Source: Clostridiales bacterium (GTDB lineage: Bacteria; Bacillota; Clostridia; Oscillospirales; Acutalibacteraceae). From it: a stretch of 64,000 nt of DNA. How positions within the stretch are numbered: the first letter of the stretch is position 1; each line of letters begins with the position of its first letter. This document shows positions 1 through 64,000 of the stretch, piece after piece. The position numbers were made by a program, and so were the translations under genes. Location: NCBI GenBank assembly GCA_019416455.1, contig DXXG01000025.1, positions 11-64,010 on the forward strand. Reading direction: 5' to 3'. The notes under the pieces are model-generated. The model saw only the letters and a list, made by a program, of their open reading frames with translations, was not told where the DNA came from and searched no databases.

Positions 1-19
1 GTACAATCTTTTCAGGCAT
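1..19 (-). CDS. 5' end (6 codons, MPEKIV...) of an unidentified gene that leaves the window
   Basis: ATG at 19-17 (minus strand) with AAAGGAG about 10 nt upstream and two GGTAGAAT -10-like boxes further upstream. Too short to identify. Confidence 0.3.
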
Positions 20-193
20 GGTTTGCTATCTCCTTTCGAATGTTTGTGTCGCAACTTCATTCTACCAGAGATCTGCAAACCATGTCTCTTTTTATTTACT
101 TTTCAATTTGCGAAACTTATTCTACCTTATCAGAAAAAACGCAGGTTTTATGCGGGTTTCAGGTACATCCCACAAATTCAGCGCCCATTTGCG

Positions 194-240
194 AAAACCG
201 TGGAAGCCCTTGGTACGCCTGGGCTTCCACGGCTTTTCCG
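194..240. terminator. bidirectional rho-independent-type hairpin
   Basis: 12-bp stem CCGTGGAAGCCC/GGGCTTCCACGG (198-209 / 221-232), flanked by an A-run on the left and a T-rich run on the right. Confidence 0.6.
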
Positions 241-241
241 G

Positions 242-272
242 TTTTGAGAAAATAGTAGTCAAACAGTAGTCA
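242..272 (+). repeat. left copy of a 31-nt direct repeat (TTTTGAGAAAATAGTAGTCAAACAGTAGTCA)
   Basis: Matches 20399-20428 with a single 1-nt indel. Contains a tandem AGTAGTCA(A) submotif. Confidence 0.9.
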
Positions 273-514
273 GAGGGCGGACAAAAAGAAAAAAGCAACC
301 AACACAGACCCTTATTTGATCAGTGGTTCACATATCACTCTTCTGCACCAGCGAAATCCTCTGTGTTCGAAAAATTCTTCTCAATACACTTCCGCATTAA
401 AGCAATCGGCATTTCTTGGGGACTGGTATTACAGCGTCGCTAATGTAAACGAAGCCTTTTCAGGCTTCGAACGTATCCAAGGAGGCTTAGTGTTTATTGT
501 AAAAGGCAATATTT

Positions 515-1558
515 TTAGGAAGATAAGGGGTTATTCATCATTGTTTTTAACTCTGCAGTCCCTTGAAGAGAAATGACATCACTGATAAGAAGATATGTGT
601 GTATAATGTATCGGCTTGCTTCTTCTTTGGATACTGTATCATGTGTTCCTTTACATACGGCGTCATTAATTGCGTCAAGTCGCATGCCAATACTACTTAA
701 ATCCGAACCAACCACATCTTTATATGTTTTGCTTCCTTCTTTACTTGAAATAAATTGAATAAGCCGATTTATATATTGGTCTGGCCCGACTTTTATCTTT
801 TTCCCATTAATAACTATCGGTTCGTCCTGGGGAGGGTATAAGGCATCAGCGACATCAACTAGAATACGTCTACAGGAGTGAACTGCGTTTGCCCAGTCCT
901 CCGGATTTTCAGAGTCCATATTACTGTATACTGACACGAATTTTTCAAGTGAATTGGGACAAATTTTAGAAAGCACATCATTTACACTCATGCGTGCTGA
1001 TGTAAACGTATCTTCTATAATGTTTCCGTACATAAGCTTATTATATATTTGTAAGACATACTGATATAGACTTCCTGTAATTTTTTGAAGCCATCGTTGG
1101 TAACTTGCAATATCCTGTACAATGTTATTTCGTTCTCGTACATTTCCTTGTCCTGGCGTGATAAATTGATTAGGATTGGCTGACGATAACGAAATATAGG
1201 GATCAGCCGCAGCAGAAAGTCGAAGTTTTTCAGCCGCAATCATTTCCTCGATCTCAGCAATTAATAGGACGTTAGAATACTCTTTCCTCTCTGATCCTGA
1301 TTTTGTTTTTATATTTTTAAAGTATCTTCTCCCTGCAAGATTTGAAATTCTCCATGCATCAGCTGTCATACCAGTCGTATCAGAGGGATATCCCGAAGAC
1401 TCATAGGTAAACAGTAAAATACCATCTTCATCGCCTAAGAGCCTACAAAGTCGAAGACATTTGAGAATAATTTTACTTACTGGTAACTCTGATAATTCAA
1501 AATTCTTAAGTATTTCTGCTGATAATTCGGTGCATTCTTTTATTCTCTGGCTATTCAT
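515..1558 (-). CDS. hypothetical protein with an AbiTii-like N-terminus (possible abortive-infection protein)
   Basis: 347-aa ORF in an AT-rich segment. The N-terminal pattern ...KCLRLCRLLGDEDG...YESSGYP resembles AbiTii-domain proteins, recalled from memory only. Confidence 0.8.
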   Translation of the reverse strand: MNSQRIKECTELSAEILKNFELSELPVSKIILKCLRLCRLLGDEDGILLFTYESSGYPSDTTGMTADAWRISNLAGRRYFKNIKTKSGSERKEYSNVLLIAEIEEMIAAEKLRLSAAADPYISLSSANPNQFITPGQGNVRERNNIVQDIASYQRWLQKITGSLYQYVLQIYNKLMYGNIIEDTFTSARMSVNDVLSKICPNSLEKFVSVYSNMDSENPEDWANAVHSCRRILVDVADALYPPQDEPIVINGKKIKVGPDQYINRLIQFISSKEGSKTYKDVVGSDLSSIGMRLDAINDAVCKGTHDTVSKEEASRYIIHTYLLISDVISLQGTAELKTMMNNPLSS

Positions 1559-1735
1559 TATTTATACCCCATTAATTTATACGCCCGATGTCCATTTTCC
1601 TGGCATTTGCACAACTTTTCCTTTTCAACAAAACTGGAGAGAATTTAATTCGCTGTCACCGCCGACACCTCACACTGCTCTCGCACATCGGGATTTATGA
1701 TTTAGTCGTCGGTTTTGAGATTCCTCAAGTTTCTC

Positions 1736-2040
1736 CTAGCGGAGTGCTGCCTTCTCCATCTTTCCATCGCTCATTTCATCACTCATATTGATGGCTTCTA
1801 TGAGCGATACCTTGATGGATGACAACATGAACTCAATAAATATCGTGGACTCTCCGGCAGCATTAGGGGCGCTGATGGCATCATAATACTCCTGCTGATG
1901 TCATGGATGATGGACTCTATAGGGAGCCAGGCAAATGCCGGATTCCATTTAGGCAGTAGCAGCGTATGCCACAAGCGGCCCACACGGTTATTCCCCTCAG
2001 CAAAGGCAGGGATCAGTTCCAGTTCACAAAATTCTGTGTT
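1736..2040 (-). pseudogene. Fic/DOC family gene remnant (5'-truncated and frameshifted)
   Basis: Minus-strand translation gives ...IPAFAEGNNRVGRLWHTLLLPKWNPAFAWLPIESIIH (a degenerate HPFxxGNGR core). After a frame change near 1905 it continues QQEYYDAISAPNAAGESTIFIEFML. An in-frame stop lies at 2041-2043. Confidence 0.7.
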
Positions 2041-2092
2041 CTATTCTGTGTTCTTGCGTTACTGAATCGGGATAGTATTTTGAACCAAATAG

Positions 2093-2716
2093 TTACTTGA
2101 CGAGTAGTTCAACAAGCTCTGCCACATCGGTACGAGGGTTGCAATCCGCAGAGGGCCAGTTAAAAGCTTTGTACTGTCTCTCTTTCGTCTTGCATCTCTC
2201 AATGGCTTCCTGCGTGTGATCTTTCAGTTTCCGATAGCAGTCTCTGCCCTTGTCATAATCGGGAATCTGACATTTCAAATCCTCCAACACCTGGCCAGAC
2301 CCCGAGTATGTTCCACGCAACTCATGAAAGTGAGCCACAAACCAAACCTCAAAGCAGGGGTTGGAAGCAACGGCTTTATAATGCTTATATTCCTCCTGGC
2401 TCAACAAATCCCGCAGCTGCTTGGCTCGCTCTTGGCTGCAATCTAAATCTAAGATCACACCTGCAATATCCTCTGTGTCTGAAAGATCCTCTTCGACACA
2501 CTCCCGCTTCAAAGCATCTAACATTCCCTGGGGACTGGTTTCCCCTCTGGAAACCACCTTTACCGCATATTTGCTCTCAGACGTGCTGAAGTGCTGAAAA
2601 TAATTTTTCTCCGTCTTGTTTTGCCCCTCCGCGACAAGAAGAACCACTGGTTTTCTCTTGCGCCGGACTTTGCCTCGCTGTTTGTCCTGAAACCGCCGCT
2701 CGCTTCCTTTGGCCAT
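2093..2716 (-). CDS. RloB-like / AbiLii-like protein
   Basis: Has the NPCFEVWFVAHF motif typical of the RloB family. Start chosen at MAKGSERR, behind AAGGAGGG, one nt after the upstream gene's stop. Confidence 0.85.
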   Translation of the reverse strand: MAKGSERRFQDKQRGKVRRKRKPVVLLVAEGQNKTEKNYFQHFSTSESKYAVKVVSRGETSPQGMLDALKRECVEEDLSDTEDIAGVILDLDCSQERAKQLRDLLSQEEYKHYKAVASNPCFEVWFVAHFHELRGTYSGSGQVLEDLKCQIPDYDKGRDCYRKLKDHTQEAIERCKTKERQYKAFNWPSADCNPRTDVAELVELLVK

Positions 2717-2717
2717 C

Positions 2718-3977
2718 TCAGATCCCTCCTTCCGGATGCAGGTAGGGAATGGCTCCATAGCGACCCAACAAGTATCCCTTCTCGATGTTCTCATTCTTTC
2801 TTACAGAGAATTCATCCAGAGAATAGAGCTCCGTGGCTGCGGTGTGAGGATCTTTCTCTACAAAGTAGATCTGATCCCGCCGGAATGTTTCCAGGGACAA
2901 GAGCGTGGTATCATGCGTGGTAAAAATCAACTGAGCGTTGGTCTGATTTAGGTCGGGATTATGGAACAGCTCCACTAAGAACTTCACCAAAAAAGGATGG
3001 AGGCTTCGGTCCAGTTCATCGATCACCATGGTTTTTCCTTTTCCAAAGACCTCTTTCAAAATGGGAGAAAGCCAAAAAAGCTGCTTGGTACCCAGGGATT
3101 CCTCATTGAGATCCAGGAAGAATTGTGCCTCCTCACCACTTTGGGACTGCACATGATGGCCCGCGTGAATATGAACCGCTTTTACTTGGCCCTGTGGTAC
3201 AGGATTTCCCGCTTGGTCTGTAAAGACAATCTCTTTTGTCTGGTTACCTAAAGGGGTGATATCTACTTGGATATCGTCAATGTTGATATCTGCTTGCCGA
3301 AGCAGGGAAAGAGTGAACTGTTTTAACTCTCCCTGCTCATCCTGCTCAAAAGCTTGCAGCGCAGTGGGCTGGATAGCTAACTCGGGATTGTAGACATCAA
3401 TAGCATTCGCCAACCACTGATACGCTGGAGCCGTTTTGGCATTTCCCCAGTTGGTGGCTGTGGCAAGGAAAAATTTATTGGATGTATTTTTCTCTTCATA
3501 CTCTGAAAATGTGCTTTTACTTGCCTGGTTAAAGTCAAAGTCGTCGCCGGTTCTTTCGAAAACACGGGAAGCACGAGCGCTGGTATAAAAATACAGGTAC
3601 TCCTCCTGCACACGATCGGAATCGGCTGTAAACCCATAGCGGTAGGGAATCCCATCGTTTGCCACAAAGAAAAACTCGAAGGAACAGGGGGCTTTCGCTG
3701 TCTCCTCGTCAAACTTAAAGGGCACCATTCCGGGAATCTTTTGGGTGATGTTTCGGGTGTCCGAGGTGCGCACAGCCATAATGGCCGCTACAAAGGCGCG
3801 GATCACCGCACTTTTTCCTGCGGCGTTTGCGCCGTAAATGGCCGCTGTCTTAATGGCTTCCCGGTTTCCCTCCTGAGCCAGATTTTCTGGATGAGAGCGG
3901 TCCGTGGAAGGAACCATGCTCAAGATTGCCTCGTCCTTGATAGACTGAAAGTTTTTCACTTTGAATTGCAGTAACAT
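2718..3977 (-). CDS. AAA_15/AAA_21-type ATPase (AbiLi/RloA-like partner of RloB)
   Basis: MLLQFKVKNFQSIKDE... with Walker A GANAAGKS and ...MVIDELDRSLHP. Start at 3977, behind GAGGGAG. Confidence 0.9.
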   Translation of the reverse strand: MLLQFKVKNFQSIKDEAILSMVPSTDRSHPENLAQEGNREAIKTAAIYGANAAGKSAVIRAFVAAIMAVRTSDTRNITQKIPGMVPFKFDEETAKAPCSFEFFFVANDGIPYRYGFTADSDRVQEEYLYFYTSARASRVFERTGDDFDFNQASKSTFSEYEEKNTSNKFFLATATNWGNAKTAPAYQWLANAIDVYNPELAIQPTALQAFEQDEQGELKQFTLSLLRQADINIDDIQVDITPLGNQTKEIVFTDQAGNPVPQGQVKAVHIHAGHHVQSQSGEEAQFFLDLNEESLGTKQLFWLSPILKEVFGKGKTMVIDELDRSLHPFLVKFLVELFHNPDLNQTNAQLIFTTHDTTLLSLETFRRDQIYFVEKDPHTAATELYSLDEFSVRKNENIEKGYLLGRYGAIPYLHPEGGI

Positions 3978-4131
3978 GGGTATCTCACTCCCTCTCATAT
4001 ATAGGATACTCTTAAAAACGCAAATATGCAATATTAAACCGTACTTTTTGAAAAATATTTGCAAAAAATCAATTTAAAAATTTGAATCAAGAGAAATTGT
4101 TCGCTTGTAGCGTTGTGGATTTGTCAACAGC

Positions 4132-4183
4132 TTGCCAACTATCAAGCCACGTTTGCCAACTAGTTGCCAACTTGAGTTGGCAA
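4132..4183. repeat. cluster of TTGCCAACT 9-mers (three direct copies and one inverted)
   Basis: Copies at 4132-4140, 4153-4161 and 4164-4172, with an inverted copy AGTTGGCAA at 4175-4183. The last two form a perfect palindrome. Confidence 0.85.
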
Positions 4184-4822
4184 ACTGATGGACACTCTCC
4201 CTCCAGTTTTCCCTACTCCTTCAGAGCAGAGATTTTTCTTTTTCTGTCTAATTCTAGCCATCTTCCTTTATGCGGGGAGATTCCTCATCACTGAGCACGG
4301 ATTGACACCGTCAAAATCACTGAAAGACGATGGCTTTCTCTCCATCCATTTGTGAGGCGACAATTTAACTTTGAGGCTCCTTTTTTCTTCAAAAACCGCA
4401 AAATAGAAGCAGACTATTTTGATCACACCCCCACATATGGGGGTACCCCCCTGTCATGGTGACAGGGGCCCCCCTTGTTTTCTTTTGGACTTCTCTCTAC
4501 AATGAGGAACACAATTTGAGGCAGGGATGTGTTTCCTGTCCGACAAACTTGCGAGGTGTTGGAAATGATTTCTCAATAACAGGTTCCGGTTATATGGATA
4601 CTGCTCCCACCTTTTCAAAAAAGAGGTGGGTATTTTTGTATCCCCAGCAAACGCGAAAAGGCACAGAGAAGAAGCAATCTCCTCTACGCTTATAGGCAGA
4701 AAAAAGCAGCTGATCCTCCCTTCCTCCCACAGCCCGGCAGCTTTGCCTGAAACCATCCAATCTGTGTCGTTTCGCAATATGAATACTACTCCCACCTTTT
4801 TATCGGGAGTCACGAAAGGAGT

Positions 4823-5827
4823 GTGAAAACTTTGCCGAAAAATCAACCTGAACTGAAGCTCATCTCCCTGGAGGACGTGGCGGTGGAGCCGGTGCGCTGG
4901 CTCTGGTATCCCTACATTCCTCTGGGGAAACTCTCCATCCTCCACGGCGATCCGGGGGAAGGCAAGACCACCCTGGCCCTGTGGATCGCGGCAGCCTGCA
5001 GCCGGGGACTGGCCCTCCCCGGCGGGGAAACTGGGGAACCCCTCACCGTCCTGTACCAAACTGCCGAGGATGGTTTAGGGGACACCATCAAGCCACGGCT
5101 GCTGGAATCCCAGGCGGACTTGCACCACATCTACACCATCGACGAAACGGATTTCCCTCTCTCCATGCTTGACGAACGCATCGGGGAGGCCATTGAGAAA
5201 ACCCATGCCCAACTGATGATCCTGGACCCCATGCAGGCGTACCTGGGGGAGAAGGTGGACATGAACCGGGCCAACGAAGTGCGCACCGTAATGAAGGGAC
5301 TGACCAAAGTGGCAAACCAAACCGGCTGCTCCATCGTCCTGGTAGGCCACCTGAACAAATCCCAAAGCGCCAACAGTGCCCAGCGAGGCCTGGGCTCCAT
5401 GGACTTCCGCGCAGCGGCCCGGAGTGTTCTGCTGGTGGGCCGGGTCAAAAACGACCGGGACATCCGGGTGATGGTTCACGACAAATCCTCCCTGGCGGAG
5501 GAGGGACCCTCCCGAGCTTTCTCTCTGCAGAACGGCACCCTCCACTGGCAGAAGGGATACGAAACCCTCACAGCGGACCAGCTGCTCAGCGGAAGAAGCC
5601 AGGACTCCAAACTCACCTTGGCGGAGGAGCTGATCCTGGACACCCTGGACAGGCGTCCCGCCGTTCCCGCCAAGGAAATGTTCTCCCTGGCACAGCAGGC
5701 AGGCATCTCCGCCCGGACTCTCAAGTCCGCCAAGGGAAACCTGCGGGACTATGTGCAGTCGGTGCGGGTAGCCAACGACTGGCTGTGGCGCAGGACGGAC
5801 GGAAGCGTGCAAGGGGGTAATCTGTGA
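4823..5827 (+). CDS. AAA_25 / RepA-like (RecA-fold) ATPase of an integrative element
   Basis: VRWLWYPYIPLGKLSILHGDPGEGKTT and ...IVLVGHLNKS. The GTG at 4823 sits only 1 nt after GGAG, so the TTG at 4832 is an alternative start. Confidence 0.9.
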   Translation: MKTLPKNQPELKLISLEDVAVEPVRWLWYPYIPLGKLSILHGDPGEGKTTLALWIAAACSRGLALPGGETGEPLTVLYQTAEDGLGDTIKPRLLESQADLHHIYTIDETDFPLSMLDERIGEAIEKTHAQLMILDPMQAYLGEKVDMNRANEVRTVMKGLTKVANQTGCSIVLVGHLNKSQSANSAQRGLGSMDFRAAARSVLLVGRVKNDRDIRVMVHDKSSLAEEGPSRAFSLQNGTLHWQKGYETLTADQLLSGRSQDSKLTLAEELILDTLDRRPAVPAKEMFSLAQQAGISARTLKSAKGNLRDYVQSVRVANDWLWRRTDGSVQGGNL

Positions 5828-5989
5828 TGGGGGCTTCTTGCTTATCTTGTGTCCACGGGCTTAAAATCGTCTGCATCTTGTGTGATTTCCCAAGAGTGTT
5901 CCATGGTTCTTTGCCTTCTTGCACCCTTTGGGAAGGATCAAAAGGACGCACAGCAACCGCTCCACCTGGGGAAGCCAGGAAAGGTCACA

Positions 5990-6375
5990 CCAGCCAAAAA
6001 TCCGCCCTGTGCGGCCCGTTGTGGCCGGTTTGGACCCCAGGTGGGGGAACGACCCGTCCCCGCCCGTTCCGGGGCGATTTGGGCCCCACAGGGTCCAGTT
6101 TGGCAGAAAGCAAAGAAACCGCCCACCACCCCGGGTTTGGGGAGAATTTGGGGGTGTGAAAAAAGAGCAGGTGAAAGGCTCGGGGTCGCTGGAGCGTCCC
6201 CAGCCGGATCACCTCGCCCGGCAGAGCCGGTCGTTGCGGGCTTTTTGCCCTCTTCCACCACCAAAAAAATCCGGGGTCGGTTGGGAGGCCTTGGGGTCAC
6301 GATCGGGGTCAGAAACAGGAAATTTCCCGGTGGCAAGCCATTTTTCCGGGTGTCACCGCCGGGGTCAACGAAAGG
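5990..6375. other. GC-rich ORF-free block with iterated short motifs (candidate origin/iteron region)
   Basis: GGGGTC occurs five times (about 6181, 6273, 6293, 6304, 6361). TTTGGRCCCCA occurs twice (about 6029 and 6077), with further TTTGG repeats nearby. ORFs here are Pro/Gly/Arg-rich and occur in several frames. Confidence 0.45.
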
Positions 6376-6387
6376 ATGAAGGAAACT

Positions 6388-6798
6388 ATGGCAGAAAAAG
6401 ATTTAAAACGTAAATTCGCCCTGTGGATTCGCCCTTCTCTTCTGGAGGAGGTGGATTCTCTCTACAAAAGCGACAACTGCGCCAGCCGCAGCGAGTTCAT
6501 GGAAAAGGCCCTGCGGTTCTACATGGGATACCTTTCTAGCCAAGCAAACCAGGACTACCTGGCCGATGTCATTCCCTCCACGGTGAAGGGAATCGTGGAT
6601 GAAAGTTCCAACCGCATGGGCCGTCTGCTGTTCAAGCTGGCAGTGGAGCAGGCTGTGATATCCAACATTCTCGCCGCAGTCTGCGAGGTAGACCAGCAGG
6701 AGTTGGAACGCTTGCGCAACCAATGCATTCAGCAGATCCGCAAGACCAATGGCATGATTTCTTTCGACGAGGCCTTGAAATGGCAGAAAGATAACTGA
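6388..6798 (+). CDS. ribbon-helix-helix (CopG-like) domain protein
   Basis: KRKFALWIRPSLLEEVDSLYKSDNCASRSEFMEKALRFY is a typical RHH N-terminus. ATG at 6388 preferred over 6376 on ribosome-binding-site (RBS) spacing. Confidence 0.8.
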   Translation: MAEKDLKRKFALWIRPSLLEEVDSLYKSDNCASRSEFMEKALRFYMGYLSSQANQDYLADVIPSTVKGIVDESSNRMGRLLFKLAVEQAVISNILAAVCEVDQQELERLRNQCIQQIRKTNGMISFDEALKWQKDN

Positions 6799-6922
6799 GA
6801 GATGGAGGGGAGGTGACAGACGTCCCCTCCCCAAGTTTCTCTTGGCAAATGGAGGCAATCATCGTTTTGCTCTCGCAAAACCGCAAAACATCGCGCTAAA
6901 GATTGAAGAAAGGAGAACCTAT

Positions 6923-8083
6923 TTGGCCAGCATCAAGAAACTATCAGACCGAAAATTCAAGATCACCATTAGCAACGGCTACCGCCCTAACGGGAAGAAA
7001 ATCTGCAAAGCCAAGACCATCACCGTGCCGGATTCGGTGAAGCCCCGGGGCATCTCTCAGTACGTTGCCCACGAAGCGGAAGAGCTGGAACGCCTGGTGA
7101 AGTCCGGCTACTCCGAGGACCGGGACACCCTCTTTGAAACATACGCTACCCGATGGCTGGACCGTCAGGTGAAATACGCTCCCGGCACCCTGGCCAGTTA
7201 CCGGCGGATGCTGGAGGTGGTCTACCCTTACATTGGCTCTATCAAGCTGGGAGAGCTGCGGCCCATGGCCCTGGAAAACATGATGATAGAGTTACGAAAG
7301 AGAACCAGCCATGGCAAGCCCATCCAGGAGGCCACCGTGCAAAAGTACCTGACCGTGGTGTCCGCTGTGCTCAGCGACGCCAAGCGCAACGAGATTATTT
7401 CTAAGAACCCCGCCCGGATGATCGACTTGCCGGAAACAAAACACCGGCATCAGTTCATCCCCACGGACCAGCAGGCACAGGACTTGATTCTGGCCCTGCT
7501 GGATGAGCCCTACCACTATAAGCTGTTCTATGTGCTGGCCATGTACACTGGCTGCCGCCGGGGTGAGTTGTGCGCCTTGCAGTGGAAAGACTTTGTGATC
7601 GTGGAGAAGTACCGCTCTGTGCTCACGGTTTCCCGTTCCCGTACTGTGGTGGCTGGTCAAGGTGTGGTGGAAGGACCTACTAAGAATGGCCGCTCTCGTA
7701 CAATTGCTCTGTCCGAGGACATGACCTCCTTGGTGCAGGGGTTCTGCTATTATCAACGGGAGATAGCGATGGAAAACGGACGGGAACTGAGCCCTTACCT
7801 GTTCGTCAACGAGAAGGGCCAGCTCATCCACCCGGACACGTTCACAAAACATTTGCGCCTGATCTTTGAGGAGAACGGCTTCCCGGACAACTTCCACCTC
7901 CACACCCTGCGGCACTATTTTGTCTCCGCCATGCTCCACGAGGGGGTGGATAAGCAGACTGTGGCCGAGATGGCGGGCCATGGGGACACCGCTTTCCTGG
8001 AGCGCACTTACTGCCATCCTCAGATGGCCTTGAAGGAACAGGCGGCGGAAAAGATGGATCAACTGCTCCTCCACAACCCGTAA
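6923..8083 (+). CDS. tyrosine recombinase/integrase (Tn916-like arm-binding N-terminus)
   Basis: (M)ASIKKLSDRKFKITISNGY... and C-terminal HTLRHYFVS...ERTYCH. TTG start at 6923 behind AAAGGAGA; the ORF is open from 6842. Confidence 0.9.
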   Translation: MASIKKLSDRKFKITISNGYRPNGKKICKAKTITVPDSVKPRGISQYVAHEAEELERLVKSGYSEDRDTLFETYATRWLDRQVKYAPGTLASYRRMLEVVYPYIGSIKLGELRPMALENMMIELRKRTSHGKPIQEATVQKYLTVVSAVLSDAKRNEIISKNPARMIDLPETKHRHQFIPTDQQAQDLILALLDEPYHYKLFYVLAMYTGCRRGELCALQWKDFVIVEKYRSVLTVSRSRTVVAGQGVVEGPTKNGRSRTIALSEDMTSLVQGFCYYQREIAMENGRELSPYLFVNEKGQLIHPDTFTKHLRLIFEENGFPDNFHLHTLRHYFVSAMLHEGVDKQTVAEMAGHGDTAFLERTYCHPQMALKEQAAEKMDQLLLHNP

Positions 8084-8236
8084 TTCTGGTACCTTGCTGG
8101 AGGTTGTGGACAGGCTTACCTACTCCTCTTGTCCAAAAAGTAGAACGTGAGAAAAGCGCTGGACTTTCCAGCCCACGTGGAGTAGTGTGTGGTTGCCTCC
8201 ACAGGGCAAATCACAACAGGAAAGAGGTTCTTCACG

Positions 8237-9415
8237 ATGGCAAGCATCCGCAAACGGGGAAACAGCTACCTACTAGTGGTGTCCATGGGTTACGACCCGG
8301 AAGGCCACCGCCGCAAGCCCCAGCAAAAAACCGTCCACCCGCCAGAGGGGTTAACACCAAAGGCCAAGGAAAAATGGCTGGAAGAGGAGGCCGCTCTCTT
8401 TGAGCGGCAGTGCAAAAACCAACCCTTAACCGTGGACAAATCCATCACCCTGGCGGAGTACACCACCTACTGGCTGGGACATATCGCCCCCGGCAAGCTG
8501 GCGAAATCCACATTGGCCCGGGACAAGCAGGACATTGACCGGTTCCTGCCGACCCTGGGCAGCTACAAACTTACCGAACTAAAGCCCGAACACTTCCGCA
8601 ATCTTTACGCGGCCTTGCGGAAACAAAAGAACTCTGTGACTGGAAAACCGCTCTCCGAGAGCACCGTGGAAGGAGTCCACGCTTGTCTGTGTGGAATCCT
8701 CAGCGATGCCATGGAGGGCGGTTTTTTGTCGCAGAATCCGGCCTGGCGCACCTACAAATACAGCGGCAAGAAGAAAAAGCAGCGCCATGTGGCCGACGAG
8801 GAAACCACACGGAAACTCATTGCCGCGCTGGAAGAGGAGAGCATCAAGTACGAAACTTATTTCAAACTCATCATCGCCACGGGGATGCGGAGGGGAGAAT
8901 GCTGCGGGCTGAAATGGAAGGACGTGGATTTCTCGGAGAAGTCCATTCACATCTGCCGCAACGTGGTGAAAGTCACAGGAGAGAACATCATTGTAAAAGA
9001 ACCCAAGACCGCTGCCGGGGACCGGTATGTGTACTTCTCCCTGGAGATGGCCAGCCTCTTGAAAGAGTACCGCTCCTTCTGTGAAGGGGAGCTGGAACTC
9101 CACGAGGGCAGAAAGCTGACCCCGGAGGACTACATCTTCCGCCGTCACGGAGAAAACCTGCCCATGACCCCCAGCACCTTTACCTGGCGGTTTAAATTGA
9201 TCTTGAAGAAGCATGGCCTGCCCTTGGATCTGAACGTTCACAGCCTGCGGCACACGGCGGCCAGCCTGATGATCTCCAGTGGGGCGGACGTGGCCACCGT
9301 GTCCGGGCTGCTGGGGCACTCTCAGGTGTCCACCACTCTGGATATCTACACCCATGCCTTCGATGAGAAGAAGCGAGAAGTCAGCGCCCAGATGCAGGGA
9401 CGGGTGGGGGTGTAA
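8237..9415 (+). CDS. second tyrosine recombinase/integrase
   Basis: MASIRKRGNSYLLVVSMGYD..., HSLRHTAASLM and LDIYTH. ATG at 8237, behind AGGAAAGAGG. Confidence 0.9.
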   Translation: MASIRKRGNSYLLVVSMGYDPEGHRRKPQQKTVHPPEGLTPKAKEKWLEEEAALFERQCKNQPLTVDKSITLAEYTTYWLGHIAPGKLAKSTLARDKQDIDRFLPTLGSYKLTELKPEHFRNLYAALRKQKNSVTGKPLSESTVEGVHACLCGILSDAMEGGFLSQNPAWRTYKYSGKKKKQRHVADEETTRKLIAALEEESIKYETYFKLIIATGMRRGECCGLKWKDVDFSEKSIHICRNVVKVTGENIIVKEPKTAAGDRYVYFSLEMASLLKEYRSFCEGELELHEGRKLTPEDYIFRRHGENLPMTPSTFTWRFKLILKKHGLPLDLNVHSLRHTAASLMISSGADVATVSGLLGHSQVSTTLDIYTHAFDEKKREVSAQMQGRVGV

Positions 9416-9433
9416 CCAGACGAAGCAGAAGAC

Positions 9434-9485
9434 AAGGTCATCTTCCTTCCTCCAAAGCGAAGGAGATGACCTTCTTCTTTTTCTG
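9434..9485 (+). terminator. rho-independent terminator after the second integrase
   Basis: About 15-bp stem AAGGTCATCT(T)CCTTC/GAAGGAGATGACCTT followed by a T-rich run. Confidence 0.7.
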
Positions 9486-9666
9486 CTTTGCGTACCGCAA
9501 GATGAAAGTTTCTGATCCACCATGTTAGAAAAAGTTTATCTTAATAATTTTCTTATTTCCATCGCTAGTAAAACAGAAACAGGGATAATTCCAGGGGGTA
9601 AACTCAAAGGAGCAAAGAAAAAACTCACTAAAACCTCCTATCAAGATTCCAGTGAGCTTTTACTCT

Positions 9667-10005
9667 TTAGGGTTTTATTTGTTTTGAATGTTTGATCATA
9701 GTGTCGATAACATCGTAAATCTGAGAACGATCCTCAGCAGATAGTTTGTCGAGCTTATGAGCCAGAAGCGAATCTTTTACCACATATCCATGATCAAGGA
9801 CATCTACCAGGATCATATCTGCTGAAACGCCAAGAGCGTTGATGATAGCAATCAATGATTCCAAAGAAGGTGTTTTTTCACCGCGCTCTATCGCACCCAC
9901 ATAGTTAATGCTTAGGTCGGCTTTCTCCGCAAGGTCTTCTTGACGAAGCTTCTTCATCAGGCGATATTTACGGATGTTTTTGCCGATGGATTCAAGCCCC
10001 ATCAC
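9667..10005 (-). CDS. XRE-family HTH transcriptional regulator
   Basis: IRKYRLMKKLRQEDLAEKADLSINYVGAIERGEKTPSLESL. Confidence 0.9.
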   Translation of the reverse strand: MMGLESIGKNIRKYRLMKKLRQEDLAEKADLSINYVGAIERGEKTPSLESLIAIINALGVSADMILVDVLDHGYVVKDSLLAHKLDKLSAEDRSQIYDVIDTMIKHSKQIKP

Positions 10006-10082
10006 AACACCTCCTATCAGCGTTTATTACACACCCATAGTATAGGTGGTACATCTATCTTGATACACATTCTATAAGGTAG

Positions 10083-10107
10083 TAATCAACGCTATTAGAG
10101 TTGATTA
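10083..10107. promoter_or_regulatory. palindromic candidate operator between the divergent XRE and SLOG genes
   Basis: TAATCAAC-N9-GTTGATTA (8-bp arms). Confidence 0.4.
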
Positions 10108-10155
10108 GTTCGTAAGGATATGCTATTCTTGTATCTCAAAGAGGTGTACCGGGGA

Positions 10156-10609
10156 ATGGGTAAAGAAACAACTGCGACCTTCATCGGTCATAAAGAATGT
10201 TTCGGTGTTCGCGTTGAGGCAGTCAGGAAACAAATTGTAAAGTTAATTGGTTTCGGAGTCACTGACTTCTTAAACGGTGGTATGGGCGAATTTGATTGGA
10301 TGTGTGCGAAGCTTGTCTGCGAGCTGAAAACGAGTTATCCGCAGATAAAGAACTACCTTGTCCTCCCATACCTCACATTCAACATCTCAGAAACAAAATA
10401 CTTTGACTCCATTATCTACCCAGAAGGCTTTGAAATATCACTTTAAGGCAGCAATTCCTGCAAGGAACCGATACCTGGTTGATCACTCTTCTTACGCAAT
10501 TTGTTACGTAACACACGACTGGGGAGGCGCTGCAACAACACTGAAACGTGCTGAGAAGAAAGAGCTTACCATCATCAATTTAGGGGATAATCAAGATAGA
10601 AGAAATTAA
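10156..10609 (+). pseudogene. SLOG/DUF1273-family gene with a frameshift near 10430-10445
   Basis: Frame A reads MGKETTATFIGHKECFG...GGMGEFDWMCA...YPEGFEISL*. Frame B continues HFKAAIPARNRYLVDHSSYAICYVTHDWGGAATTLKRAEKKELTIINLG. Joined, the two give a full-length family member. Confidence 0.7.
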
Positions 10610-10672
10610 TAAGTAAGAAGTGGGATATACGGATCGTACAATCCTCATCTGGCAAAAAAGTCTTTTATTTGC

Positions 10673-10701
10673 TTGAAAAAAAGTCTTTTTATATATAATA
10701 T
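10673..10701 (+). promoter_or_regulatory. putative cas3 promoter (TTGAAA-17 nt-TAATAT), overlapping the second of two AAAAAAGTCTTTT direct repeats
   Basis: Hexamers read by eye. The repeats lie at 10654-10667 and 10676-10691. Confidence 0.35.
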
Positions 10702-10749
10702 ATAATTAATTTAAGCAAATATGACCATTCAAAAACGGAGGTGAAGTAG

Positions 10750-15069
<4,320 letters not shown>

Positions 15070-15073
<4 letters not shown>

Positions 15074-15666
15074 TTGCAAAGCAAGTGGCCGGATTGGTAG
15101 AACGCCGCATCTGGCAAATACAGGGTATGCCGGAACATCCCCGCAGGGCAGCCTTAGCCAATCTCCGGCGTGGTATAGGACGTACACCCGGAGAACTGCC
15201 GGAACTTTGGGGGAGTTTTCTCCAAGAAATGCCCCCAGAGTTTTTCAGCCACAATGGCAACGCCACCGCAGCTGAGTGGGCTGTCTATTTGGCGCTGACC
15301 CTTTTCGCATTACATCAGCAAAGCCAAGAGAAATCCATGTGGGCAGACGGTGTGGGAATTGGGCAAGCGGTGCGCCAGCTGTCAAACAAGCAGAAGGAAG
15401 ATCCCCAGGAAAGCGGCGCCTTTAAGCGCTTCAGCGCACTGATTACGGCTGACAATATAGAGGAGGTTTCCCATCATCTTCGGGGATTGATCCAACTCTT
15501 AAGGAGAGAAGGTCTGCCGTTAGACTATCCCCAATTGGCCTTTGATTTATTTGAATTGCAATTTCCAGATAGTGCCCCCCGAGTAAAACTGCGGTGGGGA
15601 CAGGACTACTTCTATCAACCCAACGAAACCCAGGATGAACAAGAAAAGGAGGATTCCCATGAATAA
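15070..15666 (+). CDS. cse2: Cse2/CasB (Cas11), Cascade small subunit
   Basis: About 198 aa. ATG overlaps the cas8e stop (ATGA) and sits behind AAAAGGAGGG. Position is canonical. Confidence 0.85.
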
Positions 15667-16732
15667 GCGTCTCTATGTAGATCTCCATGTATTGCAGACT
15701 GTCCCCCCCAGCTGTGTGAATCGTGATGACACAGGCAGCCCCAAAACTGCCATGTACGGTGGAGTCCGAAGAGCACGTGTTTCCTCCCAGGCCTGGAAAC
15801 ACGCTATGAGAAACATGTTTCGTGAGGAACTGTTAAGTGCAGAACAGATGGGAGAACGCACAAAAAAAGTTCTACAGATTCTCACCGAGGAAATTGAACA
15901 GATCGCTCCCGATCAAGATGGGGAAAAGCTTGCAAAAAAGGCTATGGAATACGCAGGCCTGACTCTTTCAAAAAAGAACCCCAATGATCTGGATGCACTG
16001 TTCTTTCTCAGTCATTTCCAGGCCAAAGCATTGGCACAACTGATTGTGGAAGGTTTTTCCGACAAAAAAGCTTATCATGAAGCACTGGATTCTGCCCCTT
16101 CCATTGACATGGCGCTGTTTGGGCGTATGGTAGCGAGTGATCCTTCGCTGAACTATGACGCTTCGGCCCAAGTTGCCCACAGCATCTCTACGCACCGAGT
16201 ACAGAATGAATATGACTATTTCACCGCTGTGGATGACTGCGCTCCAGAAGATAATGCTGGCGCTGGCCACCTGGGTACTGTGGAATACAATTCTTCCACG
16301 TTGTACCGCTATGCCACAGTGAATGTGTTGGAACTGGCAAGCTATCTGGGAAAAGAAGATGCGATCAAAGCGGTAGAGGTATTTACAGAAGCTTTCATTC
16401 GTTCTATGCCAACAGGCAAACAAAACACCTTTGCCAATCGCACCTTGCCAGATGTTGTCTATGTAACGGTGCGGGATGACCAACCTGTCAACTTGTGTGG
16501 GGCGTTTGAGCAAGCGGTACCCTCTACTGCCAGCGGGTATGTAGATCCCTCCAAGCAGCGGCTTGTTTCCTATGCGGAGCAGGTGTATTCCGATTTTACC
16601 GGGGAACCTTCTACCGCTTTTACTGTAGGCAAGGGATTGGAGGACCTGGCTGCTTCCATGCCTTTGCAGGCTATGTTGGCCGAGCTGTCCAAGGCGGTGT
16701 CCCAGCAACTGGGTGAATCCGAGGTGTCCTAA
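15659..16732 (+). CDS. cas7: Cas7e/CasC
   Basis: MNKRLYVDLHVLQTVPPSCVNRDDTGSPK is a typical Cas7e N-terminus. Confidence 0.95.
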   Translation: MNKRLYVDLHVLQTVPPSCVNRDDTGSPKTAMYGGVRRARVSSQAWKHAMRNMFREELLSAEQMGERTKKVLQILTEEIEQIAPDQDGEKLAKKAMEYAGLTLSKKNPNDLDALFFLSHFQAKALAQLIVEGFSDKKAYHEALDSAPSIDMALFGRMVASDPSLNYDASAQVAHSISTHRVQNEYDYFTAVDDCAPEDNAGAGHLGTVEYNSSTLYRYATVNVLELASYLGKEDAIKAVEVFTEAFIRSMPTGKQNTFANRTLPDVVYVTVRDDQPVNLCGAFEQAVPSTASGYVDPSKQRLVSYAEQVYSDFTGEPSTAFTVGKGLEDLAASMPLQAMLAELSKAVSQQLGESEVS

Positions 16733-17427
16733 TGGCTACCTTATTGTTACGATTGGCTGCACCTTTGCAGTCCTGGGGCATGGACTCCAAATTTGAAACC
16801 AGAAAAACCAACCGGGAACCCACCAAAAGCGGCGTGGTAGGACTCTTGGCAGCTGCCTTGGGAATTGTGCGGGAGGAACCAGAAAAGCTAATCCCGTTAA
16901 ATCAACTGCGCTTTGGAGTACGGGTGGATCAAGAAGGGGAATTCCTGGTGGACTATCATGTCGCTCGAAAAGAGGAAAAAACACGTAAGGCAGAGAATGT
17001 AAAAATAACGCCTTACATTACGTATCGTCACTACCTGTCGGATGCTATTTTTCTGGTAGGGCTGGAAAGTCAGGACGACGTTTTTTTGCAGGAGATCGTC
17101 CAGGCTCTTCATCACCCCGTGTTCCCGCTGTTTTTGGGACGCCGTTCCTGTCCCCCCACCATGCCCTTGTGCTTGGGAATTCGGCAGAAAGATCTGAAAA
17201 CCGCCCTAACAGAGGAGCCCCTATTGGTGTCAGCGTGGCGAAAGCTAGACCCTGCTGCGAGACGAATGATACTGGATGCCACCCCCGGAGAACCAGGTGT
17301 GGTTCCTCAGCGGGACCTCCCATTGTCTTTCAGCCAGACCCACCGACAGTTTGGGTATCGATTAGCGCGGGAGGACAAGGCAACAGGACTGCTCTCCACA
17401 GAGCATGATGCTTTTGCGGAACTGTGA
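16732..17427 (+). CDS. cas5: Cas5e/CasD
   Basis: MATLLLRLAAPLQSWG...; start overlaps the cas7 stop (TAATG). Confidence 0.95.
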   Translation: MATLLLRLAAPLQSWGMDSKFETRKTNREPTKSGVVGLLAAALGIVREEPEKLIPLNQLRFGVRVDQEGEFLVDYHVARKEEKTRKAENVKITPYITYRHYLSDAIFLVGLESQDDVFLQEIVQALHHPVFPLFLGRRSCPPTMPLCLGIRQKDLKTALTEEPLLVSAWRKLDPAARRMILDATPGEPGVVPQRDLPLSFSQTHRQFGYRLAREDKATGLLSTEHDAFAEL

Positions 17428-17436
17428 GGTGATTCC

Positions 17437-18075
17437 ATGTATTTATCAAGAGTTTCCTTGGATCCTCACAAGAGAACCACTATGATTGCCCTGGCAAATC
17501 CTCAGCAGTTTCATGGAGCCGTGGAACAGGCATTTCCTGGAGAACGCCGTCGCCGGTTGTGGCGACTGGACCCACTGGGAGAAAAACTGTATTTGATGAT
17601 TCTCAGCGAGGATGTGCCAGATTTGTCAGGTATCGAGGATCAGTTCGGGTCAGGGGAACCGGGAGAAACAAAATCATATGATCCCCTGTTGGAAAGGATT
17701 CTACCGGGCAGTGTTTGGCACTTCCGACTGGCAGCCAATCCCACTACCAGTAAAGTGTCTTCTTCAGGCTCTTTGGAAAGGGGCAAAGTACAGGCCCATG
17801 TCACTCCGGAATTTCAGGAAAAGTGGCTGCAGACACGGGCAGAAAAGCACGGATTCTGCTTGAAAAGCTTACAGGTGACAGGGTCCCGGTGGCTGCGGTT
17901 CCGAAAAGGGCATCATGGAAGGCCAGTCACATTGCTTTCTGTTGTGTATGAGGGCATACTAGAGGTGACAGAGCCGGATCTCTTCCGACAGGTTCTGAGA
18001 GAGGGAATGGGTCGTGGAAAAGCCTATGGGCAAGGCCTTCTATCGGTGATGAAGGGAGGAACCAGCCATGGCTGA
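17437..18075 (+). CDS. cas6e: Cas6e/CasE crRNA endoribonuclease
   Basis: MYLSRVSLDPHKR...LWRLD... Confidence 0.95.
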   Translation: MYLSRVSLDPHKRTTMIALANPQQFHGAVEQAFPGERRRRLWRLDPLGEKLYLMILSEDVPDLSGIEDQFGSGEPGETKSYDPLLERILPGSVWHFRLAANPTTSKVSSSGSLERGKVQAHVTPEFQEKWLQTRAEKHGFCLKSLQVTGSRWLRFRKGHHGRPVTLLSVVYEGILEVTEPDLFRQVLREGMGRGKAYGQGLLSVMKGGTSHG

Positions 18076-18994
18076 GATCCCTGGTATCATTCGTCCAGAG
18101 CTTCAGGCGTTGCCACAAGTCAAGGACCGAATGACCTTCCTGTATTTAGAACACTGTACCTTAGGCAGGCAGGATGGAGCGATCACTGTGACAGACGAAA
18201 AGGGGATTGTGCATATTCCTGCCGCTGCCATCACGGTATTACTTCTAGGACCTGGCACTCGTGTGACCCACCGTGCTATGGAACTTATGGGTGATACAGG
18301 TGTTGGTGTAGTATGGGTGGGAGAGCATGGAGTGAGGTATTACGCCCACGGTCGTCCTCTTACTACCAGAGCAGGATTACTCCAGCGCCAGGCTGAATTA
18401 GTGAGCAACACAAGAAAACATTTAAGCGTAGTGCGAAAGATGTACCAGCTGCGGTTCCCAGATGAGGATGTTACTGGGCTAACGATGCAGCAGCTGCGAG
18501 GCCGAGAGGGAAGTCGAGTACGCAGAGCCTATCGGGCAGCTTCTCAAAAGACAGGTGTCCCTTGGAATGGGCGGGAGTATCAGCCGGAGGATTTTTCCGC
18601 CAGTGACAAAGTAAACCAAGCCCTATCTGCCGGCCATGCCTGCCTCTACGGGTTGGCCTATGCTGTCATTGTTTCTCTAGGTTGTTCCCCCGGGCTTGGG
18701 TTCGTCCATGTGGGGCATGAACGCTCGTTTGTCTACGATATTGCGGATCTTTATAAAGCGGAAATCACAATCCCCATTGCTTTTGAGGTTGCGGCAGAAG
18801 ATCCAGAAGATCTACCTTCTGTTGTCAGACGGAGAGTTCGGGACGTGATGGTATCTCAGCATATTTTAGAGCGTATGGTCCATGATATTCGCTTCTTACT
18901 GCTCCCGGAAGAGGAGAGGGACACCACTGAAGATGCTGTCTATCTTTGGGACAACCAACGAGGAACCGTAGAAAATGGAATCAACTATTCTTAA
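18068..18994 (+). CDS. cas1: Cas1e integrase
   Basis: 308 aa. ...FLYLEHCTLGRQDGAITV...GFVHVGHERSFVYDIADLYK. Confidence 0.95.
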   Translation: MAEIPGIIRPELQALPQVKDRMTFLYLEHCTLGRQDGAITVTDEKGIVHIPAAAITVLLLGPGTRVTHRAMELMGDTGVGVVWVGEHGVRYYAHGRPLTTRAGLLQRQAELVSNTRKHLSVVRKMYQLRFPDEDVTGLTMQQLRGREGSRVRRAYRAASQKTGVPWNGREYQPEDFSASDKVNQALSAGHACLYGLAYAVIVSLGCSPGLGFVHVGHERSFVYDIADLYKAEITIPIAFEVAAEDPEDLPSVVRRRVRDVMVSQHILERMVHDIRFLLLPEEERDTTEDAVYLWDNQRGTVENGINYS

Positions 18995-19030
18995 AGAAAA
19001 GGAGGGGAACACACTATCGTTGTTATTACA

Positions 19031-19900
19031 ATGACAGATTGCCCTCCCAAACTGCGAGGAGATCTGTCCAAATGGCTGCAAGAGGTGAATACCGGTGTGT
19101 ATGTGGGCAACGTCAATTCACGGGTAAGGGAAGCAATTTGGGAGAGAGTCTGCGAGAATCTGAAAAATGGTCGTGCTACCATGGTTTTCTCTGCGAACAA
19201 TGAGCAGCGAATGGATTTTCGAGTGCACAACACCTCTTGGGAACCAGTGGATTATGAAGGTATCCAGCTGATTCGCCGTCCACTTCCTTCTTCTTCAGTG
19301 GGTGAAGAAACGTTAAAACCAGGTTTTAGTAAAGCCGCAAAACACCAGATGGTAAACCGTAAACGCCGAGCTTCCGAAAAGGGGGAGCAATCCTTTGTGA
19401 TCATTGACCTGGAAACAACAGGGCTCTCTCCCGTACAAGATAAGATTTTGGAGTTCGGTGCTATTCGGGTAAGAGAAAACCAAAAGATAGATATGTTTTC
19501 CAGGTTGATTCGCCAAGAGAAGGGTGTTCCCCAAATGATCACAGCACTTACCGGCATTAACAATGCTTTGGTGGAGCAGGAAGGACAACCTTTGGAAGAG
19601 GTATTAACAGACTTTTTGGAATTTGTGGGTGAGAATCCAATTGTTGGGTATAACCTGACTTTTGATATGAGATTTGTACAAGAAGCATGTCGAACCTGTG
19701 GAATTCATCCTCCTACAAATCACTGTGTAGACTTGTTGAACCTGGCTCGAAGGAAAGTGTTTGATGTTCCAGACTTTAAGTTAACCACACTGGCAACTCG
19801 GTTTTCACTGGATGTTTCAGTTCCTCATAGAGCATTGAACGATTGTCAAATTCTTTTTTCTCTCTATGAGAAACTAAATGAAAATGAATCTTTCACCTGA
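19031..19900 (+). CDS. cas2: Cas2e fused to a DnaQ-like DEDDh 3'-5' exonuclease
   Basis: N-terminal part PPKLRGDLSKWLQEVNTGVYVGNVNSRVRE (Cas2e). C-terminal part FVIIDLETTGL...YNLTFDMRF...HRALNDC (Exo I/II/III). The true start may lie upstream at a non-ATG codon (see findings). Confidence 0.9.
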   Translation: MTDCPPKLRGDLSKWLQEVNTGVYVGNVNSRVREAIWERVCENLKNGRATMVFSANNEQRMDFRVHNTSWEPVDYEGIQLIRRPLPSSSVGEETLKPGFSKAAKHQMVNRKRRASEKGEQSFVIIDLETTGLSPVQDKILEFGAIRVRENQKIDMFSRLIRQEKGVPQMITALTGINNALVEQEGQPLEEVLTDFLEFVGENPIVGYNLTFDMRFVQEACRTCGIHPPTNHCVDLLNLARRKVFDVPDFKLTTLATRFSLDVSVPHRALNDCQILFSLYEKLNENESFT

Positions 19901-19932
19901 AAATAATGGCTTAAAATGGGGATCCGTTTAGT

Positions 19933-20204
19933 CTTTTCCCCGCATGCGCGGGGGTGATCCCCATTGGGAATGCTGTTCTTTGCAAAACGATTGCTTTTCC
20001 CCGCATGCGCGGGGGTGATCCTTGTGCTTTCAGATATCCCGGTTTTCCAAGACACTTTTCCCCGCGCAGGCGGGGATGATCCCAATGGCAATCACTATTT
20101 CTGGAGTACGTTTTTCTTTTCCCCGCGCAGGCGGGGGTGATCCTTCCACCGGCGCTCCGTTTTCCTGCACAGTAATCTTTTCTCTGCATGCGCAGGGGCG
20201 ACTT
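19933..20204 (+). CRISPR. type I-E CRISPR array: five 28-nt repeats, four 33-nt spacers, period 61
   Basis: Repeats start at 19933, 19994, 20055, 20116 and 20177 (the last is degenerate). Consensus CTTTTCCCCGC-NNNN-GCGGGGGTGATCC, same orientation as E. coli-type I-E repeats. Confidence 0.95.
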
Positions 20205-20254
20205 TGTTACGTACAGAATGTTTTATGTCAGATTTCTTTCTCAAAAAGCAAACG

Positions 20255-20285
20255 AAAAGCCAGGATCAAACGATCCTGGCTTTTC
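20255..20285. terminator. bidirectional hairpin terminator between the array and tRNA-Arg
   Basis: GCCAGGATC-AAAC-GATCCTGGC, flanked by AAAA and TTTT. Confidence 0.75.
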
Positions 20286-20362
20286 TGGTGCGCACGACTG
20301 GATTCGAACCAGCGGCCTACAGAGTCGGAGTCTGTCACTCTATCCAGCTGAGCTACGTGCGC
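20286..20362 (-). tRNA. tRNA-Arg (anticodon CCG), CCA encoded
   Basis: Cloverleaf folded by hand: acceptor stem GCGCACG/CGTGCGC, anticodon loop CU-CCG-AC, T-loop TTCGAAT. Confidence 0.9.
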
Positions 20363-20398
20363 GAATATATATGAGAACCGCAGAAGCGGAAGTCAACC

Positions 20399-20428
20399 TT
20401 TTGAAAAATAGTAGTCAAACAGTAGTCA
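20399..20428 (+). repeat. right copy of the 31-nt direct repeat
   Basis: TTTTGAAAAATAGTAGTCAAACAGTAGTCA; matches 242-272. Confidence 0.9.
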
Positions 20429-20505
20429 ACGGCAGGATTTTTTCTCTCTGCCGAACCCGCAAAGCCCGATAAATACTGGCTTTTTCGGAATGTCTCAACT
20501 GAATC

Positions 20506-20555
20506 GGCCTGAACCGTCGGAGTCTGTCACTCTATCCAGCTGAGCTACGAGCGCA
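20506..20555 (-). pseudogene. partial tRNA-Arg copy (5' half only)
   Basis: 20517-20595 repeats 20324-20402 at 76 of 79 nt (tRNA positions 1 to about 39 plus the upstream promoter region). The 3' half is missing or degenerate. Confidence 0.8.
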
Positions 20556-20676
20556 AATATATATGAGAACCGCAGAAGCGGTAGTCAACCTTTTTTAAAT
20601 CTTCCAGAAGTCAGCTCACAGTATAGCTTGACTCTGGTGCGAAAAGAAGAGAATCTTGTCGAAGAGAAAACTTTTC

Positions 20677-21096
20677 TCATTCGCAACGGCCATTTTCCAA
20701 CTGCCGCCGTACCCAATCCACGATATCTTCCGCAGTGATGCTTTGAGATGCCCGGAGAAGAGCAATCAGCTTTTTTTCATCGGGGGATAGTTCTCCAATA
20801 GTACTGGGATCCGGGAAAGGCTTTTTGGGGCATCTCTCACGATCCGTCAGAATCACCGGAGCACCGTTTTCCTCTTCCTCTTCAAAGAAGAACTCAATGG
20901 GGGCGCCGCAGATGCGGGCAATCTTCCCCAGTGTTGTTGGATCCGGAGAGGTTTTACCCGTTTCATAATAAGTATACGTGGCACGGTTCATGTTCAAAGC
21001 ATCGGCAATGTTTTGCTGGGAATAGCCCGCCTTTAACCGGGCCTGACGCAAACGGTCCGCCAAAAAACTATTGGTTCCGCCGAAACTTTTCGCCAT
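20677..21096 (-). CDS. XRE-family HTH regulator with a C-terminal extension
   Basis: LRQARLKAGYSQQNIADALNMNRATYTYYETGKTSPD. Confidence 0.9.
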   Translation of the reverse strand: MAKSFGGTNSFLADRLRQARLKAGYSQQNIADALNMNRATYTYYETGKTSPDPTTLGKIARICGAPIEFFFEEEEENGAPVILTDRERCPKKPFPDPSTIGELSPDEKKLIALLRASQSITAEDIVDWVRRQLENGRCE

Positions 21097-21336
21097 GAAA
21101 AACTCCCATTCTCCTTTTTGTGTACCTGCCTATAAAGCTGAATGAAACATCACCGTTTAGCTTATCCCATTCTCTGGCACACAACCACGAAAAAAGGAGC
21201 ACTTTTTCAAGTGCGATATGTATTATATAATAACTTCGACAAAAAAGCTAGCGATTCGACACAATTTGCGATGTATAGTGAAGTATGTTCACAAGAGGCT
21301 GTTGCGATACGTCGGAAAGTTTTTTCTGTCTCCGCA

Positions 21337-21365
21337 TTGACTTTTTTACTTTCGAGCGCTATAAT
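21337..21365 (+). promoter_or_regulatory. near-consensus sigma-70-type promoter of tRNA-Gly
   Basis: TTGACT-17 nt-TATAAT, ending about 20 nt before the tRNA 5' end. Confidence 0.7.
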
Positions 21366-21385
21366 ATCTAAGCACTGGAAAATAC

Positions 21386-21459
21386 GCGGGCGTAGTTCAG
21401 TGGTAGAACATCAGCTTCCCAAGCTGAATATGAGGGTTCGATTCCCTTCGCCCGCTCCA
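21386..21459 (+). tRNA. tRNA-Gly (anticodon CCC), CCA encoded
   Basis: Hand-folded: acceptor stem GCGGGCG/CGCCCGC, anticodon loop UU-CCC-AA, T-loop TTCGATT. Confidence 0.9.
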
Positions 21460-21460
21460 A

Positions 21461-21488
21461 ATCCCCAGGTTTTCCTGGGGATTTTTTT
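21461..21488 (+). terminator. terminator after tRNA-Gly
   Basis: ATCCCCAGG-TTTT-CCTGGGGAT followed by T6. Confidence 0.85.
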
Positions 21489-21566
21489 GCGTTGGCGGAA
21501 GCCCGCATTCTACCTGGCTTTTTCATGGGTCTCAAAATTTCTGTTAGTCTCATTTGGACTAATTTC

Positions 21567-21665
21567 AGCTAAGGTTTTTGGGGGTGTTTTTCTGTTGTTA
21601 TGTCAACTTTGCCCTCCAAAGCTAAGGTTTTAATCCTTAGCTTTACTCCTTTGAGCTAAGGTTTT
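21567..21665. repeat. three direct AGCTAAGGTTTT copies plus one inverted CCTTAGCT (candidate integrase arm/att sites)
   Basis: Direct copies at 21567-21578, 21620-21631 and 21654-21665; inverted copy at 21635-21642. Confidence 0.8.
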
Positions 21666-23104
21666 ATGATCTCAAGAAGCTGGCTGAGAACCTCCGGATG
21701 GTCCAAAATTTTCTTGAGTAGCGCTTGAGTATCCTGGGGTACTTCAGTGTTTCCATCTTTTTGAGAGCCTTTTTCCATCTTCTCAGCGATGTCAACTTGG
21801 TCTTGGTCGTAGGCTCTGGAATAACGGATCACCATATCAGGTTCGGCCCAGCCTCCTGCTCGCATAACCGCCTTCACGTTCCCATTTGAGACTTGGAGTT
21901 TTTTGGTTGCGCTGGCTGCGCGAACACTGTGAAAAACTACTTTGTCTAATTTGTTTTCCGGAACGCTGGTAAACCTGAATCCATTTTCCCTCATTTCCAC
22001 AATGACATCCTTAAACCTCTTGTTGAGCTGCTCTGGCATCATGGGACGCCCATTCGGTTGGCAAACAATAAGCTGATTGTCCTGATAGTCCCCGCCAAAA
22101 ACATCCTCTATCATCGTTTCCTGCATTGCTTTCATTTGATTAAGTTTTTCCACCATCAAATGGTTTAAAGCACAGTAACGTTCTGTGGATTCTGTTTTTG
22201 GTGCTTTTAGAACAAGCTTTGTGCGATTGTACGGGTTCATTGCGGGGAAGGTATAGTAGATCTTCATTTTGGGAAGTTGAAGATTTTTCTTGTCTATACG
22301 AGCAAGCGCTTTGTAGATATGCAGCGTCCTCTCTTCCGAGCTATAGTCTTTCCATTGCAATGCCACGACTTCTCCGCCTCGAGTGGTGCAGTAATACTGG
22401 ATGCAAAGAGCAAGATGTAAAGTAAACCGTTCATAGTCCTCGGGTTCGTCTGTGTAATTTAGGATTTTTTCAAACTCCTCAGGAGAAAATGCCGGACGTT
22501 CCTTTTCTTTGTATTCGGGCAGGTCAGCATCAAGGAACGGATTTTGCTGGATGTATTTCCACCGTTTTGCCTGATTGAAAGCTGTACGAAGAATCTTGTG
22601 TATATCCTGAACTAGCGAAGGTGTGACATACTTCTTCTCCGTTTGAGAACGGCGTGTAGCGCTCCTTGACCCAACTAACTCAACCTTCGTGACTAAGAAG
22701 GTATAAAAATCGTCGATCATTTTGGTCGTGATATCGACGATTTTGTGTTGTCCAAAGTAGGGATAAACGTAGTTGTTCATCAGAGCCTGTGAGCAGGCAT
22801 AATACGCCGCTCCCCAATGCTTAGAACCGTACTGAACGATGAATTCATCCATAAACTCCGCAAGTGTAGCGTCGTAGATCGGACCGGTTTTGCTTGCGTT
22901 GGATGCAAACAGTGTGGCTTCAGCAGCAGCCAACTTTCGTTGAGCACGGCGGTGTTCACGCCACTTTTTCTCCTCAGCGTTTTTCTTGGCGCGCAGTTTT
23001 TCCGCCTGTGTCTTTGTAAGACCTGATTTCATAACGGAATGCCTGTCATCGCCTTCATAATAAATGACTGCATATTTACCGTTCCTGGAAATAATACTGG
23101 CCAT
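21656..23104 (-). CDS. tyrosine integrase (482 aa) adjacent to the tRNA-Gly 3' end
   Basis: MASIISRNGKYAVIYY..., ...HSVRAASATK... and MVIRYSRAY. Confidence 0.9.
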   Translation of the reverse strand: MASIISRNGKYAVIYYEGDDRHSVMKSGLTKTQAEKLRAKKNAEEKKWREHRRAQRKLAAAEATLFASNASKTGPIYDATLAEFMDEFIVQYGSKHWGAAYYACSQALMNNYVYPYFGQHKIVDITTKMIDDFYTFLVTKVELVGSRSATRRSQTEKKYVTPSLVQDIHKILRTAFNQAKRWKYIQQNPFLDADLPEYKEKERPAFSPEEFEKILNYTDEPEDYERFTLHLALCIQYYCTTRGGEVVALQWKDYSSEERTLHIYKALARIDKKNLQLPKMKIYYTFPAMNPYNRTKLVLKAPKTESTERYCALNHLMVEKLNQMKAMQETMIEDVFGGDYQDNQLIVCQPNGRPMMPEQLNKRFKDVIVEMRENGFRFTSVPENKLDKVVFHSVRAASATKKLQVSNGNVKAVMRAGGWAEPDMVIRYSRAYDQDQVDIAEKMEKGSQKDGNTEVPQDTQALLKKILDHPEVLSQLLEIIKP

Positions 23105-23169
23105 TACAGATCACCTCCACGTATTAATGCATGGTGACCTGTCAAGTAAATGTGGTTAGTCATATGCTT

Positions 23170-23511
23170 TCATTCCTCCGTATCAAATGCTTCGGAATCC
23201 AGCCATGCGTCAAAAGAGGACTTTGAAACCCGGATACTTCTTCCAACGTGGACGATTTTGAAATATCCCGAGTGACACAGCTCATAAGCTTTCTTTCTGC
23301 TGATATCAAGTATCGACATGATTTCAGCAACTGTGTACGTCCTTTTGTCTGCAGGTGGATTATGGATTGAGTTTACATGTCCGATCGGAAAAACCTCCTT
23401 TCTTTCAATCGGACGACAGAGGAATCCAGCCTTCTGCAATAGCAATTTCATTATAGTACAGCTGAATCCAGTAATCAATCCGAAGGAGCGTAACCGCTGA
23501 AGATTCATCAC
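23170..23511 (-). CDS. excisionase-type helix-turn-helix DNA-binding protein (start uncertain)
   Basis: YTVAEIMSILDISRKKAYELCHSGYFKIVHVGRSIRVSKSSFDAWL. Several possible starts; the real protein is probably shorter than 113 aa. Confidence 0.75.
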   Translation of the reverse strand: MMNLQRLRSFGLITGFSCTIMKLLLQKAGFLCRPIERKEVFPIGHVNSIHNPPADKRTYTVAEIMSILDISRKKAYELCHSGYFKIVHVGRSIRVSKSSFDAWLDSEAFDTEE

Positions 23512-23780
23512 CTGCTGCCTGTAGCTACCAGGCCATAGAGTGTTTCTCTCCCCGCATGCTGATGCCGGGCCGCCCGATGCTGTGAGGCGTCCAAGGCGGA
23601 AGTACCATTATAGTCGGCTGGGTCATTGCGTCCCGCAGGCGCCCCCGCGATTTGATTGCCTTCTTCAAGGCACCGCTCTCCAGCCGGGGATGTGACAGGT
23701 TGTTATTGTTTTTTCAAGGTGCTTTGTGAATGCCTTCATATATAAGAACAGTGATATTTCACGATTTCTATCACATAATG

Positions 23781-23816
23781 ATTATTTTTTAAAAAAACAC
23801 TGGCAGAGCTCCGCCA
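23781..23816. terminator. bidirectional hairpin terminator
   Basis: A7-CACTGGCAGAGCTCCGCCAGTG-T6. Confidence 0.75.
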
Positions 23817-23970
23817 GTGTTTTTTCATCTCCAAATGTAGATCAAAATGGAAGATAAATGGGATTCCTGGAACTATGCAATATCCCCCTACACACTCTGT
23901 GTGGAGCGGAGGGGGGGACGTTGCCTTCTTTTTATCACACTCCTTCGTTTATGTATGGGCAGAGATCTTT

Positions 23971-24171
23971 TTAATCCATAAACTTGGCAAACTTAGGAAT
24001 TGCTTGGAAAAGTTTCAGAAGAATCTCCTGCCTGAGGTCTTCATCTAATTTTCCATTTACATAGCTGGCGTGGTTGATCATGGGTTTATATAAGATCAGA
24101 AGTTGTTCAATGGCAGTATGATCTCCCTGTACAGCCTTTTTCAGTACAGCATGAAATTGCAGATCGTTCAT
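23971..24171 (-). CDS. small Tn916 orf8-like helix-turn-helix protein
   Basis: MNDLQFHAVLKKAVQGDHTAIEQLLILYKPMI... ATG overlaps the stop of the upstream gene. Confidence 0.7.
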   Translation of the reverse strand: MNDLQFHAVLKKAVQGDHTAIEQLLILYKPMINHASYVNGKLDEDLRQEILLKLFQAIPKFAKFMD

Positions 24172-24533
24172 CTTTTTCCTCCCAATTGGTTCCGCAAACG
24201 CTTCAGTGCTCTCGATTTTCGACAATAGATTTGCTGGACAGAGCAATGTAGATATTCAGCAGTCTCTTGTGGAGTCATTTCCTTAACCAAAAGCAGGAAC
24301 AGCACCTCTTGGTATGCCCTGGGCAGGGATTGATAGGCCTCTGCCAAGGCATCCCAATGAAAGTTAAAACTCCTCCCGAGGTATTCTTCCTGAAAAGGAG
24401 CCATTCTGAACCAGTCAGGGTATGATTGTCGTTTCTCGGTTTTCCAAAGGTAGTCGGTTACAACGTTTTTGATGGTCGATTGTAGGAACCGCGTGAATTT
24501 TCCACGCAAGGGGTCATTTCCTGTATTTTGCAT
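24168..24533 (-). CDS. sigma-70 region-4-like protein (Tn916 orf7-like)
   Basis: ...YQEVLFLLLVKEMTPQETAEYLHCSVQQIYCRKSRALKRLR. Confidence 0.75.
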   Translation of the reverse strand: MQNTGNDPLRGKFTRFLQSTIKNVVTDYLWKTEKRQSYPDWFRMAPFQEEYLGRSFNFHWDALAEAYQSLPRAYQEVLFLLLVKEMTPQETAEYLHCSVQQIYCRKSRALKRLRNQLGGKR

Positions 24534-24879
24534 GATTCATGCCTCCTGGCCATGCCATCCCAGCAAGTGAGACAGCATGCCAAGATGGCATGGCAAAGTA
24601 TGGGGTAGTATATCTTGGGCAGGGCCCATTAGATGCCCATGGGAATCACCCCCTTTCCAGAATAAAATTAAAGAACGGAAGGAAATAGGCTTCCTTCCGT
24701 TCTTTTGTCTGAAAATGGCACATACTTGCACTAGGTACCAGCGCAAGAATAAATTTAATTTTTCTCTTTCGTTCGCCGGTCCCTTAAAAGAAGAGGGACA
24801 ATTTACAATGTTTCGGGGCGAAACTTTACATCTGTAGCTCCTCTCCGATCTGAAACAACGGCTAGTCAACATCTTACGC

Positions 24880-25215
24880 TTACGTTTGTACTTCTTCGAT
24901 GAGGTCCATAAGTCTCTCAATCATTTCGCAAGCCAAATGTCGGGAATGCAGTTCCATGCGATTCAGCCTTGTTTCAATTTTCCTCATATAATAAATTTCT
25001 GGACAGTCCAGGGAATCATGCAGCAACTGGTCAGGAGTTACACTGAGCAAGTTTGCGATTCGGATCACTGCTTCCAAACTGGGCTTGGAGCGCCCATTCT
25101 CTAGTGAACCAATATATGTGTGTGAATACGCAGAGAGCTCCGCTAGTTGTGCCTGCGTCAGTTCCTTTTGTTTGCGATAAAATTGGATGTTTTTTCCAAG
25201 CAGCCAATAATCCAT
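24880..25215 (-). CDS. XRE-family HTH regulator
   Basis: IQFYRKQKELTQAQLAELSAYSHTYIGSLENGRSKPSLEAV. Confidence 0.9.
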   Translation of the reverse strand: MDYWLLGKNIQFYRKQKELTQAQLAELSAYSHTYIGSLENGRSKPSLEAVIRIANLLSVTPDQLLHDSLDCPEIYYMRKIETRLNRMELHSRHLACEMIERLMDLIEEVQT

Positions 25216-25331
25216 TTACATCGTCCCCTTATCTTTATTGTAGTGAAACAAAAGCCAAGAATAAAGAAACTGTAAATGGAGTTTATGTATAAATAGTTTG
25301 TATTATCCTTTTTCAAGCTGTTTTTTTATGC

Positions 25332-25685
25332 TTATAGGAACAAATCCAGATTTTCTACCATTTCTGAGATATCCTGATCAATTTTATCGCTCTGAGAGAG
25401 TTCCGGTTTTTCAGGAATAGCCGACAGTGAGCCCAGCTTTTCCTCCACCATCTCTCGCACAATTTCTTCCAGCTGTTTTCGACTTAGAGTGGACTGCTGC
25501 TCAATTTTGATCCGTACCTCCGTGGTTTCCCACTGGGGATGCCGGTCCAGGTACTCATTTATAGCGGCAACCACCAGGTTGCTTTTCCGTTTTCCCAGCT
25601 TCTCCAGCAGCTCCCCCACGCGGATGCGCTCCTTTGTATCAGCCGGAAACTGCAGATTGAAACGGTATGCTCCATTCTTTTTCAT
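25332..25685 (-). CDS. ParR-like centromere-binding (RHH-type) partner of ParM
   Basis: 117 aa, immediately downstream of and overlapping parM. N-terminus YRFNLQFPADTKERIRVGELLEKLGKRKSNLVVAAINEYL. Confidence 0.55.
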   Translation of the reverse strand: MKKNGAYRFNLQFPADTKERIRVGELLEKLGKRKSNLVVAAINEYLDRHPQWETTEVRIKIEQQSTLSRKQLEEIVREMVEEKLGSLSAIPEKPELSQSDKIDQDISEMVENLDLFL

Positions 25686-26587
25686 GCTCGAAGCTGGTGG
25701 GCTGCCAGCATTTCATACCCAATAGCGTTGGCTTTGGGATCTTCCACAAAGTCAGCCTTGGCCACCATGGGGGAACCCTCCAACAGGGGGCGGAATAGAC
25801 TGCTGCCTCCTCCGATAAAAATAGCAGGATTCGTACGCAAGTCTACGCCCAACTCACGCAATTGATCCAGGATGTCTTTGGCGTGTGTTTTGGCTGCCTC
25901 TTGGATGGCGTCTTTTACCTGTTGGGGCAGAATCGTATCTCTTCCCAGCAGAACGTCACTGATAAGCTCGTCGTCCACCATCATGTCATATTGGGCGTTG
26001 ATTTTCCCAATGATCTCGTTATCCATAGTGATGACACCACTCTCCAGACTGCGGCAAAATTGCAGGTCTGGTCTTCCGTTACGGAGGAGCAACACGTCGG
26101 TGGTAAAACCGCCAATATCCACGATAAACACTCGAGATGTTTTCAAAAGTTTCCCACTCTGGGGGATCACCGCAGCATAGGCCTGAGGATAAACCACTAC
26201 CCGAGAAATGTCCAGGTTAATGGGTTGATCCTTGTAAGTGAACTTCACAACACCCCGTCGAAAGTATTGGGCAAACTTATCTCGGAGCATCCCATAATGC
26301 TCGGGCGGAAGCCCTACTGCTAAATCAATCTTCTCGAACGGAAGCAGCAATCCCTGACGTTCCAGTTCTCGGCCAATAGCGAACAGCGTGAGGACAAAAA
26401 ACCGGTTGTCGCGGGTCTTGTCCCTCATGTAAGGCAGTCGCTTGCCGGACAGTGTCCAGTAGCTGCCCCCGTACTCCATCACTTCTTCCGACATGGGCGG
26501 TTTAACTTTGTGCTCCGAAAGGCCGGAGAGAAATGAAGTGTGGGGTGTTTTAATGGCATAGTTGCCATGGTCAATTGCGATGATCAT
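25682..26587 (-). CDS. parM: ParM/StbA-family actin-like segregation ATPase
   Basis: MIIAIDHGNYAIKT..., IVDIGGFTTDVLLL and AIFIGGGSSL. ATG at 26587, behind AGGAGG. Confidence 0.85.
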   Translation of the reverse strand: MIIAIDHGNYAIKTPHTSFLSGLSEHKVKPPMSEEVMEYGGSYWTLSGKRLPYMRDKTRDNRFFVLTLFAIGRELERQGLLLPFEKIDLAVGLPPEHYGMLRDKFAQYFRRGVVKFTYKDQPINLDISRVVVYPQAYAAVIPQSGKLLKTSRVFIVDIGGFTTDVLLLRNGRPDLQFCRSLESGVITMDNEIIGKINAQYDMMVDDELISDVLLGRDTILPQQVKDAIQEAAKTHAKDILDQLRELGVDLRTNPAIFIGGGSSLFRPLLEGSPMVAKADFVEDPKANAIGYEMLAAHQLRA

Positions 26588-26837
26588 AGTCAATTCCTCC
26601 TGAAATTTGGACTTTGTCTGTATTACACTGGTGCTGTGCGCTTTTTGCAACCCAATGCGTGTTCATTTAACCTGTTTTCATAAATCGGAGATGGCGCCCA
26701 CCTAGGCTCCCGCTCTGGCAACACCTCCTTGTTGTTTCGCAGCCTGCGTTCGCTGATAAACTGTGAACCAAACTGCAATGTTACCCATTTGAACAATGGG
26801 CAAAAGAAAAAGGCGGATTTCTCCGCCTTTCCCTCAT

Positions 26838-27878
26838 TCACTTTGGGCCGCATAAGCAGCCCCAGATGTAATCATCCAATCCCTTGTAGCGGGGGTCCCA
26901 CAAGTAGGTGCTGTAGGGAATCCCGCTCTGTTCCAATAAGTCGTTTAAGTTTTTCTGCCCGTTTTGTACATGGGGATTGGTCAGATAATCCATGTCAAAG
27001 GCAGTCACGATTTTCTCCATTCCCGCTGCTCTCAACTCTTCCAGGACAGGCTTTAGCTGGGACAGAGAATTTACCCCAGCAACTGCCAGTACAGTCTGCC
27101 CAGTGAGGAAGTGAATCACATCGGCTTTCAAGGGACCCTCTGTCAAAATGACAAGAGGCCTTGGATCCCCTGCAAGATGAACCCAAGTCTTTGCGCCGCA
27201 GCCTTCCTCTAACTCGGCACTGGACAGCCAGCGGAACTTTCGTTTTTCTGCGTTGTCCAGGCGGATTTGTAGCCCTTGAATGCGGCCAGCTATATCACGT
27301 ACAGGGATGAGAATTCCCCTGCCGGGAAACTGAATGGTCCATTGGCCTCGTTTTTTGTAGAAACCTGGGACCCCCTCGAGATACAAACCTGCATCCCTCA
27401 GACGCTTTGCCAAGGAGGAAAAGCCCAATACTGGGGTGGTCTTGTATCCCAGCCGCAGGATCTCCTCTTCTCTCAGCCCGCGGGAAAACAAATTCTGCCG
27501 GTGGTCCGAAGCAAGTGTCAGACCTTTCAGCAGGGCCGAATACGTCGCATGGCGCTCCTCAATGCCGGTAAGAGGACTTTCTTCCACTTTCGGCAGCTTT
27601 GGCTTGGGGACATGGCAAGGTATCTTTTTCCGTGCCAGGAGTTCTTTCAACGCTTCCTCCCGGGAAACTCGGGCGTAATAGGCGTAAAGATCCAGCACTC
27701 CGCCTGAAAATCCGCACCGAGGACATCGAAACACATCCTTGTGCAGGTTGATGTTCAGATGTTTCCCCTTGGGTTTGTCATCACAGCAGGGGCAGGGAAT
27801 GTTATAGTTGCTCTTCCCAGCGGGAGGGGTGGGCAGCCCCAACAGGGGGATGATGTCGGTCATGTGAAAATACTCCAT
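26838..27878 (-). CDS. zinc-finger plus TOPRIM primase-like protein
   Basis: CPCCDDKPKGKHLNINLHKDVFRCPRCGFSG (zinc-binding motif) and ...LVILTEGPLKADV (TOPRIM-like). Confidence 0.75.
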   Translation of the reverse strand: MEYFHMTDIIPLLGLPTPPAGKSNYNIPCPCCDDKPKGKHLNINLHKDVFRCPRCGFSGGVLDLYAYYARVSREEALKELLARKKIPCHVPKPKLPKVEESPLTGIEERHATYSALLKGLTLASDHRQNLFSRGLREEEILRLGYKTTPVLGFSSLAKRLRDAGLYLEGVPGFYKKRGQWTIQFPGRGILIPVRDIAGRIQGLQIRLDNAEKRKFRWLSSAELEEGCGAKTWVHLAGDPRPLVILTEGPLKADVIHFLTGQTVLAVAGVNSLSQLKPVLEELRAAGMEKIVTAFDMDYLTNPHVQNGQKNLNDLLEQSGIPYSTYLWDPRYKGLDDYIWGCLCGPK

Positions 27879-27908
27879 GTTTCCTCCTTTCCAGGGCTGC
27901 CCCTACGT

Positions 27909-28622
27909 TTATGAAGTTGTCTGTCCCTGGGCATATTCGCAGAGCAGTTTGGCCGCCGCTGCGGCCTGTGGAGAAACTGTTTGCTTGTTTGCCACCCAAA
28001 CGATTGCCCCGGGATCAATGGTGAGCATATCTCCCAGCGTCCTACCCTTGTATTTAGAAATGGGGCAGGGAACACTCATAGCTCGCTGCAGTTGTTCCTC
28101 TAGGCTGGGTTCTTCTGTCCTGGGTTCCTCTACCTGATGGGTGGTTTCCACAGCCTCAGCCAGAGAAGATTCCTCCTGGGGAACCGACTCCTGAGAAGCC
28201 TTCTCCGAAAAATCCTCACCTGCCGCGCCAAACTGTAGGCCGAAGCCCGCGTTTCGCAAGGCGACTCCTACGGCTGCAGTCTGTGCCCACTCTCTGGGAG
28301 ATACAGAAGGATGGGCTGGATCAGCTCCCCGGGAGGCGGTAGCCTCGGCCAGGTAGCACTCAAGCCCGTCCCTGTAGTCGGGATAGATCCGGGCCCTCGC
28401 CACAAAACCATCTTTAGCGGGGGTTACATCCACAGCGATGCGGCCTTCCGGATACTTTAACCGAAACCAGGCCATCTGGATCATTACGGGAAGACGCTTA
28501 CGTACTTCCCCAGTGTTCATGTCGGTATACTCCACCGCAAAGGCAGCGGGGTCAAATCCTTCCACTCGGTTGATCTCACAGAGTTTTCGGAACTGTTCCT
28601 CTTTGTTCTCAAGGTTATTCAT
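27909..28622 (-). CDS. putative Rad52/Sak-like single-strand annealing protein
   Basis: LPVMIQMAWFRLKYPEGRI...AQTAAVGVALRNAGFGLQFG pattern, next to exonuclease and helicase genes. Family assignment is by pattern only. Confidence 0.5.
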   Translation of the reverse strand: MNNLENKEEQFRKLCEINRVEGFDPAAFAVEYTDMNTGEVRKRLPVMIQMAWFRLKYPEGRIAVDVTPAKDGFVARARIYPDYRDGLECYLAEATASRGADPAHPSVSPREWAQTAAVGVALRNAGFGLQFGAAGEDFSEKASQESVPQEESSLAEAVETTHQVEEPRTEEPSLEEQLQRAMSVPCPISKYKGRTLGDMLTIDPGAIVWVANKQTVSPQAAAAAKLLCEYAQGQTTS

Positions 28623-29083
28623 TTCTTGTTTGTCTCCTCTCCAATGGGGACATAGGTATTGCGAAGCTGCACCCACGCCACTAGAACTGTGCTGACCATG
28701 GCGGTGATGCTTTTCCGATACTGCTCAGGGCTTTTCGCCTGGAAACTGGAAAAGCGCTTCCGGCAGTCAGTTACAACCTTGCTCAGGTTTTCTCCAGCGA
28801 CCTTTCGTTGGGCCTTTCTCTGATCCTGGGCAGGAAGGCCAAAGGCGTGCTCCCTCCCGGCACAGAACAGCACAGCATCCACCAGCTGATAGTGTCCGAT
28901 CAGTTCCCGGGTATCGGTGGTAACCGGGGCAGTCTTGCACAGCATTTGGCAGGTTTCCAGCACCTGAATCCGGTACAGGAGCTCCTGGTAGACCATGGAA
29001 TCTCCAAGAGTCATTTTTCCTGCCTGGAGCAGGGGACCAAAGCTCAGTTTACGGTTGTTGTAATCATCAAGATAGGTTGCCAT
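28619..29083 (-). CDS. hypothetical protein
   Basis: ATG at 29083 behind GAGAGGAG; translationally coupled to the downstream gene. Confidence 0.6.
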   Translation of the reverse strand: MATYLDDYNNRKLSFGPLLQAGKMTLGDSMVYQELLYRIQVLETCQMLCKTAPVTTDTRELIGHYQLVDAVLFCAGREHAFGLPAQDQRKAQRKVAGENLSKVVTDCRKRFSSFQAKSPEQYRKSITAMVSTVLVAWVQLRNTYVPIGEETNKK

Positions 29084-29102
29084 TGTGTTTCTCCTCTCGC
29101 AG

Positions 29103-31274
29103 TTACTGTAGCTGATCCAAGATCCGTCTGGCCAGCTGGGTGTTTCTACGTTCCGTATCCGTTCGCCGAATTGCCATGCACAAGGCTTTTCTTTCTCCAA
29201 CCAGGATCACCCGTTTTTTCGCCCGGGTGATGGCGGTATAGAGCAGAGGCCGGTTGAGCATGACTGTATGGGCCATCTGAATACTGATAATGACCGAGTC
29301 ATATTCGGACCCTTGGCTTTTGTGGACGGTGGTGGCATAGGCCAGGTCTAACAGCTCCAGTTGAGAGTTGTCATACTCCATGACACGTCCATCGCCAAAG
29401 TCCACGGTTACTAGGAAATCGCTGTCCTCATGGGTGATGGCGGTAATTGTCCCCCTGTCGCCATTGCTCACGTCTTCTTTGTTGCGAATCTGCATGACCT
29501 TGTCTCCTGGGCGAAATAGCCGTTTCCCGTGAGAAACCTCCGGTTTTCCCGGAGTTTTGGGGTTGATCCATTCTCGCAATTTGGGATTTAGGGTGTTTAC
29601 TCCAGTTTCCGTCTTTTTCCGAAATGGGGAAAGCAGCGCTACATTGTCCACTCCAAATCGGCTTACCTCTCGAAGGTAGAGCTCTTCGATCATGCCTGCG
29701 GAGTATTCAATGTTTGCGCTTTCGATAAACTGGAAATCATTGCCATACTCAAGGTGCAAGTTACCCGCTCGAATCAAGGCGGCATTCATGGCGATGTGGC
29801 TGTCCGCGTCCTGCCGGTAAATCTTGGTCAGGCGCACCACCGGAATCTGGCCACAGGCAAGCATTTCTCGCAGGACCGCCCCTGGTCCCACGCTGGGCAG
29901 TTGGTCGGCATCTCCCACAAGAACCAACTGGCATCCCTGTTTCAAGGAACGAAACAGGTTTTCCGCAAGGTAGATGTCCAGCATGGACACCTCGTCCACC
30001 AGGACCAAGTCGGCATCCATGGGTTCTGGTTCCGAATAAGTGCCGTCTTCGCCGGCCATCAGCTTTAGTACCTTGTGGATGGTAGCAGCCTCTACGCCGG
30101 TGGATTCCTCCATCCGGCGTGCTGCCCGTCCCGTGGGAGCGCAGCACTGCACGGTGTTTTGTGGATGAAGTTTTTTGTACAGGGCCAATAGGGCCTTTTG
30201 CGTCAAGGTTTTGCCAGTGCCGGGACCACCAGTGAGAATGGTCATCGGGTGACAGACTGCGGTAAGCACCGCCTTGCGCTGCTGATCGTTGAGAGTCAAT
30301 CCCAACTCTTCCTCTACCGAGGACAATTTCTGAGATAGAGATTCGTCAACTGGTAGCGCTTTTTTCTGAAGCAACGCTGCCACCCACTGGGCCAATTTTC
30401 CCTCTGCCCGGGCAGCAGGCCATCGGTATACCCATTTGTGGTAGGTAACCAGCTTGTTTCCTTCCACCAGCCGTCCGGCTCGCACTGCGGCCATGGTTTC
30501 GGTCAGACCATCCGTACGCAGCAACTTTAAGGACTTCTGAAGTAAATCGGTCTTTTCCAGACACAGATGCCCCTGCTGCTCCGCTTCTTGAAGGATGTGA
30601 AGCAAAGCAGCGTCCACGCGTTCCGGAGAGCGGGGATCCAGCCCCAGACTACGGGCAATCTGATCGGCGGTGAGAAATCCTATACCCGCCACCTCGCAAA
30701 GCCGGTAGGGATGGTGCCGCAGAATGTCCATGCTTTCCTTTCCAAAGGCCTGATAGACCTTCACTGCCCGATTGGGTGTAATCCCATGGGGCACAAGAAA
30801 ACCCACCACATCTCGAGCACCACGGTTGGCCAGGTAGGATTCCTGGATCTTTTTCAACTTTCCCTCACTGATTCCGGGAATAGACAGCAGTCGTTCCGGT
30901 TCTTCGTCCAAGACACGAAGAGTGTCTGTTCCAAAGACGGAAAAGATTTTTTCCGCTGTTTTGCGTCCAACTCCTTTAATTTGGCCGGAGGCCAGGTAGC
31001 CCACAACACCTTCTTTCGTGGGTGTAATAATCTCCTGATAATCCTCTACTTCGAATTGGACGCCGTACTTGCCATCGCGGGCCCAGTGGCCTGTGAGTTC
31101 ATAGGAAAGATTTTCCGCCGTAGGGAGGAAAAAACCTACAGCCTTTACTTCCGTCACAGGATGGCCAGAGGAGTCCCGCAGCTTTTCACAGGGCTGATAC
31201 AGCACAATGCGGTAACCGGTGTCTTTTGCCGGTGGGCTTTTGGGATAAATGAGCCGTTTGAACTTACACAGCAA
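29103..31274 (-). CDS. RecD2-like SF1 DNA helicase
   Basis: 723 aa. HhH region, TGGPGTGKT, LVLVDEVSMLD, VLVGDADQLPSV and ATTVHKSQGSEY. TTG start behind AAAGGAG. Confidence 0.9.
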   Translation of the reverse strand: MLCKFKRLIYPKSPPAKDTGYRIVLYQPCEKLRDSSGHPVTEVKAVGFFLPTAENLSYELTGHWARDGKYGVQFEVEDYQEIITPTKEGVVGYLASGQIKGVGRKTAEKIFSVFGTDTLRVLDEEPERLLSIPGISEGKLKKIQESYLANRGARDVVGFLVPHGITPNRAVKVYQAFGKESMDILRHHPYRLCEVAGIGFLTADQIARSLGLDPRSPERVDAALLHILQEAEQQGHLCLEKTDLLQKSLKLLRTDGLTETMAAVRAGRLVEGNKLVTYHKWVYRWPAARAEGKLAQWVAALLQKKALPVDESLSQKLSSVEEELGLTLNDQQRKAVLTAVCHPMTILTGGPGTGKTLTQKALLALYKKLHPQNTVQCCAPTGRAARRMEESTGVEAATIHKVLKLMAGEDGTYSEPEPMDADLVLVDEVSMLDIYLAENLFRSLKQGCQLVLVGDADQLPSVGPGAVLREMLACGQIPVVRLTKIYRQDADSHIAMNAALIRAGNLHLEYGNDFQFIESANIEYSAGMIEELYLREVSRFGVDNVALLSPFRKKTETGVNTLNPKLREWINPKTPGKPEVSHGKRLFRPGDKVMQIRNKEDVSNGDRGTITAITHEDSDFLVTVDFGDGRVMEYDNSQLELLDLAYATTVHKSQGSEYDSVIISIQMAHTVMLNRPLLYTAITRAKKRVILVGERKALCMAIRRTDTERRNTQLARRILDQLQ

Positions 31275-31294
31275 GGTGTTCTCCTTTCTCCGGC

Positions 31295-32100
31295 TCAGGC
31301 CGGCTCGATATGGACCTTTAGTTTGCGGCTCTCGGAAACTTTCAACACATCGCTGTACACGGTGGGATATTTTTCCTTGAGGGCCTTGGAATCAGGCCGT
31401 TTTGTTGTTCTTGTCACGAAGTCAATGAGGAGCTTGTCATTTGTGGTTGCAAGCACCCCATGTTCGTGCTCCCTCATGACTTCGGCGATCCGCACACTGT
31501 GCGCTTCCACTTCCTTTTCGTATGTTTTGATTTCCTGGTTACAGGCTGCGATCTTTTCCTGAAGTAGGGCGATCTGCCGCAGGGAGCGCTCGTATTTGGG
31601 GGAGAACTCCACGGTGGGCATCTCCGGCAGGCTGGCACCGTAGATTCGAGCCAGAGACTCCAGAGCCAATTTCGGTTTCACGTCCTCCATGGTGGGGGGC
31701 TTATCGTGCTCAAGGCTCCAGATCCACTGCTCCAAACGCTCGAAGATCATGTCCTCTTTGGCAGCGTCCCGAATGATCTCCGGCATGGCCAAGTCGGTTT
31801 CCGGATTATTGCCCCAGATACAAGAGAACGCCCCATATTCCACATCCAACACAGCAAGATAAAAGCGAAGCTGCAACTCATAATAGAGGGGAATGGCGTC
31901 TTCCGCCCAATCTCCAGCCTTGTGGTAGGTGCAGCTTTTGCACTCCAGAATGCCCAGCTCTCCATCTTCTTGACGGGTATACCGCCGGTCAATGTTGGCC
32001 AAGGCGTAGGGGTGGTCTGGATGCTGGTAGAGAAAGGTGTCGTCCATCACCAGGTTTCCCGTCTTTTTTTCGAACCAGTGTGCGGCAATAGGCTCCAATA
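31295..32100 (-). CDS. YqaJ-type (PD-(D/E)XK) recombination exonuclease, exon 2
   Basis: LEPIAAHWFEKKTG...GILECKSC...; continues exon 1 in frame after the intron is removed. Confidence 0.8.
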
Positions 32101-33490
32101 ATAGCCATAGGTAAGCCCCTGATACTATCTCAGGCTTTTCCCCGGCTCCACACCGGATATGAGACTTTCACCTCATCCGGCGTTCCATCGTTTGCATTTT
32201 TCTTTAGACTAAACAGTCTACCATTATCAAAGAACCCCTTGATGTCAACTTCCACTACATAGTGCAAGTGGGACAATTGCAGATGTTTATATGTTTCTGC
32301 AATTGCATTTTCTACTGATCGATTTGGGCGGAAGCCATAGCTGCTATCGCTAAACTTAGCTTCACAAATTGGCTCCATGACTTGTTTGATACATTGCTGA
32401 ACCAGCCTGTCCCAGATACAGGGTATACCGAGTGGTCTGGTTGCGCCATTGGGTTTGGGTATCTCTTTGCGACGAACAGGTTTAGGGCGGTAGCCATGCT
32501 GACTGCCGTGAATGATATATCGCAGTTTTTCAACCAGTTCCTCCGGGCTTAGACACCCGATATCCCTGATTGTTTGCTTATCTGTGCCAGGCGTATTGCT
32601 TCCATCATTGGTCTTGATATTCCGATAGGCAAGCAGTATATTTTCTCTTTTGAGGATTAACTCTACGAGATTGGTGAATATCTCACCACTTTGACTGCGA
32701 GCATACAGGTCATCAAAAACCTCTTGCATTGCGTAGTACTCCGCATGGCGCAAATCATCAACGCAAAATGTTCTTTCTGCGCTCCCTTTTGGCATAAGGC
32801 ATCACTCCTTTCATGGTGAATTGAGTGACTTTTTTTGTCGTACTCGAAATCCTCATTATAAGACTGAATGTTTCAAGCATTTTGCAAACGACTTGAGACC
32901 ATTCCTCCATCTCCATTACAGAGACTTCATAGGTTCGATCTCTACTTTTTGGCATCGGTTCAGCCGCTTATTGTTCTTCGTCAGCTTATTCCTTGTGAAA
33001 TCCGATACCTTTCTCCGTTCCGATGATTCTATCTTTACATATACCTTTAGGTTCCTGCTTTAGGCCTGTTAGCTGGAGAGTGCCATTAACACTCTATGGT
33101 TTTTCATAGACACCAGGTTTTACTAAACCACACTAACCGCAATTTGATGCTCCTACGCATTTCTACGCAGTAATGGTATAGACCCTTTCATTCGCAGGTT
33201 CGTCAGTTCGTACAGAACATTCTAACCATGGGTATTTTATAGACCCCCGGCCTGTAGGTAACACCATCCACCTCTGGATAGCTTTCGTGTGTACAGCATA
33301 GCTATTCACGACGGTTACTCTCAGCCGACTTTACCGAGCTTCTGACGATTAGCGTTTCCACTTATATCGCCAGTCGGAGTATCAGGGGGAGCGTTTCAGG
33401 GCGTTACCCCATCATTCCACTCCTTGAATCATCAGTTCTCCAAACTGATACAGTTTGTGCCGCACCTTTTCAGTACGGAACGAATCGCAC
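32101..33490 (-). mobile_element. group II intron with an internally deleted IEP gene (about 1.39 kb)
   Basis: 5' GTGCG at 33490-33486. Domain V-like hairpin with a GAAA loop at about 32150-32184, a domain VI-like stem after it, and a 3' end ...GGCTAT at 32101. Confidence 0.75.
32130..32795 (-). pseudogene. truncated group II intron reverse transcriptase/maturase
   Basis: RENILLAYRNIKTNDGSNTPGTD...RPLGIPCIWDRLVQQ...SYGFRPNRS...VVEVDIKGFFDN. The frame then runs into intron domain V. No YADD, X or En regions. Confidence 0.85.
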
Positions 33491-33722
33491 GGTGTCCCAT
33501 TTCCAGCTGGTCCTCGTTACTCTTAGCGGGAGCTTTTCTCCGGCCTTTCTTGATGAGCCACAGCTCCAAGGGTGTGGTCCAAGGGGAAAGACCGAAGATG
33601 GCTGCTACATCGCTTCCCCCAACGGTATATGGGATATTTCCCTTAGGACCGTGGGCGCGGCACTCCAACCATCTGTCATTGGTCATTCCCGAGCAGTCGC
33701 AGAGGATGATAGGGTTCGCCAT
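33491..33722 (-). CDS. YqaJ-type exonuclease, exon 1
   Basis: MANPIILCDCSGMTNDRWLECRAHG...VGGSDVAAIFGLSPWTTPLELWLIKKG...QLEMGH. ATG overlaps the upstream stop (TGATG). Confidence 0.8.
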
Positions 33723-34861
33723 CAGTATTCCACTCCCTTCGCAAGGTCGTAATCCTCCCACCGAAGGGTAAGGGCACGGGCCATGGATTCGGAAACAGAC
33801 AACAGTTTGCTTTCCGGAGCATGGTCACAACTTAGGAGGAAGGGGATCTCCTGCATTGCCATAAAAACATCATGGGCGGTTACAGGACCTTCACCACAGG
33901 TCTCCTCAAACTGGTGAATCGCTTCCAAAGCGGCCTTTTTAGGCAGGTTTAGCTTTTTGCACACCCGAGTCATTGCATTGATCGGGTAATCCAGGTAGAT
34001 GTCCAGCAGCTTTTGCAGCTTTTTGACAGAGTCCTGAAACTGGGCAAAGAGCTGGTCCAGAGATTTTTCAAAATCGTTTACCTTGGCTCCACACCGATGA
34101 TCTACCGCAACGCAACTGCCGATGTGAATGGGGGTCTTGCCTCCATCCAAAAGGGCAGCCACTTTCGCGGAGGACACACCGATGTCTGATGTGAGAAACT
34201 GGATCGCAGGAATCAATTTGCTTTCGACTCCGGTTTTTCCCCGGGCTTTGAGTTCCTTCTGATAAGTTTTGAGAAGTTCGTCTTGTTGATTAGGTAACGT
34301 CCAGGAGGCGCACGTCAAGGTGTGGTCCCAGTATCCTTTTTCAAAGCGATTGCCAGGAAAACGGTCATCCAGTTTTCTCTGAAGAGTCTCAAGAAGCTCA
34401 TCCGCAGGCAGCACAGCATAGTCCTCCGGTTCTCCGGAGTGAGCTGCTGCTACCTTTTCATCACGGATAAGCACCAAGGCGTCGGCAGAGTATACCTGGA
34501 GGCAGTCGTTGAGGGTACGGGCCAATTTGGGACGGCTGAGTTTTTGCAGCACAGAGCCCCGAAGTTTGGCCCGGTCCAGCAGGCTTTTGTAGGCGGTATC
34601 CCGAATGGGATAGAGGCTTCCCTCTACCCGCATAGCCAAGCCCAAGCCGTGAATGGTATCCTGTACCGCTTCGAGGCTAGTTCCTGGAGCAAAGGCGGGA
34701 AGATTCTCTGCCAAAGGGGATTTGTTGTCCAGGGGCTCAATGGTCAGATCCCGGACACGGCACCGGCGCCATAGGCTATCTCGACTCAGCTGCCGGTGAT
34801 ACGTCTGCATCTCCCCAAACGAGGAGAAAACGGTGGAATAGTTGTCTTGACAGGTTTGCAT
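33722..34861 (-). CDS. hypothetical protein (379 aa), first gene behind the conserved leader
   Basis: ATG at 34861 behind AAAGGAG. No family confidently recognised. Confidence 0.75.
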   Translation of the reverse strand: MQTCQDNYSTVFSSFGEMQTYHRQLSRDSLWRRCRVRDLTIEPLDNKSPLAENLPAFAPGTSLEAVQDTIHGLGLAMRVEGSLYPIRDTAYKSLLDRAKLRGSVLQKLSRPKLARTLNDCLQVYSADALVLIRDEKVAAAHSGEPEDYAVLPADELLETLQRKLDDRFPGNRFEKGYWDHTLTCASWTLPNQQDELLKTYQKELKARGKTGVESKLIPAIQFLTSDIGVSSAKVAALLDGGKTPIHIGSCVAVDHRCGAKVNDFEKSLDQLFAQFQDSVKKLQKLLDIYLDYPINAMTRVCKKLNLPKKAALEAIHQFEETCGEGPVTAHDVFMAMQEIPFLLSCDHAPESKLLSVSESMARALTLRWEDYDLAKGVEY

Positions 34862-34888
34862 AGTTGCTCCTTTCTGCGGTTCCCCGCA

Positions 34889-35067
34889 ATAAAAAAAGCC
34901 GGCTACCCAACGGGTTGCCGGCTTATGCCTGTAGAATTTGGCTGGAAACAAAAAAGTGCCACTTGCCAAAAGGCAAATGACACTTTGCTACGAAGAAACT
35001 GTGTTCAGCTTCCGCCAAACTCTGAAACTTACGGGTTTATTATAGCAGAGGAAGGAGGCAAGGTCAA
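34889..35067 (-). promoter_or_regulatory. TTGACC-17-TATAAT promoter, conserved leader box and two intrinsic terminators
   Basis: -10 at 35039-35044 and -35 at 35062-35067. Hairpins at 34953-34986 (followed by T6) and 34896-34924 (followed by T7). Confidence 0.7.
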
Positions 35068-35082
35068 GGAATTGCCACGTAT

Positions 35083-35655
35083 TTACTCGGCAAAAACCTT
35101 GCTCAATTCCACAAAGCAGCCGTCCAGAACATTGACCTTTCCCACATCCTGGGGGCCATACACCTCCCAGGGGAGAAGCTGACCGTTTTGCAGCAGGAAC
35201 ACCTGGGCTGTCCTTTCCTCCGGGCTTAGAATCCAGTATTCGCGCACCCCGGCTCGCTGGTACAAGTCCAGCTTTACCAGGCGGTCATGGCGTTGAGTGG
35301 AGGGTGAGAGGACTTCCACCACCAAGTCCGGCGCACCCTTACAGCCGTGGCTGTCCAGCTTGTCGTGGTCGCACACAATGGAAATATCCGGTTCCACCAT
35401 TGTATCCACGTCCGCGGGCGTGTCCTCGCTTTTTTCAAAAAGGCGCACGGCGAAGGGGGCAGCATACACTTCACATTTTTTCCCCTCTAGGAAGTTGGCA
35501 AGCTGCCGGAATAGCTCCCCGCTGATTTTCTGGTGAACTCTGGACGGCGGAACCATCATGACAATTTTCCCGCCTATCAGCTCTGCATGGTCATTTTCGT
35601 CCCAGGTGAGGCAGTCTGCGAAGGTGTAGCGTCCTTTTTCTCCTGGCGGTGCCAT
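35083..35655 (-). CDS. Uma2-family (DUF820) endonuclease
   Basis: AELIGGKIVMMVPPSRVHQ...EPDISIVCD...APDLVVEVLSPST...K..LYQRAGVREYW. Confidence 0.85.
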   Translation of the reverse strand: MAPPGEKGRYTFADCLTWDENDHAELIGGKIVMMVPPSRVHQKISGELFRQLANFLEGKKCEVYAAPFAVRLFEKSEDTPADVDTMVEPDISIVCDHDKLDSHGCKGAPDLVVEVLSPSTQRHDRLVKLDLYQRAGVREYWILSPEERTAQVFLLQNGQLLPWEVYGPQDVGKVNVLDGCFVELSKVFAE

Positions 35656-35771
35656 TAAAATGACCTCCCTGTCTTTTGTAATGTTGTGCTTTTAAGCATA
35701 GTGTAGCCCAAACAAGCGCTTATGACAAGATAGCGTCTAAGTCCTGCTCAAAATAAATGGTGGTAAGGATC

Positions 35772-36031
35772 TTACACGCCATGCTTTTCCCTCAATTTCT
35801 GGAGAGACTGTCCGGCATCCATTCCCTTACCAGCACGGAATTCCGCTGAGGACTGAGCCAGCTTGGCCTCCACATCCAGCATTAACATTTTTTCTCATAC
35901 GGCACCATGCTCATAACGACCATGGCGCCGTATCCGTTTTTGGTGACAAAAATGGGCTCTTTGGACTCCTTGCACATCTGGGAGATCTGAGTAGTGTTTT
36001 TCAAATCTCGGATGGGGATAATCCTAGGCAT
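35772..36031 (-). pseudogene. Phd/YefM-family antitoxin gene with a frameshift in an A6 run
   Basis: MPRIIPIRDLKNTTQISQMCKESKEPIFVTKNGYGAMVVMSM..EKK stops at 35892. One extra A would continue the frame as MLMLDVEAKLAQSSAEFRAGKGMDAGQSLQKLREKHGV. The 260-nt span is not divisible by 3. Confidence 0.7.
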
Positions 36032-36122
36032 GATGATCGCTTCTTTCTGTCACATAATTATGGGATTATATTATTATATTGCACAGATAAACAACTGCGC
36101 ACATCGCAACTGATACGTTTTT

Positions 36123-37235
36123 TCAGATATGGCAGTCAACAACCACCAACACATCCTCCGGCGAAAGCTCCGATAGGAAGCAATCCTGTTCTGTTTCCCA
36201 ATCCTGGGAACATGGATTCCATCCAAAGACGGATTCCCCCTTCCAGTTATAGTCCAAATCCAGAAAGTTGCAGGCGGGAATGGGATATTTACGGGTGCGG
36301 TACCAATCCATACGGATCAGGTATTCCTCCAAGGATTCATCTTTTCGGAAAACCAATTGTCCTCCCTGGACGATGCCGTCTTCCACCAACATTCCATAGA
36401 ATTCCTTGGGCAGCACCCCAGTATGGAAACTTTCTTTCAGTGTATCATACTGTTCTGTCAAAAGATTCCGATGGTATTTCCGAATCGCGTCCCATTGGAT
36501 ATCTTTCATTCTGGCCGCGCTGGCCCATTGATAACCTTTCGGTGGCTGAGGACAGGTTTCTTCACTGCAGTCGCACTCGCCCCGGTCATATTCGGTACAA
36601 GTATCCTTCACCAGCAGCTGACAAGGCCAGCGACCGCCGATGGAATACCAGTCCCATTGGGCGGTGGGGTTGCTGTAAAAACCGTACGCCTGCTGTTCCT
36701 CATTCCAATCAGTAAACGCCCATTTTTCCACGAACTGGCGAAAATCCTGATACAGCTTTCGGAACGGATAATTTGGCAGCGCCTTCATACGTTTTGCCCT
36801 CTTAGTGCGTCGAGGCTGGCGGACAGGGCCCGCTCCTCGCTCGAAGACCTTTCCATCCCGGATCATATAGCGGCCATAATATGACTCATATCCCAATGGG
36901 ACGATTTTTCCCTGGGGAAGCTTGACACAGTCGGTACCTTGCTCATATTCCTGCTTCAACTCTTCCGTCTGGTCAACAAATTCCAGGTAGCTGGGGTCGT
37001 CTGTGTTGGTGCTGAATGGTTCCAGCTTTTCTGCCACAGTCGAATCCACTGTCCGGGAAAAGGGGGTACTGAGGTGGTTAAGCCGCTGCAGAAATACAGA
37101 CTCGATCACAGATTCCCGTCCTTTTTCCTGTATGGCCTTTTTGAGTTTGTTTTTCTCGTCTTCTATGATTTGATTTTGCTTTTGATCTTCCACAATTTCA
37201 GATACCTGTACAGCTATCAACGTTAAGAAGTGCAT
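36123..37235 (-). CDS. hypothetical protein (370 aa; WDWYSIGGRW motif)
   Basis: Long ORF downstream of the vWA gene. No family recognised. Confidence 0.75.
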   Translation of the reverse strand: MHFLTLIAVQVSEIVEDQKQNQIIEDEKNKLKKAIQEKGRESVIESVFLQRLNHLSTPFSRTVDSTVAEKLEPFSTNTDDPSYLEFVDQTEELKQEYEQGTDCVKLPQGKIVPLGYESYYGRYMIRDGKVFERGAGPVRQPRRTKRAKRMKALPNYPFRKLYQDFRQFVEKWAFTDWNEEQQAYGFYSNPTAQWDWYSIGGRWPCQLLVKDTCTEYDRGECDCSEETCPQPPKGYQWASAARMKDIQWDAIRKYHRNLLTEQYDTLKESFHTGVLPKEFYGMLVEDGIVQGGQLVFRKDESLEEYLIRMDWYRTRKYPIPACNFLDLDYNWKGESVFGWNPCSQDWETEQDCFLSELSPEDVLVVVDCHI

Positions 37236-37333
37236 ATTTGCCGTCCTTTCTATAAATAGACAAAATGGGCGGCGCATCTGTGCTGCCCACCTGTCAAGAT
37301 CGTTGTGATCGCCCATGATGGGCAGCGTGTGAT

Positions 37334-39538
37334 TTATACCCGCAGGAAGCGCTTGACCACCTGGGTCAGCTTCACGGGAAGTTGGTTTAGGTCTGTGATG
37401 TCCAGGAAAGAATCCCCGTAGATACGTTCAATGTTCTCTTTGTCATCTCCAATGGCTGCGGCAACGAAGAGAAGGCCTTTTCGTCGGTACTCCTGTCGGA
37501 TACCTCGCAGATCCTCTTCCGCTGCGGTTCCATAGTAGCCAGAATCGGCAGGTTGTCCATCGGATACCAATATCAGCAGTTTCAACTCCTCTGATCGTTT
37601 GGACAAACGCTCTGCCACAAAGCGAAGGGCGGCGCCGTCCCTGTTTTCAATACGTGAGGAGATATCTACCAGCCGGTATTTATCCTCCCGGTCGATGGTG
37701 TCAAACTCACTGTATGAGTAGAGCTCAACACCATTTTTCCCCGTAGAATGGCCATAGACCATCACGGGAATATGAAGAGCCTGGCAAAAGTCATAGAGAA
37801 TGATCGCCGAGGCCCTGGCATAGGTAACTCGATCGCAGGAAGACATGGATCCGGATTCGTCCAGCAGCAAACCCACGGCCATATCCGGAGGTTGTGACGG
37901 CAAAGAGTCCTTGGTGAACACCTTGCCATCTCCGCGGTACAGAGTGTGGGCATCCAGACGGTGGCCCATGAGCAGGCCTGTCTGCTTGCCGCCACGCTGC
38001 CGATCCTTAAATTGCTGGAGCAAACTCTTTTGCAGTTGTTTGGATATATTCAGCAATGGTCCGGCAATGGCATCATACTGTGCGATCATCTCCGGCGGCA
38101 CCTCTGTGATTCGATTGATCCGGATGGATACACCTTTGTGAATATCCCCGTAGGAGAGGCTCTGAGCTTCGCGGTTCAGTTCCTGTAATCGATCCTGTTC
38201 CAGCTCCTGGAGAACGGTTTTCTCTGCCATGGTATCCAGAATCCGTTCCATTTCCGCCTCCACCGTTCCGGACAACTCTGGAGTGTACTCTCGGTTGACC
38301 TCTACACCTCCGCCCAGTGGTTCAGACACACGGTCTGTTTCCACCAAGGGTAAGCGTCCGGCCTCGTCGGGAGTAATCTCTTGCTTTTCGGATGGGATGC
38401 CAGAATTTTCACCAACCGATGCATCCCCTGTGGATAGCTTCTCTTCACTAGTGTCACCCTCTCCTAATGGACTTTCTTTTGCTAGGGTGCGTGTTTTCTC
38501 TCGTTTTGCTGGCTGGGGAAGGGAAAGGTCCTCTACCATCTCCGAAACAGGGGCTGTTGAGCCCTCACCTCTGGTGGAACCACCAGCCAAAACGGACAGC
38601 TCCTTCTCCAACTGAGAAAAGATGGAACCGCCATCCTCTGAGCCACTGTCTTGCTGCTGGCCCTTCAGGGTCTCCAGATAATCCCGGATCTGCTCCCAGC
38701 ACCGAATGAGGATATAATTCACTGTGATCCATCGGTTTTTGCCGGACCGTGTTTGCAGGTCCTTATCTAGCTCAGGAAGCAAGTCAAATACGGTTTGAAT
38801 GTGCTCCTCACTGAGAGGCTCTTCTCCATATTTTAGCTCCCCAAACTTTCCATAGGAAAGTATCAGCTGGAGAAGACTGTAAAACATGGGCGTCCCTGTA
38901 GTCTCCAACTCTTTGAGCTGGGTGACCGTGGGCATCTCTCGCCACTGCCAGGTTCTTACAAAATCCAAGGCCTGCCCCAAAGTTCCCGGGAACTGTTCCA
39001 GCACCCGGTTCTCTGTGGCAGCATCTTCCAACACATTGCCGATCTCTAGGGCAACTCTCCCTAGCAGAGCAAGGTTTTGCGGATCATCCTGGGCATACTC
39101 CCAGAACTCATGCTCACTTTTTACATCCTGTGTGCGGATCAATTTTGGCTTTTCTGGATACCAGCGGCAGGCGGACAGATTGTTCCGATATGTCTGCTGT
39201 GCCAGAAAATCTGTGTACAGGCAATGCCCGAGCTCGTGTGCAAAGAGTCCACACACCATTTGATACCGTTCTTCCCGGGAGGGAAAAAGAGTGATGGAGG
39301 GATGTCCAGGATTGATGGTGATAACCAGATTATCGGTGTAAGCAAGTTCTCTATTGCCAGGTTCCCAAAGGAGTTTGACACGGATCCTACGACTGGCGCC
39401 ATAGCGCTTCGTCTGTGCGGCGGCCAAATCCTCGAAATGGTAAGCCAAGAGCTTGCTTGAAAAAAACTCTTGATCGGTGATCTCACTTCGTTTTTGCTGG
39501 ATCAACTGTTTGACCTTTTTATGATTGACTCGTGCCAT
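37334..39538 (-). CDS. vWA-domain protein with an N-terminal HExxH (zincin-like) motif
   Basis: FAHELGHCLY near the N-terminus, an acidic low-complexity linker, and a C-terminal MIDAS motif LLLDESGSMSS. Confidence 0.85.
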   Translation of the reverse strand: MARVNHKKVKQLIQQKRSEITDQEFFSSKLLAYHFEDLAAAQTKRYGASRRIRVKLLWEPGNRELAYTDNLVITINPGHPSITLFPSREERYQMVCGLFAHELGHCLYTDFLAQQTYRNNLSACRWYPEKPKLIRTQDVKSEHEFWEYAQDDPQNLALLGRVALEIGNVLEDAATENRVLEQFPGTLGQALDFVRTWQWREMPTVTQLKELETTGTPMFYSLLQLILSYGKFGELKYGEEPLSEEHIQTVFDLLPELDKDLQTRSGKNRWITVNYILIRCWEQIRDYLETLKGQQQDSGSEDGGSIFSQLEKELSVLAGGSTRGEGSTAPVSEMVEDLSLPQPAKREKTRTLAKESPLGEGDTSEEKLSTGDASVGENSGIPSEKQEITPDEAGRLPLVETDRVSEPLGGGVEVNREYTPELSGTVEAEMERILDTMAEKTVLQELEQDRLQELNREAQSLSYGDIHKGVSIRINRITEVPPEMIAQYDAIAGPLLNISKQLQKSLLQQFKDRQRGGKQTGLLMGHRLDAHTLYRGDGKVFTKDSLPSQPPDMAVGLLLDESGSMSSCDRVTYARASAIILYDFCQALHIPVMVYGHSTGKNGVELYSYSEFDTIDREDKYRLVDISSRIENRDGAALRFVAERLSKRSEELKLLILVSDGQPADSGYYGTAAEEDLRGIRQEYRRKGLLFVAAAIGDDKENIERIYGDSFLDITDLNQLPVKLTQVVKRFLRV

Positions 39539-39550
39539 AGTTTTGCCTCC

Positions 39551-41419
39551 TCACGCGGTTTTCCTGCGTTTGGGAGCAAAGACCGGATCCAACACAGATG
39601 TAATCAATGCTTCCCGGTCCTCCTCATTAGAGGTGGCTTTGCTGATAATAGTCTCCAACGCAGAAGTGTAGGGGTCTCTAGAGATCTCCGCGCTGGTTAC
39701 CCAGTCGATAAGGCTTCGCATTCCCACAGTTCCATCGGTAATGCTGTTTTTCCGGCAGTACGTGGCCAAGTCATTTACCACTTCCACCATCTGGCATACC
39801 CGATACTCGTCTGTAGCTCCGGTAACTGCCATGACTCGCTGGGCCATGACTTCTGGGCTGGGAAGCTCTATGTCTTTGACTAGGCTCATCCGGTCCACCA
39901 CACTCTGGTTCATAGCCCTGCATCCTTCATAGCTGACATTGGTGGTAACCACCACAACCGCATCTGGGTGGCGGCGGATCACCTCACCTGTGGGCAAAGT
40001 GATAGTTCCCCCTTGCTCCAGCAAAGAGTTGAGGCCCACCAGCACACCGGGTTGCAGGATGGTAGATGGCTCTTGAAGCTCCACCAAGTAACCATTCTTC
40101 AGTGCCTTGATGAAATCCGTTTCCACATAGGTGTACGTCTGGCCAGAAGAACCCTCCTGCACGGTGATGAGCTGCCTTACCTTATCGGTAACTTTCTCCA
40201 ACACCAGCCCCATACAATCTTGGGAGGTGGCGTTGGGATTTTCTGCCCCGGTGAGGGCAAGGTACACCCCTGCTGGATCGTAGTCCATGTCATCCAAGTC
40301 AGGAAGTTTCAGCAGTTTGCTCACATTGGCATAGTTAATGCCTCCCATGGCTCGCAGCTGCTCCCGCTCTTGATCCAGATTTGTGTCCCCAGTGGAAAAG
40401 TCCTCCGTATTGGGAAACACTGTGCCAACAAAATCATATATTTCTGATCCTGCTGAACAGGTGTACTTCATGTAAGGAAGTCCCAGACCTGCCGCAATGG
40501 CCTTGGCACCCATGGTCTTGCCGGTTCCGGCAGGACCACGGAGAAGAAAATTGCGCATCTGAGTGGGTTTCCCTGTGGTAAGCTTGGCGTGCTTACAGAT
40601 GTCCACCGCCTCGGGGGGAATGATATACCACTCTGGGAGGACGGGCACCTGGGCCTGCTCTCCAGCGGAAAGCTTACGGGTGGGATCCAGTACATATTTC
40701 CCCACAAAATCCTTGTGGGAAACCGTCTTTACAGGGCTGTGTACAGCCGCCTTCCCACTTTGGGTGAAGATGGAGAATTCTCCGGCTAACACCTCTGTGG
40801 GCTGGAATATTCCTGAGTCCAGCTGAGCGCGGGAAACCCGCATCAAGTTGCCGGACCGGTCCACGTTTACCTTCAGGTGTGTGGGGCAGGTATCGTCCTT
40901 TACCCTTCGGTAGGTATTGTCACAGAGGACTCCCATAGCATTCGTTGCTTTGAGAAGATCTGGATACCCATTTTTGTACTGTTTCTGGTAGGTCAGATAG
41001 TTTTCTTTGAATTCCTCGTCCTTCAACAGCAGGGGCATCATGGCGAAAAACAGGGCAGCTCCATCCCTTCCGGTAGCATGGGCTGTGTACTGCTCCATAA
41101 GCTCAGTGTTTTTGTCATAGACACTGGCTTGCAAGTTCCCGGTAACAGAATCGTATACCACCAAGTGATAGGCGTCCGGCCCCATGGAGGACTTGTACTC
41201 TGCCACACAGGTGGTGGGAATTACCGTTCCTACAGCCCCCTCTCCACCGTTCTGGCAGGCGCACAGGGCATGAACTGCCTTGATGATAGGAGCGCACAGG
41301 GTCGCTTCTGTCCCACCATACTTAGAGGCAGTGCCTTTTATCTTTTTAGTTGCCAGCACGTCGAATGGCGGTGGAAGAGGCCTGCCAAAGTTGAACAGGT
41401 TTGTCAGTGATGTTGCCAT
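39551..41419 (-). CDS. AAA+ ATPase (MoxR/CobS/AAA_5-like) with a long N-terminal extension
   Basis: LLRGPAGTGKTMGAKAIA about 300 aa into the protein, and ...AVVVVTTN... Confidence 0.85.
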   Translation of the reverse strand: MATSLTNLFNFGRPLPPPFDVLATKKIKGTASKYGGTEATLCAPIIKAVHALCACQNGGEGAVGTVIPTTCVAEYKSSMGPDAYHLVVYDSVTGNLQASVYDKNTELMEQYTAHATGRDGAALFFAMMPLLLKDEEFKENYLTYQKQYKNGYPDLLKATNAMGVLCDNTYRRVKDDTCPTHLKVNVDRSGNLMRVSRAQLDSGIFQPTEVLAGEFSIFTQSGKAAVHSPVKTVSHKDFVGKYVLDPTRKLSAGEQAQVPVLPEWYIIPPEAVDICKHAKLTTGKPTQMRNFLLRGPAGTGKTMGAKAIAAGLGLPYMKYTCSAGSEIYDFVGTVFPNTEDFSTGDTNLDQEREQLRAMGGINYANVSKLLKLPDLDDMDYDPAGVYLALTGAENPNATSQDCMGLVLEKVTDKVRQLITVQEGSSGQTYTYVETDFIKALKNGYLVELQEPSTILQPGVLVGLNSLLEQGGTITLPTGEVIRRHPDAVVVVTTNVSYEGCRAMNQSVVDRMSLVKDIELPSPEVMAQRVMAVTGATDEYRVCQMVEVVNDLATYCRKNSITDGTVGMRSLIDWVTSAEISRDPYTSALETIISKATSNEEDREALITSVLDPVFAPKRRKTA

Positions 41420-41425
41420 ACTAAG

Positions 41426-42226
41426 TCAATCCTTTCTGCGGTTCTCCCGCGTGATCTCGATATAAATTCCTTCCTCCTGAAAATGGCAGGATAATCCGTT
41501 ATCCACCAGCTCCTGGCATAGAGCAGGCCAGGCTGCAGGTTCCGGCAAGTCTCCGCCGGTAAGAAGAAGGTATTCCTGATTTTGAGCAATACACTCGTTA
41601 TATAGTTCGTTTAGCTCTCCAAGGTGGGACTCCACCCACTCAAAGGCTGTTAGGCTGAAGTCTTCCGGCTCTGGAGAAGAGGGAGTCGATTCAGTCGGCT
41701 CTGGCTGAGGAGGATCGGGTGGTGTGTTCTTTGATGGAGGCTCCAGTGAAGGCTTCTCCTCAGGCGCACACAAGTACAGGATCTCGAAAAGGTGTTTTCC
41801 CTGGAGGCGGATCTCCGCCTCTCGATAGCCTCCTGCCCGGTTGAGCAAGATGGCCAGATCCTCACCTCGTTGAAACCTAGCTTTGGCATTGGGATACTTC
41901 CACACCCACCGGGCATTGGGATATTCACGCTGCACCCACTGAGTAATATTGGTTTGCAGTTCCCCAAAAGACAAAATGTCCTCCACATCCCGAATGGGAC
42001 GCTGGGTTGTAGAAGACGAAGAGCCTTGCGGTACCTGTTTCTCCGGTTGGGTACTTTGCACCTTGGGGGAACCGAGAAACAGCAGCCGAATCATTGCCAC
42101 AAAGATACCTAAAATCGCCAAAAGTAAAATGGGCCACAGTCTGCACACATACAAGAGCAGAGCCAGAACCCCGAAAATAACCATAGCTTCATAGGCCATG
42201 TGACGCTGCCAGTCTTTTTTCGTCAT
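41426..42226 (-). CDS. membrane protein (two N-terminal hydrophobic helices, Pro-rich centre)
   Basis: AMVIFGVLALLLYVCRLWPILLLAILGIFVAMIRLLFL. Confidence 0.7.
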   Translation of the reverse strand: MTKKDWQRHMAYEAMVIFGVLALLLYVCRLWPILLLAILGIFVAMIRLLFLGSPKVQSTQPEKQVPQGSSSSTTQRPIRDVEDILSFGELQTNITQWVQREYPNARWVWKYPNAKARFQRGEDLAILLNRAGGYREAEIRLQGKHLFEILYLCAPEEKPSLEPPSKNTPPDPPQPEPTESTPSSPEPEDFSLTAFEWVESHLGELNELYNECIAQNQEYLLLTGGDLPEPAAWPALCQELVDNGLSCHFQEEGIYIEITRENRRKD

Positions 42227-42249
42227 CTGCGTTTTTCCTTTCTTTTAGG

Positions 42250-42290
42250 CATAAGAAAACGCACAGGGTATCTAAAAACACCTGTGCGTT
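42250..42290 (-). terminator. terminator after the SSB-like gene
   Basis: AACGCACAGG/CCTGTGCGTT stem, followed on the minus strand by a T-rich run. Confidence 0.65.
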
Positions 42291-42309
42291 ACTTACGCCT
42301 GATTCATTT

Positions 42310-42777
42310 TTAATCGTTGAAGAAAGGGTTTGTGCCGGAAAACGGCTCAAAACCGGTAAACAATGCGGGCCCCTCCTGCTTCGGTTTTTCCGCTGCAGCA
42401 GGACTGACATCATCCGTCGGTGTGTGCCCTTGTTCCTTTTTCTGTCCTGTCCCGGAAGCGTACTCAATTTCATCCAGGATAACAACCATAGTGTGGTGGG
42501 ATTCTCCCTCTCTGTCTGTCCATTCGTCCTCGTCCAGCCGACCCAGCAGGTTCACGGCGGAACCAGCCTGCAGCTTCATTTTCTTGATGCGGTCACAGAG
42601 ATTCCCAAAGGCCTTTACCGGCAGGTTAATCCACCGGTGATTGCCTTCCTCTTTGGGATCGTAAACCTTCTCCCCAATGCGGAACCGGACAGCATCCCCT
42701 TTCTCAGAGAACTTGAGGGCAGGGGATTTTTCGTACCCCTGGGAGATGACCGCTCCTGTGATGATAGTTTTGATCAT
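42310..42777 (-). CDS. single-stranded DNA-binding (OB-fold) protein
   Basis: 155 aa. ...WINLPVKAFGNLCDRI...VNLLGRLDEDEW..., then a Gly/Pro-rich tail ending ...FEPFSGTNPFFND. Confidence 0.6.
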   Translation of the reverse strand: MIKTIITGAVISQGYEKSPALKFSEKGDAVRFRIGEKVYDPKEEGNHRWINLPVKAFGNLCDRIKKMKLQAGSAVNLLGRLDEDEWTDREGESHHTMVVILDEIEYASGTGQKKEQGHTPTDDVSPAAAEKPKQEGPALFTGFEPFSGTNPFFND

Positions 42778-42847
42778 GTTGAACTCCTTTCTGCAGGTTA
42801 TGCCTGCTCAAAAATTAGTTTCCACCCTCGAGGGGAAGGACCCAGAA

Positions 42848-42969
42848 AATAAAAAAAGTGCCAAAGAGCACATAGCTCCTTGACACTTTGCATACAGGTC
42901 ACTTTGGGCATTTGGAAAACCCTGGAAACTTTACGGCCTCATTATAGCACCCAGGGTTCGGGGTGTCAA
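42848..42969 (-). promoter_or_regulatory. consensus TTGACA-17-TATAAT promoter, conserved leader box and intrinsic terminator
   Basis: -10 at 42941-42946 and -35 at 42964-42969. Hairpin AAAGTGTCA...TGGCACTTT at 42855-42889, followed by T7. Confidence 0.75.
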
Positions 42970-42976
42970 ACGGTTT

Positions 42977-43414
42977 TCAGGTTTTTTCCATCTCCAAACA
43001 ACCACTCAGAACCAAAAGGCCGTCGTCTTCGTAGACAGGCGTTGAGTCCGCTACATAGATCCGAAGAGTGTCCCCGGGAGCTAGATTCCCTGTCCGGTAT
43101 CGCAGGTACACCTTAACTGAGTGCTCACCGCACTTCACAACCACAGCCTTTGGACGGCGGCGGAACAGGGTGGTATCAACCTGCCTACACACTCCTTCTA
43201 ATATCAGAATTTTCCCCTGATTTGTCCTCCATACAATCAGGGCTCCGCTGCCAGCGGAGAAAGCGCCCATAATAAAAAACGGCAGGCGCAACATCATTTG
43301 GCGAAACCCTATTATCACCACCAACAGTAAACAAAAACAGGCTCCCGCTCCAGCAAACCGGAGAAGAGCCTGTTTCCGTAAAGGAGGCGGTAGATTTTTC
43401 AGCTTTTCCTTCAT
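42977..43414 (-). CDS. membrane protein
   Basis: MKEKLKNLPPPL...; two hydrophobic helices. ATG behind GAGGTG. Confidence 0.65.
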   Translation of the reverse strand: MKEKLKNLPPPLRKQALLRFAGAGACFCLLLVVIIGFRQMMLRLPFFIMGAFSAGSGALIVWRTNQGKILILEGVCRQVDTTLFRRRPKAVVVKCGEHSVKVYLRYRTGNLAPGDTLRIYVADSTPVYEDDGLLVLSGCLEMEKT

Positions 43415-43421
43415 ACACACC

Positions 43422-43988
43422 TCACAGCAAAACAATTCTTTTCTTCTTCAGCAATCCCAGTACGGCTCGCACCATTTCGTCCCTACAGGAAGCGTGCTCC
43501 ATTTGGGCCTCCAGTACGTTGTCAAATATATTCTCCCGGGTGTAAATAGTTTCCGTTAGGGCCTGGCGGTTCTCCTCGCCAAGAAGCTCCGGTTCCAGAT
43601 TGATATCGTGTTCCCGTAGGAATACCAGCTCCGCAATCGTCAGGCGCAACCCTGCCCCACGAAGCCACTGAAGGGTCTGATTTTCCAGGGGGCTCAGGGG
43701 CAACCGCAGCTTTCCAGCTTTAGCAGGCACCGGAATGCACTGGGTTAAGGCACGGAAAACTCCCTCCGGCTCTTCTCCTACTGGCTGGACCAAACCGATC
43801 CGCTTCAAATGGACGAGCTCTTTTACATACAGTGCATTCGTTCCATCCGCCTCTGCCACTCCATACCTGCCATTGATCCACAGGCCTGCTCTAGCTCCCG
43901 TCAACTGAAACTCATCGTTTCCACGCCGGATTTTCAAAATGAGTTCCGTGGAACCATCTATAACATAACCTTTGGACATATACTTCAT
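43422..43988 (-). CDS. hypothetical protein
   Basis: ATG at 43988 behind AAGGAGGG. Confidence 0.65.
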   Translation of the reverse strand: MKYMSKGYVIDGSTELILKIRRGNDEFQLTGARAGLWINGRYGVAEADGTNALYVKELVHLKRIGLVQPVGEEPEGVFRALTQCIPVPAKAGKLRLPLSPLENQTLQWLRGAGLRLTIAELVFLREHDINLEPELLGEENRQALTETIYTRENIFDNVLEAQMEHASCRDEMVRAVLGLLKKKRIVLL

Positions 43989-44053
43989 ATCCAGGCCCTC
44001 CTTTTGAAGAATTCTACTTGCATTACACGGATGAGGCAAGCAGTTTGCAACTC

Positions 44054-44431
44054 TCACAGCAAAAATAGTGCCAATGTACATCCGGCTATCACCAGGATAA
44101 CACCGGCCACCAACAATACCATTCTCAGAATCAGACGGGTATCCACTCCCTCCCGTTGACGGTCAGCATCTATGGGCTTAACATCGTCGTAATAACCATC
44201 ATAGTCATTGATTTCCGTTGAAGGAACGAAGCTTTCCTTCGGCTGGTTTCTGTCTGCGCTTTTTTCTCGCTTCGGCTTGCGCGAGTGGGGATGTTTCCTC
44301 TGCTTTTTTTTCTGTTTGGTTTCCACTGGTGTCTGGTTTTCTTCTGATCCGGAAAGGGGGTTACCGCACTCCGGACAAAAAGAAAAAGCGCCGGACTGAA
44401 TCTCGGCGCCACAATAGGGACAGTATTTCAT
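44054..44431 (-). CDS. zinc-ribbon protein with a basic linker and C-terminal TM helix
   Basis: MKYCPYCGAEIQSGAFSFCPECGNPL and ...MVLLVAGVILVIAGCTLALFLL. Confidence 0.75.
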   Translation of the reverse strand: MKYCPYCGAEIQSGAFSFCPECGNPLSGSEENQTPVETKQKKKQRKHPHSRKPKREKSADRNQPKESFVPSTEINDYDGYYDDVKPIDADRQREGVDTRLILRMVLLVAGVILVIAGCTLALFLL

Positions 44432-44712
44432 AGACGATCGCTCCTTGCAGATCTAGGTTTTCTCAAACTCCAATTGTGGACAGTACTATTCTAGCATGGC
44501 AATTTGTTCTTGTCATCGGCGGAGAGTGTGCCATTTTTTTGCCATTTGTTTTTCGTACTCAATAGTGTGCATGACGCAATGGCCACAATCTCCCTGTTCC
44601 AATTTTCTTGACGCTTCCAAGATTGTTCCGCTACAATATAAGGGTCTTCGGGCAGACAATGCCCATCCGATCAGAAACAACATATATTATCGCAAAGAAA
44701 TGAGGTGTCTCT

Positions 44713-45879
44713 ATGAATAAAAAAGAAGTGTCCGAACTGCGCCGCCGGTGGCAGGTGGAAAAGAACTCCGTAAAACACATTTACGGCTGCTATGTCAACA
44801 CGAGTGGGGAAATCGTCGCTGACCTGGACGAGCCTTTGGCTCTCATGCCCCAAGAAGAGGCAGAGCAGTATTTCAGCCTGCTCAAGAAAACCCTCTCCGG
44901 AAAATTGGAAAAGAATCTGATCGATTTAGTGTTCTCCACCCAGCAGGTGGCTGAAAGTGACGAACACCGGCTGCTGATGTCCCTGCGGGACTCGAAACTT
45001 CAGGATCTGGAAGTGCGCCAATCTTTCTATCAAAAAGCTGTAGAGAGCTTGCATCTGGAAGGCAGCTACTTGTTGCTTCTGGCCCACGACACTTACGATG
45101 TGCCTTCAAAAGCCAAGGATGACTCCTCCCTGGAGGATGGGGAAACTGTGTTTTCTTACCTTCTCTGTGCGGTGTGCCCTGTGAAGGAGGGCAAGCCCGG
45201 ATTGGGCTATTATGCCGGGGATAACGAGTTCCACTGTTTTGCGCCTCAGACCGTGGCTGCTCCCGAATACGGGTTTTTGTTCCCCGCTTTTGACGGGAGG
45301 GTTGCCAATTTGTACAACGCCCTGTTCTACTGCCGCATATCTGACGCTTTGCCCCAGGAGTTCATTGAGAATGTATTTCACACCGATGTGCCTATGCCTG
45401 CGGCCCAGCAGAAGGAAACATTCCAGGAGTCCTTGGCGGAGGCTTTGGGACAGGCCTGCAGCATGGACGTGGTTCAGGTGGTCTACAGCCAGCTTGACGG
45501 GATGCTAGAGGAGCACAAGGAGACTGGCAGCTGGGAGCCGCTCACTGTCACCGCAAGGGATTTGGCGAACATTCTTCGGGGCTGTGAGGTCCCGGAGGAA
45601 AGTGTTCAGACTTTCCAATCTCTGTGTGACGAGAAGTTTGGAGAGGGTGTGGCTCTGAACCCTGCCAACCTTATCGAGCCAGGGAAAGTGGAAATCAGGA
45701 CGCCCCAGGTGTCTGTAACGCTGGAGTCAAACTTCTCTTCCATGGTCCAGACACGGGTGATTGATGGCCGAAAGTACCTGCTTATTCCCGCGGGAGAAGG
45801 GGTTGAATTCAACGGGTTGACAGTGAATATACCCATGGAAATGGAAGCCTTGACCTCTAAAGAAGGGGAACCAGACTGA
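44713..45879 (+). CDS. DUF4317-family protein
   Basis: MNKKEVSELRRRWQVEKNSVKHIYGCYVNTSGEIV... is an N-terminus typical of the family (recalled from memory). Confidence 0.8.
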   Translation: MNKKEVSELRRRWQVEKNSVKHIYGCYVNTSGEIVADLDEPLALMPQEEAEQYFSLLKKTLSGKLEKNLIDLVFSTQQVAESDEHRLLMSLRDSKLQDLEVRQSFYQKAVESLHLEGSYLLLLAHDTYDVPSKAKDDSSLEDGETVFSYLLCAVCPVKEGKPGLGYYAGDNEFHCFAPQTVAAPEYGFLFPAFDGRVANLYNALFYCRISDALPQEFIENVFHTDVPMPAAQQKETFQESLAEALGQACSMDVVQVVYSQLDGMLEEHKETGSWEPLTVTARDLANILRGCEVPEESVQTFQSLCDEKFGEGVALNPANLIEPGKVEIRTPQVSVTLESNFSSMVQTRVIDGRKYLLIPAGEGVEFNGLTVNIPMEMEALTSKEGEPD

Positions 45880-46032
45880 ATATTCTGTTCCTTGCCAACA
45901 GACGCTTCTTTCTGATTTCGTGTATCCTTTCTGCAGCAATCTCGGAAGATGGCTTGCAATATCAACTATATAGAGTTAAACTATAATAAAGAGTTTCAAA
46001 GGTTGCCTTGTGCGATCATAGTTTCAGGACGT

Positions 46033-46075
46033 ACAGCGTCAGAAAGCCTCAGTGTTTTCTGACGCTGTTTTTTTG
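46033..46075 (+). terminator. rho-independent terminator
   Basis: CAGCGTCAGAAA...TTTCTGACGCTG followed by T7. Confidence 0.8.
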
Positions 46076-46249
46076 TTCTCTGGGTTTCGTTTGCGGGCAG
46101 GACCATGAACCGCACAAACTGCCTAGAACGCCTTTGACCAGCGATTTCAATCAAACGGTATATCTATATAGTAGGATGGAAAAGCTCATGACTTTCAAAT
46201 CTTCTACAATATAGATGGCCCAACAAACATTGTTTTTGGAGGTAGATCA

Positions 46250-46720
46250 ATGAGAAGAAAACGTATTGGAAGAAAAAATTTCCACGGATCGGTGGATATT
46301 ACGGACCCTGGTTATGACAAGGATGTCTTTTGCAGGATCAATAATCTTCCTATAGCAGAAGGAATCTATGATTGTGTTGTATGGTACCAAATGGAAGGAT
46401 CTAACGAAAAGGAAAAGCAATACGCTTATTCGATGGTTGGAATCATCGGAATCTACCGAAATGGTGAGATCCCCCCTCAAAAAAAGATGGAACTAATCGG
46501 GACCATCGGTGTAGACGCTGGACTTGCCGGATTCTTTCACAATAAACCTGACTATACCGACAATGAATGGGGCAAATTCATTGGGCAGCTCACTTGTGGC
46601 GATGTATGGCTTACTGAAGAGGGATTTTTCAGTGCTTCCGGATATGGCGATGGAATTTACCCGGTATATGCCAGCAAGTCGCGAGGCACTATTGACGCAC
46701 TGGAAATCCGGTTTCTGTAA
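46250..46720 (+). CDS. DUF4241-like protein
   Basis: ...IGVDAGLAGFF...SGYGDGIYPVY...LEIRF. Confidence 0.65.
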   Translation: MRRKRIGRKNFHGSVDITDPGYDKDVFCRINNLPIAEGIYDCVVWYQMEGSNEKEKQYAYSMVGIIGIYRNGEIPPQKKMELIGTIGVDAGLAGFFHNKPDYTDNEWGKFIGQLTCGDVWLTEEGFFSASGYGDGIYPVYASKSRGTIDALEIRFL

Positions 46721-46850
46721 CGAAAAACCAATGACAAATGAAATACATTAAAGCAAGATCGAAGAACAATTCGCTGAGGTAATGCCCGATTGTTTATGGG
46801 TACTGTTCTTGATTTGCTAAATGTTACAGATACCACAATAACAGAGAAAT

Positions 46851-46883
46851 GCCCCAGGGCGCATGCGCTCTGGGGCATTTTGT
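46851..46883. terminator. bidirectional hairpin
   Basis: AATGCCCCAG...CTGGGGCATT. Confidence 0.7.
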
Positions 46884-47004
46884 TAGTTTTGAAAAGAATA
46901 ACAACCTGTGCCGTTATGGGTTCTTCCCAAGTTCTTATATAAATGAGAAAGTGTAGATGTTTCCCTATAACATTGCTATATTTTGTATTTGAGAAGATGA
47001 TGAA

Positions 47005-48174
47005 TCAGCCGATCACCCGGTATTTCTTTCGGTTTCCATAGGTAGTAGAGTGCAGCAGCCCCAGTTCTTCAAACTTCAGTACAAAGCCGCGGATGGTAGC
47101 ATAGGCTGCGTTGCCAAAATCCTTTTCCAGCTGCTTAGTAGAGAACTCCTCTGTGCCGTAAGCAGAGAGCACAAACTGCCACAGTTCTTTTTCCTTTTCT
47201 GTAATTTTTCCCCCTGCCAGAACCTGCTGGAAGGTATCCGTTGTTTTCCCTTCGGGTAGGGCGTGTTCCAGTTTGCCGTAAACCTGCCGTACAAAGTACA
47301 TCAAAAAAGGAGTGAGATCCAGCATTCCACTGAATCGGGCATTTTGCTCTACCAAGGTAAAGGCATCATAATACTGCTTTTTACTGTGCTGGATGTACTC
47401 CGAAAGTGGAATGAACAAGGTGGAAGGATAACCTCTCTGAGTCAGGAACCAAAGGTGTAGCAAACGAGCCATGCGCCCATTCCCGTCAAAATAAGGATGC
47501 AGATAAGCAAGGTAAAAATGAATGATAGCTGCCTGGAGAAGGTCGTTTCCCGGGTCATCTCCTTGGATGAAATTCATAAGTTCTGCCATGTAGCTGGGTA
47601 GCTTCTGCCAAGGTAGACCTGTGTGCTCCACTTTGTTACCCACCACGTACACACTGTCATGGCGGTAGAGGTTACTGGGCAGAAGCTGATCCTCTTGGGG
47701 AAGGAACTGCCCTACCACCATCTGGTAGAGATAGAAGAGGTTCTCCTCCGTGATGGCATGAGTGGTGTCAGCGATAAATTCAAGTCCCAGCTTCATACCC
47801 TGCACACGGTATTCTATCTCACTATCCGGGGCGTAACCCGCCATGATCCTCCGTACACTTTCCCTGGACGTGTCAATCTGTTCAATGGAAAAGGTGGCCA
47901 AAATTTCCTCCTCCATAGCTTTCCTGCCGTAGATTTGCATACGGTCCTGCGGAGTAAGAAGCACTTTGGCTGCGGAAAGCTGAACCTGAGTGACACCGGG
48001 AAGATAAACTACCTGGTTTCCTTGAAAATCTCGAAGCGGAAGGTCTTTTGTAAAACCATCCCGCAGCAGGTCGGCAAATTCACGAATCGATGCCTGCGGG
48101 TATTTATAACCAAGTTTTTTCAAATCGATGATAGTTGGGTCTGCCAGCATTCTGGCAAAGAGTTTTGCGTCCAT
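47005..48174 (-). CDS. Fic family protein
   Basis: HPYFDGNGRMARLL Fic motif. ATG at 48174 behind AGAGGTG. Confidence 0.9.
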   Translation of the reverse strand: MDAKLFARMLADPTIIDLKKLGYKYPQASIREFADLLRDGFTKDLPLRDFQGNQVVYLPGVTQVQLSAAKVLLTPQDRMQIYGRKAMEEEILATFSIEQIDTSRESVRRIMAGYAPDSEIEYRVQGMKLGLEFIADTTHAITEENLFYLYQMVVGQFLPQEDQLLPSNLYRHDSVYVVGNKVEHTGLPWQKLPSYMAELMNFIQGDDPGNDLLQAAIIHFYLAYLHPYFDGNGRMARLLHLWFLTQRGYPSTLFIPLSEYIQHSKKQYYDAFTLVEQNARFSGMLDLTPFLMYFVRQVYGKLEHALPEGKTTDTFQQVLAGGKITEKEKELWQFVLSAYGTEEFSTKQLEKDFGNAAYATIRGFVLKFEELGLLHSTTYGNRKKYRVIG

Positions 48175-48607
48175 AGGATCACCTCTGAAAGAAAACGATA
48201 TCAATTAGTATCAGTATATCAGAGGCGCCTTATTCTGGCAAGACATGATTTATTTAAGGTATGAGTCGGTAACAAGGGGGAGATTGTCACCCCGCCATAT
48301 TTGGAAATATTATGGGTGGATAAGGATAAATACGATAGAAGTTTTGCACTGCGCGAAGACGCCAGCAAGAACCTCTTCCTGAACTGCACTCCCATCATCT
48401 CGTTAATGGTCAAGGATTTTGCTGGGCCGATAGAGTATCTGATCACTGTAACCGACATACCATTTGATTGTATGACATCAAATAGTTACAGTAATTATTT
48501 CATCTCTGAGGAACGTATAGGTTTTGTGTTCTAAACTACTGACATGTATTGTAATTAAGCCTTGTTTCCGCTATACTGAGGATAGTTTCAGAAAGGGGAG
48601 GGGTGTT

Positions 48608-49096
48608 ATGAATCCGCAGGTCACGATTGGTATTCTGGTGGGCTGTGTGGCGCTGGCTGCGATTTTGGCCCTTCTTTCACTCCACATCTTGCGAAGGGAG
48701 TCAACGTATTTACAGGAGCGTTCCCAAAATGGGGAGATTCTGCTCTTAACTTTTGACCAGATTATGGCCTTGTACCACGCCGCCCCGGAGAAATGGGACA
48801 TACAGGTGGATGGCCCCACCTACTATCCCCAGGGGAAAGAGCAGGATGGCCTTTTGGTCTATATGCTGCCCAAAGAACGGAAGAAATATAGTGCATGGTT
48901 TGACTGGCGGCTTTCCCATGGGGAGGATCCAGGCCAGTTTCAAATGACCACCAAGGCGCTGCTTTCCATGCAGGAGGACTTGGAGGGACATCTGCAAGAA
49001 CTGGAAGAAAGCAACCAGAAAGCGCTCCAGGAATCTGTTGAAGCAGCGCAGCGGATCTTGGACAAACAGCGACCGAAAGGGGGCACAGATACCTAA
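48608..49096 (+). CDS. membrane-anchored hypothetical protein upstream of flotillin
   Basis: MNPQVTIGILVGCVALAAILALLS... Confidence 0.7.
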   Translation: MNPQVTIGILVGCVALAAILALLSLHILRRESTYLQERSQNGEILLLTFDQIMALYHAAPEKWDIQVDGPTYYPQGKEQDGLLVYMLPKERKKYSAWFDWRLSHGEDPGQFQMTTKALLSMQEDLEGHLQELEESNQKALQESVEAAQRILDKQRPKGGTDT

Positions 49097-49159
49097 AATC
49101 ATGAAGTGCCCTATGACGTTAAATTCTCCAACGTGTGAAGAAAGAGCAGGTGTTATGTG

Positions 49160-50674
49160 ATGGAATTTCTATTGAATTACCTCCCAATCATTATCCCGAT
49201 TCTTGTGATCCTCATTATTTTGCTCATGGGCTATGTCAAAGCCCCGCCGGATCAGGCGTACATCATTTCCGGTCTGCGAAAAAACAGCCGAATCCTTATT
49301 GGGCAGGCGGGCATCCGCATCCCCTTCTTAGAGCGGCTGGACAAATTGTATCTGGGTCAAATGACGGTGGATATCAAGACGGAACAGTCAGTCCCTACCA
49401 ACGACTTCATCAATGTTTCCGTGGATGCTGTGGCCAAGGTCCGTATCTCCCCGGAGGAGAAAGGCATTCGGCTGGCAGCCAAGAACTTTCTGAATAAGAA
49501 AGGCAATGACATTGCCCTGGATCTGAGAGATTCCCTCCAGGGCAATATGCGGGAAATCATTGGCACTCTGACGCTGGAAAAGATCAACACAGATCGGGAT
49601 TCTTTCTCGGACCAGGTGATGCAGAAGGCATCCCGGGATATGGAAAAGCTGGGTATCGAGATCCTTTCCTGCAACATCCAGAATGTACAGGATGAAAACG
49701 GACTGATTCAGGATCTGGGTGCGGAGAATACTTCTCTTATTAAAAAGAATGCGGCCATTGCCAAGGCTCAGGCGGAACGAGACGTGGCCATCGCCCAGGC
49801 AAATGCTGACAAAGCAGCAAACGACGCCAAGGTGGAGTCGGAAACTCAAATCGCTCAAAAGCAGAATGAACTGGAAATCAAGAAGGCGGAGTTGAAGATC
49901 TCGGCAGACACCAAGAAGGCTGAAGCGGAAGCCGCCTACGAGATCCAGAACCAAGCCCAGCAGAAGATCATCGGTACCGCAACGGTGGACGCGGAGATCG
50001 CCAAGACTGCTCGGGAAGCTGAGCTGAAAAAGCAAGAGGTAGAAGTGGCCAAGCAAGCGTTGGACGCTGAGATCCGTGCCAAGGCGGACGCCGACCGCTA
50101 CCGGAAGGAGCAAGAGGCACAAGCCGCCTTGTTCCAGCGTCAGAAGGATGCTGAAGCTAAGCGATACGAGCAGGAACAAGAGGCGGAAGCTGTGAAAAAG
50201 CAGGCGGAAGCCACTCGTTTCGCTAAGGAGCAGGAAGCAGCCGGTATCTCTGCCGTAGGTAAGGCAGAGGCCGCGGCCATTCAAGCTAAAGCACTGGCGG
50301 AGGCGGAAGGTATTGACAAGAAAGCTGAGGCCATGAAGAAATACGGCCAGGCGGCTGTCATTGAAATGGTTATGAACGCTCTGCCCGCCATTGCGAAGAA
50401 TGTGGCTGAACCTCTGTCTAAGGTGGATAAGATTACCATGTATGGTGACGGCAACAGCGCAAAGCTGCTGCAGGACATCATTAACGGTACTACCCAAATC
50501 ACCGAGGGTATCTCCCAGGGCATGGGTATTGACGTGAAAGCCCTACTTTCCGGAATGATCGGCGGAAAAGTAGCCGCTAGTACTCAGGAGCCTCCTGCTC
50601 CGGCAGCAGATCCTGTGGAAACAGCAATCGCTGATCCCTCTCCAGTTGCTCAAGAACCTGAAAAAGAGGAATAA
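49160..50674 (+). CDS. flotillin / SPFH-domain protein
   Basis: N-terminal TM helix, SPFH core, and a long Ala/Glu/Lys-rich coiled coil. Confidence 0.9.
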   Translation: MEFLLNYLPIIIPILVILIILLMGYVKAPPDQAYIISGLRKNSRILIGQAGIRIPFLERLDKLYLGQMTVDIKTEQSVPTNDFINVSVDAVAKVRISPEEKGIRLAAKNFLNKKGNDIALDLRDSLQGNMREIIGTLTLEKINTDRDSFSDQVMQKASRDMEKLGIEILSCNIQNVQDENGLIQDLGAENTSLIKKNAAIAKAQAERDVAIAQANADKAANDAKVESETQIAQKQNELEIKKAELKISADTKKAEAEAAYEIQNQAQQKIIGTATVDAEIAKTAREAELKKQEVEVAKQALDAEIRAKADADRYRKEQEAQAALFQRQKDAEAKRYEQEQEAEAVKKQAEATRFAKEQEAAGISAVGKAEAAAIQAKALAEAEGIDKKAEAMKKYGQAAVIEMVMNALPAIAKNVAEPLSKVDKITMYGDGNSAKLLQDIINGTTQITEGISQGMGIDVKALLSGMIGGKVAASTQEPPAPAADPVETAIADPSPVAQEPEKEE

Positions 50675-50694
50675 GATTCAGATCAAAAGGGACA

Positions 50695-50731
50695 CAAGGT
50701 CATTCACCTTGTGTCCCTTTTATATGCTTTT
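50695..50731. terminator. bidirectional hairpin
   Basis: AAAAGGGACACAAGGT...ACCTTGTGTCCCTTTT. Confidence 0.8.
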
Positions 50732-50809
50732 CTTTCACTGGATGAAGTGCTCGTTAAGAAAAGATCAGAACACATAATCCGATTACTACGGCCATTACCT
50801 TTTTCATCG

Positions 50810-51439
50810 CTATTCTCTTTCAAACTTGCATACAAAACTGTTGGCAAAGGCAGGCCAACGGTAACGGATGAATCGATAGATCAAATAGCCGCATATCGCT
50901 CCCGCTGTATTGAGAATGATGTCATCAACAGCCACGTTTCTCATAAGAAAATACTGTGAAGCCTCAATAAACATAGACATACCCAAGCCAATGATGAATG
51001 ACCGTTTCCAAGTTGCATTGCGGAACAGCATAGCGGGAAATAGGCCAATCGGAACAAATATAGCCAAATTCCCTAGGAAGTTGATGAGGGTTACGAAGAA
51101 AAAAACAGGGCTTTTGAATAGATCTTTGGCATAGTTTGCGAATACCGTAAAAGGAACTAAGCTCAAGTTAGATTTCCATGTTGGCCGCTCAATCAAAATG
51201 CGAAGATCCCCCCAAATGCCGGGAGAATTCTCCCAAACATAGGTTGGCCAAAGTGTCAGAGCAAGAATTCCAAAGATTGCTATGACAAACAAAACTAGAC
51301 CCACTTCGCGTTTCAGGGAAGTGCGCAAATTCATTGCAGATAATGCTTTCATTCGGTATGGAGTAAAACTCAAATAAACCAGTACGGCTGGAATTGCCAC
51401 GATGAGCACTTGCTCGAAATACCGTATTACTGCTGTCAT
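50810..51439 (-). CDS. VanZ-family membrane protein
   Basis: ...LVPFTVF...NFLGNLAIFVPIGLF... Confidence 0.8.
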   Translation of the reverse strand: MTAVIRYFEQVLIVAIPAVLVYLSFTPYRMKALSAMNLRTSLKREVGLVLFVIAIFGILALTLWPTYVWENSPGIWGDLRILIERPTWKSNLSLVPFTVFANYAKDLFKSPVFFFVTLINFLGNLAIFVPIGLFPAMLFRNATWKRSFIIGLGMSMFIEASQYFLMRNVAVDDIILNTAGAICGYLIYRFIRYRWPAFANSFVCKFERE

Positions 51440-51545
51440 TTTATCTCCCTTCGATATTCAAAAGATCCTATTCCTAGTCACTAAATCACGACAGCCAGGG
51501 AAATGGGTCTTCATTAGCAGCACAAAATCCCATACCACGGGACCT

Positions 51546-51977
51546 TTATAGCTGTCCGTTCAGCTCCGTACCGTAATGTTCCGACCAAAAGTTGTTATCC
51601 AATGCGATCGTGAAGAAAGGAGTCATTTTATGATAGAGTTCCGTATCTGCAGGTTTTGGCAAGCCCAGCAAAAACTCCGTGAATTCTGGGGTCACCTCTC
51701 CGGCGATAATGACTCCATAGGGCCAATCTGTGTCCTTGAGTTTCCCGTAGGAGAGCGCTAGTTCGATACAGTCTCTTTCTTCATTCCAGCAGTGGATTTC
51801 AAATTTCTTTGCCGTTTTTAGGGCTTCGGACATATAAGCCCGCCATTTGCTGTTTGTCTTCTCAGCACCATCCAACTCCACCCACCAATGTCCGGAGGCG
51901 TTCTCCTCTAAAAAATGTGCTGGTTTCAGTTTATCGCTGGACCCTTTTAGGGCCTTTTCCAAATCCTTCAGTTCCAC
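51546..51977 (-). CDS. hypothetical protein
   Basis: GTG at 51977 behind AAAGAGGTG. Overlaps the 3' end of the upstream membrane-protein gene. Confidence 0.55.
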   Translation of the reverse strand: MELKDLEKALKGSSDKLKPAHFLEENASGHWWVELDGAEKTNSKWRAYMSEALKTAKKFEIHCWNEERDCIELALSYGKLKDTDWPYGVIIAGEVTPEFTEFLLGLPKPADTELYHKMTPFFTIALDNNFWSEHYGTELNGQL

Positions 51978-52338
51978 AAAACACCTCTTTATTCTCCTGG
52001 AAGCGTTTTTGTACAAAGAGATTCCCAACAACGCCCACAAGGACGATGGTTACAAAGCACCACAACCAAATGATCCAAAGGTTGTTCAGTCCCTCGCCGT
52101 AGTCATACCCAAACAGGGCTCCGGCGGCGAACCCGAGGATGTAGCCAAGTGCGATGATAGGCGGAAGCACCTTGTTCTTTCTTACCAGTCCTGTAAGGAA
52201 GATGAGAACCAACCCCACAGCGCAAAGAAGCAGCGGAAATTCCTTCATGCCGTGCAAGCCAAATAGCGGATAACGAACTACCAGGTAGCATCCTGCAATT
52301 GCGATCATAGATAGAATACCAATCAGTCTGCTTTTCAT
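51931..52338 (-). CDS. small multi-pass membrane protein
   Basis: MKSRLIGILSMIAIAGCYLVV... Confidence 0.65.
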   Translation of the reverse strand: MKSRLIGILSMIAIAGCYLVVRYPLFGLHGMKEFPLLLCAVGLVLIFLTGLVRKNKVLPPIIALGYILGFAAGALFGYDYGEGLNNLWIIWLWCFVTIVLVGVVGNLFVQKRFQENKEVFCGTEGFGKGPKRVQR

Positions 52339-52443
52339 ACGGTTCCCTCCCACCTGTACCACTTTTCCAGGGCGTTTTTGTCCGGCTTTCCAAGTGGAAA
52401 TGCACTCAGTTTCCGCGAACTTTTCGTTTGATCCGGATGTTGT

Positions 52444-52719
52444 CTACTTAATCTTTTTCCCGCAATAAGGGCAATAGATGTCCATTGGCAAAAGGTTTTT
52501 GCCACAATGAGGGCATTTGGAACCTCCCAAGCGCAGAGAGATGGCTCCACCCACCAAAAGAAGCAGACAGAGAAAAGCGAGATACGCTGTTATATAAATG
52601 ATTCTCTCATTGAGTAAATACACGCCGTATCCCATCACAATCATTAATATGACAAGTCCGGTAATGGAAATTTCCACAACCCAAACTGCTACTTTTCTCA
52701 TAGAATCCACCGTCTTCAT
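52444..52719 (-). CDS. membrane protein with a C-terminal zinc ribbon
   Basis: ...CPHCGKNLLPMDIYCPYCGKKIK. Confidence 0.65.
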   Translation of the reverse strand: MKTVDSMRKVAVWVVEISITGLVILMIVMGYGVYLLNERIIYITAYLAFLCLLLLVGGAISLRLGGSKCPHCGKNLLPMDIYCPYCGKKIK

Positions 52720-52755
52720 CGATCTCTATCACTTCCGATCCATTTTCTCCCAAGC

Positions 52756-53442
52756 CTATGTGTCCAAATCCATAGTTCTTACACTTTCAGCTATCTTCAC
52801 CAGCGTTTCTTTGGGAAGTGGCGCCGTGATGCAGAAAATGATGTCTTGATTCGTGGACTGCCAGACCAGTCCGTTGGCATTCTCAGGATCTTCCGCCTGA
52901 TAATAGTCGCCTTGGACATCCCCAACCATGGTGGGAGTCACGGATTCATAGTCCGAGGTGATAAAGAGACCAACAGATTCGGACCCGTGGATTGCCATAA
53001 ATGAAATCATGTCGTCCTCTCCGTCTGTATAGACCAAGAAGGTGTCATTGTCGGAATGGTTCTCCGCGTGGAGGGTAAATCCCTCTGGCAGCCAGGACGG
53101 CTCATAGCTTTCCGCAGTAGCTTCTGAGCTGGATTCTCCCGCAAATCGATAGGACACATACGATTCATAGGTTTGCTTTACCCAGGAAAAGAACATAGCT
53201 CTGGCCTGGGTATCCACCGAAAGCCAGGTGGTCCCTCCTAGGATCACCACAGCCAAAATGCAGGCGGCTGTCTGTAAGAACTTGTAAGCTACAGGATGGG
53301 ATTTCCTTCGGATCAGGCGCTTCATTTTACGCTCAAACCCAAGAGAGAAAGAATGTCTACAATCCTCCGAAAGAGGAAGTGCCTCCAGGATCGTCTGGTC
53401 AGCTTCTGCCGCGGCGGCTTTGAGCATTTCATCGGTGATCAC
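52756..53442 (-). CDS. anti-sigma factor (DUF4367-like)
   Basis: Overlaps the sigma gene stop. Single TM helix, then an extracytoplasmic domain. Confidence 0.7.
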   Translation of the reverse strand: MITDEMLKAAAAEADQTILEALPLSEDCRHSFSLGFERKMKRLIRRKSHPVAYKFLQTAACILAVVILGGTTWLSVDTQARAMFFSWVKQTYESYVSYRFAGESSSEATAESYEPSWLPEGFTLHAENHSDNDTFLVYTDGEDDMISFMAIHGSESVGLFITSDYESVTPTMVGDVQGDYYQAEDPENANGLVWQSTNQDIIFCITAPLPKETLVKIAESVRTMDLDT

Positions 53443-53957
53443 AAGTTTCCCTCCTTCTCGTACAAATCCTTTAGTTTGTTCTTTGCCCGCTGGTCCAATT
53501 TAGATGCAGCCGCAAGGGAGATTCCCAATATCGAGGCTACTTCTTTCACGCTGTACCCTTGGTGATATCGTAGCAAGATCACCTCTCGATATCTGGCAGG
53601 CAGCTTCAAGATGCAGGCAGTCAAGGCGTTTTGCCCTTCGTAAACAGGGGAGAAGCCCCGAATCTCTTCAGTAAGCTCCACAATTTGGCGCCGCTTGCGC
53701 TTTCTGTAGAGATCGATCGCTTTGTTCTCAACTACAGTAACGACGAAGCCTTTGGTTTTTGGACACTTTGGCTCCCCAATTTTTTGGATGTTTTCCGCCA
53801 CTTTCACAAAAGCCTCATGGACGGCATCCTCTGCGTCTTGGTCATTGTCAAGGATTCGGTTGGCCACGTAGAACATGAGCTCGCGGTATTCGATGTAAAT
53901 TTGTTCAAACTTTGACCGATCCTCTGAAGAATCAATCATTTGAAGATACAGTATCAT
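53439..53957 (-). CDS. ECF-type sigma-70 family factor
   Basis: FEQIYIEYRELMFYVANRILDNDQDAEDAVHEAF and ...REVILLRYHQGYSVKEVASILGIS. Confidence 0.9.
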   Translation of the reverse strand: MILYLQMIDSSEDRSKFEQIYIEYRELMFYVANRILDNDQDAEDAVHEAFVKVAENIQKIGEPKCPKTKGFVVTVVENKAIDLYRKRKRRQIVELTEEIRGFSPVYEGQNALTACILKLPARYREVILLRYHQGYSVKEVASILGISLAAASKLDQRAKNKLKDLYEKEGNL

Positions 53958-54310
53958 GGTGGTTTCCTCCAGGTAGGATAGGCTGATTATAGCATGCTCC
54001 ATTTGCTTTTCACAAGTTAAGAAACGTCCGATACCACAGCCATCCCCTGAAGAACAAGGGTAAGTGTATCTTTATATTCCTCAGCTTGTTGCAACGGTCC
54101 GGAAGATCCTGAAAAGAAGGTTTTCTTATTTTGAACTAGTTAAATCTCAGTTTATTTGGTTCAAAAACCATTTTTTATTGCGTAATAGACTTGTTCAAAT
54201 TTCAAAAGGAAGCTGGAATGTCTATAGCCTTTTTCACACCAACAGAAACGGGTTGTCAAGGACGTTTAATTCATTTTTACAAGGATTCGCAGATAAGCAG
54301 ATAATAGAAG

Positions 54311-54352
54311 AAAGTGCTGGGAATCAATTACAGATTCCCAGCACTTTCTCCT
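54311..54352. terminator. 15-bp perfect hairpin at the left edge of the AT-rich islet
   Basis: GAAAGTGCTGGGAAT-N9-ATTCCCAGCACTTTC. Confidence 0.8.
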
Positions 54353-54418
54353 TGTTTTTCAAATATCAATAACAATATTATTTTGCCAAATGATGTTAAA
54401 TTCCAGTTACTTTCATGT

Positions 54419-55525
54419 TCACTCACGATTTATGGATAAAAGGTATGAGTACGGATTTTCTCGCAAAATATGTTTTTTATCTATACTATAAGAGACTGCA
54501 GATGCTATAACGGATACCCCCATACCAGCAAAAATTGCTTGTTCTACAGGCATTCCTAATAGTGCCATCGGTACCCCTGTCGCACTTGCAGATAGCAACG
54601 ATACCTTGAGGAAGGTTTCAGTAAACCATTTAATCCGTGAACTCGCAAGAGCAGCCTTGAAATCGTTAAATGCAGGCATAAACTCATGGCTATATAAATC
54701 ACTTATCTCTTGTTGCAAAACTTCAATAGGTCTATCTCCATCAAGATTCTGTGTAAGCTTAGTAAGTTGTGTTCTGAATCTCCCTAATTCATCTCGATGA
54801 TGGTTTTTGAAAGAAACTATATCAGCAAGAGTAGTATCTGGGGAAATAGAAAGCCCGCGTATAATAAAATTAAGCAATAGACCTTGTTCCAATTGATGAT
54901 CTTTTGGACGTCTATTAAAAAAAAGGTATTTAGGTCGTATTGGTGTTTGATTTCCCAACCTAACAGTATTACTTATATTAAAACATGGGACATCGTTTGT
55001 AACCATTCCCAAAGAGTGATCTTCGCACAATTTATTAGCCAGTACTATCATATAGATATTAGTGAAATCGCTGTCAAAATAATAAATATCATGGTGGTCT
55101 ATATGACGGCTGAAATATCGTATCTGTTCCCGTATTCTCTGCGACATTATTTCTCTGTATATTCCACCACGCGAAACATCGCTGAGATATCTTCTTATTT
55201 TATAAGATATTTTATCACTCCAAATTCTGTCATACCTCTGTTCCTGTGGTGAACAAATGACTTTCCTGAATTCACGTGAAAACAATAAATCAAGTATTTC
55301 GTCTTCAATGCCAACGACAGATTTGTCGTCAGAGTTTATATAAAGAGGTCGTAAAAAGCCAATATCAGCTAGGTATTGTGTATCTGGCTGATTATACGGA
55401 TGAGTAAGAGACTCTGGAACGATGGTTGATATAGAGTCCCAGAAAAGAATTGATGTTTTTAGCCAGTCTGTGTCCTCTATGTCAATAGTGGGATAATACA
55501 AAGCATTTGAAAATGCAGGTCGCAT
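54419..55525 (-). CDS. hypothetical protein (368 aa), DUF6236-like N-terminus and C-terminal hydrophobic helices
   Basis: ALYYPTIDIEDTDWLKTSILFWDSISTIVPES... and C-terminal ...VSLLSASATGVPMALLGMPVEQAIFAGMGVSVIASAVSY. Confidence 0.8.
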   Translation of the reverse strand: MRPAFSNALYYPTIDIEDTDWLKTSILFWDSISTIVPESLTHPYNQPDTQYLADIGFLRPLYINSDDKSVVGIEDEILDLLFSREFRKVICSPQEQRYDRIWSDKISYKIRRYLSDVSRGGIYREIMSQRIREQIRYFSRHIDHHDIYYFDSDFTNIYMIVLANKLCEDHSLGMVTNDVPCFNISNTVRLGNQTPIRPKYLFFNRRPKDHQLEQGLLLNFIIRGLSISPDTTLADIVSFKNHHRDELGRFRTQLTKLTQNLDGDRPIEVLQQEISDLYSHEFMPAFNDFKAALASSRIKWFTETFLKVSLLSASATGVPMALLGMPVEQAIFAGMGVSVIASAVSYSIDKKHILRENPYSYLLSINRE

Positions 55526-55678
55526 AACGAGTTCCCTCCCGGAATTATTATTAAAATATTATACCATGTTTTGATATAAAATAATACCAGGAGCCTGTCC
55601 CAGATTCCTTGCGTGTAAATTCTACACAATGAAACCAACTTACATCTTCTGTGTCTCGTTTTTGAGTAGGCTCGAACA

Positions 55679-55786
55679 ATGAAAAAAACAGGACGTGTTC
55701 TTGCTCTTTTACTCGCATTGATGATGGTCGCTGTGGTAGCCGTTCCGGCATCGGCTACTGATGTATTCACGTTACCATTGAAGTAA
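55679..55786 (+). CDS. 35-codon ORF made of a signal peptide plus 9 residues (possible 5' fragment of a disrupted secreted-protein gene)
   Basis: MKKTGRVLALLLALMMVAVVAVPASA|TDVFTLPLK*. Confidence 0.3.
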   Translation: MKKTGRVLALLLALMMVAVVAVPASATDVFTLPLK

Positions 55787-55988
55787 TTGAATCACGGTGT
55801 TTCCCTACTTTTGGATACGGTCGAGTATTTGCGGCACGTACAATATGGGAAAATACATGGCATGCAAATGGCCACGCAACCTGTATTCATCGTCGATATG
55901 GTATGGACGGAGCATACTTAGGTGTGTATGTCTTTCCATTTCATTTCGCAATTGGTTGGGTAAGGAGTGTGTGTTTGCATAATTGTTT

Positions 55989-56609
55989 TCATCCATCTCG
56001 TTTCTCATTTGCTTTTGTGAGATGTACTAATCTGTAGTAAGTGCCTTTCTTGACTCCGAGTTTTTTCATGGCAGCCACAGCCGTTATCTCACCAGATTTC
56101 CAACGCTCGTAGACTGTGTCCCAATTTGCAGGAAATTCGATTTTCGGCCTGCCCAGATGTTTTCCCATTGCTTTTGCCGCAGCGATGCCCTCGGCCTGGC
56201 GCTGGCGAATGGTCAATCGCTCCTGCTCTGCGATGCTGGAGAGTACCTCAATCAAAATATTATTGATCATTTCGAAGACCCATTCCTGACCCGTGGGCAG
56301 TTGGATCATGGTAGTTGGCAGGTCGATGACCCGCACTTGAATATGGTGTTCTTTAAAGTAGCGAAGCTCTTGGGTGATGTGTTCTTTGTTCCGGCTGAGT
56401 CTGTCCAAAGATTTGATGACCAGCGTATCACCGTCCCGCAGCATGGAGTTCTTCAGTACCTGATATCCGGAGCGATCCAGATCTGCACCGCTGGCCTTAT
56501 CGGTCACGATGTCCCTTTCATCCACTCCGCAGTCCAATAAAGCTTTGATCTGTCGGTCCAGGTTCTGCTCTTTCGTGGAGACTCTTGCGTATCCAAATGT
56601 TTTGTTCAC
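55989..56609 (-). CDS. small serine recombinase (resolvase/invertase family)
   Basis: (V)NKTFGYARVSTKEQNLDRQ... and a C-terminal HTH. GTG at 56609 behind AGGGGGAAAG. Confidence 0.9.
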   Translation of the reverse strand: MNKTFGYARVSTKEQNLDRQIKALLDCGVDERDIVTDKASGADLDRSGYQVLKNSMLRDGDTLVIKSLDRLSRNKEHITQELRYFKEHHIQVRVIDLPTTMIQLPTGQEWVFEMINNILIEVLSSIAEQERLTIRQRQAEGIAAAKAMGKHLGRPKIEFPANWDTVYERWKSGEITAVAAMKKLGVKKGTYYRLVHLTKANEKRDG

Positions 56610-57127
56610 TGATGACTTTCCCCCTTCAAAATCTGTCCAGAAAGGTTTCCGTATTTTCAGCCATGTCAAAAAATGAAAAACCGAGGTTTTCGGACATGAT
56701 TGGCATGGCTTTCCTACGAGAAAATGATAGAATAAAAAGGTGTACCTTTTTGAACAACAATATTACACGGAATGCGCTGCTGTTTTGCAACCAGAAAAAC
56801 AAAAAGAAACGGCAGGGATCTTCCTGCCGCCTTTTTTAGTCTGCCTATGCCATGACTTGCGCAAAATCTGCCTGTAGTATTAGTCGACATCAACTGACAT
56901 TAGGAACCCTTGAATGGATAAACCAAAGATTCTGAGTAAGATATGGATTGCAGAAATTTCCGTTTAAGTGTAAAATATAATTAAAGATTTTGTTTTTGAT
57001 CTGAGGGAGAAAGGTCATAAGCGCCGAATTCTACATATTTAGACACAATGTCATGCATTAGAATATATGCAACAAATGAATATTTTTTTATTATTATAAA
57101 TAATAAATAGCCAAAAGGGGGATGAGT

Positions 57128-57940
57128 ATGGCTACAGTAGTACGAACTGACTTTCATTTTAATTTTTTAAAAAACGTTATCATAAGAATTGATTTTCAGG
57201 GTGTTTTTGAACCTGAGATGGAAAGATTGTTAACACTTATCAAACCAGTTGTTAAAGAAAAAGGATTTTCTAGATATTTAAAAAGGCAAAACAATCAAAT
57301 AAAAGTTAATGTAGGAAATTTGAATTCACAAGATTCTTCATTGAGTAAAGTTGTCCAAAGTCAAGAGATTCATTCTTTCGTTAATGAAGATCGGGGGTAT
57401 GTGCTTGATCTTGCGAGTAGTTTTGTATGCCTAAATATCAACTCAACATCGTACACGCCTTTTGAAGATTATAGCAGTCTTGTTTCAGAAATAGCAGAAA
57501 TATATAGAAACAATATTGATTTTGCATCCATTAATAGAGTTGGCATAAGAAAAATTAATGTTTGTATGTTTGAAGATAGAGAAAAGATTAAAGAGTTTTT
57601 CTCTCCTGAATTTTTTGGATATTTTAAATCTATACCAGGCGCAAATACATTTATCAGTAGACGACAAGATACATTTGGAATCGATCTATATAAAGTTAAC
57701 CTCTCATGTAATATTGAGCAAGGAACTGCTGAGGACAAAACCCTTTACAGAGTCTTACTGGACAGTGACATATATGTTGACAATGCAGAAACAATCAAAA
57801 ATGGTGTAAACTATCCGCAAATGAATAGTTTTCTGTTCGACATATACGTTTCTTCACTTACGGAAAAATTTATAGTAGCACTTTGTGGTGACGATGAAAG
57901 CAAATTTGAAGAAATAATAGGTGTTGAAAAAAATGAGTAG
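57128..57940 (+). CDS. hypothetical protein (270 aa), possibly TIGR04255-like
   Basis: First gene of the overlapping operon. The FLKNVIIRIDFQG N-terminus is reminiscent of TIGR04255 (low certainty). Confidence 0.8.
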   Translation: MATVVRTDFHFNFLKNVIIRIDFQGVFEPEMERLLTLIKPVVKEKGFSRYLKRQNNQIKVNVGNLNSQDSSLSKVVQSQEIHSFVNEDRGYVLDLASSFVCLNINSTSYTPFEDYSSLVSEIAEIYRNNIDFASINRVGIRKINVCMFEDREKIKEFFSPEFFGYFKSIPGANTFISRRQDTFGIDLYKVNLSCNIEQGTAEDKTLYRVLLDSDIYVDNAETIKNGVNYPQMNSFLFDIYVSSLTEKFIVALCGDDESKFEEIIGVEKNE

Positions 57941-58451
57941 AGATACTTTTGAAGCTTTTCGCTTAAGAGACTTACAAGTAAGCACTACCGAATTGAGTGA
58001 AACACATCATTTTGGTGATATTTTTGATTTGGCAAATTGCTTTTTGTCCATTGAAGCAATGACGCACAAAAAACTGCAAAAGTTGTGTTATTATGCAAAA
58101 GCTTGGTATTTAGCTATTAATGATGAAAACTTGATTAGTGAACCTTTTGAAGCATGGGTTCATGGAGCAGTTCAACCTTTGCTGTATCAAAAGTATCGCT
58201 CCTATGGATTTCAACTTATACCTATGTTCCAAGGAAACTTACTTCAACTCCCTGAAGAGTTTTTAGATTTTTCTAAGGAAATTTTTGAATCGTACGGAGA
58301 ATTTAGTGGGGACGAATTAGAAAAAATCAATCATCAAGAAATGCCATGGATTAAAGCTCGGGGAGATTTAAAGCCATGGCAAAGTGGAAATACGGTTATA
58401 AGTGATGAAGATATGAAATATTATTATCGGAGTTTAATGCAGAATGAGTAA
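57933..58451 (+). CDS. Panacea / DUF4065 (SocA-like antitoxin) domain protein
   Basis: MTHKKLQKLCYYAKAWYLAINDENLISEPFEAWVHGAVQPLLYQKY. ATG overlaps the upstream stop (AATGAGTAG). Confidence 0.8.
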   Translation: MSRDTFEAFRLRDLQVSTTELSETHHFGDIFDLANCFLSIEAMTHKKLQKLCYYAKAWYLAINDENLISEPFEAWVHGAVQPLLYQKYRSYGFQLIPMFQGNLLQLPEEFLDFSKEIFESYGEFSGDELEKINHQEMPWIKARGDLKPWQSGNTVISDEDMKYYYRSLMQNE

Positions 58452-59004
58452 AGTACGTATTCCAAAGCCTCGATTAGATTGTGAGCCTAAAAGTATTCCT
58501 AAACCGTCTTTTTTACCTTCTGAAAAAGAGGCTCTAGTGGTATTTTCTTTTGCATCATTAGAATGGACTGAATATTTTAACTTGGATAGCACTTGTCCCA
58601 GTTGGTCACTTGACTTATTGAATATGTTAAAAAATGTCTCTGGCGTATCAAAGGCGCACCTTTTAAGTGGAAAGTATAGAACATATCGTGTGCACACTCA
58701 TGAAAAAGCAAAACCACCAGATCCGCTTCCTGCTGGCGTATCTCTTAAGGATTGTTATCAGATACGTATCTCTACAGCAAAAGGTGGAATTCATGGTGTT
58801 TTTGTAGAAAATACATTTTATGTTATATGGTTAGACCCGCTCCATAATATGTACCCAGATGATCGCTTTGGTGGCTTGCGAAAAATAACTCCTCCGAATA
58901 CTTGTTGCAGAGATAGAGAAGAACGATTTTTTCAGTTGCAAGAAGAAAATGCAAGATTGAAAGAAGAAAATAAGTATTGGGAGGATGAATTAGGTAAGAT
59001 ATAA
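58444..59004 (+). CDS. hypothetical protein (186 aa), candidate toxin/effector partner
   Basis: ATG overlaps the upstream stop (AATGAGTAA). Core CYQIRISTAKGGIHGVFVENTFYVIWLDPLHNMYP, with a C-terminal coiled-coil-like tail. Confidence 0.8.
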   Translation: MSKVRIPKPRLDCEPKSIPKPSFLPSEKEALVVFSFASLEWTEYFNLDSTCPSWSLDLLNMLKNVSGVSKAHLLSGKYRTYRVHTHEKAKPPDPLPAGVSLKDCYQIRISTAKGGIHGVFVENTFYVIWLDPLHNMYPDDRFGGLRKITPPNTCCRDREERFFQLQEENARLKEENKYWEDELGKI

Positions 59005-59336
59005 GAAACTTCGTCTCAGAACCCACAACAGTGTCTCAAATGTCGGTTATATATTTGGTACTGGTTGGAAAGGTGACAGTTATTATAACAAGCCTTAAGA
59101 GAGAATAAAACTTTTTGCGTGATACAGCAGTAAGTTCCTCTTGCATTCCCACTGAGAACATGGTATATTTATTTTGTAAAGTTTCCTCGTTGCCAAGAGC
59201 AATGACAGTTTCTTTGTAACACAGCGTCAGAGAGTCTTGTCTTTCTGGCGCTTTTTTATGTCTTCTGCCTCTGTCCAAGAGGCACAGAAATAGGAAGAAG
59301 GGCGCAAGGTTTCTGCCCCTTCCATTTGGCTTAGCC

Positions 59337-59372
59337 AAAAAAGCACTCAGAGTTTCTCTGGGTGCTTTTTTT
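59337..59372. terminator. bidirectional hairpin at the right edge of the AT-rich islet
   Basis: A6-GCACTCAGAG-TTTC-TCTGGGTGC-T7. Confidence 0.75.
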
Positions 59373-59467
59373 ATATAAATTGGAGTCTGAAGGCTCCCCC
59401 AACATTCTTACCGGGGAGCCGTTGGCTACCCCGTTTTCATAGAATTCTTCAGAAAGGGGTATGCGAT

Positions 59468-59689
59468 ATGAGCTCGTATATCAAAAAGACAAACTGCAAT
59501 TTTTACGTACCTGCGGAAAGTACCGGAAAAGTAATGGCTGTAAGCCATCGCTTCCTGCCAGATGCCCTGTACTGCTTCAACTTGGACGAAATGGGGAATC
59601 TGGTAGACATTAAGATAGAAGGCTGCATTCTCTCTGAGATGAGAGAGATGCTAACCGCTATTGCCCCATGGGTTCGGGAAGGCAGCTAG
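59468..59689 (+). CDS. hypothetical small protein
   Basis: 73-aa ORF behind AAAGGGG. Confidence 0.55.
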   Translation: MSSYIKKTNCNFYVPAESTGKVMAVSHRFLPDALYCFNLDEMGNLVDIKIEGCILSEMREMLTAIAPWVREGS

Positions 59690-59695
59690 ATTAGC

Positions 59696-59983
59696 ATGTT
59701 CAGTGATGATGGAAGTCGTTGGCGCTGGTCTTTTCAGGACGGGAAATGTCACGAAATACCTGCGGAGATCCATTGGCCTTCTGCCGAGGAGATCTCCACC
59801 GTGCCTAAGGAAAGAGATCAGGTCATCATCCTCGTACAGGAGGGAAAGGTGACTGACATTCTCTGCTCAGACCAACGAATTGACGCAGTGGTCCTGGATA
59901 TGGATACCACAGATGAGCAGCAGCTGGATTCTCTGTCTCAGCAATGGGCCGCCTACAGCAAAATCTATCAACCAATCTACTAA
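59696..59983 (+). CDS. hypothetical small protein
   Basis: 95-aa ORF, 6 nt after the previous stop. Confidence 0.55.
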   Translation: MFSDDGSRWRWSFQDGKCHEIPAEIHWPSAEEISTVPKERDQVIILVQEGKVTDILCSDQRIDAVVLDMDTTDEQQLDSLSQQWAAYSKIYQPIY

Positions 59984-59999
59984 CAAGGAGGACTGCACC

Positions 60000-60206
60000 G
60001 TGGGTGCGAATAAACACAAAAATGGCAGGAAACGACAGTTGGGAAAACATTTCCAGCCAAAAATAAAAAAGCTGCCGCCTCGCCACTTGAAGCCTCGCCC
60101 GTTTGACCCCAAAGAACGTGACATGCCAGAGAAGAACCTTTCTCTGGTAGTCCGTTTTTTACGAGTGAAAGAGTCCTTCCCGTGGAGGATTACTACGATG
60201 TGGTGA
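60000..60206 (+). CDS. hypothetical small, very basic protein (68 aa)
   Basis: GTG 8 nt after AAGGAGG. Lys/Arg-rich. Confidence 0.45.
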   Translation: MGANKHKNGRKRQLGKHFQPKIKKLPPRHLKPRPFDPKERDMPEKNLSLVVRFLRVKESFPWRITTMW

Positions 60207-60459
60207 TTTTTCGTTACCTGCAGGCGGTAAAAAATGTTTTTCTAAACCGGAAATACTTTGTTTTTTCCGCTATTGTATGGGCAACCATGAGCCCTGCTCT
60301 ATTTCAATAAATGTAATAAGCAGCGGCGCTGTCCATGGAGCGTGAGTTTAGAGGGCTCAATTCCAGGGGATTGCTCACCCAGCTAGGAAGAAACCATTAC
60401 GAATTAGAATTGCGCTTATACGTTTTTCAAAATCACTCAAGACCAGGAGAGGATAAAAT

Positions 60460-60678
60460 ATGCTAAAAAAAGAAACGACAATCTTTGGAATGCCTCTGCA
60501 GCCCATTCGCCGTGGGCACCCTGCCGTAATCCGGGAAGTGAACAGCTGCCGGGAGACAACCCCTGTCCTGTGGGTGGATTACCTTTCTTCTTCTGAAGTA
60601 ACCTTTGAAACCCATAATACCGTGTACCATCTTCGGGTAGTAGCGGTTCTCCAAGGAAAGGGGGTACATCGGGCATGA
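60460..60678 (+). CDS. hypothetical small protein
   Basis: ATG behind AGGAGAGG. Confidence 0.55.
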   Translation: MLKKETTIFGMPLQPIRRGHPAVIREVNSCRETTPVLWVDYLSSSEVTFETHNTVYHLRVVAVLQGKGVHRA

Positions 60679-60938
60679 TGAAAAATACACCTCCTCATGT
60701 CAAGCTTACCTTGCCGGATGGCAGTCGTCTGACTGCGGTAGCTTATTCTCAGGATGACTATCCTGGTATCAACCTGTACCTTTCCAGAGCAGGGCATCCA
60801 GAGGAACTGATCTGCTTTGTGGAGTTCAACCGGGAAAAGGAATCTGGAGAGAACGTTTGTATTGGCGTGTATCAGCCGGATGTGGATGATACCGTCTATT
60901 ACGAACCCTATTGCGGGAAAGGAGAGCAATCCACATGA
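60675..60938 (+). CDS. hypothetical small protein
   Basis: ATGATG overlaps the previous stop. Confidence 0.55.
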   Translation: MMKNTPPHVKLTLPDGSRLTAVAYSQDDYPGINLYLSRAGHPEELICFVEFNREKESGENVCIGVYQPDVDDTVYYEPYCGKGEQST

Positions 60939-61732
60939 ATGAATTGCATCCCGCGCAAAAACTGACCTGGTTGGAAGCTGCCAAACTGGTTCAAAACCTG
61001 GTTGAGGATGTACTCCACAAAGAAATATCTTGCAAGATGAGTTTGGAGGATGACAATTACTGGACTCTTTACTCGGATACCTATAAATTCTCCTTGCAAG
61101 AACTGGAACAACTATTACGGTCCGTGCCTGCGACGAAGACAACCTGGGAGGAAACCATCCCTCAAGAAGGAACCGACTCCAGTTCGGTAGGTATGGAGCT
61201 TTCCCGCCTGCTGCTAAAACAGGCTCTCCACGGTGATTGGATCCAGGAGCATTGCACAGAAGAAGCTATCTGGTTGTTGGATTTCCACTCCTGTGTTTCA
61301 GAAAGTCCAGTGACTCCAACCCTCCAGTTGCCCGGAGTCCGGGTGGCTTTGAAAGATTTGAAGTCCCGAATCGACCTTCTAACCTACTTGGAGAAACACG
61401 GGCCCACCCATACTTCACTCATGGAATTCTGCGAGGAGTATCAAGAAACATATCACAATGAACTATGTTGGCCCTATCCCATTTCTGACGGCGTTCACAT
61501 GGGAACATTTCTGGTCCCCGTGAAGGAAGGTATCCTTTCTCTGCCTTATGACCGTGTGGAGTATGAAGACTATGAAGTCTTTATCCCAGATGACGCCTGT
61601 CTATGCGATTCAAATGCCTTGCAGATTTTTCTGGAAGACTGGAACAGCTTCAGCACGGAATTGAGCCAAGCTCTGGAGAGTATGGCCTGGACATTGCGGT
61701 TATTAAGAAAAACAAGACAGGAGGGATCATAA
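60935..61732 (+). CDS. hypothetical protein (265 aa)
   Basis: ATG overlaps the previous stop (ATGA) and sits behind AAAGGAGAG. Confidence 0.65.
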   Translation: MNELHPAQKLTWLEAAKLVQNLVEDVLHKEISCKMSLEDDNYWTLYSDTYKFSLQELEQLLRSVPATKTTWEETIPQEGTDSSSVGMELSRLLLKQALHGDWIQEHCTEEAIWLLDFHSCVSESPVTPTLQLPGVRVALKDLKSRIDLLTYLEKHGPTHTSLMEFCEEYQETYHNELCWPYPISDGVHMGTFLVPVKEGILSLPYDRVEYEDYEVFIPDDACLCDSNALQIFLEDWNSFSTELSQALESMAWTLRLLRKTRQEGS

Positions 61733-62409
61733 TGGATCCAAAAAATCGGGTTGGAGGGAAAAGTGTGAGCAAAGAGCAAAATACCAGTCAAATCATTCGA
61801 AAAGACGCCAAAGGCTGTTTTGTGGAGAGCCTTAACGATGGTTTTCCTATTGGCAAAATCCACTTGACATTTGCCACCTACGACCTCAGTAGGCCAGCTG
61901 GTGAACGACAGACTAACCTGGTGCAGATCTACTTGGATTGCGCCGAGCTGCTGGAGCTATGCCGGCAGGCGGAGTCTGGAGAGCTTTATATGCGCTTACA
62001 ACAAAAGAAGCAGAAAGATGACCGAGCTCCGCTGTACCAGTGTATGGGAGGAACCTCTGCTGAGAAGCTCCAAAAACTAGGTAGGCCCCGTCCGGATGGG
62101 AAAAGTCTATCGCGGGTTTTTCAACTGCTTCCTGGCAGCAGGGCTGACTTTCTCCTGGTAGCTGACAGTGGACCAGGAGAAGCTGATGAGAAAGGCTTGA
62201 TTGTACCCCGATTTGGAAAACATCCTGAAAACCATGTGGTCATCAGCATGGGAATGTCCCCGTTCTGCGAAATGATCTTGATGACGCGGGCCCACTATTT
62301 GGCTTGGTTAACGACCAATTATGGCAAAACCACAACAATCCCATCTCCTGAGTCTGAAGAAGCGCTTCCGTTTTCAGAATCACAAGAGTCTGAAAGGGCA
62401 ATGTTCTAA
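61732..62409 (+). CDS. hypothetical protein (225 aa) with an acidic C-terminus
   Basis: TAATG overlap with the previous gene; behind AGGAGGG. Confidence 0.65.
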   Translation: MDPKNRVGGKSVSKEQNTSQIIRKDAKGCFVESLNDGFPIGKIHLTFATYDLSRPAGERQTNLVQIYLDCAELLELCRQAESGELYMRLQQKKQKDDRAPLYQCMGGTSAEKLQKLGRPRPDGKSLSRVFQLLPGSRADFLLVADSGPGEADEKGLIVPRFGKHPENHVVISMGMSPFCEMILMTRAHYLAWLTTNYGKTTTIPSPESEEALPFSESQESERAMF

Positions 62410-62427
62410 AAGATCTACATTGAAAAG

Positions 62428-62466
62428 GACCGTTCTCACCAATGTGAGAGCGGCCCTTTTTTCATG
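62428..62466 (+). terminator. rho-independent terminator
   Basis: AAGGACCGTTCTCAC-CAAT-GTGAGAGCGGCCCTT followed by T6. Confidence 0.7.
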
Positions 62467-62617
62467 TTGATTTATTTATCGACTTTCTCACTTCAGGTTT
62501 CTTTGTTTGTGAATCCAAATGTCATATTCCGGCTCTGATACCCCGTTTTTTGCGTTGCGTATGCCCCTATGCGCAATTGAAATCTGTGTTTATATATCAA
62601 ACTCCATATGTTGGGTC

Positions 62618-62674
62618 TTGATTGTATCGAAAATATGTTCTATAATTGTACTTAATGAATCGAACTCTAGTTCG
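62618..62674 (+). promoter_or_regulatory. TTGATT-17-TATAAT promoter with two LexA (Cheo-type) boxes
   Basis: Box 1 CGAAAATATGTTCT (62628-62641) overlaps the spacer and -10. Box 2 CGAACTCTAGTTCG (62661-62674) is a perfect CGAAC-N4-GTTCG. Confidence 0.7.
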
Positions 62675-62693
62675 ACTATTGGGAGGTGATTCC

Positions 62694-64000
62694 GTGAAAA
62701 GAACATCCAAAAAGTATTGCTGTATCGATCTAAAATCATACTACGCCAGCGTAGAGTGCGTGGACCGTGGCTTGGACCCTCTCTCCACCAACCTTGTGGT
62801 GGCGGATGAAAGCCGTTCAGACGGTACCATTTGCCTGGCAGTGTCGCCCAGTCTGAAGGCACTGGGGGTACCGGGGCGTCCAAGGCTTTTTGAGGTGAAG
62901 GAACGGCTGGCCCAGATCAAGGCCACCACCGGAAAGACGGTGGAATACATCACCGCCATGCCACGGATGGCCCGGTACCTAGAAGTCTCTTCCCAGATCT
63001 ACGGAATCTACCTGAAATACCTGGCCGCCCAGGATATCCACGTTTACTCTATCGATGAAGCCTTCATGGATCTGACTCCCTATCGATCATTTTATGGTTT
63101 GACTGCCCACGACTTGGTCACTACCATGATCCGGGACGTGCTACGGACGGCGGGGATCACTGCCACAGGGGGCATTGGCACCAATCTATACCTGGCCAAG
63201 ATCGCCATGGATATCACGGCAAAAAAGATGCCCGCCGACAAGGATGGGGTTCGTGTGGCGGAGCTAGATGAGATCTCCTTCCGAGAGAAGCTGTGGACTC
63301 ATGAACCCCTCACGGATTTTTGGCAGATCGGTCCAGGGATTGCCGCCCGGCTGGCGCGAATGGGCATCCATACCATGGGTGACTTGGCCCGGCTGAGCCT
63401 GGAAAATGAGGAGGTGTTTTTCCGGGAGTTCGGGGTGGATGCGGAAATCCTCATCGACCACGCCTGGGGTATAGAGTCCTGTGGCATGGAACAGATCAAG
63501 GCCTACAAGCCATCCACCAAATCTCTTGCAAATGGCCAGGTGTTGCCCAGGGCCTACTCCTGGGAGGAAGGGCGCCTGGCAGTGAAAGAGATGACGGAGC
63601 AGGTGGTGCTGGGCCTGGTGGAACAGGGGTATGTAGCAGAGGGCGTGACGCTATATGTGGGGTATCAGATTCTAAGTAGGGAAAGCGCCTCTGCCTACCA
63701 TGGTCCCGTAAAGGTGAACTATTATGGCAGGAAGGTGCCACCCTCGGTCCACGGTACAGGGAAGCTGGGAGCGCCCACGGCCTCCCTCAGCAGGATCACT
63801 CAGGCAGTGCTCCAACTCTACGATCGGCTGGTGGACAAGGAGCTGCAGGTCCGCCGCATGAGCATTGCTGCCATTCGCCTGTCCCGGAAGGAAGAGGTGG
63901 CCCCCCAGCTGACCTTCTACTCTGACCAGCAGGACGATGGCCGGGAGACCGCCCTGCTGGAAGCCACCATTGGCTTGCACCGGCGCTACGGCAAAAACGC
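62694..64000 (+). CDS. Y-family (DinB/UmuC/ImpB-like) DNA polymerase, 3'-partial
   Basis: GTG behind GGGAGGTG. ...CIDLKSYYASVECVDRGLDP... and ...YSIDEAFMDLT.... The frame stays open to the window end. This ORF is absent from the supplied track. Confidence 0.85.
   Translation, partial: MKRTSKKYCCIDLKSYYASVECVDRGLDPLSTNLVVADESRSDGTICLAVSPSLKALGVPGRPRLFEVKERLAQIKATTGKTVEYITAMPRMARYLEVSSQIYGIYLKYLAAQDIHVYSIDEAFMDLTPYRSFYGLTAHDLVTTMIRDVLRTAGITATGGIGTNLYLAKIAMDITAKKMPADKDGVRVAELDEISFREKLWTHEPLTDFWQIGPGIAARLARMGIHTMGDLARLSLENEEVFFREFGVDAEILIDHAWGIESCGMEQIKAYKPSTKSLANGQVLPRAYSWEEGRLAVKEMTEQVVLGLVEQGYVAEGVTLYVGYQILSRESASAYHGPVKVNYYGRKVPPSVHGTGKLGAPTASLSRITQAVLQLYDRLVDKELQVRRMSIAAIRLSRKEEVAPQLTFYSDQQDDGRETALLEATIGLHRRYGKN

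What the first reader, a model, noticed from the sequence alone, without database searches (positions are those of the whole stretch)
31295..33722. ORF-deleted group II intron splitting a YqaJ-type recombination exonuclease
Seen in the sequence:
- **Exon 1:** it ends ...GAA ATG GGA CAC C at 33491, and the next bases on the minus strand are GTGCG, the canonical group II 5' end.
- **IEP ORF:** about 700 nt further in, an intron-encoded protein ORF begins. It encodes reverse-transcriptase (RT) domains 0-3 and ends at VVEVDIKGFFDN. The frame then reads straight into a domain V-like hairpin (CGCCGGATGAGGT-GAAA-GTCTCATATCCGGTG, about 32150-32184).
- **Deletion:** RT motif 5 (YADD), the maturase X domain and the 3' part of domain IV therefore appear to have been deleted.
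- **3' end:** the intron ends ...GGCTAT at 32101.
- **Exon junction:** joining the exons gives ...QLEMGH-L-LEPIAAHWFEKKTG, an intact YqaJ motif in frame.

Inference:
- The 1.39-kb mini-intron can splice only if a maturase is supplied in trans. Otherwise the element's exonuclease is inactivated.
- The CGC-type base of domain V hints at a class C-like intron, although class C introns normally insert after terminators rather than inside genes.
Basis: partly seen in the sequence, partly recalled or inferred. Interest (0 to 1): 0.62.

Follow-up and report, generated by a model that had tools for sequence, protein, structure and literature searches.

The report
ORF-deleted group II intron in YqaJ
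A self-splicing-type mobile intron that recently lost most of its own helper-protein gene sits inside a recombination exonuclease gene of an integrated mobile element. No replacement helper is encoded in the assembled genome, so the exonuclease can be made only if the RNA still splices unaided.

Summary

- **The intron.** Window 33490..32101 (minus strand) is a 1390-nt group II intron. Rfam gives D1-D4 181 bits and DV/DVI 48.6 bits.
- **The host gene.** It splits a 345-aa YqaJ exonuclease gene at the invariant MGH|LLEPIAA motif. More than 1500 uninterrupted homologues were found, and nearly all of those listed are exactly 345 aa.
- **The deletion.** The intron protein stops after RT motif 3. 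A 1341-nt deletion between two TAATG repeats removed RT4-7, the maturase (X), D and HNH domains.
  - A full-length sibling (L111) is 525/525 identical up to the joint.
  - Another sibling (L103, 2731 nt, intact 631-aa protein) sits at the same YqaJ site in a diverged copy of the same element.
  - An independent Logan assembly reproduces the deletion.
- **The ribozyme.** It looks intact: 187 of 190 family-consensus pairs are canonical, the domain IV closing stem is kept, EBS1/IBS1 is a perfect 6 bp, and the branch A is present.
- **No helper in trans.** The 93%-complete genome has no other reverse transcriptase or group II intron.
- **Class.** The "class C-like" hint is wrong. The CGC triad, two-hairpin 5' insertion and HNH-bearing siblings point to bacterial class B (IIB-like).

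It is a new member of a known, rare kind.

The parts
33491..33722 (-). YqaJ exon 1 (77 codons plus 1 nt). Its ATG overlaps the stop of the upstream 415-aa ORF (TGATG).
   Evidence: Pfam YqaJ profile 2-57. Collinear with 345-aa homologues.
33491..33500 (-). IBS2 (AUGG[G], 33500-33496) and IBS1 (GACACC, 33496-33491) at the end of exon 1.
   Evidence: Read from the sequence. They are complementary to EBS2 and EBS1 below.
32101..33490 (-). Group II intron, 1390 nt, GUGCG...AU. It is an ORF-deleted derivative of a roughly 2731-nt class B-like intron.
   Evidence: Rfam hits. Collinear with full-length relatives except for one gap.
33442..33478 (-). Two adjacent hairpins at intron nt 13-49: CCGUAC-UGAAAAG-GUGCGG and CAAACUG-UAU-CAGUUUG. 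This matches the 'double stem insertion' typical of class B.
   Evidence: Family alignment of 31 sequences, with both hairpins present and stem bases changing in step in most of them. Criterion from PMC4024640.
33236..33440 (-). Domain I core matched by Rfam RF02004.
   Evidence: 181.4 bits, E 2.3e-41, model positions 1-201 of 201.
33228..33232 (-). EBS2 (CCCAU), which pairs with IBS2.
   Evidence: Sequence. Unchanged in L103, whose exon also has AUGGG.
33109..33114 (-). EBS1 (GGUGUC), which forms six Watson-Crick pairs with IBS1 (GACACC).
   Evidence: Sequence. The loop is unpaired in the consensus fold. L103 has GGUGAC opposite GGCAUU.
32885..32892 (-). 5' strand of the domain IV closing stem (GUCGUUUG, intron nt 599-606).
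   Evidence: RNAalifold consensus of 31 sequences. Upper pairs covary: GC/AU/UA/CG.
32802..32828 (-). DIVa-like hairpin (UCACUC...GGAGUGA) that holds the Shine-Dalgarno sequence just upstream of the IEP start codon. By analogy it is the presumed IEP binding and autoregulation site.
   Evidence: Consensus fold and pair counts. The function is inferred from Ll.LtrB knowledge.
32130..32795 (-). IEP remnant ORF, 221 aa. It has 191 codons of RT0-RT3 followed by 30 off-register codons across the domain IV 3' stem, domain V and half of domain VI.
   Evidence: It is 68-77% identical to the N-termini of 631-657-aa IEPs and 90% identical to P0121.
32222..32226 (-). Deletion joint. A single TAATG remains where the parent has two copies 1341 nt apart.
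   Evidence: L111 has ...GATAATG|TCAATCAC... on the left and ...CCCTAATG|GTAGACTGTTTA... on the right.
32187..32194 (-). 3' strand of the domain IV closing stem (CAAACGAU). The deletion left it in place.
32150..32183 (-). Domain V, with the CGC catalytic triad at 32182-32180 and a GAAA loop.
   Evidence: RF00029 alignment. The triad pairs CG/GU/CG are invariant in 31 of 31 family members.
32103..32147 (-). [quoted passage not shown]
   Evidence: RF00029 alignment and consensus fold.
31295..32100 (-). YqaJ exon 2 (2 nt plus 267 codons plus stop).
   Evidence: Pfam YqaJ profile 59-146. Homologues.

Best explanation
**Shown**
- A bacterial class B-like (IIB-type) group II intron retrohomed into its natural target: the MGH|LLEP codons of the YqaJ-type exonuclease gene.
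- The gene belongs to an integrated mobile element. Its module reads unknown 415-aa protein, YqaJ, RecD2 helicase, unknown 255-aa protein, DUF3854 primase-like protein.
- A very recent 1341-nt deletion between two TAATG repeats inside domain IV then removed IEP motifs RT4-7, the X/maturase, D and HNH domains, plus about 21 nt after the stop codon.
- The whole ribozyme is left: domains I-III, both strands of the domain IV closing stem, domain V and domain VI.
- No other reverse transcriptase or group II intron is present in the assembled genome.

**Inferred**
- The intron can no longer move.
- Any YqaJ protein must come from maturase-independent splicing, either self-splicing or host-assisted.
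- Most bacterial group II introns need their IEP in vivo. The remnant ORF also now lets ribosomes read through domain V.
- I therefore judge that splicing is absent or strongly reduced, so YqaJ is mostly or wholly knocked out. I put this at about 0.65, against about 0.35 for useful unaided splicing.
For: **Intron identity and boundaries:**

**Exact junction:**
- Pfam split at profile 57/59.
- 1531 homologues, nearly all of the 120 listed exactly 345 aa, with an invariant MGHLLEPIAA.

**Deletion:**
- The intron is collinear with 2.73-2.82-kb relatives except for one gap.
- L111 is identical at 525 of 525 nt left of the joint and 130 of 132 nt right of it. It has TAATG on both sides of the deleted segment.
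- An independent Logan contig carries the same joint.

**Same homing site:**
- L103 (intact 631-aa IEP), L098 and L107 carry the intron at the same codon of YqaJ genes.
- L103 and L107 show the same synteny, with neighbouring proteins only 56-61% identical.
- Against L103 the intron ribozyme is 95% identical while the exons are about 74% identical. This points to horizontal retrohoming.

**Ribozyme integrity:**
- 187 of 190 consensus pairs are canonical, as good as relatives with intact IEPs.
- Every difference from L103 at a paired site keeps the pair.

**No IEP in trans:**
- One intron copy, one RF00029 hit, one RVT_1 hit (the remnant) and no GIIM hit in 3.03 Mb at 93% completeness.

**Class B features:**
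- Invariant CGC triad, two-hairpin insertion, HNH in L004, and the HNH motif read in L103 and L107.
- Criteria taken from PMC4024640 and PMC4424553.
Against:
- The genome is a 31-contig draft at 93% completeness, so a maturase gene in a gap cannot be excluded.
- The deletion is so recent (no substitutions against L111 over 525 nt) that intact exons and an intact ribozyme say nothing about whether the gene is still used.
- Against my leaning towards "not spliced":
  - C.te.I1, also class B, splices without any IEP in its genome (PMC4424553).
  - Two sibling copies carry independent nonsense codons in the IEP (L098 TGA, L111 TAA), yet keep well-conserved ribozyme sequence in the parts the contigs cover. 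L098 also has an open exon 2.
- Class B membership rests on RNA features and IEP domain content. It does not rest on a phylogeny with reference class B IEPs.
Confidence: 0.85

Rival explanations
1. The mini-intron still splices well enough in vivo without any maturase, by self-splicing or with a host factor. YqaJ is therefore made, and the element simply carries a now-immobile, splicing-only intron like C.te.I1.
For: - The ribozyme is fully intact, and EBS1/IBS1 is a perfect 6 bp.
- Three of the 4 assessable copies in this sublineage have IEP lesions: the deletion here, TGA in L098 and TAA in L111.
- By contrast, none of 30 wider-family copies with both boundaries has one.
Against: - Most bacterial group II introns need their IEP in vivo (established knowledge, for example Ll.LtrB and RmInt1).
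- The remnant ORF keeps its SD and start codon, and now runs through domain V into domain VI. Translation should therefore unfold the catalytic core (inference).
- The deletion is too recent for conservation to count as evidence.
- L111 lies outside any sense-strand gene, so its intact ribozyme is not maintained by host-gene selection.
Confidence: 0.35
2. A compatible maturase is supplied in trans. The source would be a full-length sibling intron lying in an unassembled part of the genome, on a plasmid or phage, or in the same cell line. In that case the mini-intron both splices and may still be mobilised.
For: - Bacterial ORF-less introns nearly always coexist with related IEP-encoding introns (PMC4424553).
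- The genome is only 93% complete, in 31 contigs.
- A near-identical full-length copy (L111) exists in a gut metagenome.
Against: - There is no second RF00029, RVT_1 or intron-DNA hit anywhere in the assembly.
- A second near-identical copy would normally break the contig at the intron, yet this contig runs straight through it. An independent Logan assembly does the same.
- The closest full-length copy (L111) itself has a premature stop in the IEP.
Confidence: 0.1
3. The deletion is an assembly or consensus artefact, and the real genome carries the full-length intron.
For: The source appears to be a metagenome-derived assembly (ENA record name). Read-level support could not be examined.
Against: - Two independent assemblies give the identical joint: the ENA scaffold and a Logan contig seen in 2 samples.
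- Assemblers do not collapse sequence at a 5-nt repeat.
- The joint has the signature of a microhomology-mediated deletion.
Confidence: 0.03

Closest known systems
[quoted passage not shown]
   Same: - Firmicute host.
- Class B RNA features: CGC triad and the double-stem insertion near the 5' end.
- No functional IEP in the intron.
- No IEP-related gene elsewhere in the genome.
   Different: - C.te.I1 has lost the ORF completely, has shifted splice sites and extra D5/D6 copies, and is shown to splice (alternatively) in vivo.
- The intron here still carries a 191-codon RT remnant and has canonical GUGCG/AU boundaries.
- It lost its ORF so recently that a sibling is 100% identical up to the joint.
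- Its splicing is untested.
Bacterial ORF-less or degenerate-IEP group II introns that coexist with related IEP-encoding copies (Simon et al. 2008, as cited in PMC4424553; Listeria phage LPJP1 introns, PMC12350094; the cyanobacterial case of trans-acting IEP cited in PMC4424553)
   Same: An internal loss of the IEP within domain IV, with the ribozyme retained.
   Different: In those cases a related IEP in the same genome can act in trans. None was found here.
Full-length siblings of the same intron: L103 (ERZ791601 NODE-750), L098, L107 and L111
   Same: - Same intron sublineage: 95% identity in the 5' ribozyme for L103 and 100% over 525 nt of ORF sequence for L111. L098 is 91% identical over intron nt 71-1269.
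- L103, L098 and L107 sit at the same YqaJ codon.
- L103 and L107 lie in the same element synteny.
   Different: - They are about 2731 nt long and carry the whole 631-aa RT-X-D-En ORF.
- That ORF is intact in L103, has one stop codon in L098 and has one in L111.
- L111 lies in a different, non-YqaJ flank.
Laboratory delta-ORF group II introns, for example Ll.LtrB-deltaORF (my own knowledge, not checked here)
   Same: The domain IV loop is deleted, the ribozyme is intact, and the DIVa-like hairpin is retained.
   Different: Those constructs are engineered, and they splice in vivo only when LtrA is expressed in trans. This one arose naturally, and no partner protein has been found.

Membership tests
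Group II intron (ribozyme) | Covariance-model match to domains I-IV and to domains V/VI above Rfam gathering scores | tested here: met
   RF02004 scores 181.4 bits (gathering score 34.5). RF00029 scores 48.6 bits (gathering score 40).
Group II intron (ribozyme) | 5' GUGYG and 3' AY boundaries, and a bulged branch A 7-8 nt from the 3' end | tested here: met
   GUGCG at 33490-33486...UAU at 32101, and a bulged A at 32108.
Group II intron (ribozyme) | EBS1/IBS1 and EBS2/IBS2 pairing with the 5' exon | tested here: met
   GGUGUC pairs with GACACC (6 bp). CCCAU pairs with AUGGG.
Group II intron (ribozyme) | Removal restores an uninterrupted host gene | tested here: met
   The joined ORF is 345 aa and collinear with the 345-aa homologues. 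The invariant motif is restored.
Group II intron (ribozyme) | Actual splicing (lariat or ligated exons) | not testable with these tools
Bacterial class B (IIB-like) group II introns | CGC instead of AGC catalytic triad in domain V | tested here: met
   CGC at 32182-32180, invariant in 31 of 31 family members. Criterion from PMC4024640.
Bacterial class B (IIB-like) group II introns | [quoted passage not shown] | tested here: met
   Two hairpins at intron nt 13-49. They are present in most family members, with stem bases changing in step.
Bacterial class B (IIB-like) group II introns | IEP with a C-terminal En (HNH) domain; hosts are Firmicutes | tested here: met
   - Pfam HNH in the L004 IEP.
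- HNH motif HCHHI(L/V)P(R/K)WKGG...HKLIH read in L103 and L107.
- Most named relatives are Clostridia, Bacilli or Erysipelotrichales.
- A few MAG bins are labelled Bacteroides or similar, probably binning noise.
Bacterial class B (IIB-like) group II introns | IEP clusters with reference class B IEPs in a phylogeny | not tested
   No reference class B IEP set was on hand. PDB matches cover only the RT fingers and palm and do not discriminate.
   The intron is inside a coding sequence at a conserved codon. IBS1 is 6 bp and EBS2/IBS2 is present.
   There are 695 nt before the ORF and about 120 nt after it. Siblings carry 631-657-aa IEPs with HNH. Classes C-F lack En (PMC4424553).
ORF-less or degenerate-IEP bacterial group II introns | IEP absent or truncated, with the ribozyme retained | tested here: met
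   RVT_1 profile 1-81 of 205 only, with no X, D or En. 187 of 190 consensus pairs are kept.
ORF-less or degenerate-IEP bacterial group II introns | Usual pattern: a related IEP encoded elsewhere in the same genome | tested here: not met
   No second intron, RF00029, RVT_1 or GIIM hit in the 3.03-Mb, 93%-complete assembly.
YqaJ-like viral recombinase/exonuclease (PF09588), the host gene | Pfam domain match above the cut-off across the joined protein | tested here: met
   Exon 1 scores 35.1 bits (profile 2-57) and exon 2 scores 55.3 bits (profile 59-146), against a cut-off of 22.

The most novel reading that the evidence does not exclude
This class B sublineage may splice in vivo without its maturase.

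- Its IEP has been knocked out at least twice, and up to three times: the 1341-nt deletion here, TGA in L098 and TAA in L111.
- Ribozyme sequence stays well conserved in these copies (parts covered), and the YqaJ exon sequence seen in this window and in L098 is still open.
- That would make it a second, much younger C.te.I1-like case, caught at the moment a bacterial retroelement turns into a splicing-only intron.
- Expression of the recombination exonuclease would then depend on RNA folding.
Probability: 0.2. Interest if true: 0.65.

Novelty: new member of a known kind. Interest (0 to 1): 0.4.

Why it matters
**Why it is unusual**
- ORF-less or IEP-degenerate group II introns are described as rare in bacteria.
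- They almost always sit beside a related IEP that can act in trans. The single documented exception is C.te.I1 (PMC4424553).

**What this case offers**
- It is a dated snapshot. The parent sequence, the exact microhomology joint, the intact-IEP sibling at the same homing site and the empty-site alleles are all in hand.
- That gives a natural delta-ORF experiment. If ligated YqaJ mRNA is found, class B ribozymes can do without their maturase in vivo. That bears on how retroelement introns become host-dependent, splicing-only introns.
- If no ligated mRNA is found, this is simply a fresh knockout of the element's recombination exonuclease by its own decaying parasite.

**Practical point**
- Gene callers split this gene into three ORFs of 96, 221 and 250 aa.

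Tried and rejected
- **Class C reading.** Rejected. EBS2 is present, the ribozyme is large, siblings have an En domain and the intron lies inside a coding sequence.
- **IIA-type delta-delta' pairing.** The base 5' of EBS1 (U) cannot pair with exon 2 position +1 (U), so a IIB-type EBS3 is expected. I did not locate it.
- **YqaJ flanks among the wider family.** tblastn found none in the 80 genome contigs relatives. The YqaJ-site siblings appeared only after a metagenome scan with the intron's 3' 21-mer and a Logan contig reached through P0121.
- **IMG/VR scans.** The 3' end, the deletion joint and the 5' end each gave nothing.
- **Phage collection.** Only unannotated gut "Bacteriophage sp." contigs carried family members, at about 70-73% identity.
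- **PF08388 (GIIM) search of the genome.** Negative but weakly informative. Full-length IEPs of this family do not hit GIIM either. The RVT_1 and RF00029 searches are the meaningful negatives.
- **PDB sequence search with the L008 IEP.** It matched IIC, IIB and IIA RTs over the fingers and palm with similar scores, so it was of no use for classing.
- **Exact look-up of the 267-aa exon 2 ORF.** Not on record, because gene callers use a different start.
- **Host naming.** The listing of cluster members returned no names.
Full report
**1. Observation**

On the minus strand, exon 1 of a YqaJ-type gene starts at ATG 33722 and ends ...GAA ATG GGA CAC C at 33491. The next bases are GTGCG, and the intron ends ...GGCTAT at 32101, giving 1390 nt.

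Rfam confirms a group II intron:
- RF02004 (group-II-D1D4-5): 181.4 bits, E 2.3e-41, full model length, at 33440-33236.
- RF00029 (domains V/VI): 48.6 bits against a gathering score of 40, at 32185-32101.

Joining 33491 to 32100 gives a 345-aa ORF. Pfam YqaJ covers profile positions 2-57 in exon 1 and 59-146 in exon 2. A search with the joined protein found 1531 homologues. Nearly all of the best 120 are exactly 345 aa, with up to 90% identity at 100% coverage. In an alignment of 12 of them, M75 G76 H77 L78 L79 E80 P81 I82 A83 A84 are invariant, and the joined protein reproduces this motif exactly.

**2. The IEP remnant and the deletion**

The ORF at 32795..32130 (221 aa) matches RVT_1 profile positions 1-81 of 205 only.

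Relatives found through its first 191 residues are 68-77% identical. They are introns of 2.73-2.82 kb with uninterrupted IEPs of 612-657 aa, and an HNH domain in L004. The window's intron is collinear with them except for one gap.

Closer siblings came from two routes: a Logan contig (L098, reached via P0121) and a metagenome scan with the intron's last 21 nt.
- **L103** is a 2731-nt intron with an intact 631-aa IEP at the same codon of a YqaJ gene.
- **L098** and **L107** are at the same site.
- **L111** is a full-length copy. It is identical at 525 of 525 nt left of the joint and 130 of 132 nt right of it, but it lies in a different 3' flank.

In L111 the left side reads ...GATAATG|TCAATCAC and the right side reads ...CCCTAATG|GTAGACTGTTTA. 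The window reads ...GATAATGGTAGACTGTTTA. This is a 1341-nt deletion between two TAATG repeats, leaving one copy at 32226-32222.

The deletion removes everything from just after RT3 (…DIKGFFDN) to about 21 nt past the IEP stop codon: RT4 (PQGGIISPLLANI), RT5 (YADD), X, D and HNH. The shifted frame then runs 30 codons across the domain IV 3' stem and domain V, and stops in domain VI.

The same joint is present in an independently assembled Logan contig that is 100% identical over 3316 nt. It is therefore not an assembly artefact.

**3. State of the ribozyme**

I aligned the 5' parts and the 3' tails of 30 full-length family members plus this intron and computed an RNAalifold consensus. The result is a standard six-domain fold with 190 pairs.
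- The mini-intron forms 187 canonical pairs (98.4%). That is in the upper range of relatives with intact IEPs.
- All differences from L103 at paired sites keep the pair, including one double compensatory change, C-G to U-A.
- The domain IV closing stem survives the deletion: GUCGUUUG at 32892-32885 pairs with CAAACGAU at 32194-32187. Its upper pairs covary in the family.
- EBS1 (GGUGUC, 33114-33109) forms six Watson-Crick pairs with IBS1 (GACACC).
- EBS2 (CCCAU, 33232-33228) pairs with AUGGG.
- The bulged branch A is at 32108.

**4. Class**

[quoted passage not shown] PMC4424553 adds that class B occurs only in Firmicutes and that classes C-F lack the En domain.

In this intron:
- CGC is invariant in 31 of 31 family members.
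- Two hairpins occupy intron nt 13-49 and vary in step across the family.
- Siblings carry HNH.
- Named hosts are overwhelmingly Clostridia, Bacilli or Erysipelotrichales.
- EBS2 is present, and the site lies inside a coding sequence.

The class C features are not met and the class B RNA features are met. An IEP phylogeny was not done.

**5. Context and history**

The gene sits in an integrated element. From low to high window coordinates the features are:
- tRNA genes at 20289-20362 and 21386-21456
- a tyrosine integrase at 21656-23104
- an HTH_17 excisionase-like protein
- a sigma-70 region 4 protein
- an actin-like ALP/ParM protein
- a DUF3854/primase-like protein
- a RecD2 helicase at 29103-31274
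- YqaJ
- a 415-aa unknown protein, whose stop overlaps the YqaJ start codon
- Uma2, a vWA protein, an AAA+ protein and SSB

L103 and L107 keep the order unknown protein, YqaJ, RecD2, unknown protein, DUF3854 (L107 lacks the part upstream of the intron's 3' end). Their neighbouring proteins are only 56-61% identical to the window's and their exons about 74% identical in DNA, while the L103 intron ribozyme is 95% identical. The intron has therefore spread horizontally among diverged copies of this element by homing to one conserved site.

Intron-less alleles such as L094 show the empty site ...GAGATGGGCCACC|TGCTGGAGCC.

**6. Is a maturase available?**

In the window's own genome (3.03 Mb, 31 contigs, 93% complete) there is one copy of the intron, one RF00029 hit, one RVT_1 hit (the remnant) and no GIIM hit.

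A review states that bacterial ORF-less introns nearly always coexist with a related IEP. [quoted passage not shown]

**7. Mechanism and odds**

*Shown:* the intron's identity, the junction, the deletion and its joint, an intact ribozyme, and no IEP in the assembly.

*Inferred:*
- The intron is immobile.
- YqaJ expression requires maturase-independent splicing.

*Against splicing:*
- Bacterial introns generally depend on their IEP in vivo.
- The remnant ORF retains its SD within the DIVa-like hairpin (32828-32802) and is now translated through domain V. No IEP is left to repress it.

*For splicing:*
- There is the class B precedent of C.te.I1.
- Three of the 4 assessable copies in this sublineage have IEP lesions: the deletion here, an in-frame TGA at a conserved Trp in L098, and an in-frame TAA at a Gln in L111.
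- None of the 30 wider-family copies with both boundaries has such a lesion.
- A hand calculation (hypergeometric) gives about 7e-4 for this contrast. However, the window and L111 are near-identical, so their lesions may not be independent, and the wider set is not an unbiased sample.

The deletion is too recent for the intact exons to count as evidence either way. My estimate is about 0.65 that splicing is lost or strongly reduced and about 0.35 that useful splicing persists.

**8. Novelty**

This is a new member of a known, rare kind: a naturally IEP-deleted bacterial group II intron. It is unusually well documented, and it lies in a genome with no visible maturase.

Noticed in passing
window 33722-34969 (-): A 415-aa ORF (called as 379 aa) has no Pfam hit. 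Its stop overlaps the YqaJ start codon (TGATG). It is conserved upstream of YqaJ in L103 at 59% aa identity. It may be the single-strand annealing partner of the exonuclease.
   Followed up: partly
window 23533-23611 (-): Rfam pemK RNA (RF02913) scores 40.2 bits against a gathering score of 34.8.
   Followed up: no
L111 (OHAT01016422.1), whole 2361-nt contig: [quoted passage not shown] It sits in a non-YqaJ flank, antisense to an ORF, and has an in-frame TAA in the IEP 9 codons after the window's left breakpoint. It is an ectopic or alternative insertion of a very recent common ancestor.
   Followed up: partly
L098 position about 1396 (Logan SRR25477540_77239): This full-length sibling at the YqaJ site has an IEP interrupted by a single in-frame TGA at a conserved Trp (…NELDK*IESQW). 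It could be a real nonsense mutation or a sequencing error.
   Followed up: partly
L102, L104, L105, L106, L108, L109, L110: A second sublineage is about 71% identical to the window's intron where the 5' part is covered (L102, L104, L108, L109) and 84% in DV/DVI. It has the identical last 21 nt and sits in a different conserved target: ...|AGATGACCAAYCCCAATGTG in six contigs and a variant (AAATGACCAACAAGAATGTC) in L105.
   Followed up: no
L010, L015, L016, L018, L027, L056 and others: Many wider-family introns share one target...GATGAATTCTGGAC(G/C)A|AGGCGGAGAC..., in unrelated Firmicute genomes. This suggests a conserved homing site in a mobile-element gene that I did not identify.
   Followed up: no
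L099-L101 positions 4001-8789: The family IEP gene is split. A 262-aa N-terminal part is followed by three consecutive tyrosine-recombinase genes, and RVT_1 sequence then resumes. It looks like a recombinase-trio element inserted into the intron ORF.
   Followed up: no
L079 (Sporofaciens musculi), intron about 2761-6839: This intron is 4079 nt, whereas close relatives at what looks like the same target site (L063, L081) are 2805 nt. There is a roughly 1.27-kb extra insertion of unknown nature.
   Followed up: no
window 21656-28676 and 35083-42777: The element's gene content is: tyrosine integrase, HTH_17 protein, sigma-70 region 4 protein, actin-like ALP/ParM, DUF3854/primase-like protein, RecD2, Uma2, vWA, AAA+ and SSB. 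I scanned 25 of the window's ORFs (21.6-55.5 kb) and saw no phage structural or conjugation genes. It resembles an integrative plasmid-like or mobilisable element.
   Followed up: partly

What the first reader, a model, noticed from the sequence alone, without database searches (positions are those of the whole stretch)
57128..59004. Three overlapping genes around a Panacea (DUF4065/SocA-like) antitoxin domain: candidate tripartite toxin-antitoxin or defence module
Seen in the sequence:
- Three same-strand ORFs of 270, 172 and 186 aa sit in a markedly AT-rich islet.
- Both gene junctions share the same 8-nt motif, AATGAGTA (AATGAGTAG, then AATGAGTAA), with the downstream ATG overlapping the upstream stop. 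This is the classic arrangement for translational coupling.

Established knowledge:
- The middle protein carries the Panacea-domain signature (KLQKLCYYAKAWYL...WVHGAV).
- This domain is known as a promiscuous antitoxin that pairs with many unrelated toxins.

Inference:
- The 186-aa downstream protein matches no family I recognise.
- Its core (YQIRISTAKGGIHGVFVENTFYVIWLDPLHNMY) has the alternating pattern of RelE/ParE-type sheets and could be a new PanA-neutralised toxin.
- The upstream 270-aa protein (TIGR04255-like at best) would make this a three-component system rather than the usual pair.
Basis: partly seen in the sequence, partly recalled or inferred. Interest (0 to 1): 0.72.

Follow-up and report, generated by a model that had tools for sequence, protein, structure and literature searches.

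The report
PanA–PanT toxin–antitoxin pair plus TIGR04255 gene
This is a small mobile three-gene cassette: a Panacea-type antitoxin and its probable RNase-like toxin, a pairing already catalogued, preceded by a tightly linked gene of unknown function that has not been described as part of such systems.

Summary
Three overlapping, same-strand genes lie in an AT-rich 2.16-kb block (window 56941-59097).

- **Gene 2** is a Panacea/PanA antitoxin (PF13274, 55 bits).
- **Gene 3** has no Pfam family but is not new. Its core profile matches a listed member of PanT cluster T1 of Kurata et al. 2022 (53.7 bits). Every relative with upstream DNA follows a Panacea gene, in at least eight phyla, seven viral contigs and one plasmid. 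Its AlphaFold model best resembles YoeB/HigB/RelE RNases, but weakly.
- **Gene 1** is a true TIGR04255 protein (95.9 bits, cut-off 30).

The trio is inherited as a unit:
- PanAs linked to gene 1 are monophyletic.
- dN/dS is 0.09-0.21 for all three genes.
- The ribosome-binding site and start codon of gene 2 lie inside the last codons of gene 1.

A sister clade has an unrelated DUF6941 gene in place of gene 1. Distant TIGR04255 genes head cassettes with a small protein and an MBL-fold hydrolase.

Verdict: a known kind of toxin-antitoxin pair with a conserved, swappable third component of unknown role. No toxicity or defence function is shown. I rate it a new variant of a known kind, of moderate interest.

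The parts
56941..59097 (.). Cassette block: the only DNA shared (90% identity) with an independent copy in a different genomic context
   Evidence: blastn of window against L071/L074. The match covers 56941-59097 only and the flanks are unrelated. GC is 0.31-0.37.
57117..57121 (+). GGGGG Shine-Dalgarno for g1, 6 nt before the ATG at 57128
   Evidence: Read from the sequence. Homologues start at the Met that corresponds to 57128.
57128..57940 (+). g1: a 270-aa TIGR04255-family protein. It is a single domain with a duplicated beta-alpha-beta4-alpha module (TBP-like topology). Function unknown.
   Evidence: NCBIfam TIGR04255 at 95.9 bits, cut-off 30, full length. No Pfam, PADLOC or PHROG hit. AF2 pLDDT 87.8, pTM 0.83. 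Best structural matches are weak (TM 0.40 or less).
57919..57940 (+). g1/g2 junction: the SD-like AGGTG and the ATG of g2 lie inside the last g1 codons (G-V-E-K-N-E-stop), with an 8-nt overlap
   Evidence: Sequence. The pattern GGAGTTGA(A/G)AAAAATGANTRR is conserved in 15 of 17 distinct trio junctions, and also in the MBL-type TIGR04255 cassette L051.
57933..58451 (+). g2: a 172-aa PanA antitoxin candidate with a Panacea domain only and no DNA-binding N-terminal domain
   Evidence: PF13274 at 55.1 bits, cut-off 25.7, residues 48-139. phrog_1281 at 122 bits. SocA equivalog at 48 bits against a cut-off of 190, so it is not a SocA orthologue.
58074..58349 (+). Panacea domain of g2 (residues 48-139)
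   Evidence: Pfam envelope.
58430..58451 (+). g2/g3 junction: GGAG 10 nt before the ATG, with an 8-nt overlap (ATGAGTAA)
   Evidence: Sequence. Homologous junctions overlap by 8 or 11 nt or abut.
58444..59004 (+). g3: a 186-aa PanT candidate of the cluster-T1 superfamily
   Evidence: At least 223 homologues, all unannotated. The Emek phage T1 PanT matches the g3 core profile at 53.7 bits. A Panacea gene always lies upstream.
58531..58863 (+). g3 core domain (about residues 30-140). Predicted order is beta-alpha-alpha-beta4. Residues invariant among the 42 aligned Clostridia-type homologues are R82, H84, H86, Q106, R108, K113, G114, G115, H117, D131, P132, H134, N135 and Y137.
   Evidence: Alignment A1. 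AF2 secondary structure. Foldseek top hits are YoeB 2a6r, HigB 4mcx, RelE and YafQ.
58909..58998 (+). g3 C-terminal helix (residues 156-185, heptad-like LQEEN..LKEEN), preceded by the invariant C154-C155. Absent from most distant relatives.
   Evidence: AF2 helix 156-185 at pLDDT above 90. Alignments A1 and A3.

Best explanation
A 2.16-kb horizontally mobile cassette encodes a Panacea-type toxin-antitoxin pair and one extra, tightly coupled gene.

Shown:
- g2 is a Panacea-only PanA.
- g3 belongs to the large, widespread PanT cluster-T1 superfamily, which is found only directly downstream of Panacea genes.
- g1 (TIGR04255) has been co-inherited with this pair through one whole lineage. g1 is translated first, and the ribosome-binding site and start codon of g2 are embedded in its last codons.

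Inferred:
- g3 is a YoeB/RelE-fold endoribonuclease that blocks translation when it is free.
- g2 neutralises g3 by direct binding, as validated PanAs do.
- The C-terminal coiled coil of g3 mediates oligomerisation.

More speculative: g1 is the input or regulatory partner of the PanA-PanT complex, that is a sensor or modulator that decides when the toxin is released, rather than a second toxin or a bystander. Three observations point this way:
- The first position is filled by a non-homologous gene (DUF6941) in the sister clade.
- Other TIGR04255 genes head cassettes with a different putative effector (an MBL-fold hydrolase) behind the same junction.
- All these cassettes sit in mobile elements or variable islands.

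The likely biological role is stabilisation of a mobile element and/or abortive-infection-type defence.
For: **g2 identity:** PF13274 above threshold.

**g3 and cluster T1:**
- The T1 member of Salmonella phage Emek (YP_006560566.1) scores 53.7 bits over profile positions 17-134 of the g3 core. Its PanA scores 136 bits against the g2 profile.
- Dataset S1 of PMC8832971 lists Emek, cyanobacterial, Chloroflexi and Roseateles members in T1. This is the same taxonomic spread as my loci.
- The C. cadaveris T1 member is labelled 'mRNase' and was toxic in E. coli.

**Pair linkage:** all g3 relatives with upstream DNA have a Panacea gene directly upstream, on the same strand. This covers 42 genome loci, 7 viral contigs and 1 Vibrio plasmid.

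**g3 fold:** pLDDT 84; the top 5 and 13 of the top 14 PDB hits belong to the RelE/ParE superfamily.

**Trio linkage:**
- 13 species-level genomes plus metagenome contigs carry g1-g2-g3.
- g1-linked PanAs form one clade.
- The shared DNA block equals the three genes plus short flanks.
- dN/dS is 0.09-0.21.
- The junction is conserved.

**Modularity:**
- DUF6941 (44 bits, cut-off 27) replaces g1 in 7 loci.
- hhalign finds no homology between DUF6941 and g1.
- TIGR04255 members P0141-P0143 and L060 (46-62 bits) precede a 56-75-aa protein and a 315-332-aa MBL-fold protein with an HPHDDH motif. This MBL protein has weak hits to the defence-associated MBL models LmuA, DRT-MBL, 6A-MBL and Avs1a.

**Context:**
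- The window has a serine resolvase next door and a SoFic gene 9 kb away.
- Other copies lie beside transposases, Tn916-type integrases, restriction-modification genes, Schlafen-like ATPases and Tn7-like TnsAB.
Against: - **No experiment.** Toxicity, neutralisation and any phage phenotype are untested.
- **Mixed record for T1.** Of the three T1 pairs tested by Kurata et al., one toxin was toxic but was not neutralised by its PanA, and two (E. coli and Emek) were not toxic.
- **Weak RelE-fold assignment for g3.** Foldseek E-values are 0.045-0.6 and TM 0.38-0.46 on the target. There is no Pfam RelE/ParE/YoeB/HigB hit at E of 1 or less. hhalign against YoeB gives a probability below 1%.
- **g1 is uninformative.** It has no informative structural neighbour (TM 0.40 or less), no domain fusions among the 150 best of 699 representative clusters, no PADLOC hit and no literature. 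Its proposed sensor or regulator role therefore rests only on gene-neighbourhood logic.
- **Limited sampling.** The MBL-type cassettes come from only four distinct loci.
- **Search bias.** Loci were recovered with motif patterns taken from g3 or g1, which favours relatives that keep those motifs.
Confidence: 0.6

Rival explanations
1. g1 is the transcriptional (auto)regulator of the operon, as PaaR is in PaaR-PaaA-ParE. It would supply the DNA-binding function that the Panacea-only antitoxin lacks.
For: - g2 has no N-terminal DNA-binding domain ('noNTD' is the usual state for T1 partners in Dataset S1).
- g1 is the first gene of the operon.
- Its duplicated beta-alpha-beta4-alpha topology and weak Foldseek hits include TATA-binding proteins and RepD.
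- Arg and Lys residues are conserved across the family.
Against: - No HTH, RHH or other DNA-binding family hit.
- TM-scores to TBP are only 0.2-0.3.
- Most T1 pairs work without any such gene.
- The DUF6941 replacement has no DNA-binding signature either.
- No operator-like repeat stands out upstream of g1.
Confidence: 0.15
2. g1 is itself a second toxin or effector that is also held in check by PanA (a toxin-antitoxin-toxin arrangement).
For: - Kurata et al. find toxins on either side of PanA (T|A and A|T orders).
- g1 has a constellation of invariant charged residues (R, R, D, R, R, K, D, N) that could form an active site.
- Foldseek lists triphosphate-tunnel enzymes among its weak hits.
Against: - No TIGR04255-named protein appears as a predicted PanT in the stored part of Dataset S1.
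- g1 was never seen with PanA alone, without g3.
- In the other cassettes g1 relatives precede a basic 56-66-aa protein that shows no antitoxin features.
- TM-scores to triphosphate-tunnel enzymes are about 0.15.
Confidence: 0.12
3. The pair is not a growth-arresting toxin-antitoxin system at all. g3 is a non-toxic nucleic-acid-binding or regulatory protein that merely partners with Panacea proteins, and the trio has some other housekeeping role for the mobile element.
For: - Two of the three T1 members tested were not toxic in E. coli.
- There is no significant sequence link to any characterised toxin family.
Against: - One T1 member was toxic.
- The non-toxic Emek protein lacks the His that corresponds to H134, reading DREFNLY against DPLHNMY in g3.
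- The strict Panacea adjacency, the small overlapping genes, the patchy distribution and the mobile-element contexts are all typical of toxin-antitoxin pairs.
Confidence: 0.13
4. g1 is a hitch-hiking neighbour with no functional tie to the PanA-PanT pair.
For: - Kurata et al. report that accessory third genes occur in only a small fraction of loci and probably play no general role.
- Most g3 relatives lack g1.
Against: - The g2 start codon and Shine-Dalgarno sequence lie inside g1 codons in 15 of 17 junctions.
- g1-linked PanAs are monophyletic down to about 45-50% g3 identity.
- The transferred DNA block contains exactly the three genes.
- g1 is under purifying selection (dN/dS 0.15).
Confidence: 0.05

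Closest known systems
PanAT systems, PanT cluster T1 (Kurata et al. 2022, PNAS, PMC8832971)
   Same: - A Panacea-only antitoxin lies upstream of a small unannotated toxin candidate, in A|T order, with overlapping or abutting genes.
- g3 is homologous to a listed T1 member, Emek YP_006560566.1.
- The phylum spread is the same.
- One T1 member is labelled mRNase and was toxic.
   Different: - This Clostridia lineage adds a C-terminal Cys-Cys plus coiled-coil extension to the toxin.
- It also has a strictly co-inherited upstream TIGR04255 gene.
- Kurata et al. treat third genes as sporadic accessories. I could not check whether their accessory list includes TIGR04255, because that sheet is not in the stored file.
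RelE/ParE-superfamily ribosome-dependent mRNases (YoeB, HigB, RelE, YafQ)
   Same: - The predicted beta-alpha-alpha-beta4 topology matches.
- These are the best structural matches.
- Conserved Arg, His and Tyr residues sit near the C-terminal end of the core, as in YoeB (H83-Y84).
   Different: - There is no significant sequence or profile similarity.
- The domain is about 110 residues with long insertions, against about 85-95.
- It has an extra coiled coil.
- Its partner is Panacea rather than Phd/YefM, RelB or HigA.
Three-gene type II systems: PaaR-PaaA-ParE and toxin-antitoxin-chaperone (TAC) modules
   Same: A toxin-antitoxin pair with a conserved third gene in one operon.
   Different: - g1 has no HTH, unlike PaaR, and no SecB-like domain, unlike TAC chaperones.
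- The third gene comes first, whereas the TAC chaperone comes last.
- The first-gene slot is filled by non-homologous genes in sister clades.
SocAB (type VI, Caulobacter)
   Same: The antitoxin carries the Panacea/SocA domain.
   Different: - The SocA equivalog model scores 48 bits against a cut-off of 190.
- There is no SocB-like partner.
- Validated PanAs act by direct binding, not as ClpXP adaptors (PMC8832971).
TIGR04255 family (NCBIfam, function unknown)
   Same: g1 is a full-length member (95.9 bits).
   Different: I found no functional or contextual description of the family. The links to Panacea/T1 pairs and to small-protein plus MBL-fold pairs are observations made here.

Membership tests
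Panacea / PanA antitoxin (PF13274) | Panacea domain detected above Pfam's gathering score | tested here: met
   55.1 bits against 25.7, profile positions 1-112 of 113
Panacea / PanA antitoxin (PF13274) | Conserved two-gene (or three-gene) locus with a partner gene no more than 100 nt away in two or more species, with non-conserved flanks (the Kurata criteria) | tested here: met
   g2-g3 adjacency in all 50 or more loci, with unrelated flanks
Panacea / PanA antitoxin (PF13274) | Neutralises the cognate toxin by forming a complex with it | not testable with these tools
   Needs co-expression and pull-down.
PanT cluster T1 (Kurata 2022) | Detectable homology to a listed T1 protein | tested here: met
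   Emek YP_006560566.1 against the g3 core profile: 53.7 bits, E 3e-18, nearly full length. Only one T1 member could be retrieved.
PanT cluster T1 (Kurata 2022) | Growth inhibition on expression | not testable with these tools
   In the literature one of three tested T1 members was toxic.
RelE/ParE superfamily | Sequence-profile match to a RelE/ParE/YoeB/HigB/YafQ family | tested here: not met
   No such Pfam or NCBIfam hit at E of 1 or less. No PDB sequence hit. hhalign against YoeB gives a probability below 1%.
RelE/ParE superfamily | Microbial-RNase-type fold (beta1-alpha1-alpha2-beta2-5) | tested here: inconclusive
   The order of AF2 secondary-structure elements fits. The top 5 and 13 of the top 14 Foldseek PDB hits are superfamily members, but with E 0.045-0.6 and TM 0.38-0.46.
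TIGR04255 family | Full-length match above NCBIfam's cut-off | tested here: met
   95.9 bits against 30, profile positions 5-248 of 252. Homologues score 46-104 bits.
TAC (toxin-antitoxin-chaperone) | SecB-like chaperone as the third gene | tested here: not met
   No SecB family hit for g1. The fold differs.
PaaR-PaaA-ParE-type three-gene system | Third gene is an HTH transcriptional regulator | tested here: not met
   No HTH or other DNA-binding family hit in g1.
SocAB type VI system | SocA orthologue plus SocB toxin | tested here: not met
   SocA equivalog at 48.1 bits against a cut-off of 190. g3 is unrelated to SocB by any search.
Catalogued anti-phage defence systems (PADLOC v2) | Any of the three proteins matches a PADLOC model | tested here: not met
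   No hits at E of 1 or less for g1, g2 or g3.

The most novel reading that the evidence does not exclude
TIGR04255 proteins are the common 'front end' of a previously unrecognised family of modular three-gene immunity or addiction cassettes. One TIGR04255 sensor or regulator would be translationally coupled to interchangeable inhibitor-effector pairs: Panacea plus a RelE-fold RNase here, and a small basic protein plus an MBL-fold nuclease elsewhere. DUF6941 would be an analogous alternative front end. If so, the trio would be a true three-component system in which the PanA-PanT pair is the output stage. This might also explain why a T1 PanA alone failed to neutralise its toxin in E. coli.
Probability: 0.25. 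Interest if true: 0.7.

Novelty: new variant of a known kind. Interest (0 to 1): 0.45.

Why it matters
- **An uncharacterised toxin cluster.** PanAT systems are the reference example of a 'hyperpromiscuous' antitoxin domain, yet T1, one of the two largest predicted toxin clusters, is still uncharacterised and gave mixed results when tested. This locus suggests that at least one T1 lineage needs to be studied as a three-gene unit.
- **A first context for two unknown families.** It gives a concrete genomic context to TIGR04255 and DUF6941, neither of which has a known function.
- **A possible recurring design.** If the first gene is a sensor or regulator, the cassette would show a toxin-antitoxin pair being recruited as the output stage of a larger system. 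That theme recurs in anti-phage defence.
- **If not,** the finding is an ordinary PanAT pair with an accessory gene.

Tried and rejected
- **Sequence searches of the PDB.** Profiles of g1 and g3 and the g2 sequence gave nothing.
- **hhalign of g3 profiles against E. coli YoeB.** I first verified the YoeB sequence as identical to 2a6q_E. The result was not significant, although the short local alignment pairs 'CYQIRIS' with 'FWSRRIT'.
- **Third homologue search, using the divergent g3 core alignment.** Close Clostridia relatives swamped it and it gave no named distant hits.
- **Cluster look-up to link an Anaerostipes homologue to the T1 accession WP_009290790.1.** It returned different accessions, so no link was made.
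- **A phage accession recalled from memory.** JQ806764 turned out to be phage Oslo, not Emek. Emek was then found through a Panacea tblastn.
- **Wider neighbourhood survey of TIGR04255.** The yield was small:
  - The metagenome scan gave only 3 loci, all trios.
  - Viral-contig scans with three alignments gave one locus, and a fourth alignment was too diverse to scan.
  - tblastn of g1 and two distant representatives against plasmids, and of g1 against phages, gave nothing.
- **Search for domain fusions of g1.** There are none among the best 150 representatives.
- **Homology between DUF6941 and TIGR04255** (testing the idea that DUF6941 equals half of the duplicated g1 fold). Rejected.
- **Terminal repeats at the cassette borders.** None found.
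- **Rfam scan of the cassette.** Nothing near any gathering score.
- **Promoter scan.** No sigma-70 consensus site on the + strand upstream of g1.
Full report
**1. What is in the sequence**

Three + strand ORFs are present at the stated place:
- g1 at 57128-57940, 270 aa. An in-frame ATG at 57122 would add two residues. Homologues begin at the second Met, and the GGGGG at 57117-57121 is correctly spaced only for the ATG at 57128.
- g2 at 57933-58451, 172 aa.
- g3 at 58444-59004, 186 aa.

Both junctions are 8-nt overlaps: ATGAGTAG and ATGAGTAA. GC content falls to 0.31-0.37 across 56750-59250, against 0.45-0.55 on either side. Rfam finds nothing near a gathering score in the region, and there is no tRNA nearby. 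A bidirectional terminator-like hairpin at 56807-56832 separates the cassette from a divergently oriented serine resolvase gene.

**2. The three proteins**

*g2.* It matches Pfam SocA_Panacea (PF13274) at 55.1 bits (cut-off 25.7) over residues 48-139, and has no other domain. It is not a SocA orthologue: the NCBIfam equivalog scores 48 bits against a cut-off of 190.

*g1.* It is a full-length TIGR04255-family protein (95.9 bits, cut-off 30). It has no Pfam, PADLOC or PHROG match.
- Its AlphaFold2 model is confident (pLDDT 87.8, pTM 0.83). It shows a duplicated beta-alpha-beta4-alpha module.
- Foldseek finds only weak resemblances, with TM 0.28 or less in the PDB and 0.40 or less in BFVD. The hits include RepD, TATA-binding proteins, YwmB, triphosphate-tunnel enzymes and Bet v1-like proteins.
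- A profile search of 1.84 billion representatives finds 699 clusters at E of 1e-3 or less. The best 150 are all about 260-300 aa when complete (shorter entries cover only part of the profile) and show no domain fusions.
- A set of charged residues is conserved across the family: R6, R20, D22, R137, R141, K142, D212 and N233 in 270-aa numbering.
- No paper in the searchable library mentions TIGR04255 or its InterPro aliases.

*g3.* It has no Pfam family. It gets only sub-threshold hits to NCBIfam MAG6450_fam (20 bits, cut-off 40) and to a PHROG.
- It has at least 223 homologues of about 185 aa, all unannotated and mostly from Clostridia.
- Many polar residues are invariant in a 42-sequence alignment: R82, H84, H86, Q106, R108, K113, G114, G115, H117, D131, P132, H134, N135, Y137, C154 and C155.
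- The AlphaFold2 model (pLDDT 84.3) has a beta-alpha-alpha-beta4 core followed by a long C-terminal helix at residues 156-185.
- The top 5 and 13 of the top 14 Foldseek PDB hits are RelE/ParE-superfamily toxins (YoeB 2a6r, S. pneumoniae YoeB 8yxv, HigB 4mcx, RelE, YafQ); rank 6 is the unrelated insecticidal toxin Txp40. RNase Sa follows. The scores are weak, with E 0.045-0.6 and target-normalised TM 0.38-0.46.
- Sequence-level tests fail: PDB profile searches give nothing, and hhalign against a verified YoeB sequence gives a probability below 1%.
- The RelE-like fold is therefore a reasonable but unproven reading.

**3. The conserved core is the Panacea-g3 pair, and it is already catalogued**

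A scan of one genome per species returned 42 loci encoding g3 relatives. In every locus with enough upstream DNA, a Panacea gene lies directly upstream on the same strand.
- This includes distant, shorter (about 135-160 aa) relatives in Cyanobacteria, Chloroflexi, Acidobacteria, Planctomycetes, Bacilli, Campylobacterota and others.
- The same holds for seven IMG/VR contigs and for a Vibrio alginolyticus plasmid, where RefSeq annotates the upstream gene as SocA-domain antitoxin.

Kurata et al. 2022 (PMC8832971) predicted 1,268 PanA-PanT pairs.
- Their cluster T1 has about 217 rows, all 'hypothetical protein', in A|T order with small overlaps. It spans the same phyla.
- I retrieved one listed T1 pair, from Salmonella phage Emek. 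Its PanT matches my g3 core profile at 53.7 bits (E 3e-18) over nearly the full core, and its PanA matches the g2 profile at 136 bits. g3 therefore belongs to the T1 superfamily.
- In their Table S1, the C. cadaveris T1 toxin is classed as 'mRNase'. It was toxic in E. coli but was not neutralised by its PanA. The E. coli and Emek T1 proteins were not toxic.
- The Emek protein lacks the His that corresponds to H134.

**4. The third gene**

g1 is present only in one lineage, but there it is fixed.
- *Occurrence.* The trio occurs in 13 of the species-level genomes (Lachnospiraceae, Acetatifactor, Lachnobacterium, Ruminococcus, Oribacterium, Eubacterium, Erysipelotrichaceae, a Gastranaerophilales bin and others). 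It also occurs in Hungatella hathewayi and in several metagenome contigs. The flanks are unrelated from one copy to the next.
- *Phylogeny.* In a neighbour-joining tree of the PanA proteins, the g1-linked ones form a single clade. The g3 tree agrees except for one sequence.
- *Unit of transfer.* Against a 90%-identical copy in another context (L071), the shared DNA is window 56941-59097 and nothing else. dN/dS is 0.15, 0.09 and 0.21 for g1, g2 and g3.
- *Junction.* The g1/g2 junction is conserved as GGAGTTGA(A/G)AAAAATGANTRR in 15 of 17 distinct cassettes. The Shine-Dalgarno sequence and start codon of g2 are thus written into the codons for the conserved g1 C-terminus (G-V-E-K-N-E).
- *Significance of the shared 8-mer.* Translational coupling is a conserved feature here. 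The exact 8-mer shared by the two junctions in this window is not.

Two further observations suggest that the first gene is a swappable module.
- *DUF6941 in the sister clade.* The sister clade of PanA/g3 (seven loci, including Blautia glucerasea) carries a roughly 134-aa DUF6941 protein (PF22091, 44 bits, cut-off 27) in the same position. It also ends in ...K-G-K-N-E. hhalign finds no relationship between DUF6941 and TIGR04255.
- *MBL-type cassettes.* More distant TIGR04255 members (31-37% identity to g1; 46-62 bits against the family model) are also first genes of overlapping three-gene cassettes.
  - They are followed by a basic 56-75-aa protein and a 315-332-aa MBL-fold protein. The MBL protein has an HPHDDH motif and weak hits to ComEC and to the defence-associated MBL models LmuA, DRT-MBL, PDC-M48B, 6A-MBL and Avs1a.
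  - The junction there is again ...GGGGTCGAAAAGAATGAGTAA.
  - These cassettes lie next to Tn7-like tnsA/tnsB genes, or next to a TIGR02391 gene on a viral contig.
  - This second architecture rests on four distinct loci only.

**5. Context**

The window looks like a Clostridia chromosome or integrative element with accessory cargo.
- It carries an ECF sigma factor plus a DUF4367 gene, DUF4317, a SoFic-type Fic gene (PADLOC 129 bits), an AAA_5 ATPase pair, and a serine resolvase next to the cassette.
- Other copies of the trio lie beside a DDE transposase, a Tn916-type integrase/Xis/Rep, DpnII-type restriction genes, a Schlafen-like ATPase, or NikA/AAA_25 mobilisation genes.
- No copy of g1 or g3 was found in deposited phage genomes. 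Apart from one distant, split g3 relative on a Vibrio plasmid, none was found in PLSDB plasmids.

**6. Interpretation**

*Shown:*
- A discrete, mobile, purifying-selected three-gene cassette.
- g2 is a Panacea protein.
- g3 is a member of the T1 PanT superfamily.
- g1 is a TIGR04255 protein, co-inherited with the pair and translationally coupled to it.

*Inferred from published PanAT work and from the fold:* g3 is a translation-targeting RNase that g2 neutralises by binding.

*Speculative:* g1 acts as sensor or regulator of the pair.

*Rivals:* the rivals are a PaaR-like regulator, a second toxin, a non-toxic function and a bystander gene. The evidence weighs most heavily against the bystander. 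None of the others is excluded.

**7. Novelty and score**

The pair is a known kind and very probably already listed in a published catalogue. Two things appear to be undescribed in the literature I could search:
- the stable TIGR04255-PanA-PanT trio, with DUF6941 as its alternative first gene;
- the presence of TIGR04255 at the head of a second type of effector cassette.

I rate the finding a new variant of a known kind, with interest 0.45. The most novel reading that remains open is that TIGR04255 is the shared front end of a family of modular immunity cassettes. I give that about 0.25 probability.

Noticed in passing
window 47005-48204 (-): A 399-aa Fic-domain protein that matches the PADLOC SoFic defence model at 129 bits. 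It lies about 9 kb from the cassette.
   Followed up: partly
window 39551-41419 (-) and 41426-42226 (-): A 622-aa AAA_5 ATPase followed by a 266-aa protein with no family hit. The arrangement is reminiscent of a McrBC-like or IetA-like pair, but only weak PADLOC IetA hits support this.
   Followed up: partly
window 54419-55525 (-) and 55989-56669 (-): An AT-rich 368-aa ORF with a sub-threshold DUF6236 hit, next to a 226-aa serine resolvase. A bidirectional terminator-like hairpin lies at 56807-56832. These genes are not part of the DNA block shared with other copies of the cassette.
   Followed up: partly
window 58741-58758 and 59085-59102: An 18-nt inverted repeat (17 of 18 bases complementary), with one arm inside g3 and the other at the right edge of the shared block. 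It is unlikely by chance in 2.6 kb, but it is not conserved in the 90%-identical copy L071.
   Followed up: partly
L018, L021-L025, L029 (about 1 kb upstream of the g3 match): In the sister clade, a roughly 134-aa DUF6941 protein occupies the position of g1 directly upstream of the Panacea gene. DUF6941 has no literature.
   Followed up: yes
L051:4001-5992, L054:76-2081, L055, L060:1071-3055: Three-gene cassettes made of a TIGR04255 protein, a basic 56-75-aa protein and a 315-332-aa MBL-fold hydrolase (HPHDDH motif). They lie beside Tn7-like tnsA/tnsB or a TIGR02391 gene and could be an uncharacterised defence-type module.
   Followed up: partly
L026:3822-4262 and L027:5953-6393: In a Gastranaerophilales bin and a deer-gut bin, the trio carries a g3 of only about 147 aa that ends before the Cys-Cys and coiled-coil tail. 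The tail is therefore dispensable, or this copy is decaying.
   Followed up: no
L050 (Vibrio alginolyticus plasmid pL29, 235-1434): A SocA-domain antitoxin gene is followed by a g3-like gene that appears split into two ORFs. A retron Eco8 family effector endonuclease gene lies 1.5 kb downstream.
   Followed up: no
window 52756-54002 (-) and 44713-45879 (+): An ECF-type sigma factor with an overlapping DUF4367 gene, and a DUF4317 gene (419 bits). I recall such genes as typical cargo of Clostridia integrative elements; I did not check that here.
   Followed up: no
L069 (Paenibacillus phage C7Cdelta) and L070 (Streptococcus phage Javan59): The closest phage-borne relatives of g2 (42-45% identity) lie next to lysis genes and have no g3-like gene downstream. 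Panacea proteins close to g2 therefore also occur without this toxin.
   Followed up: partly
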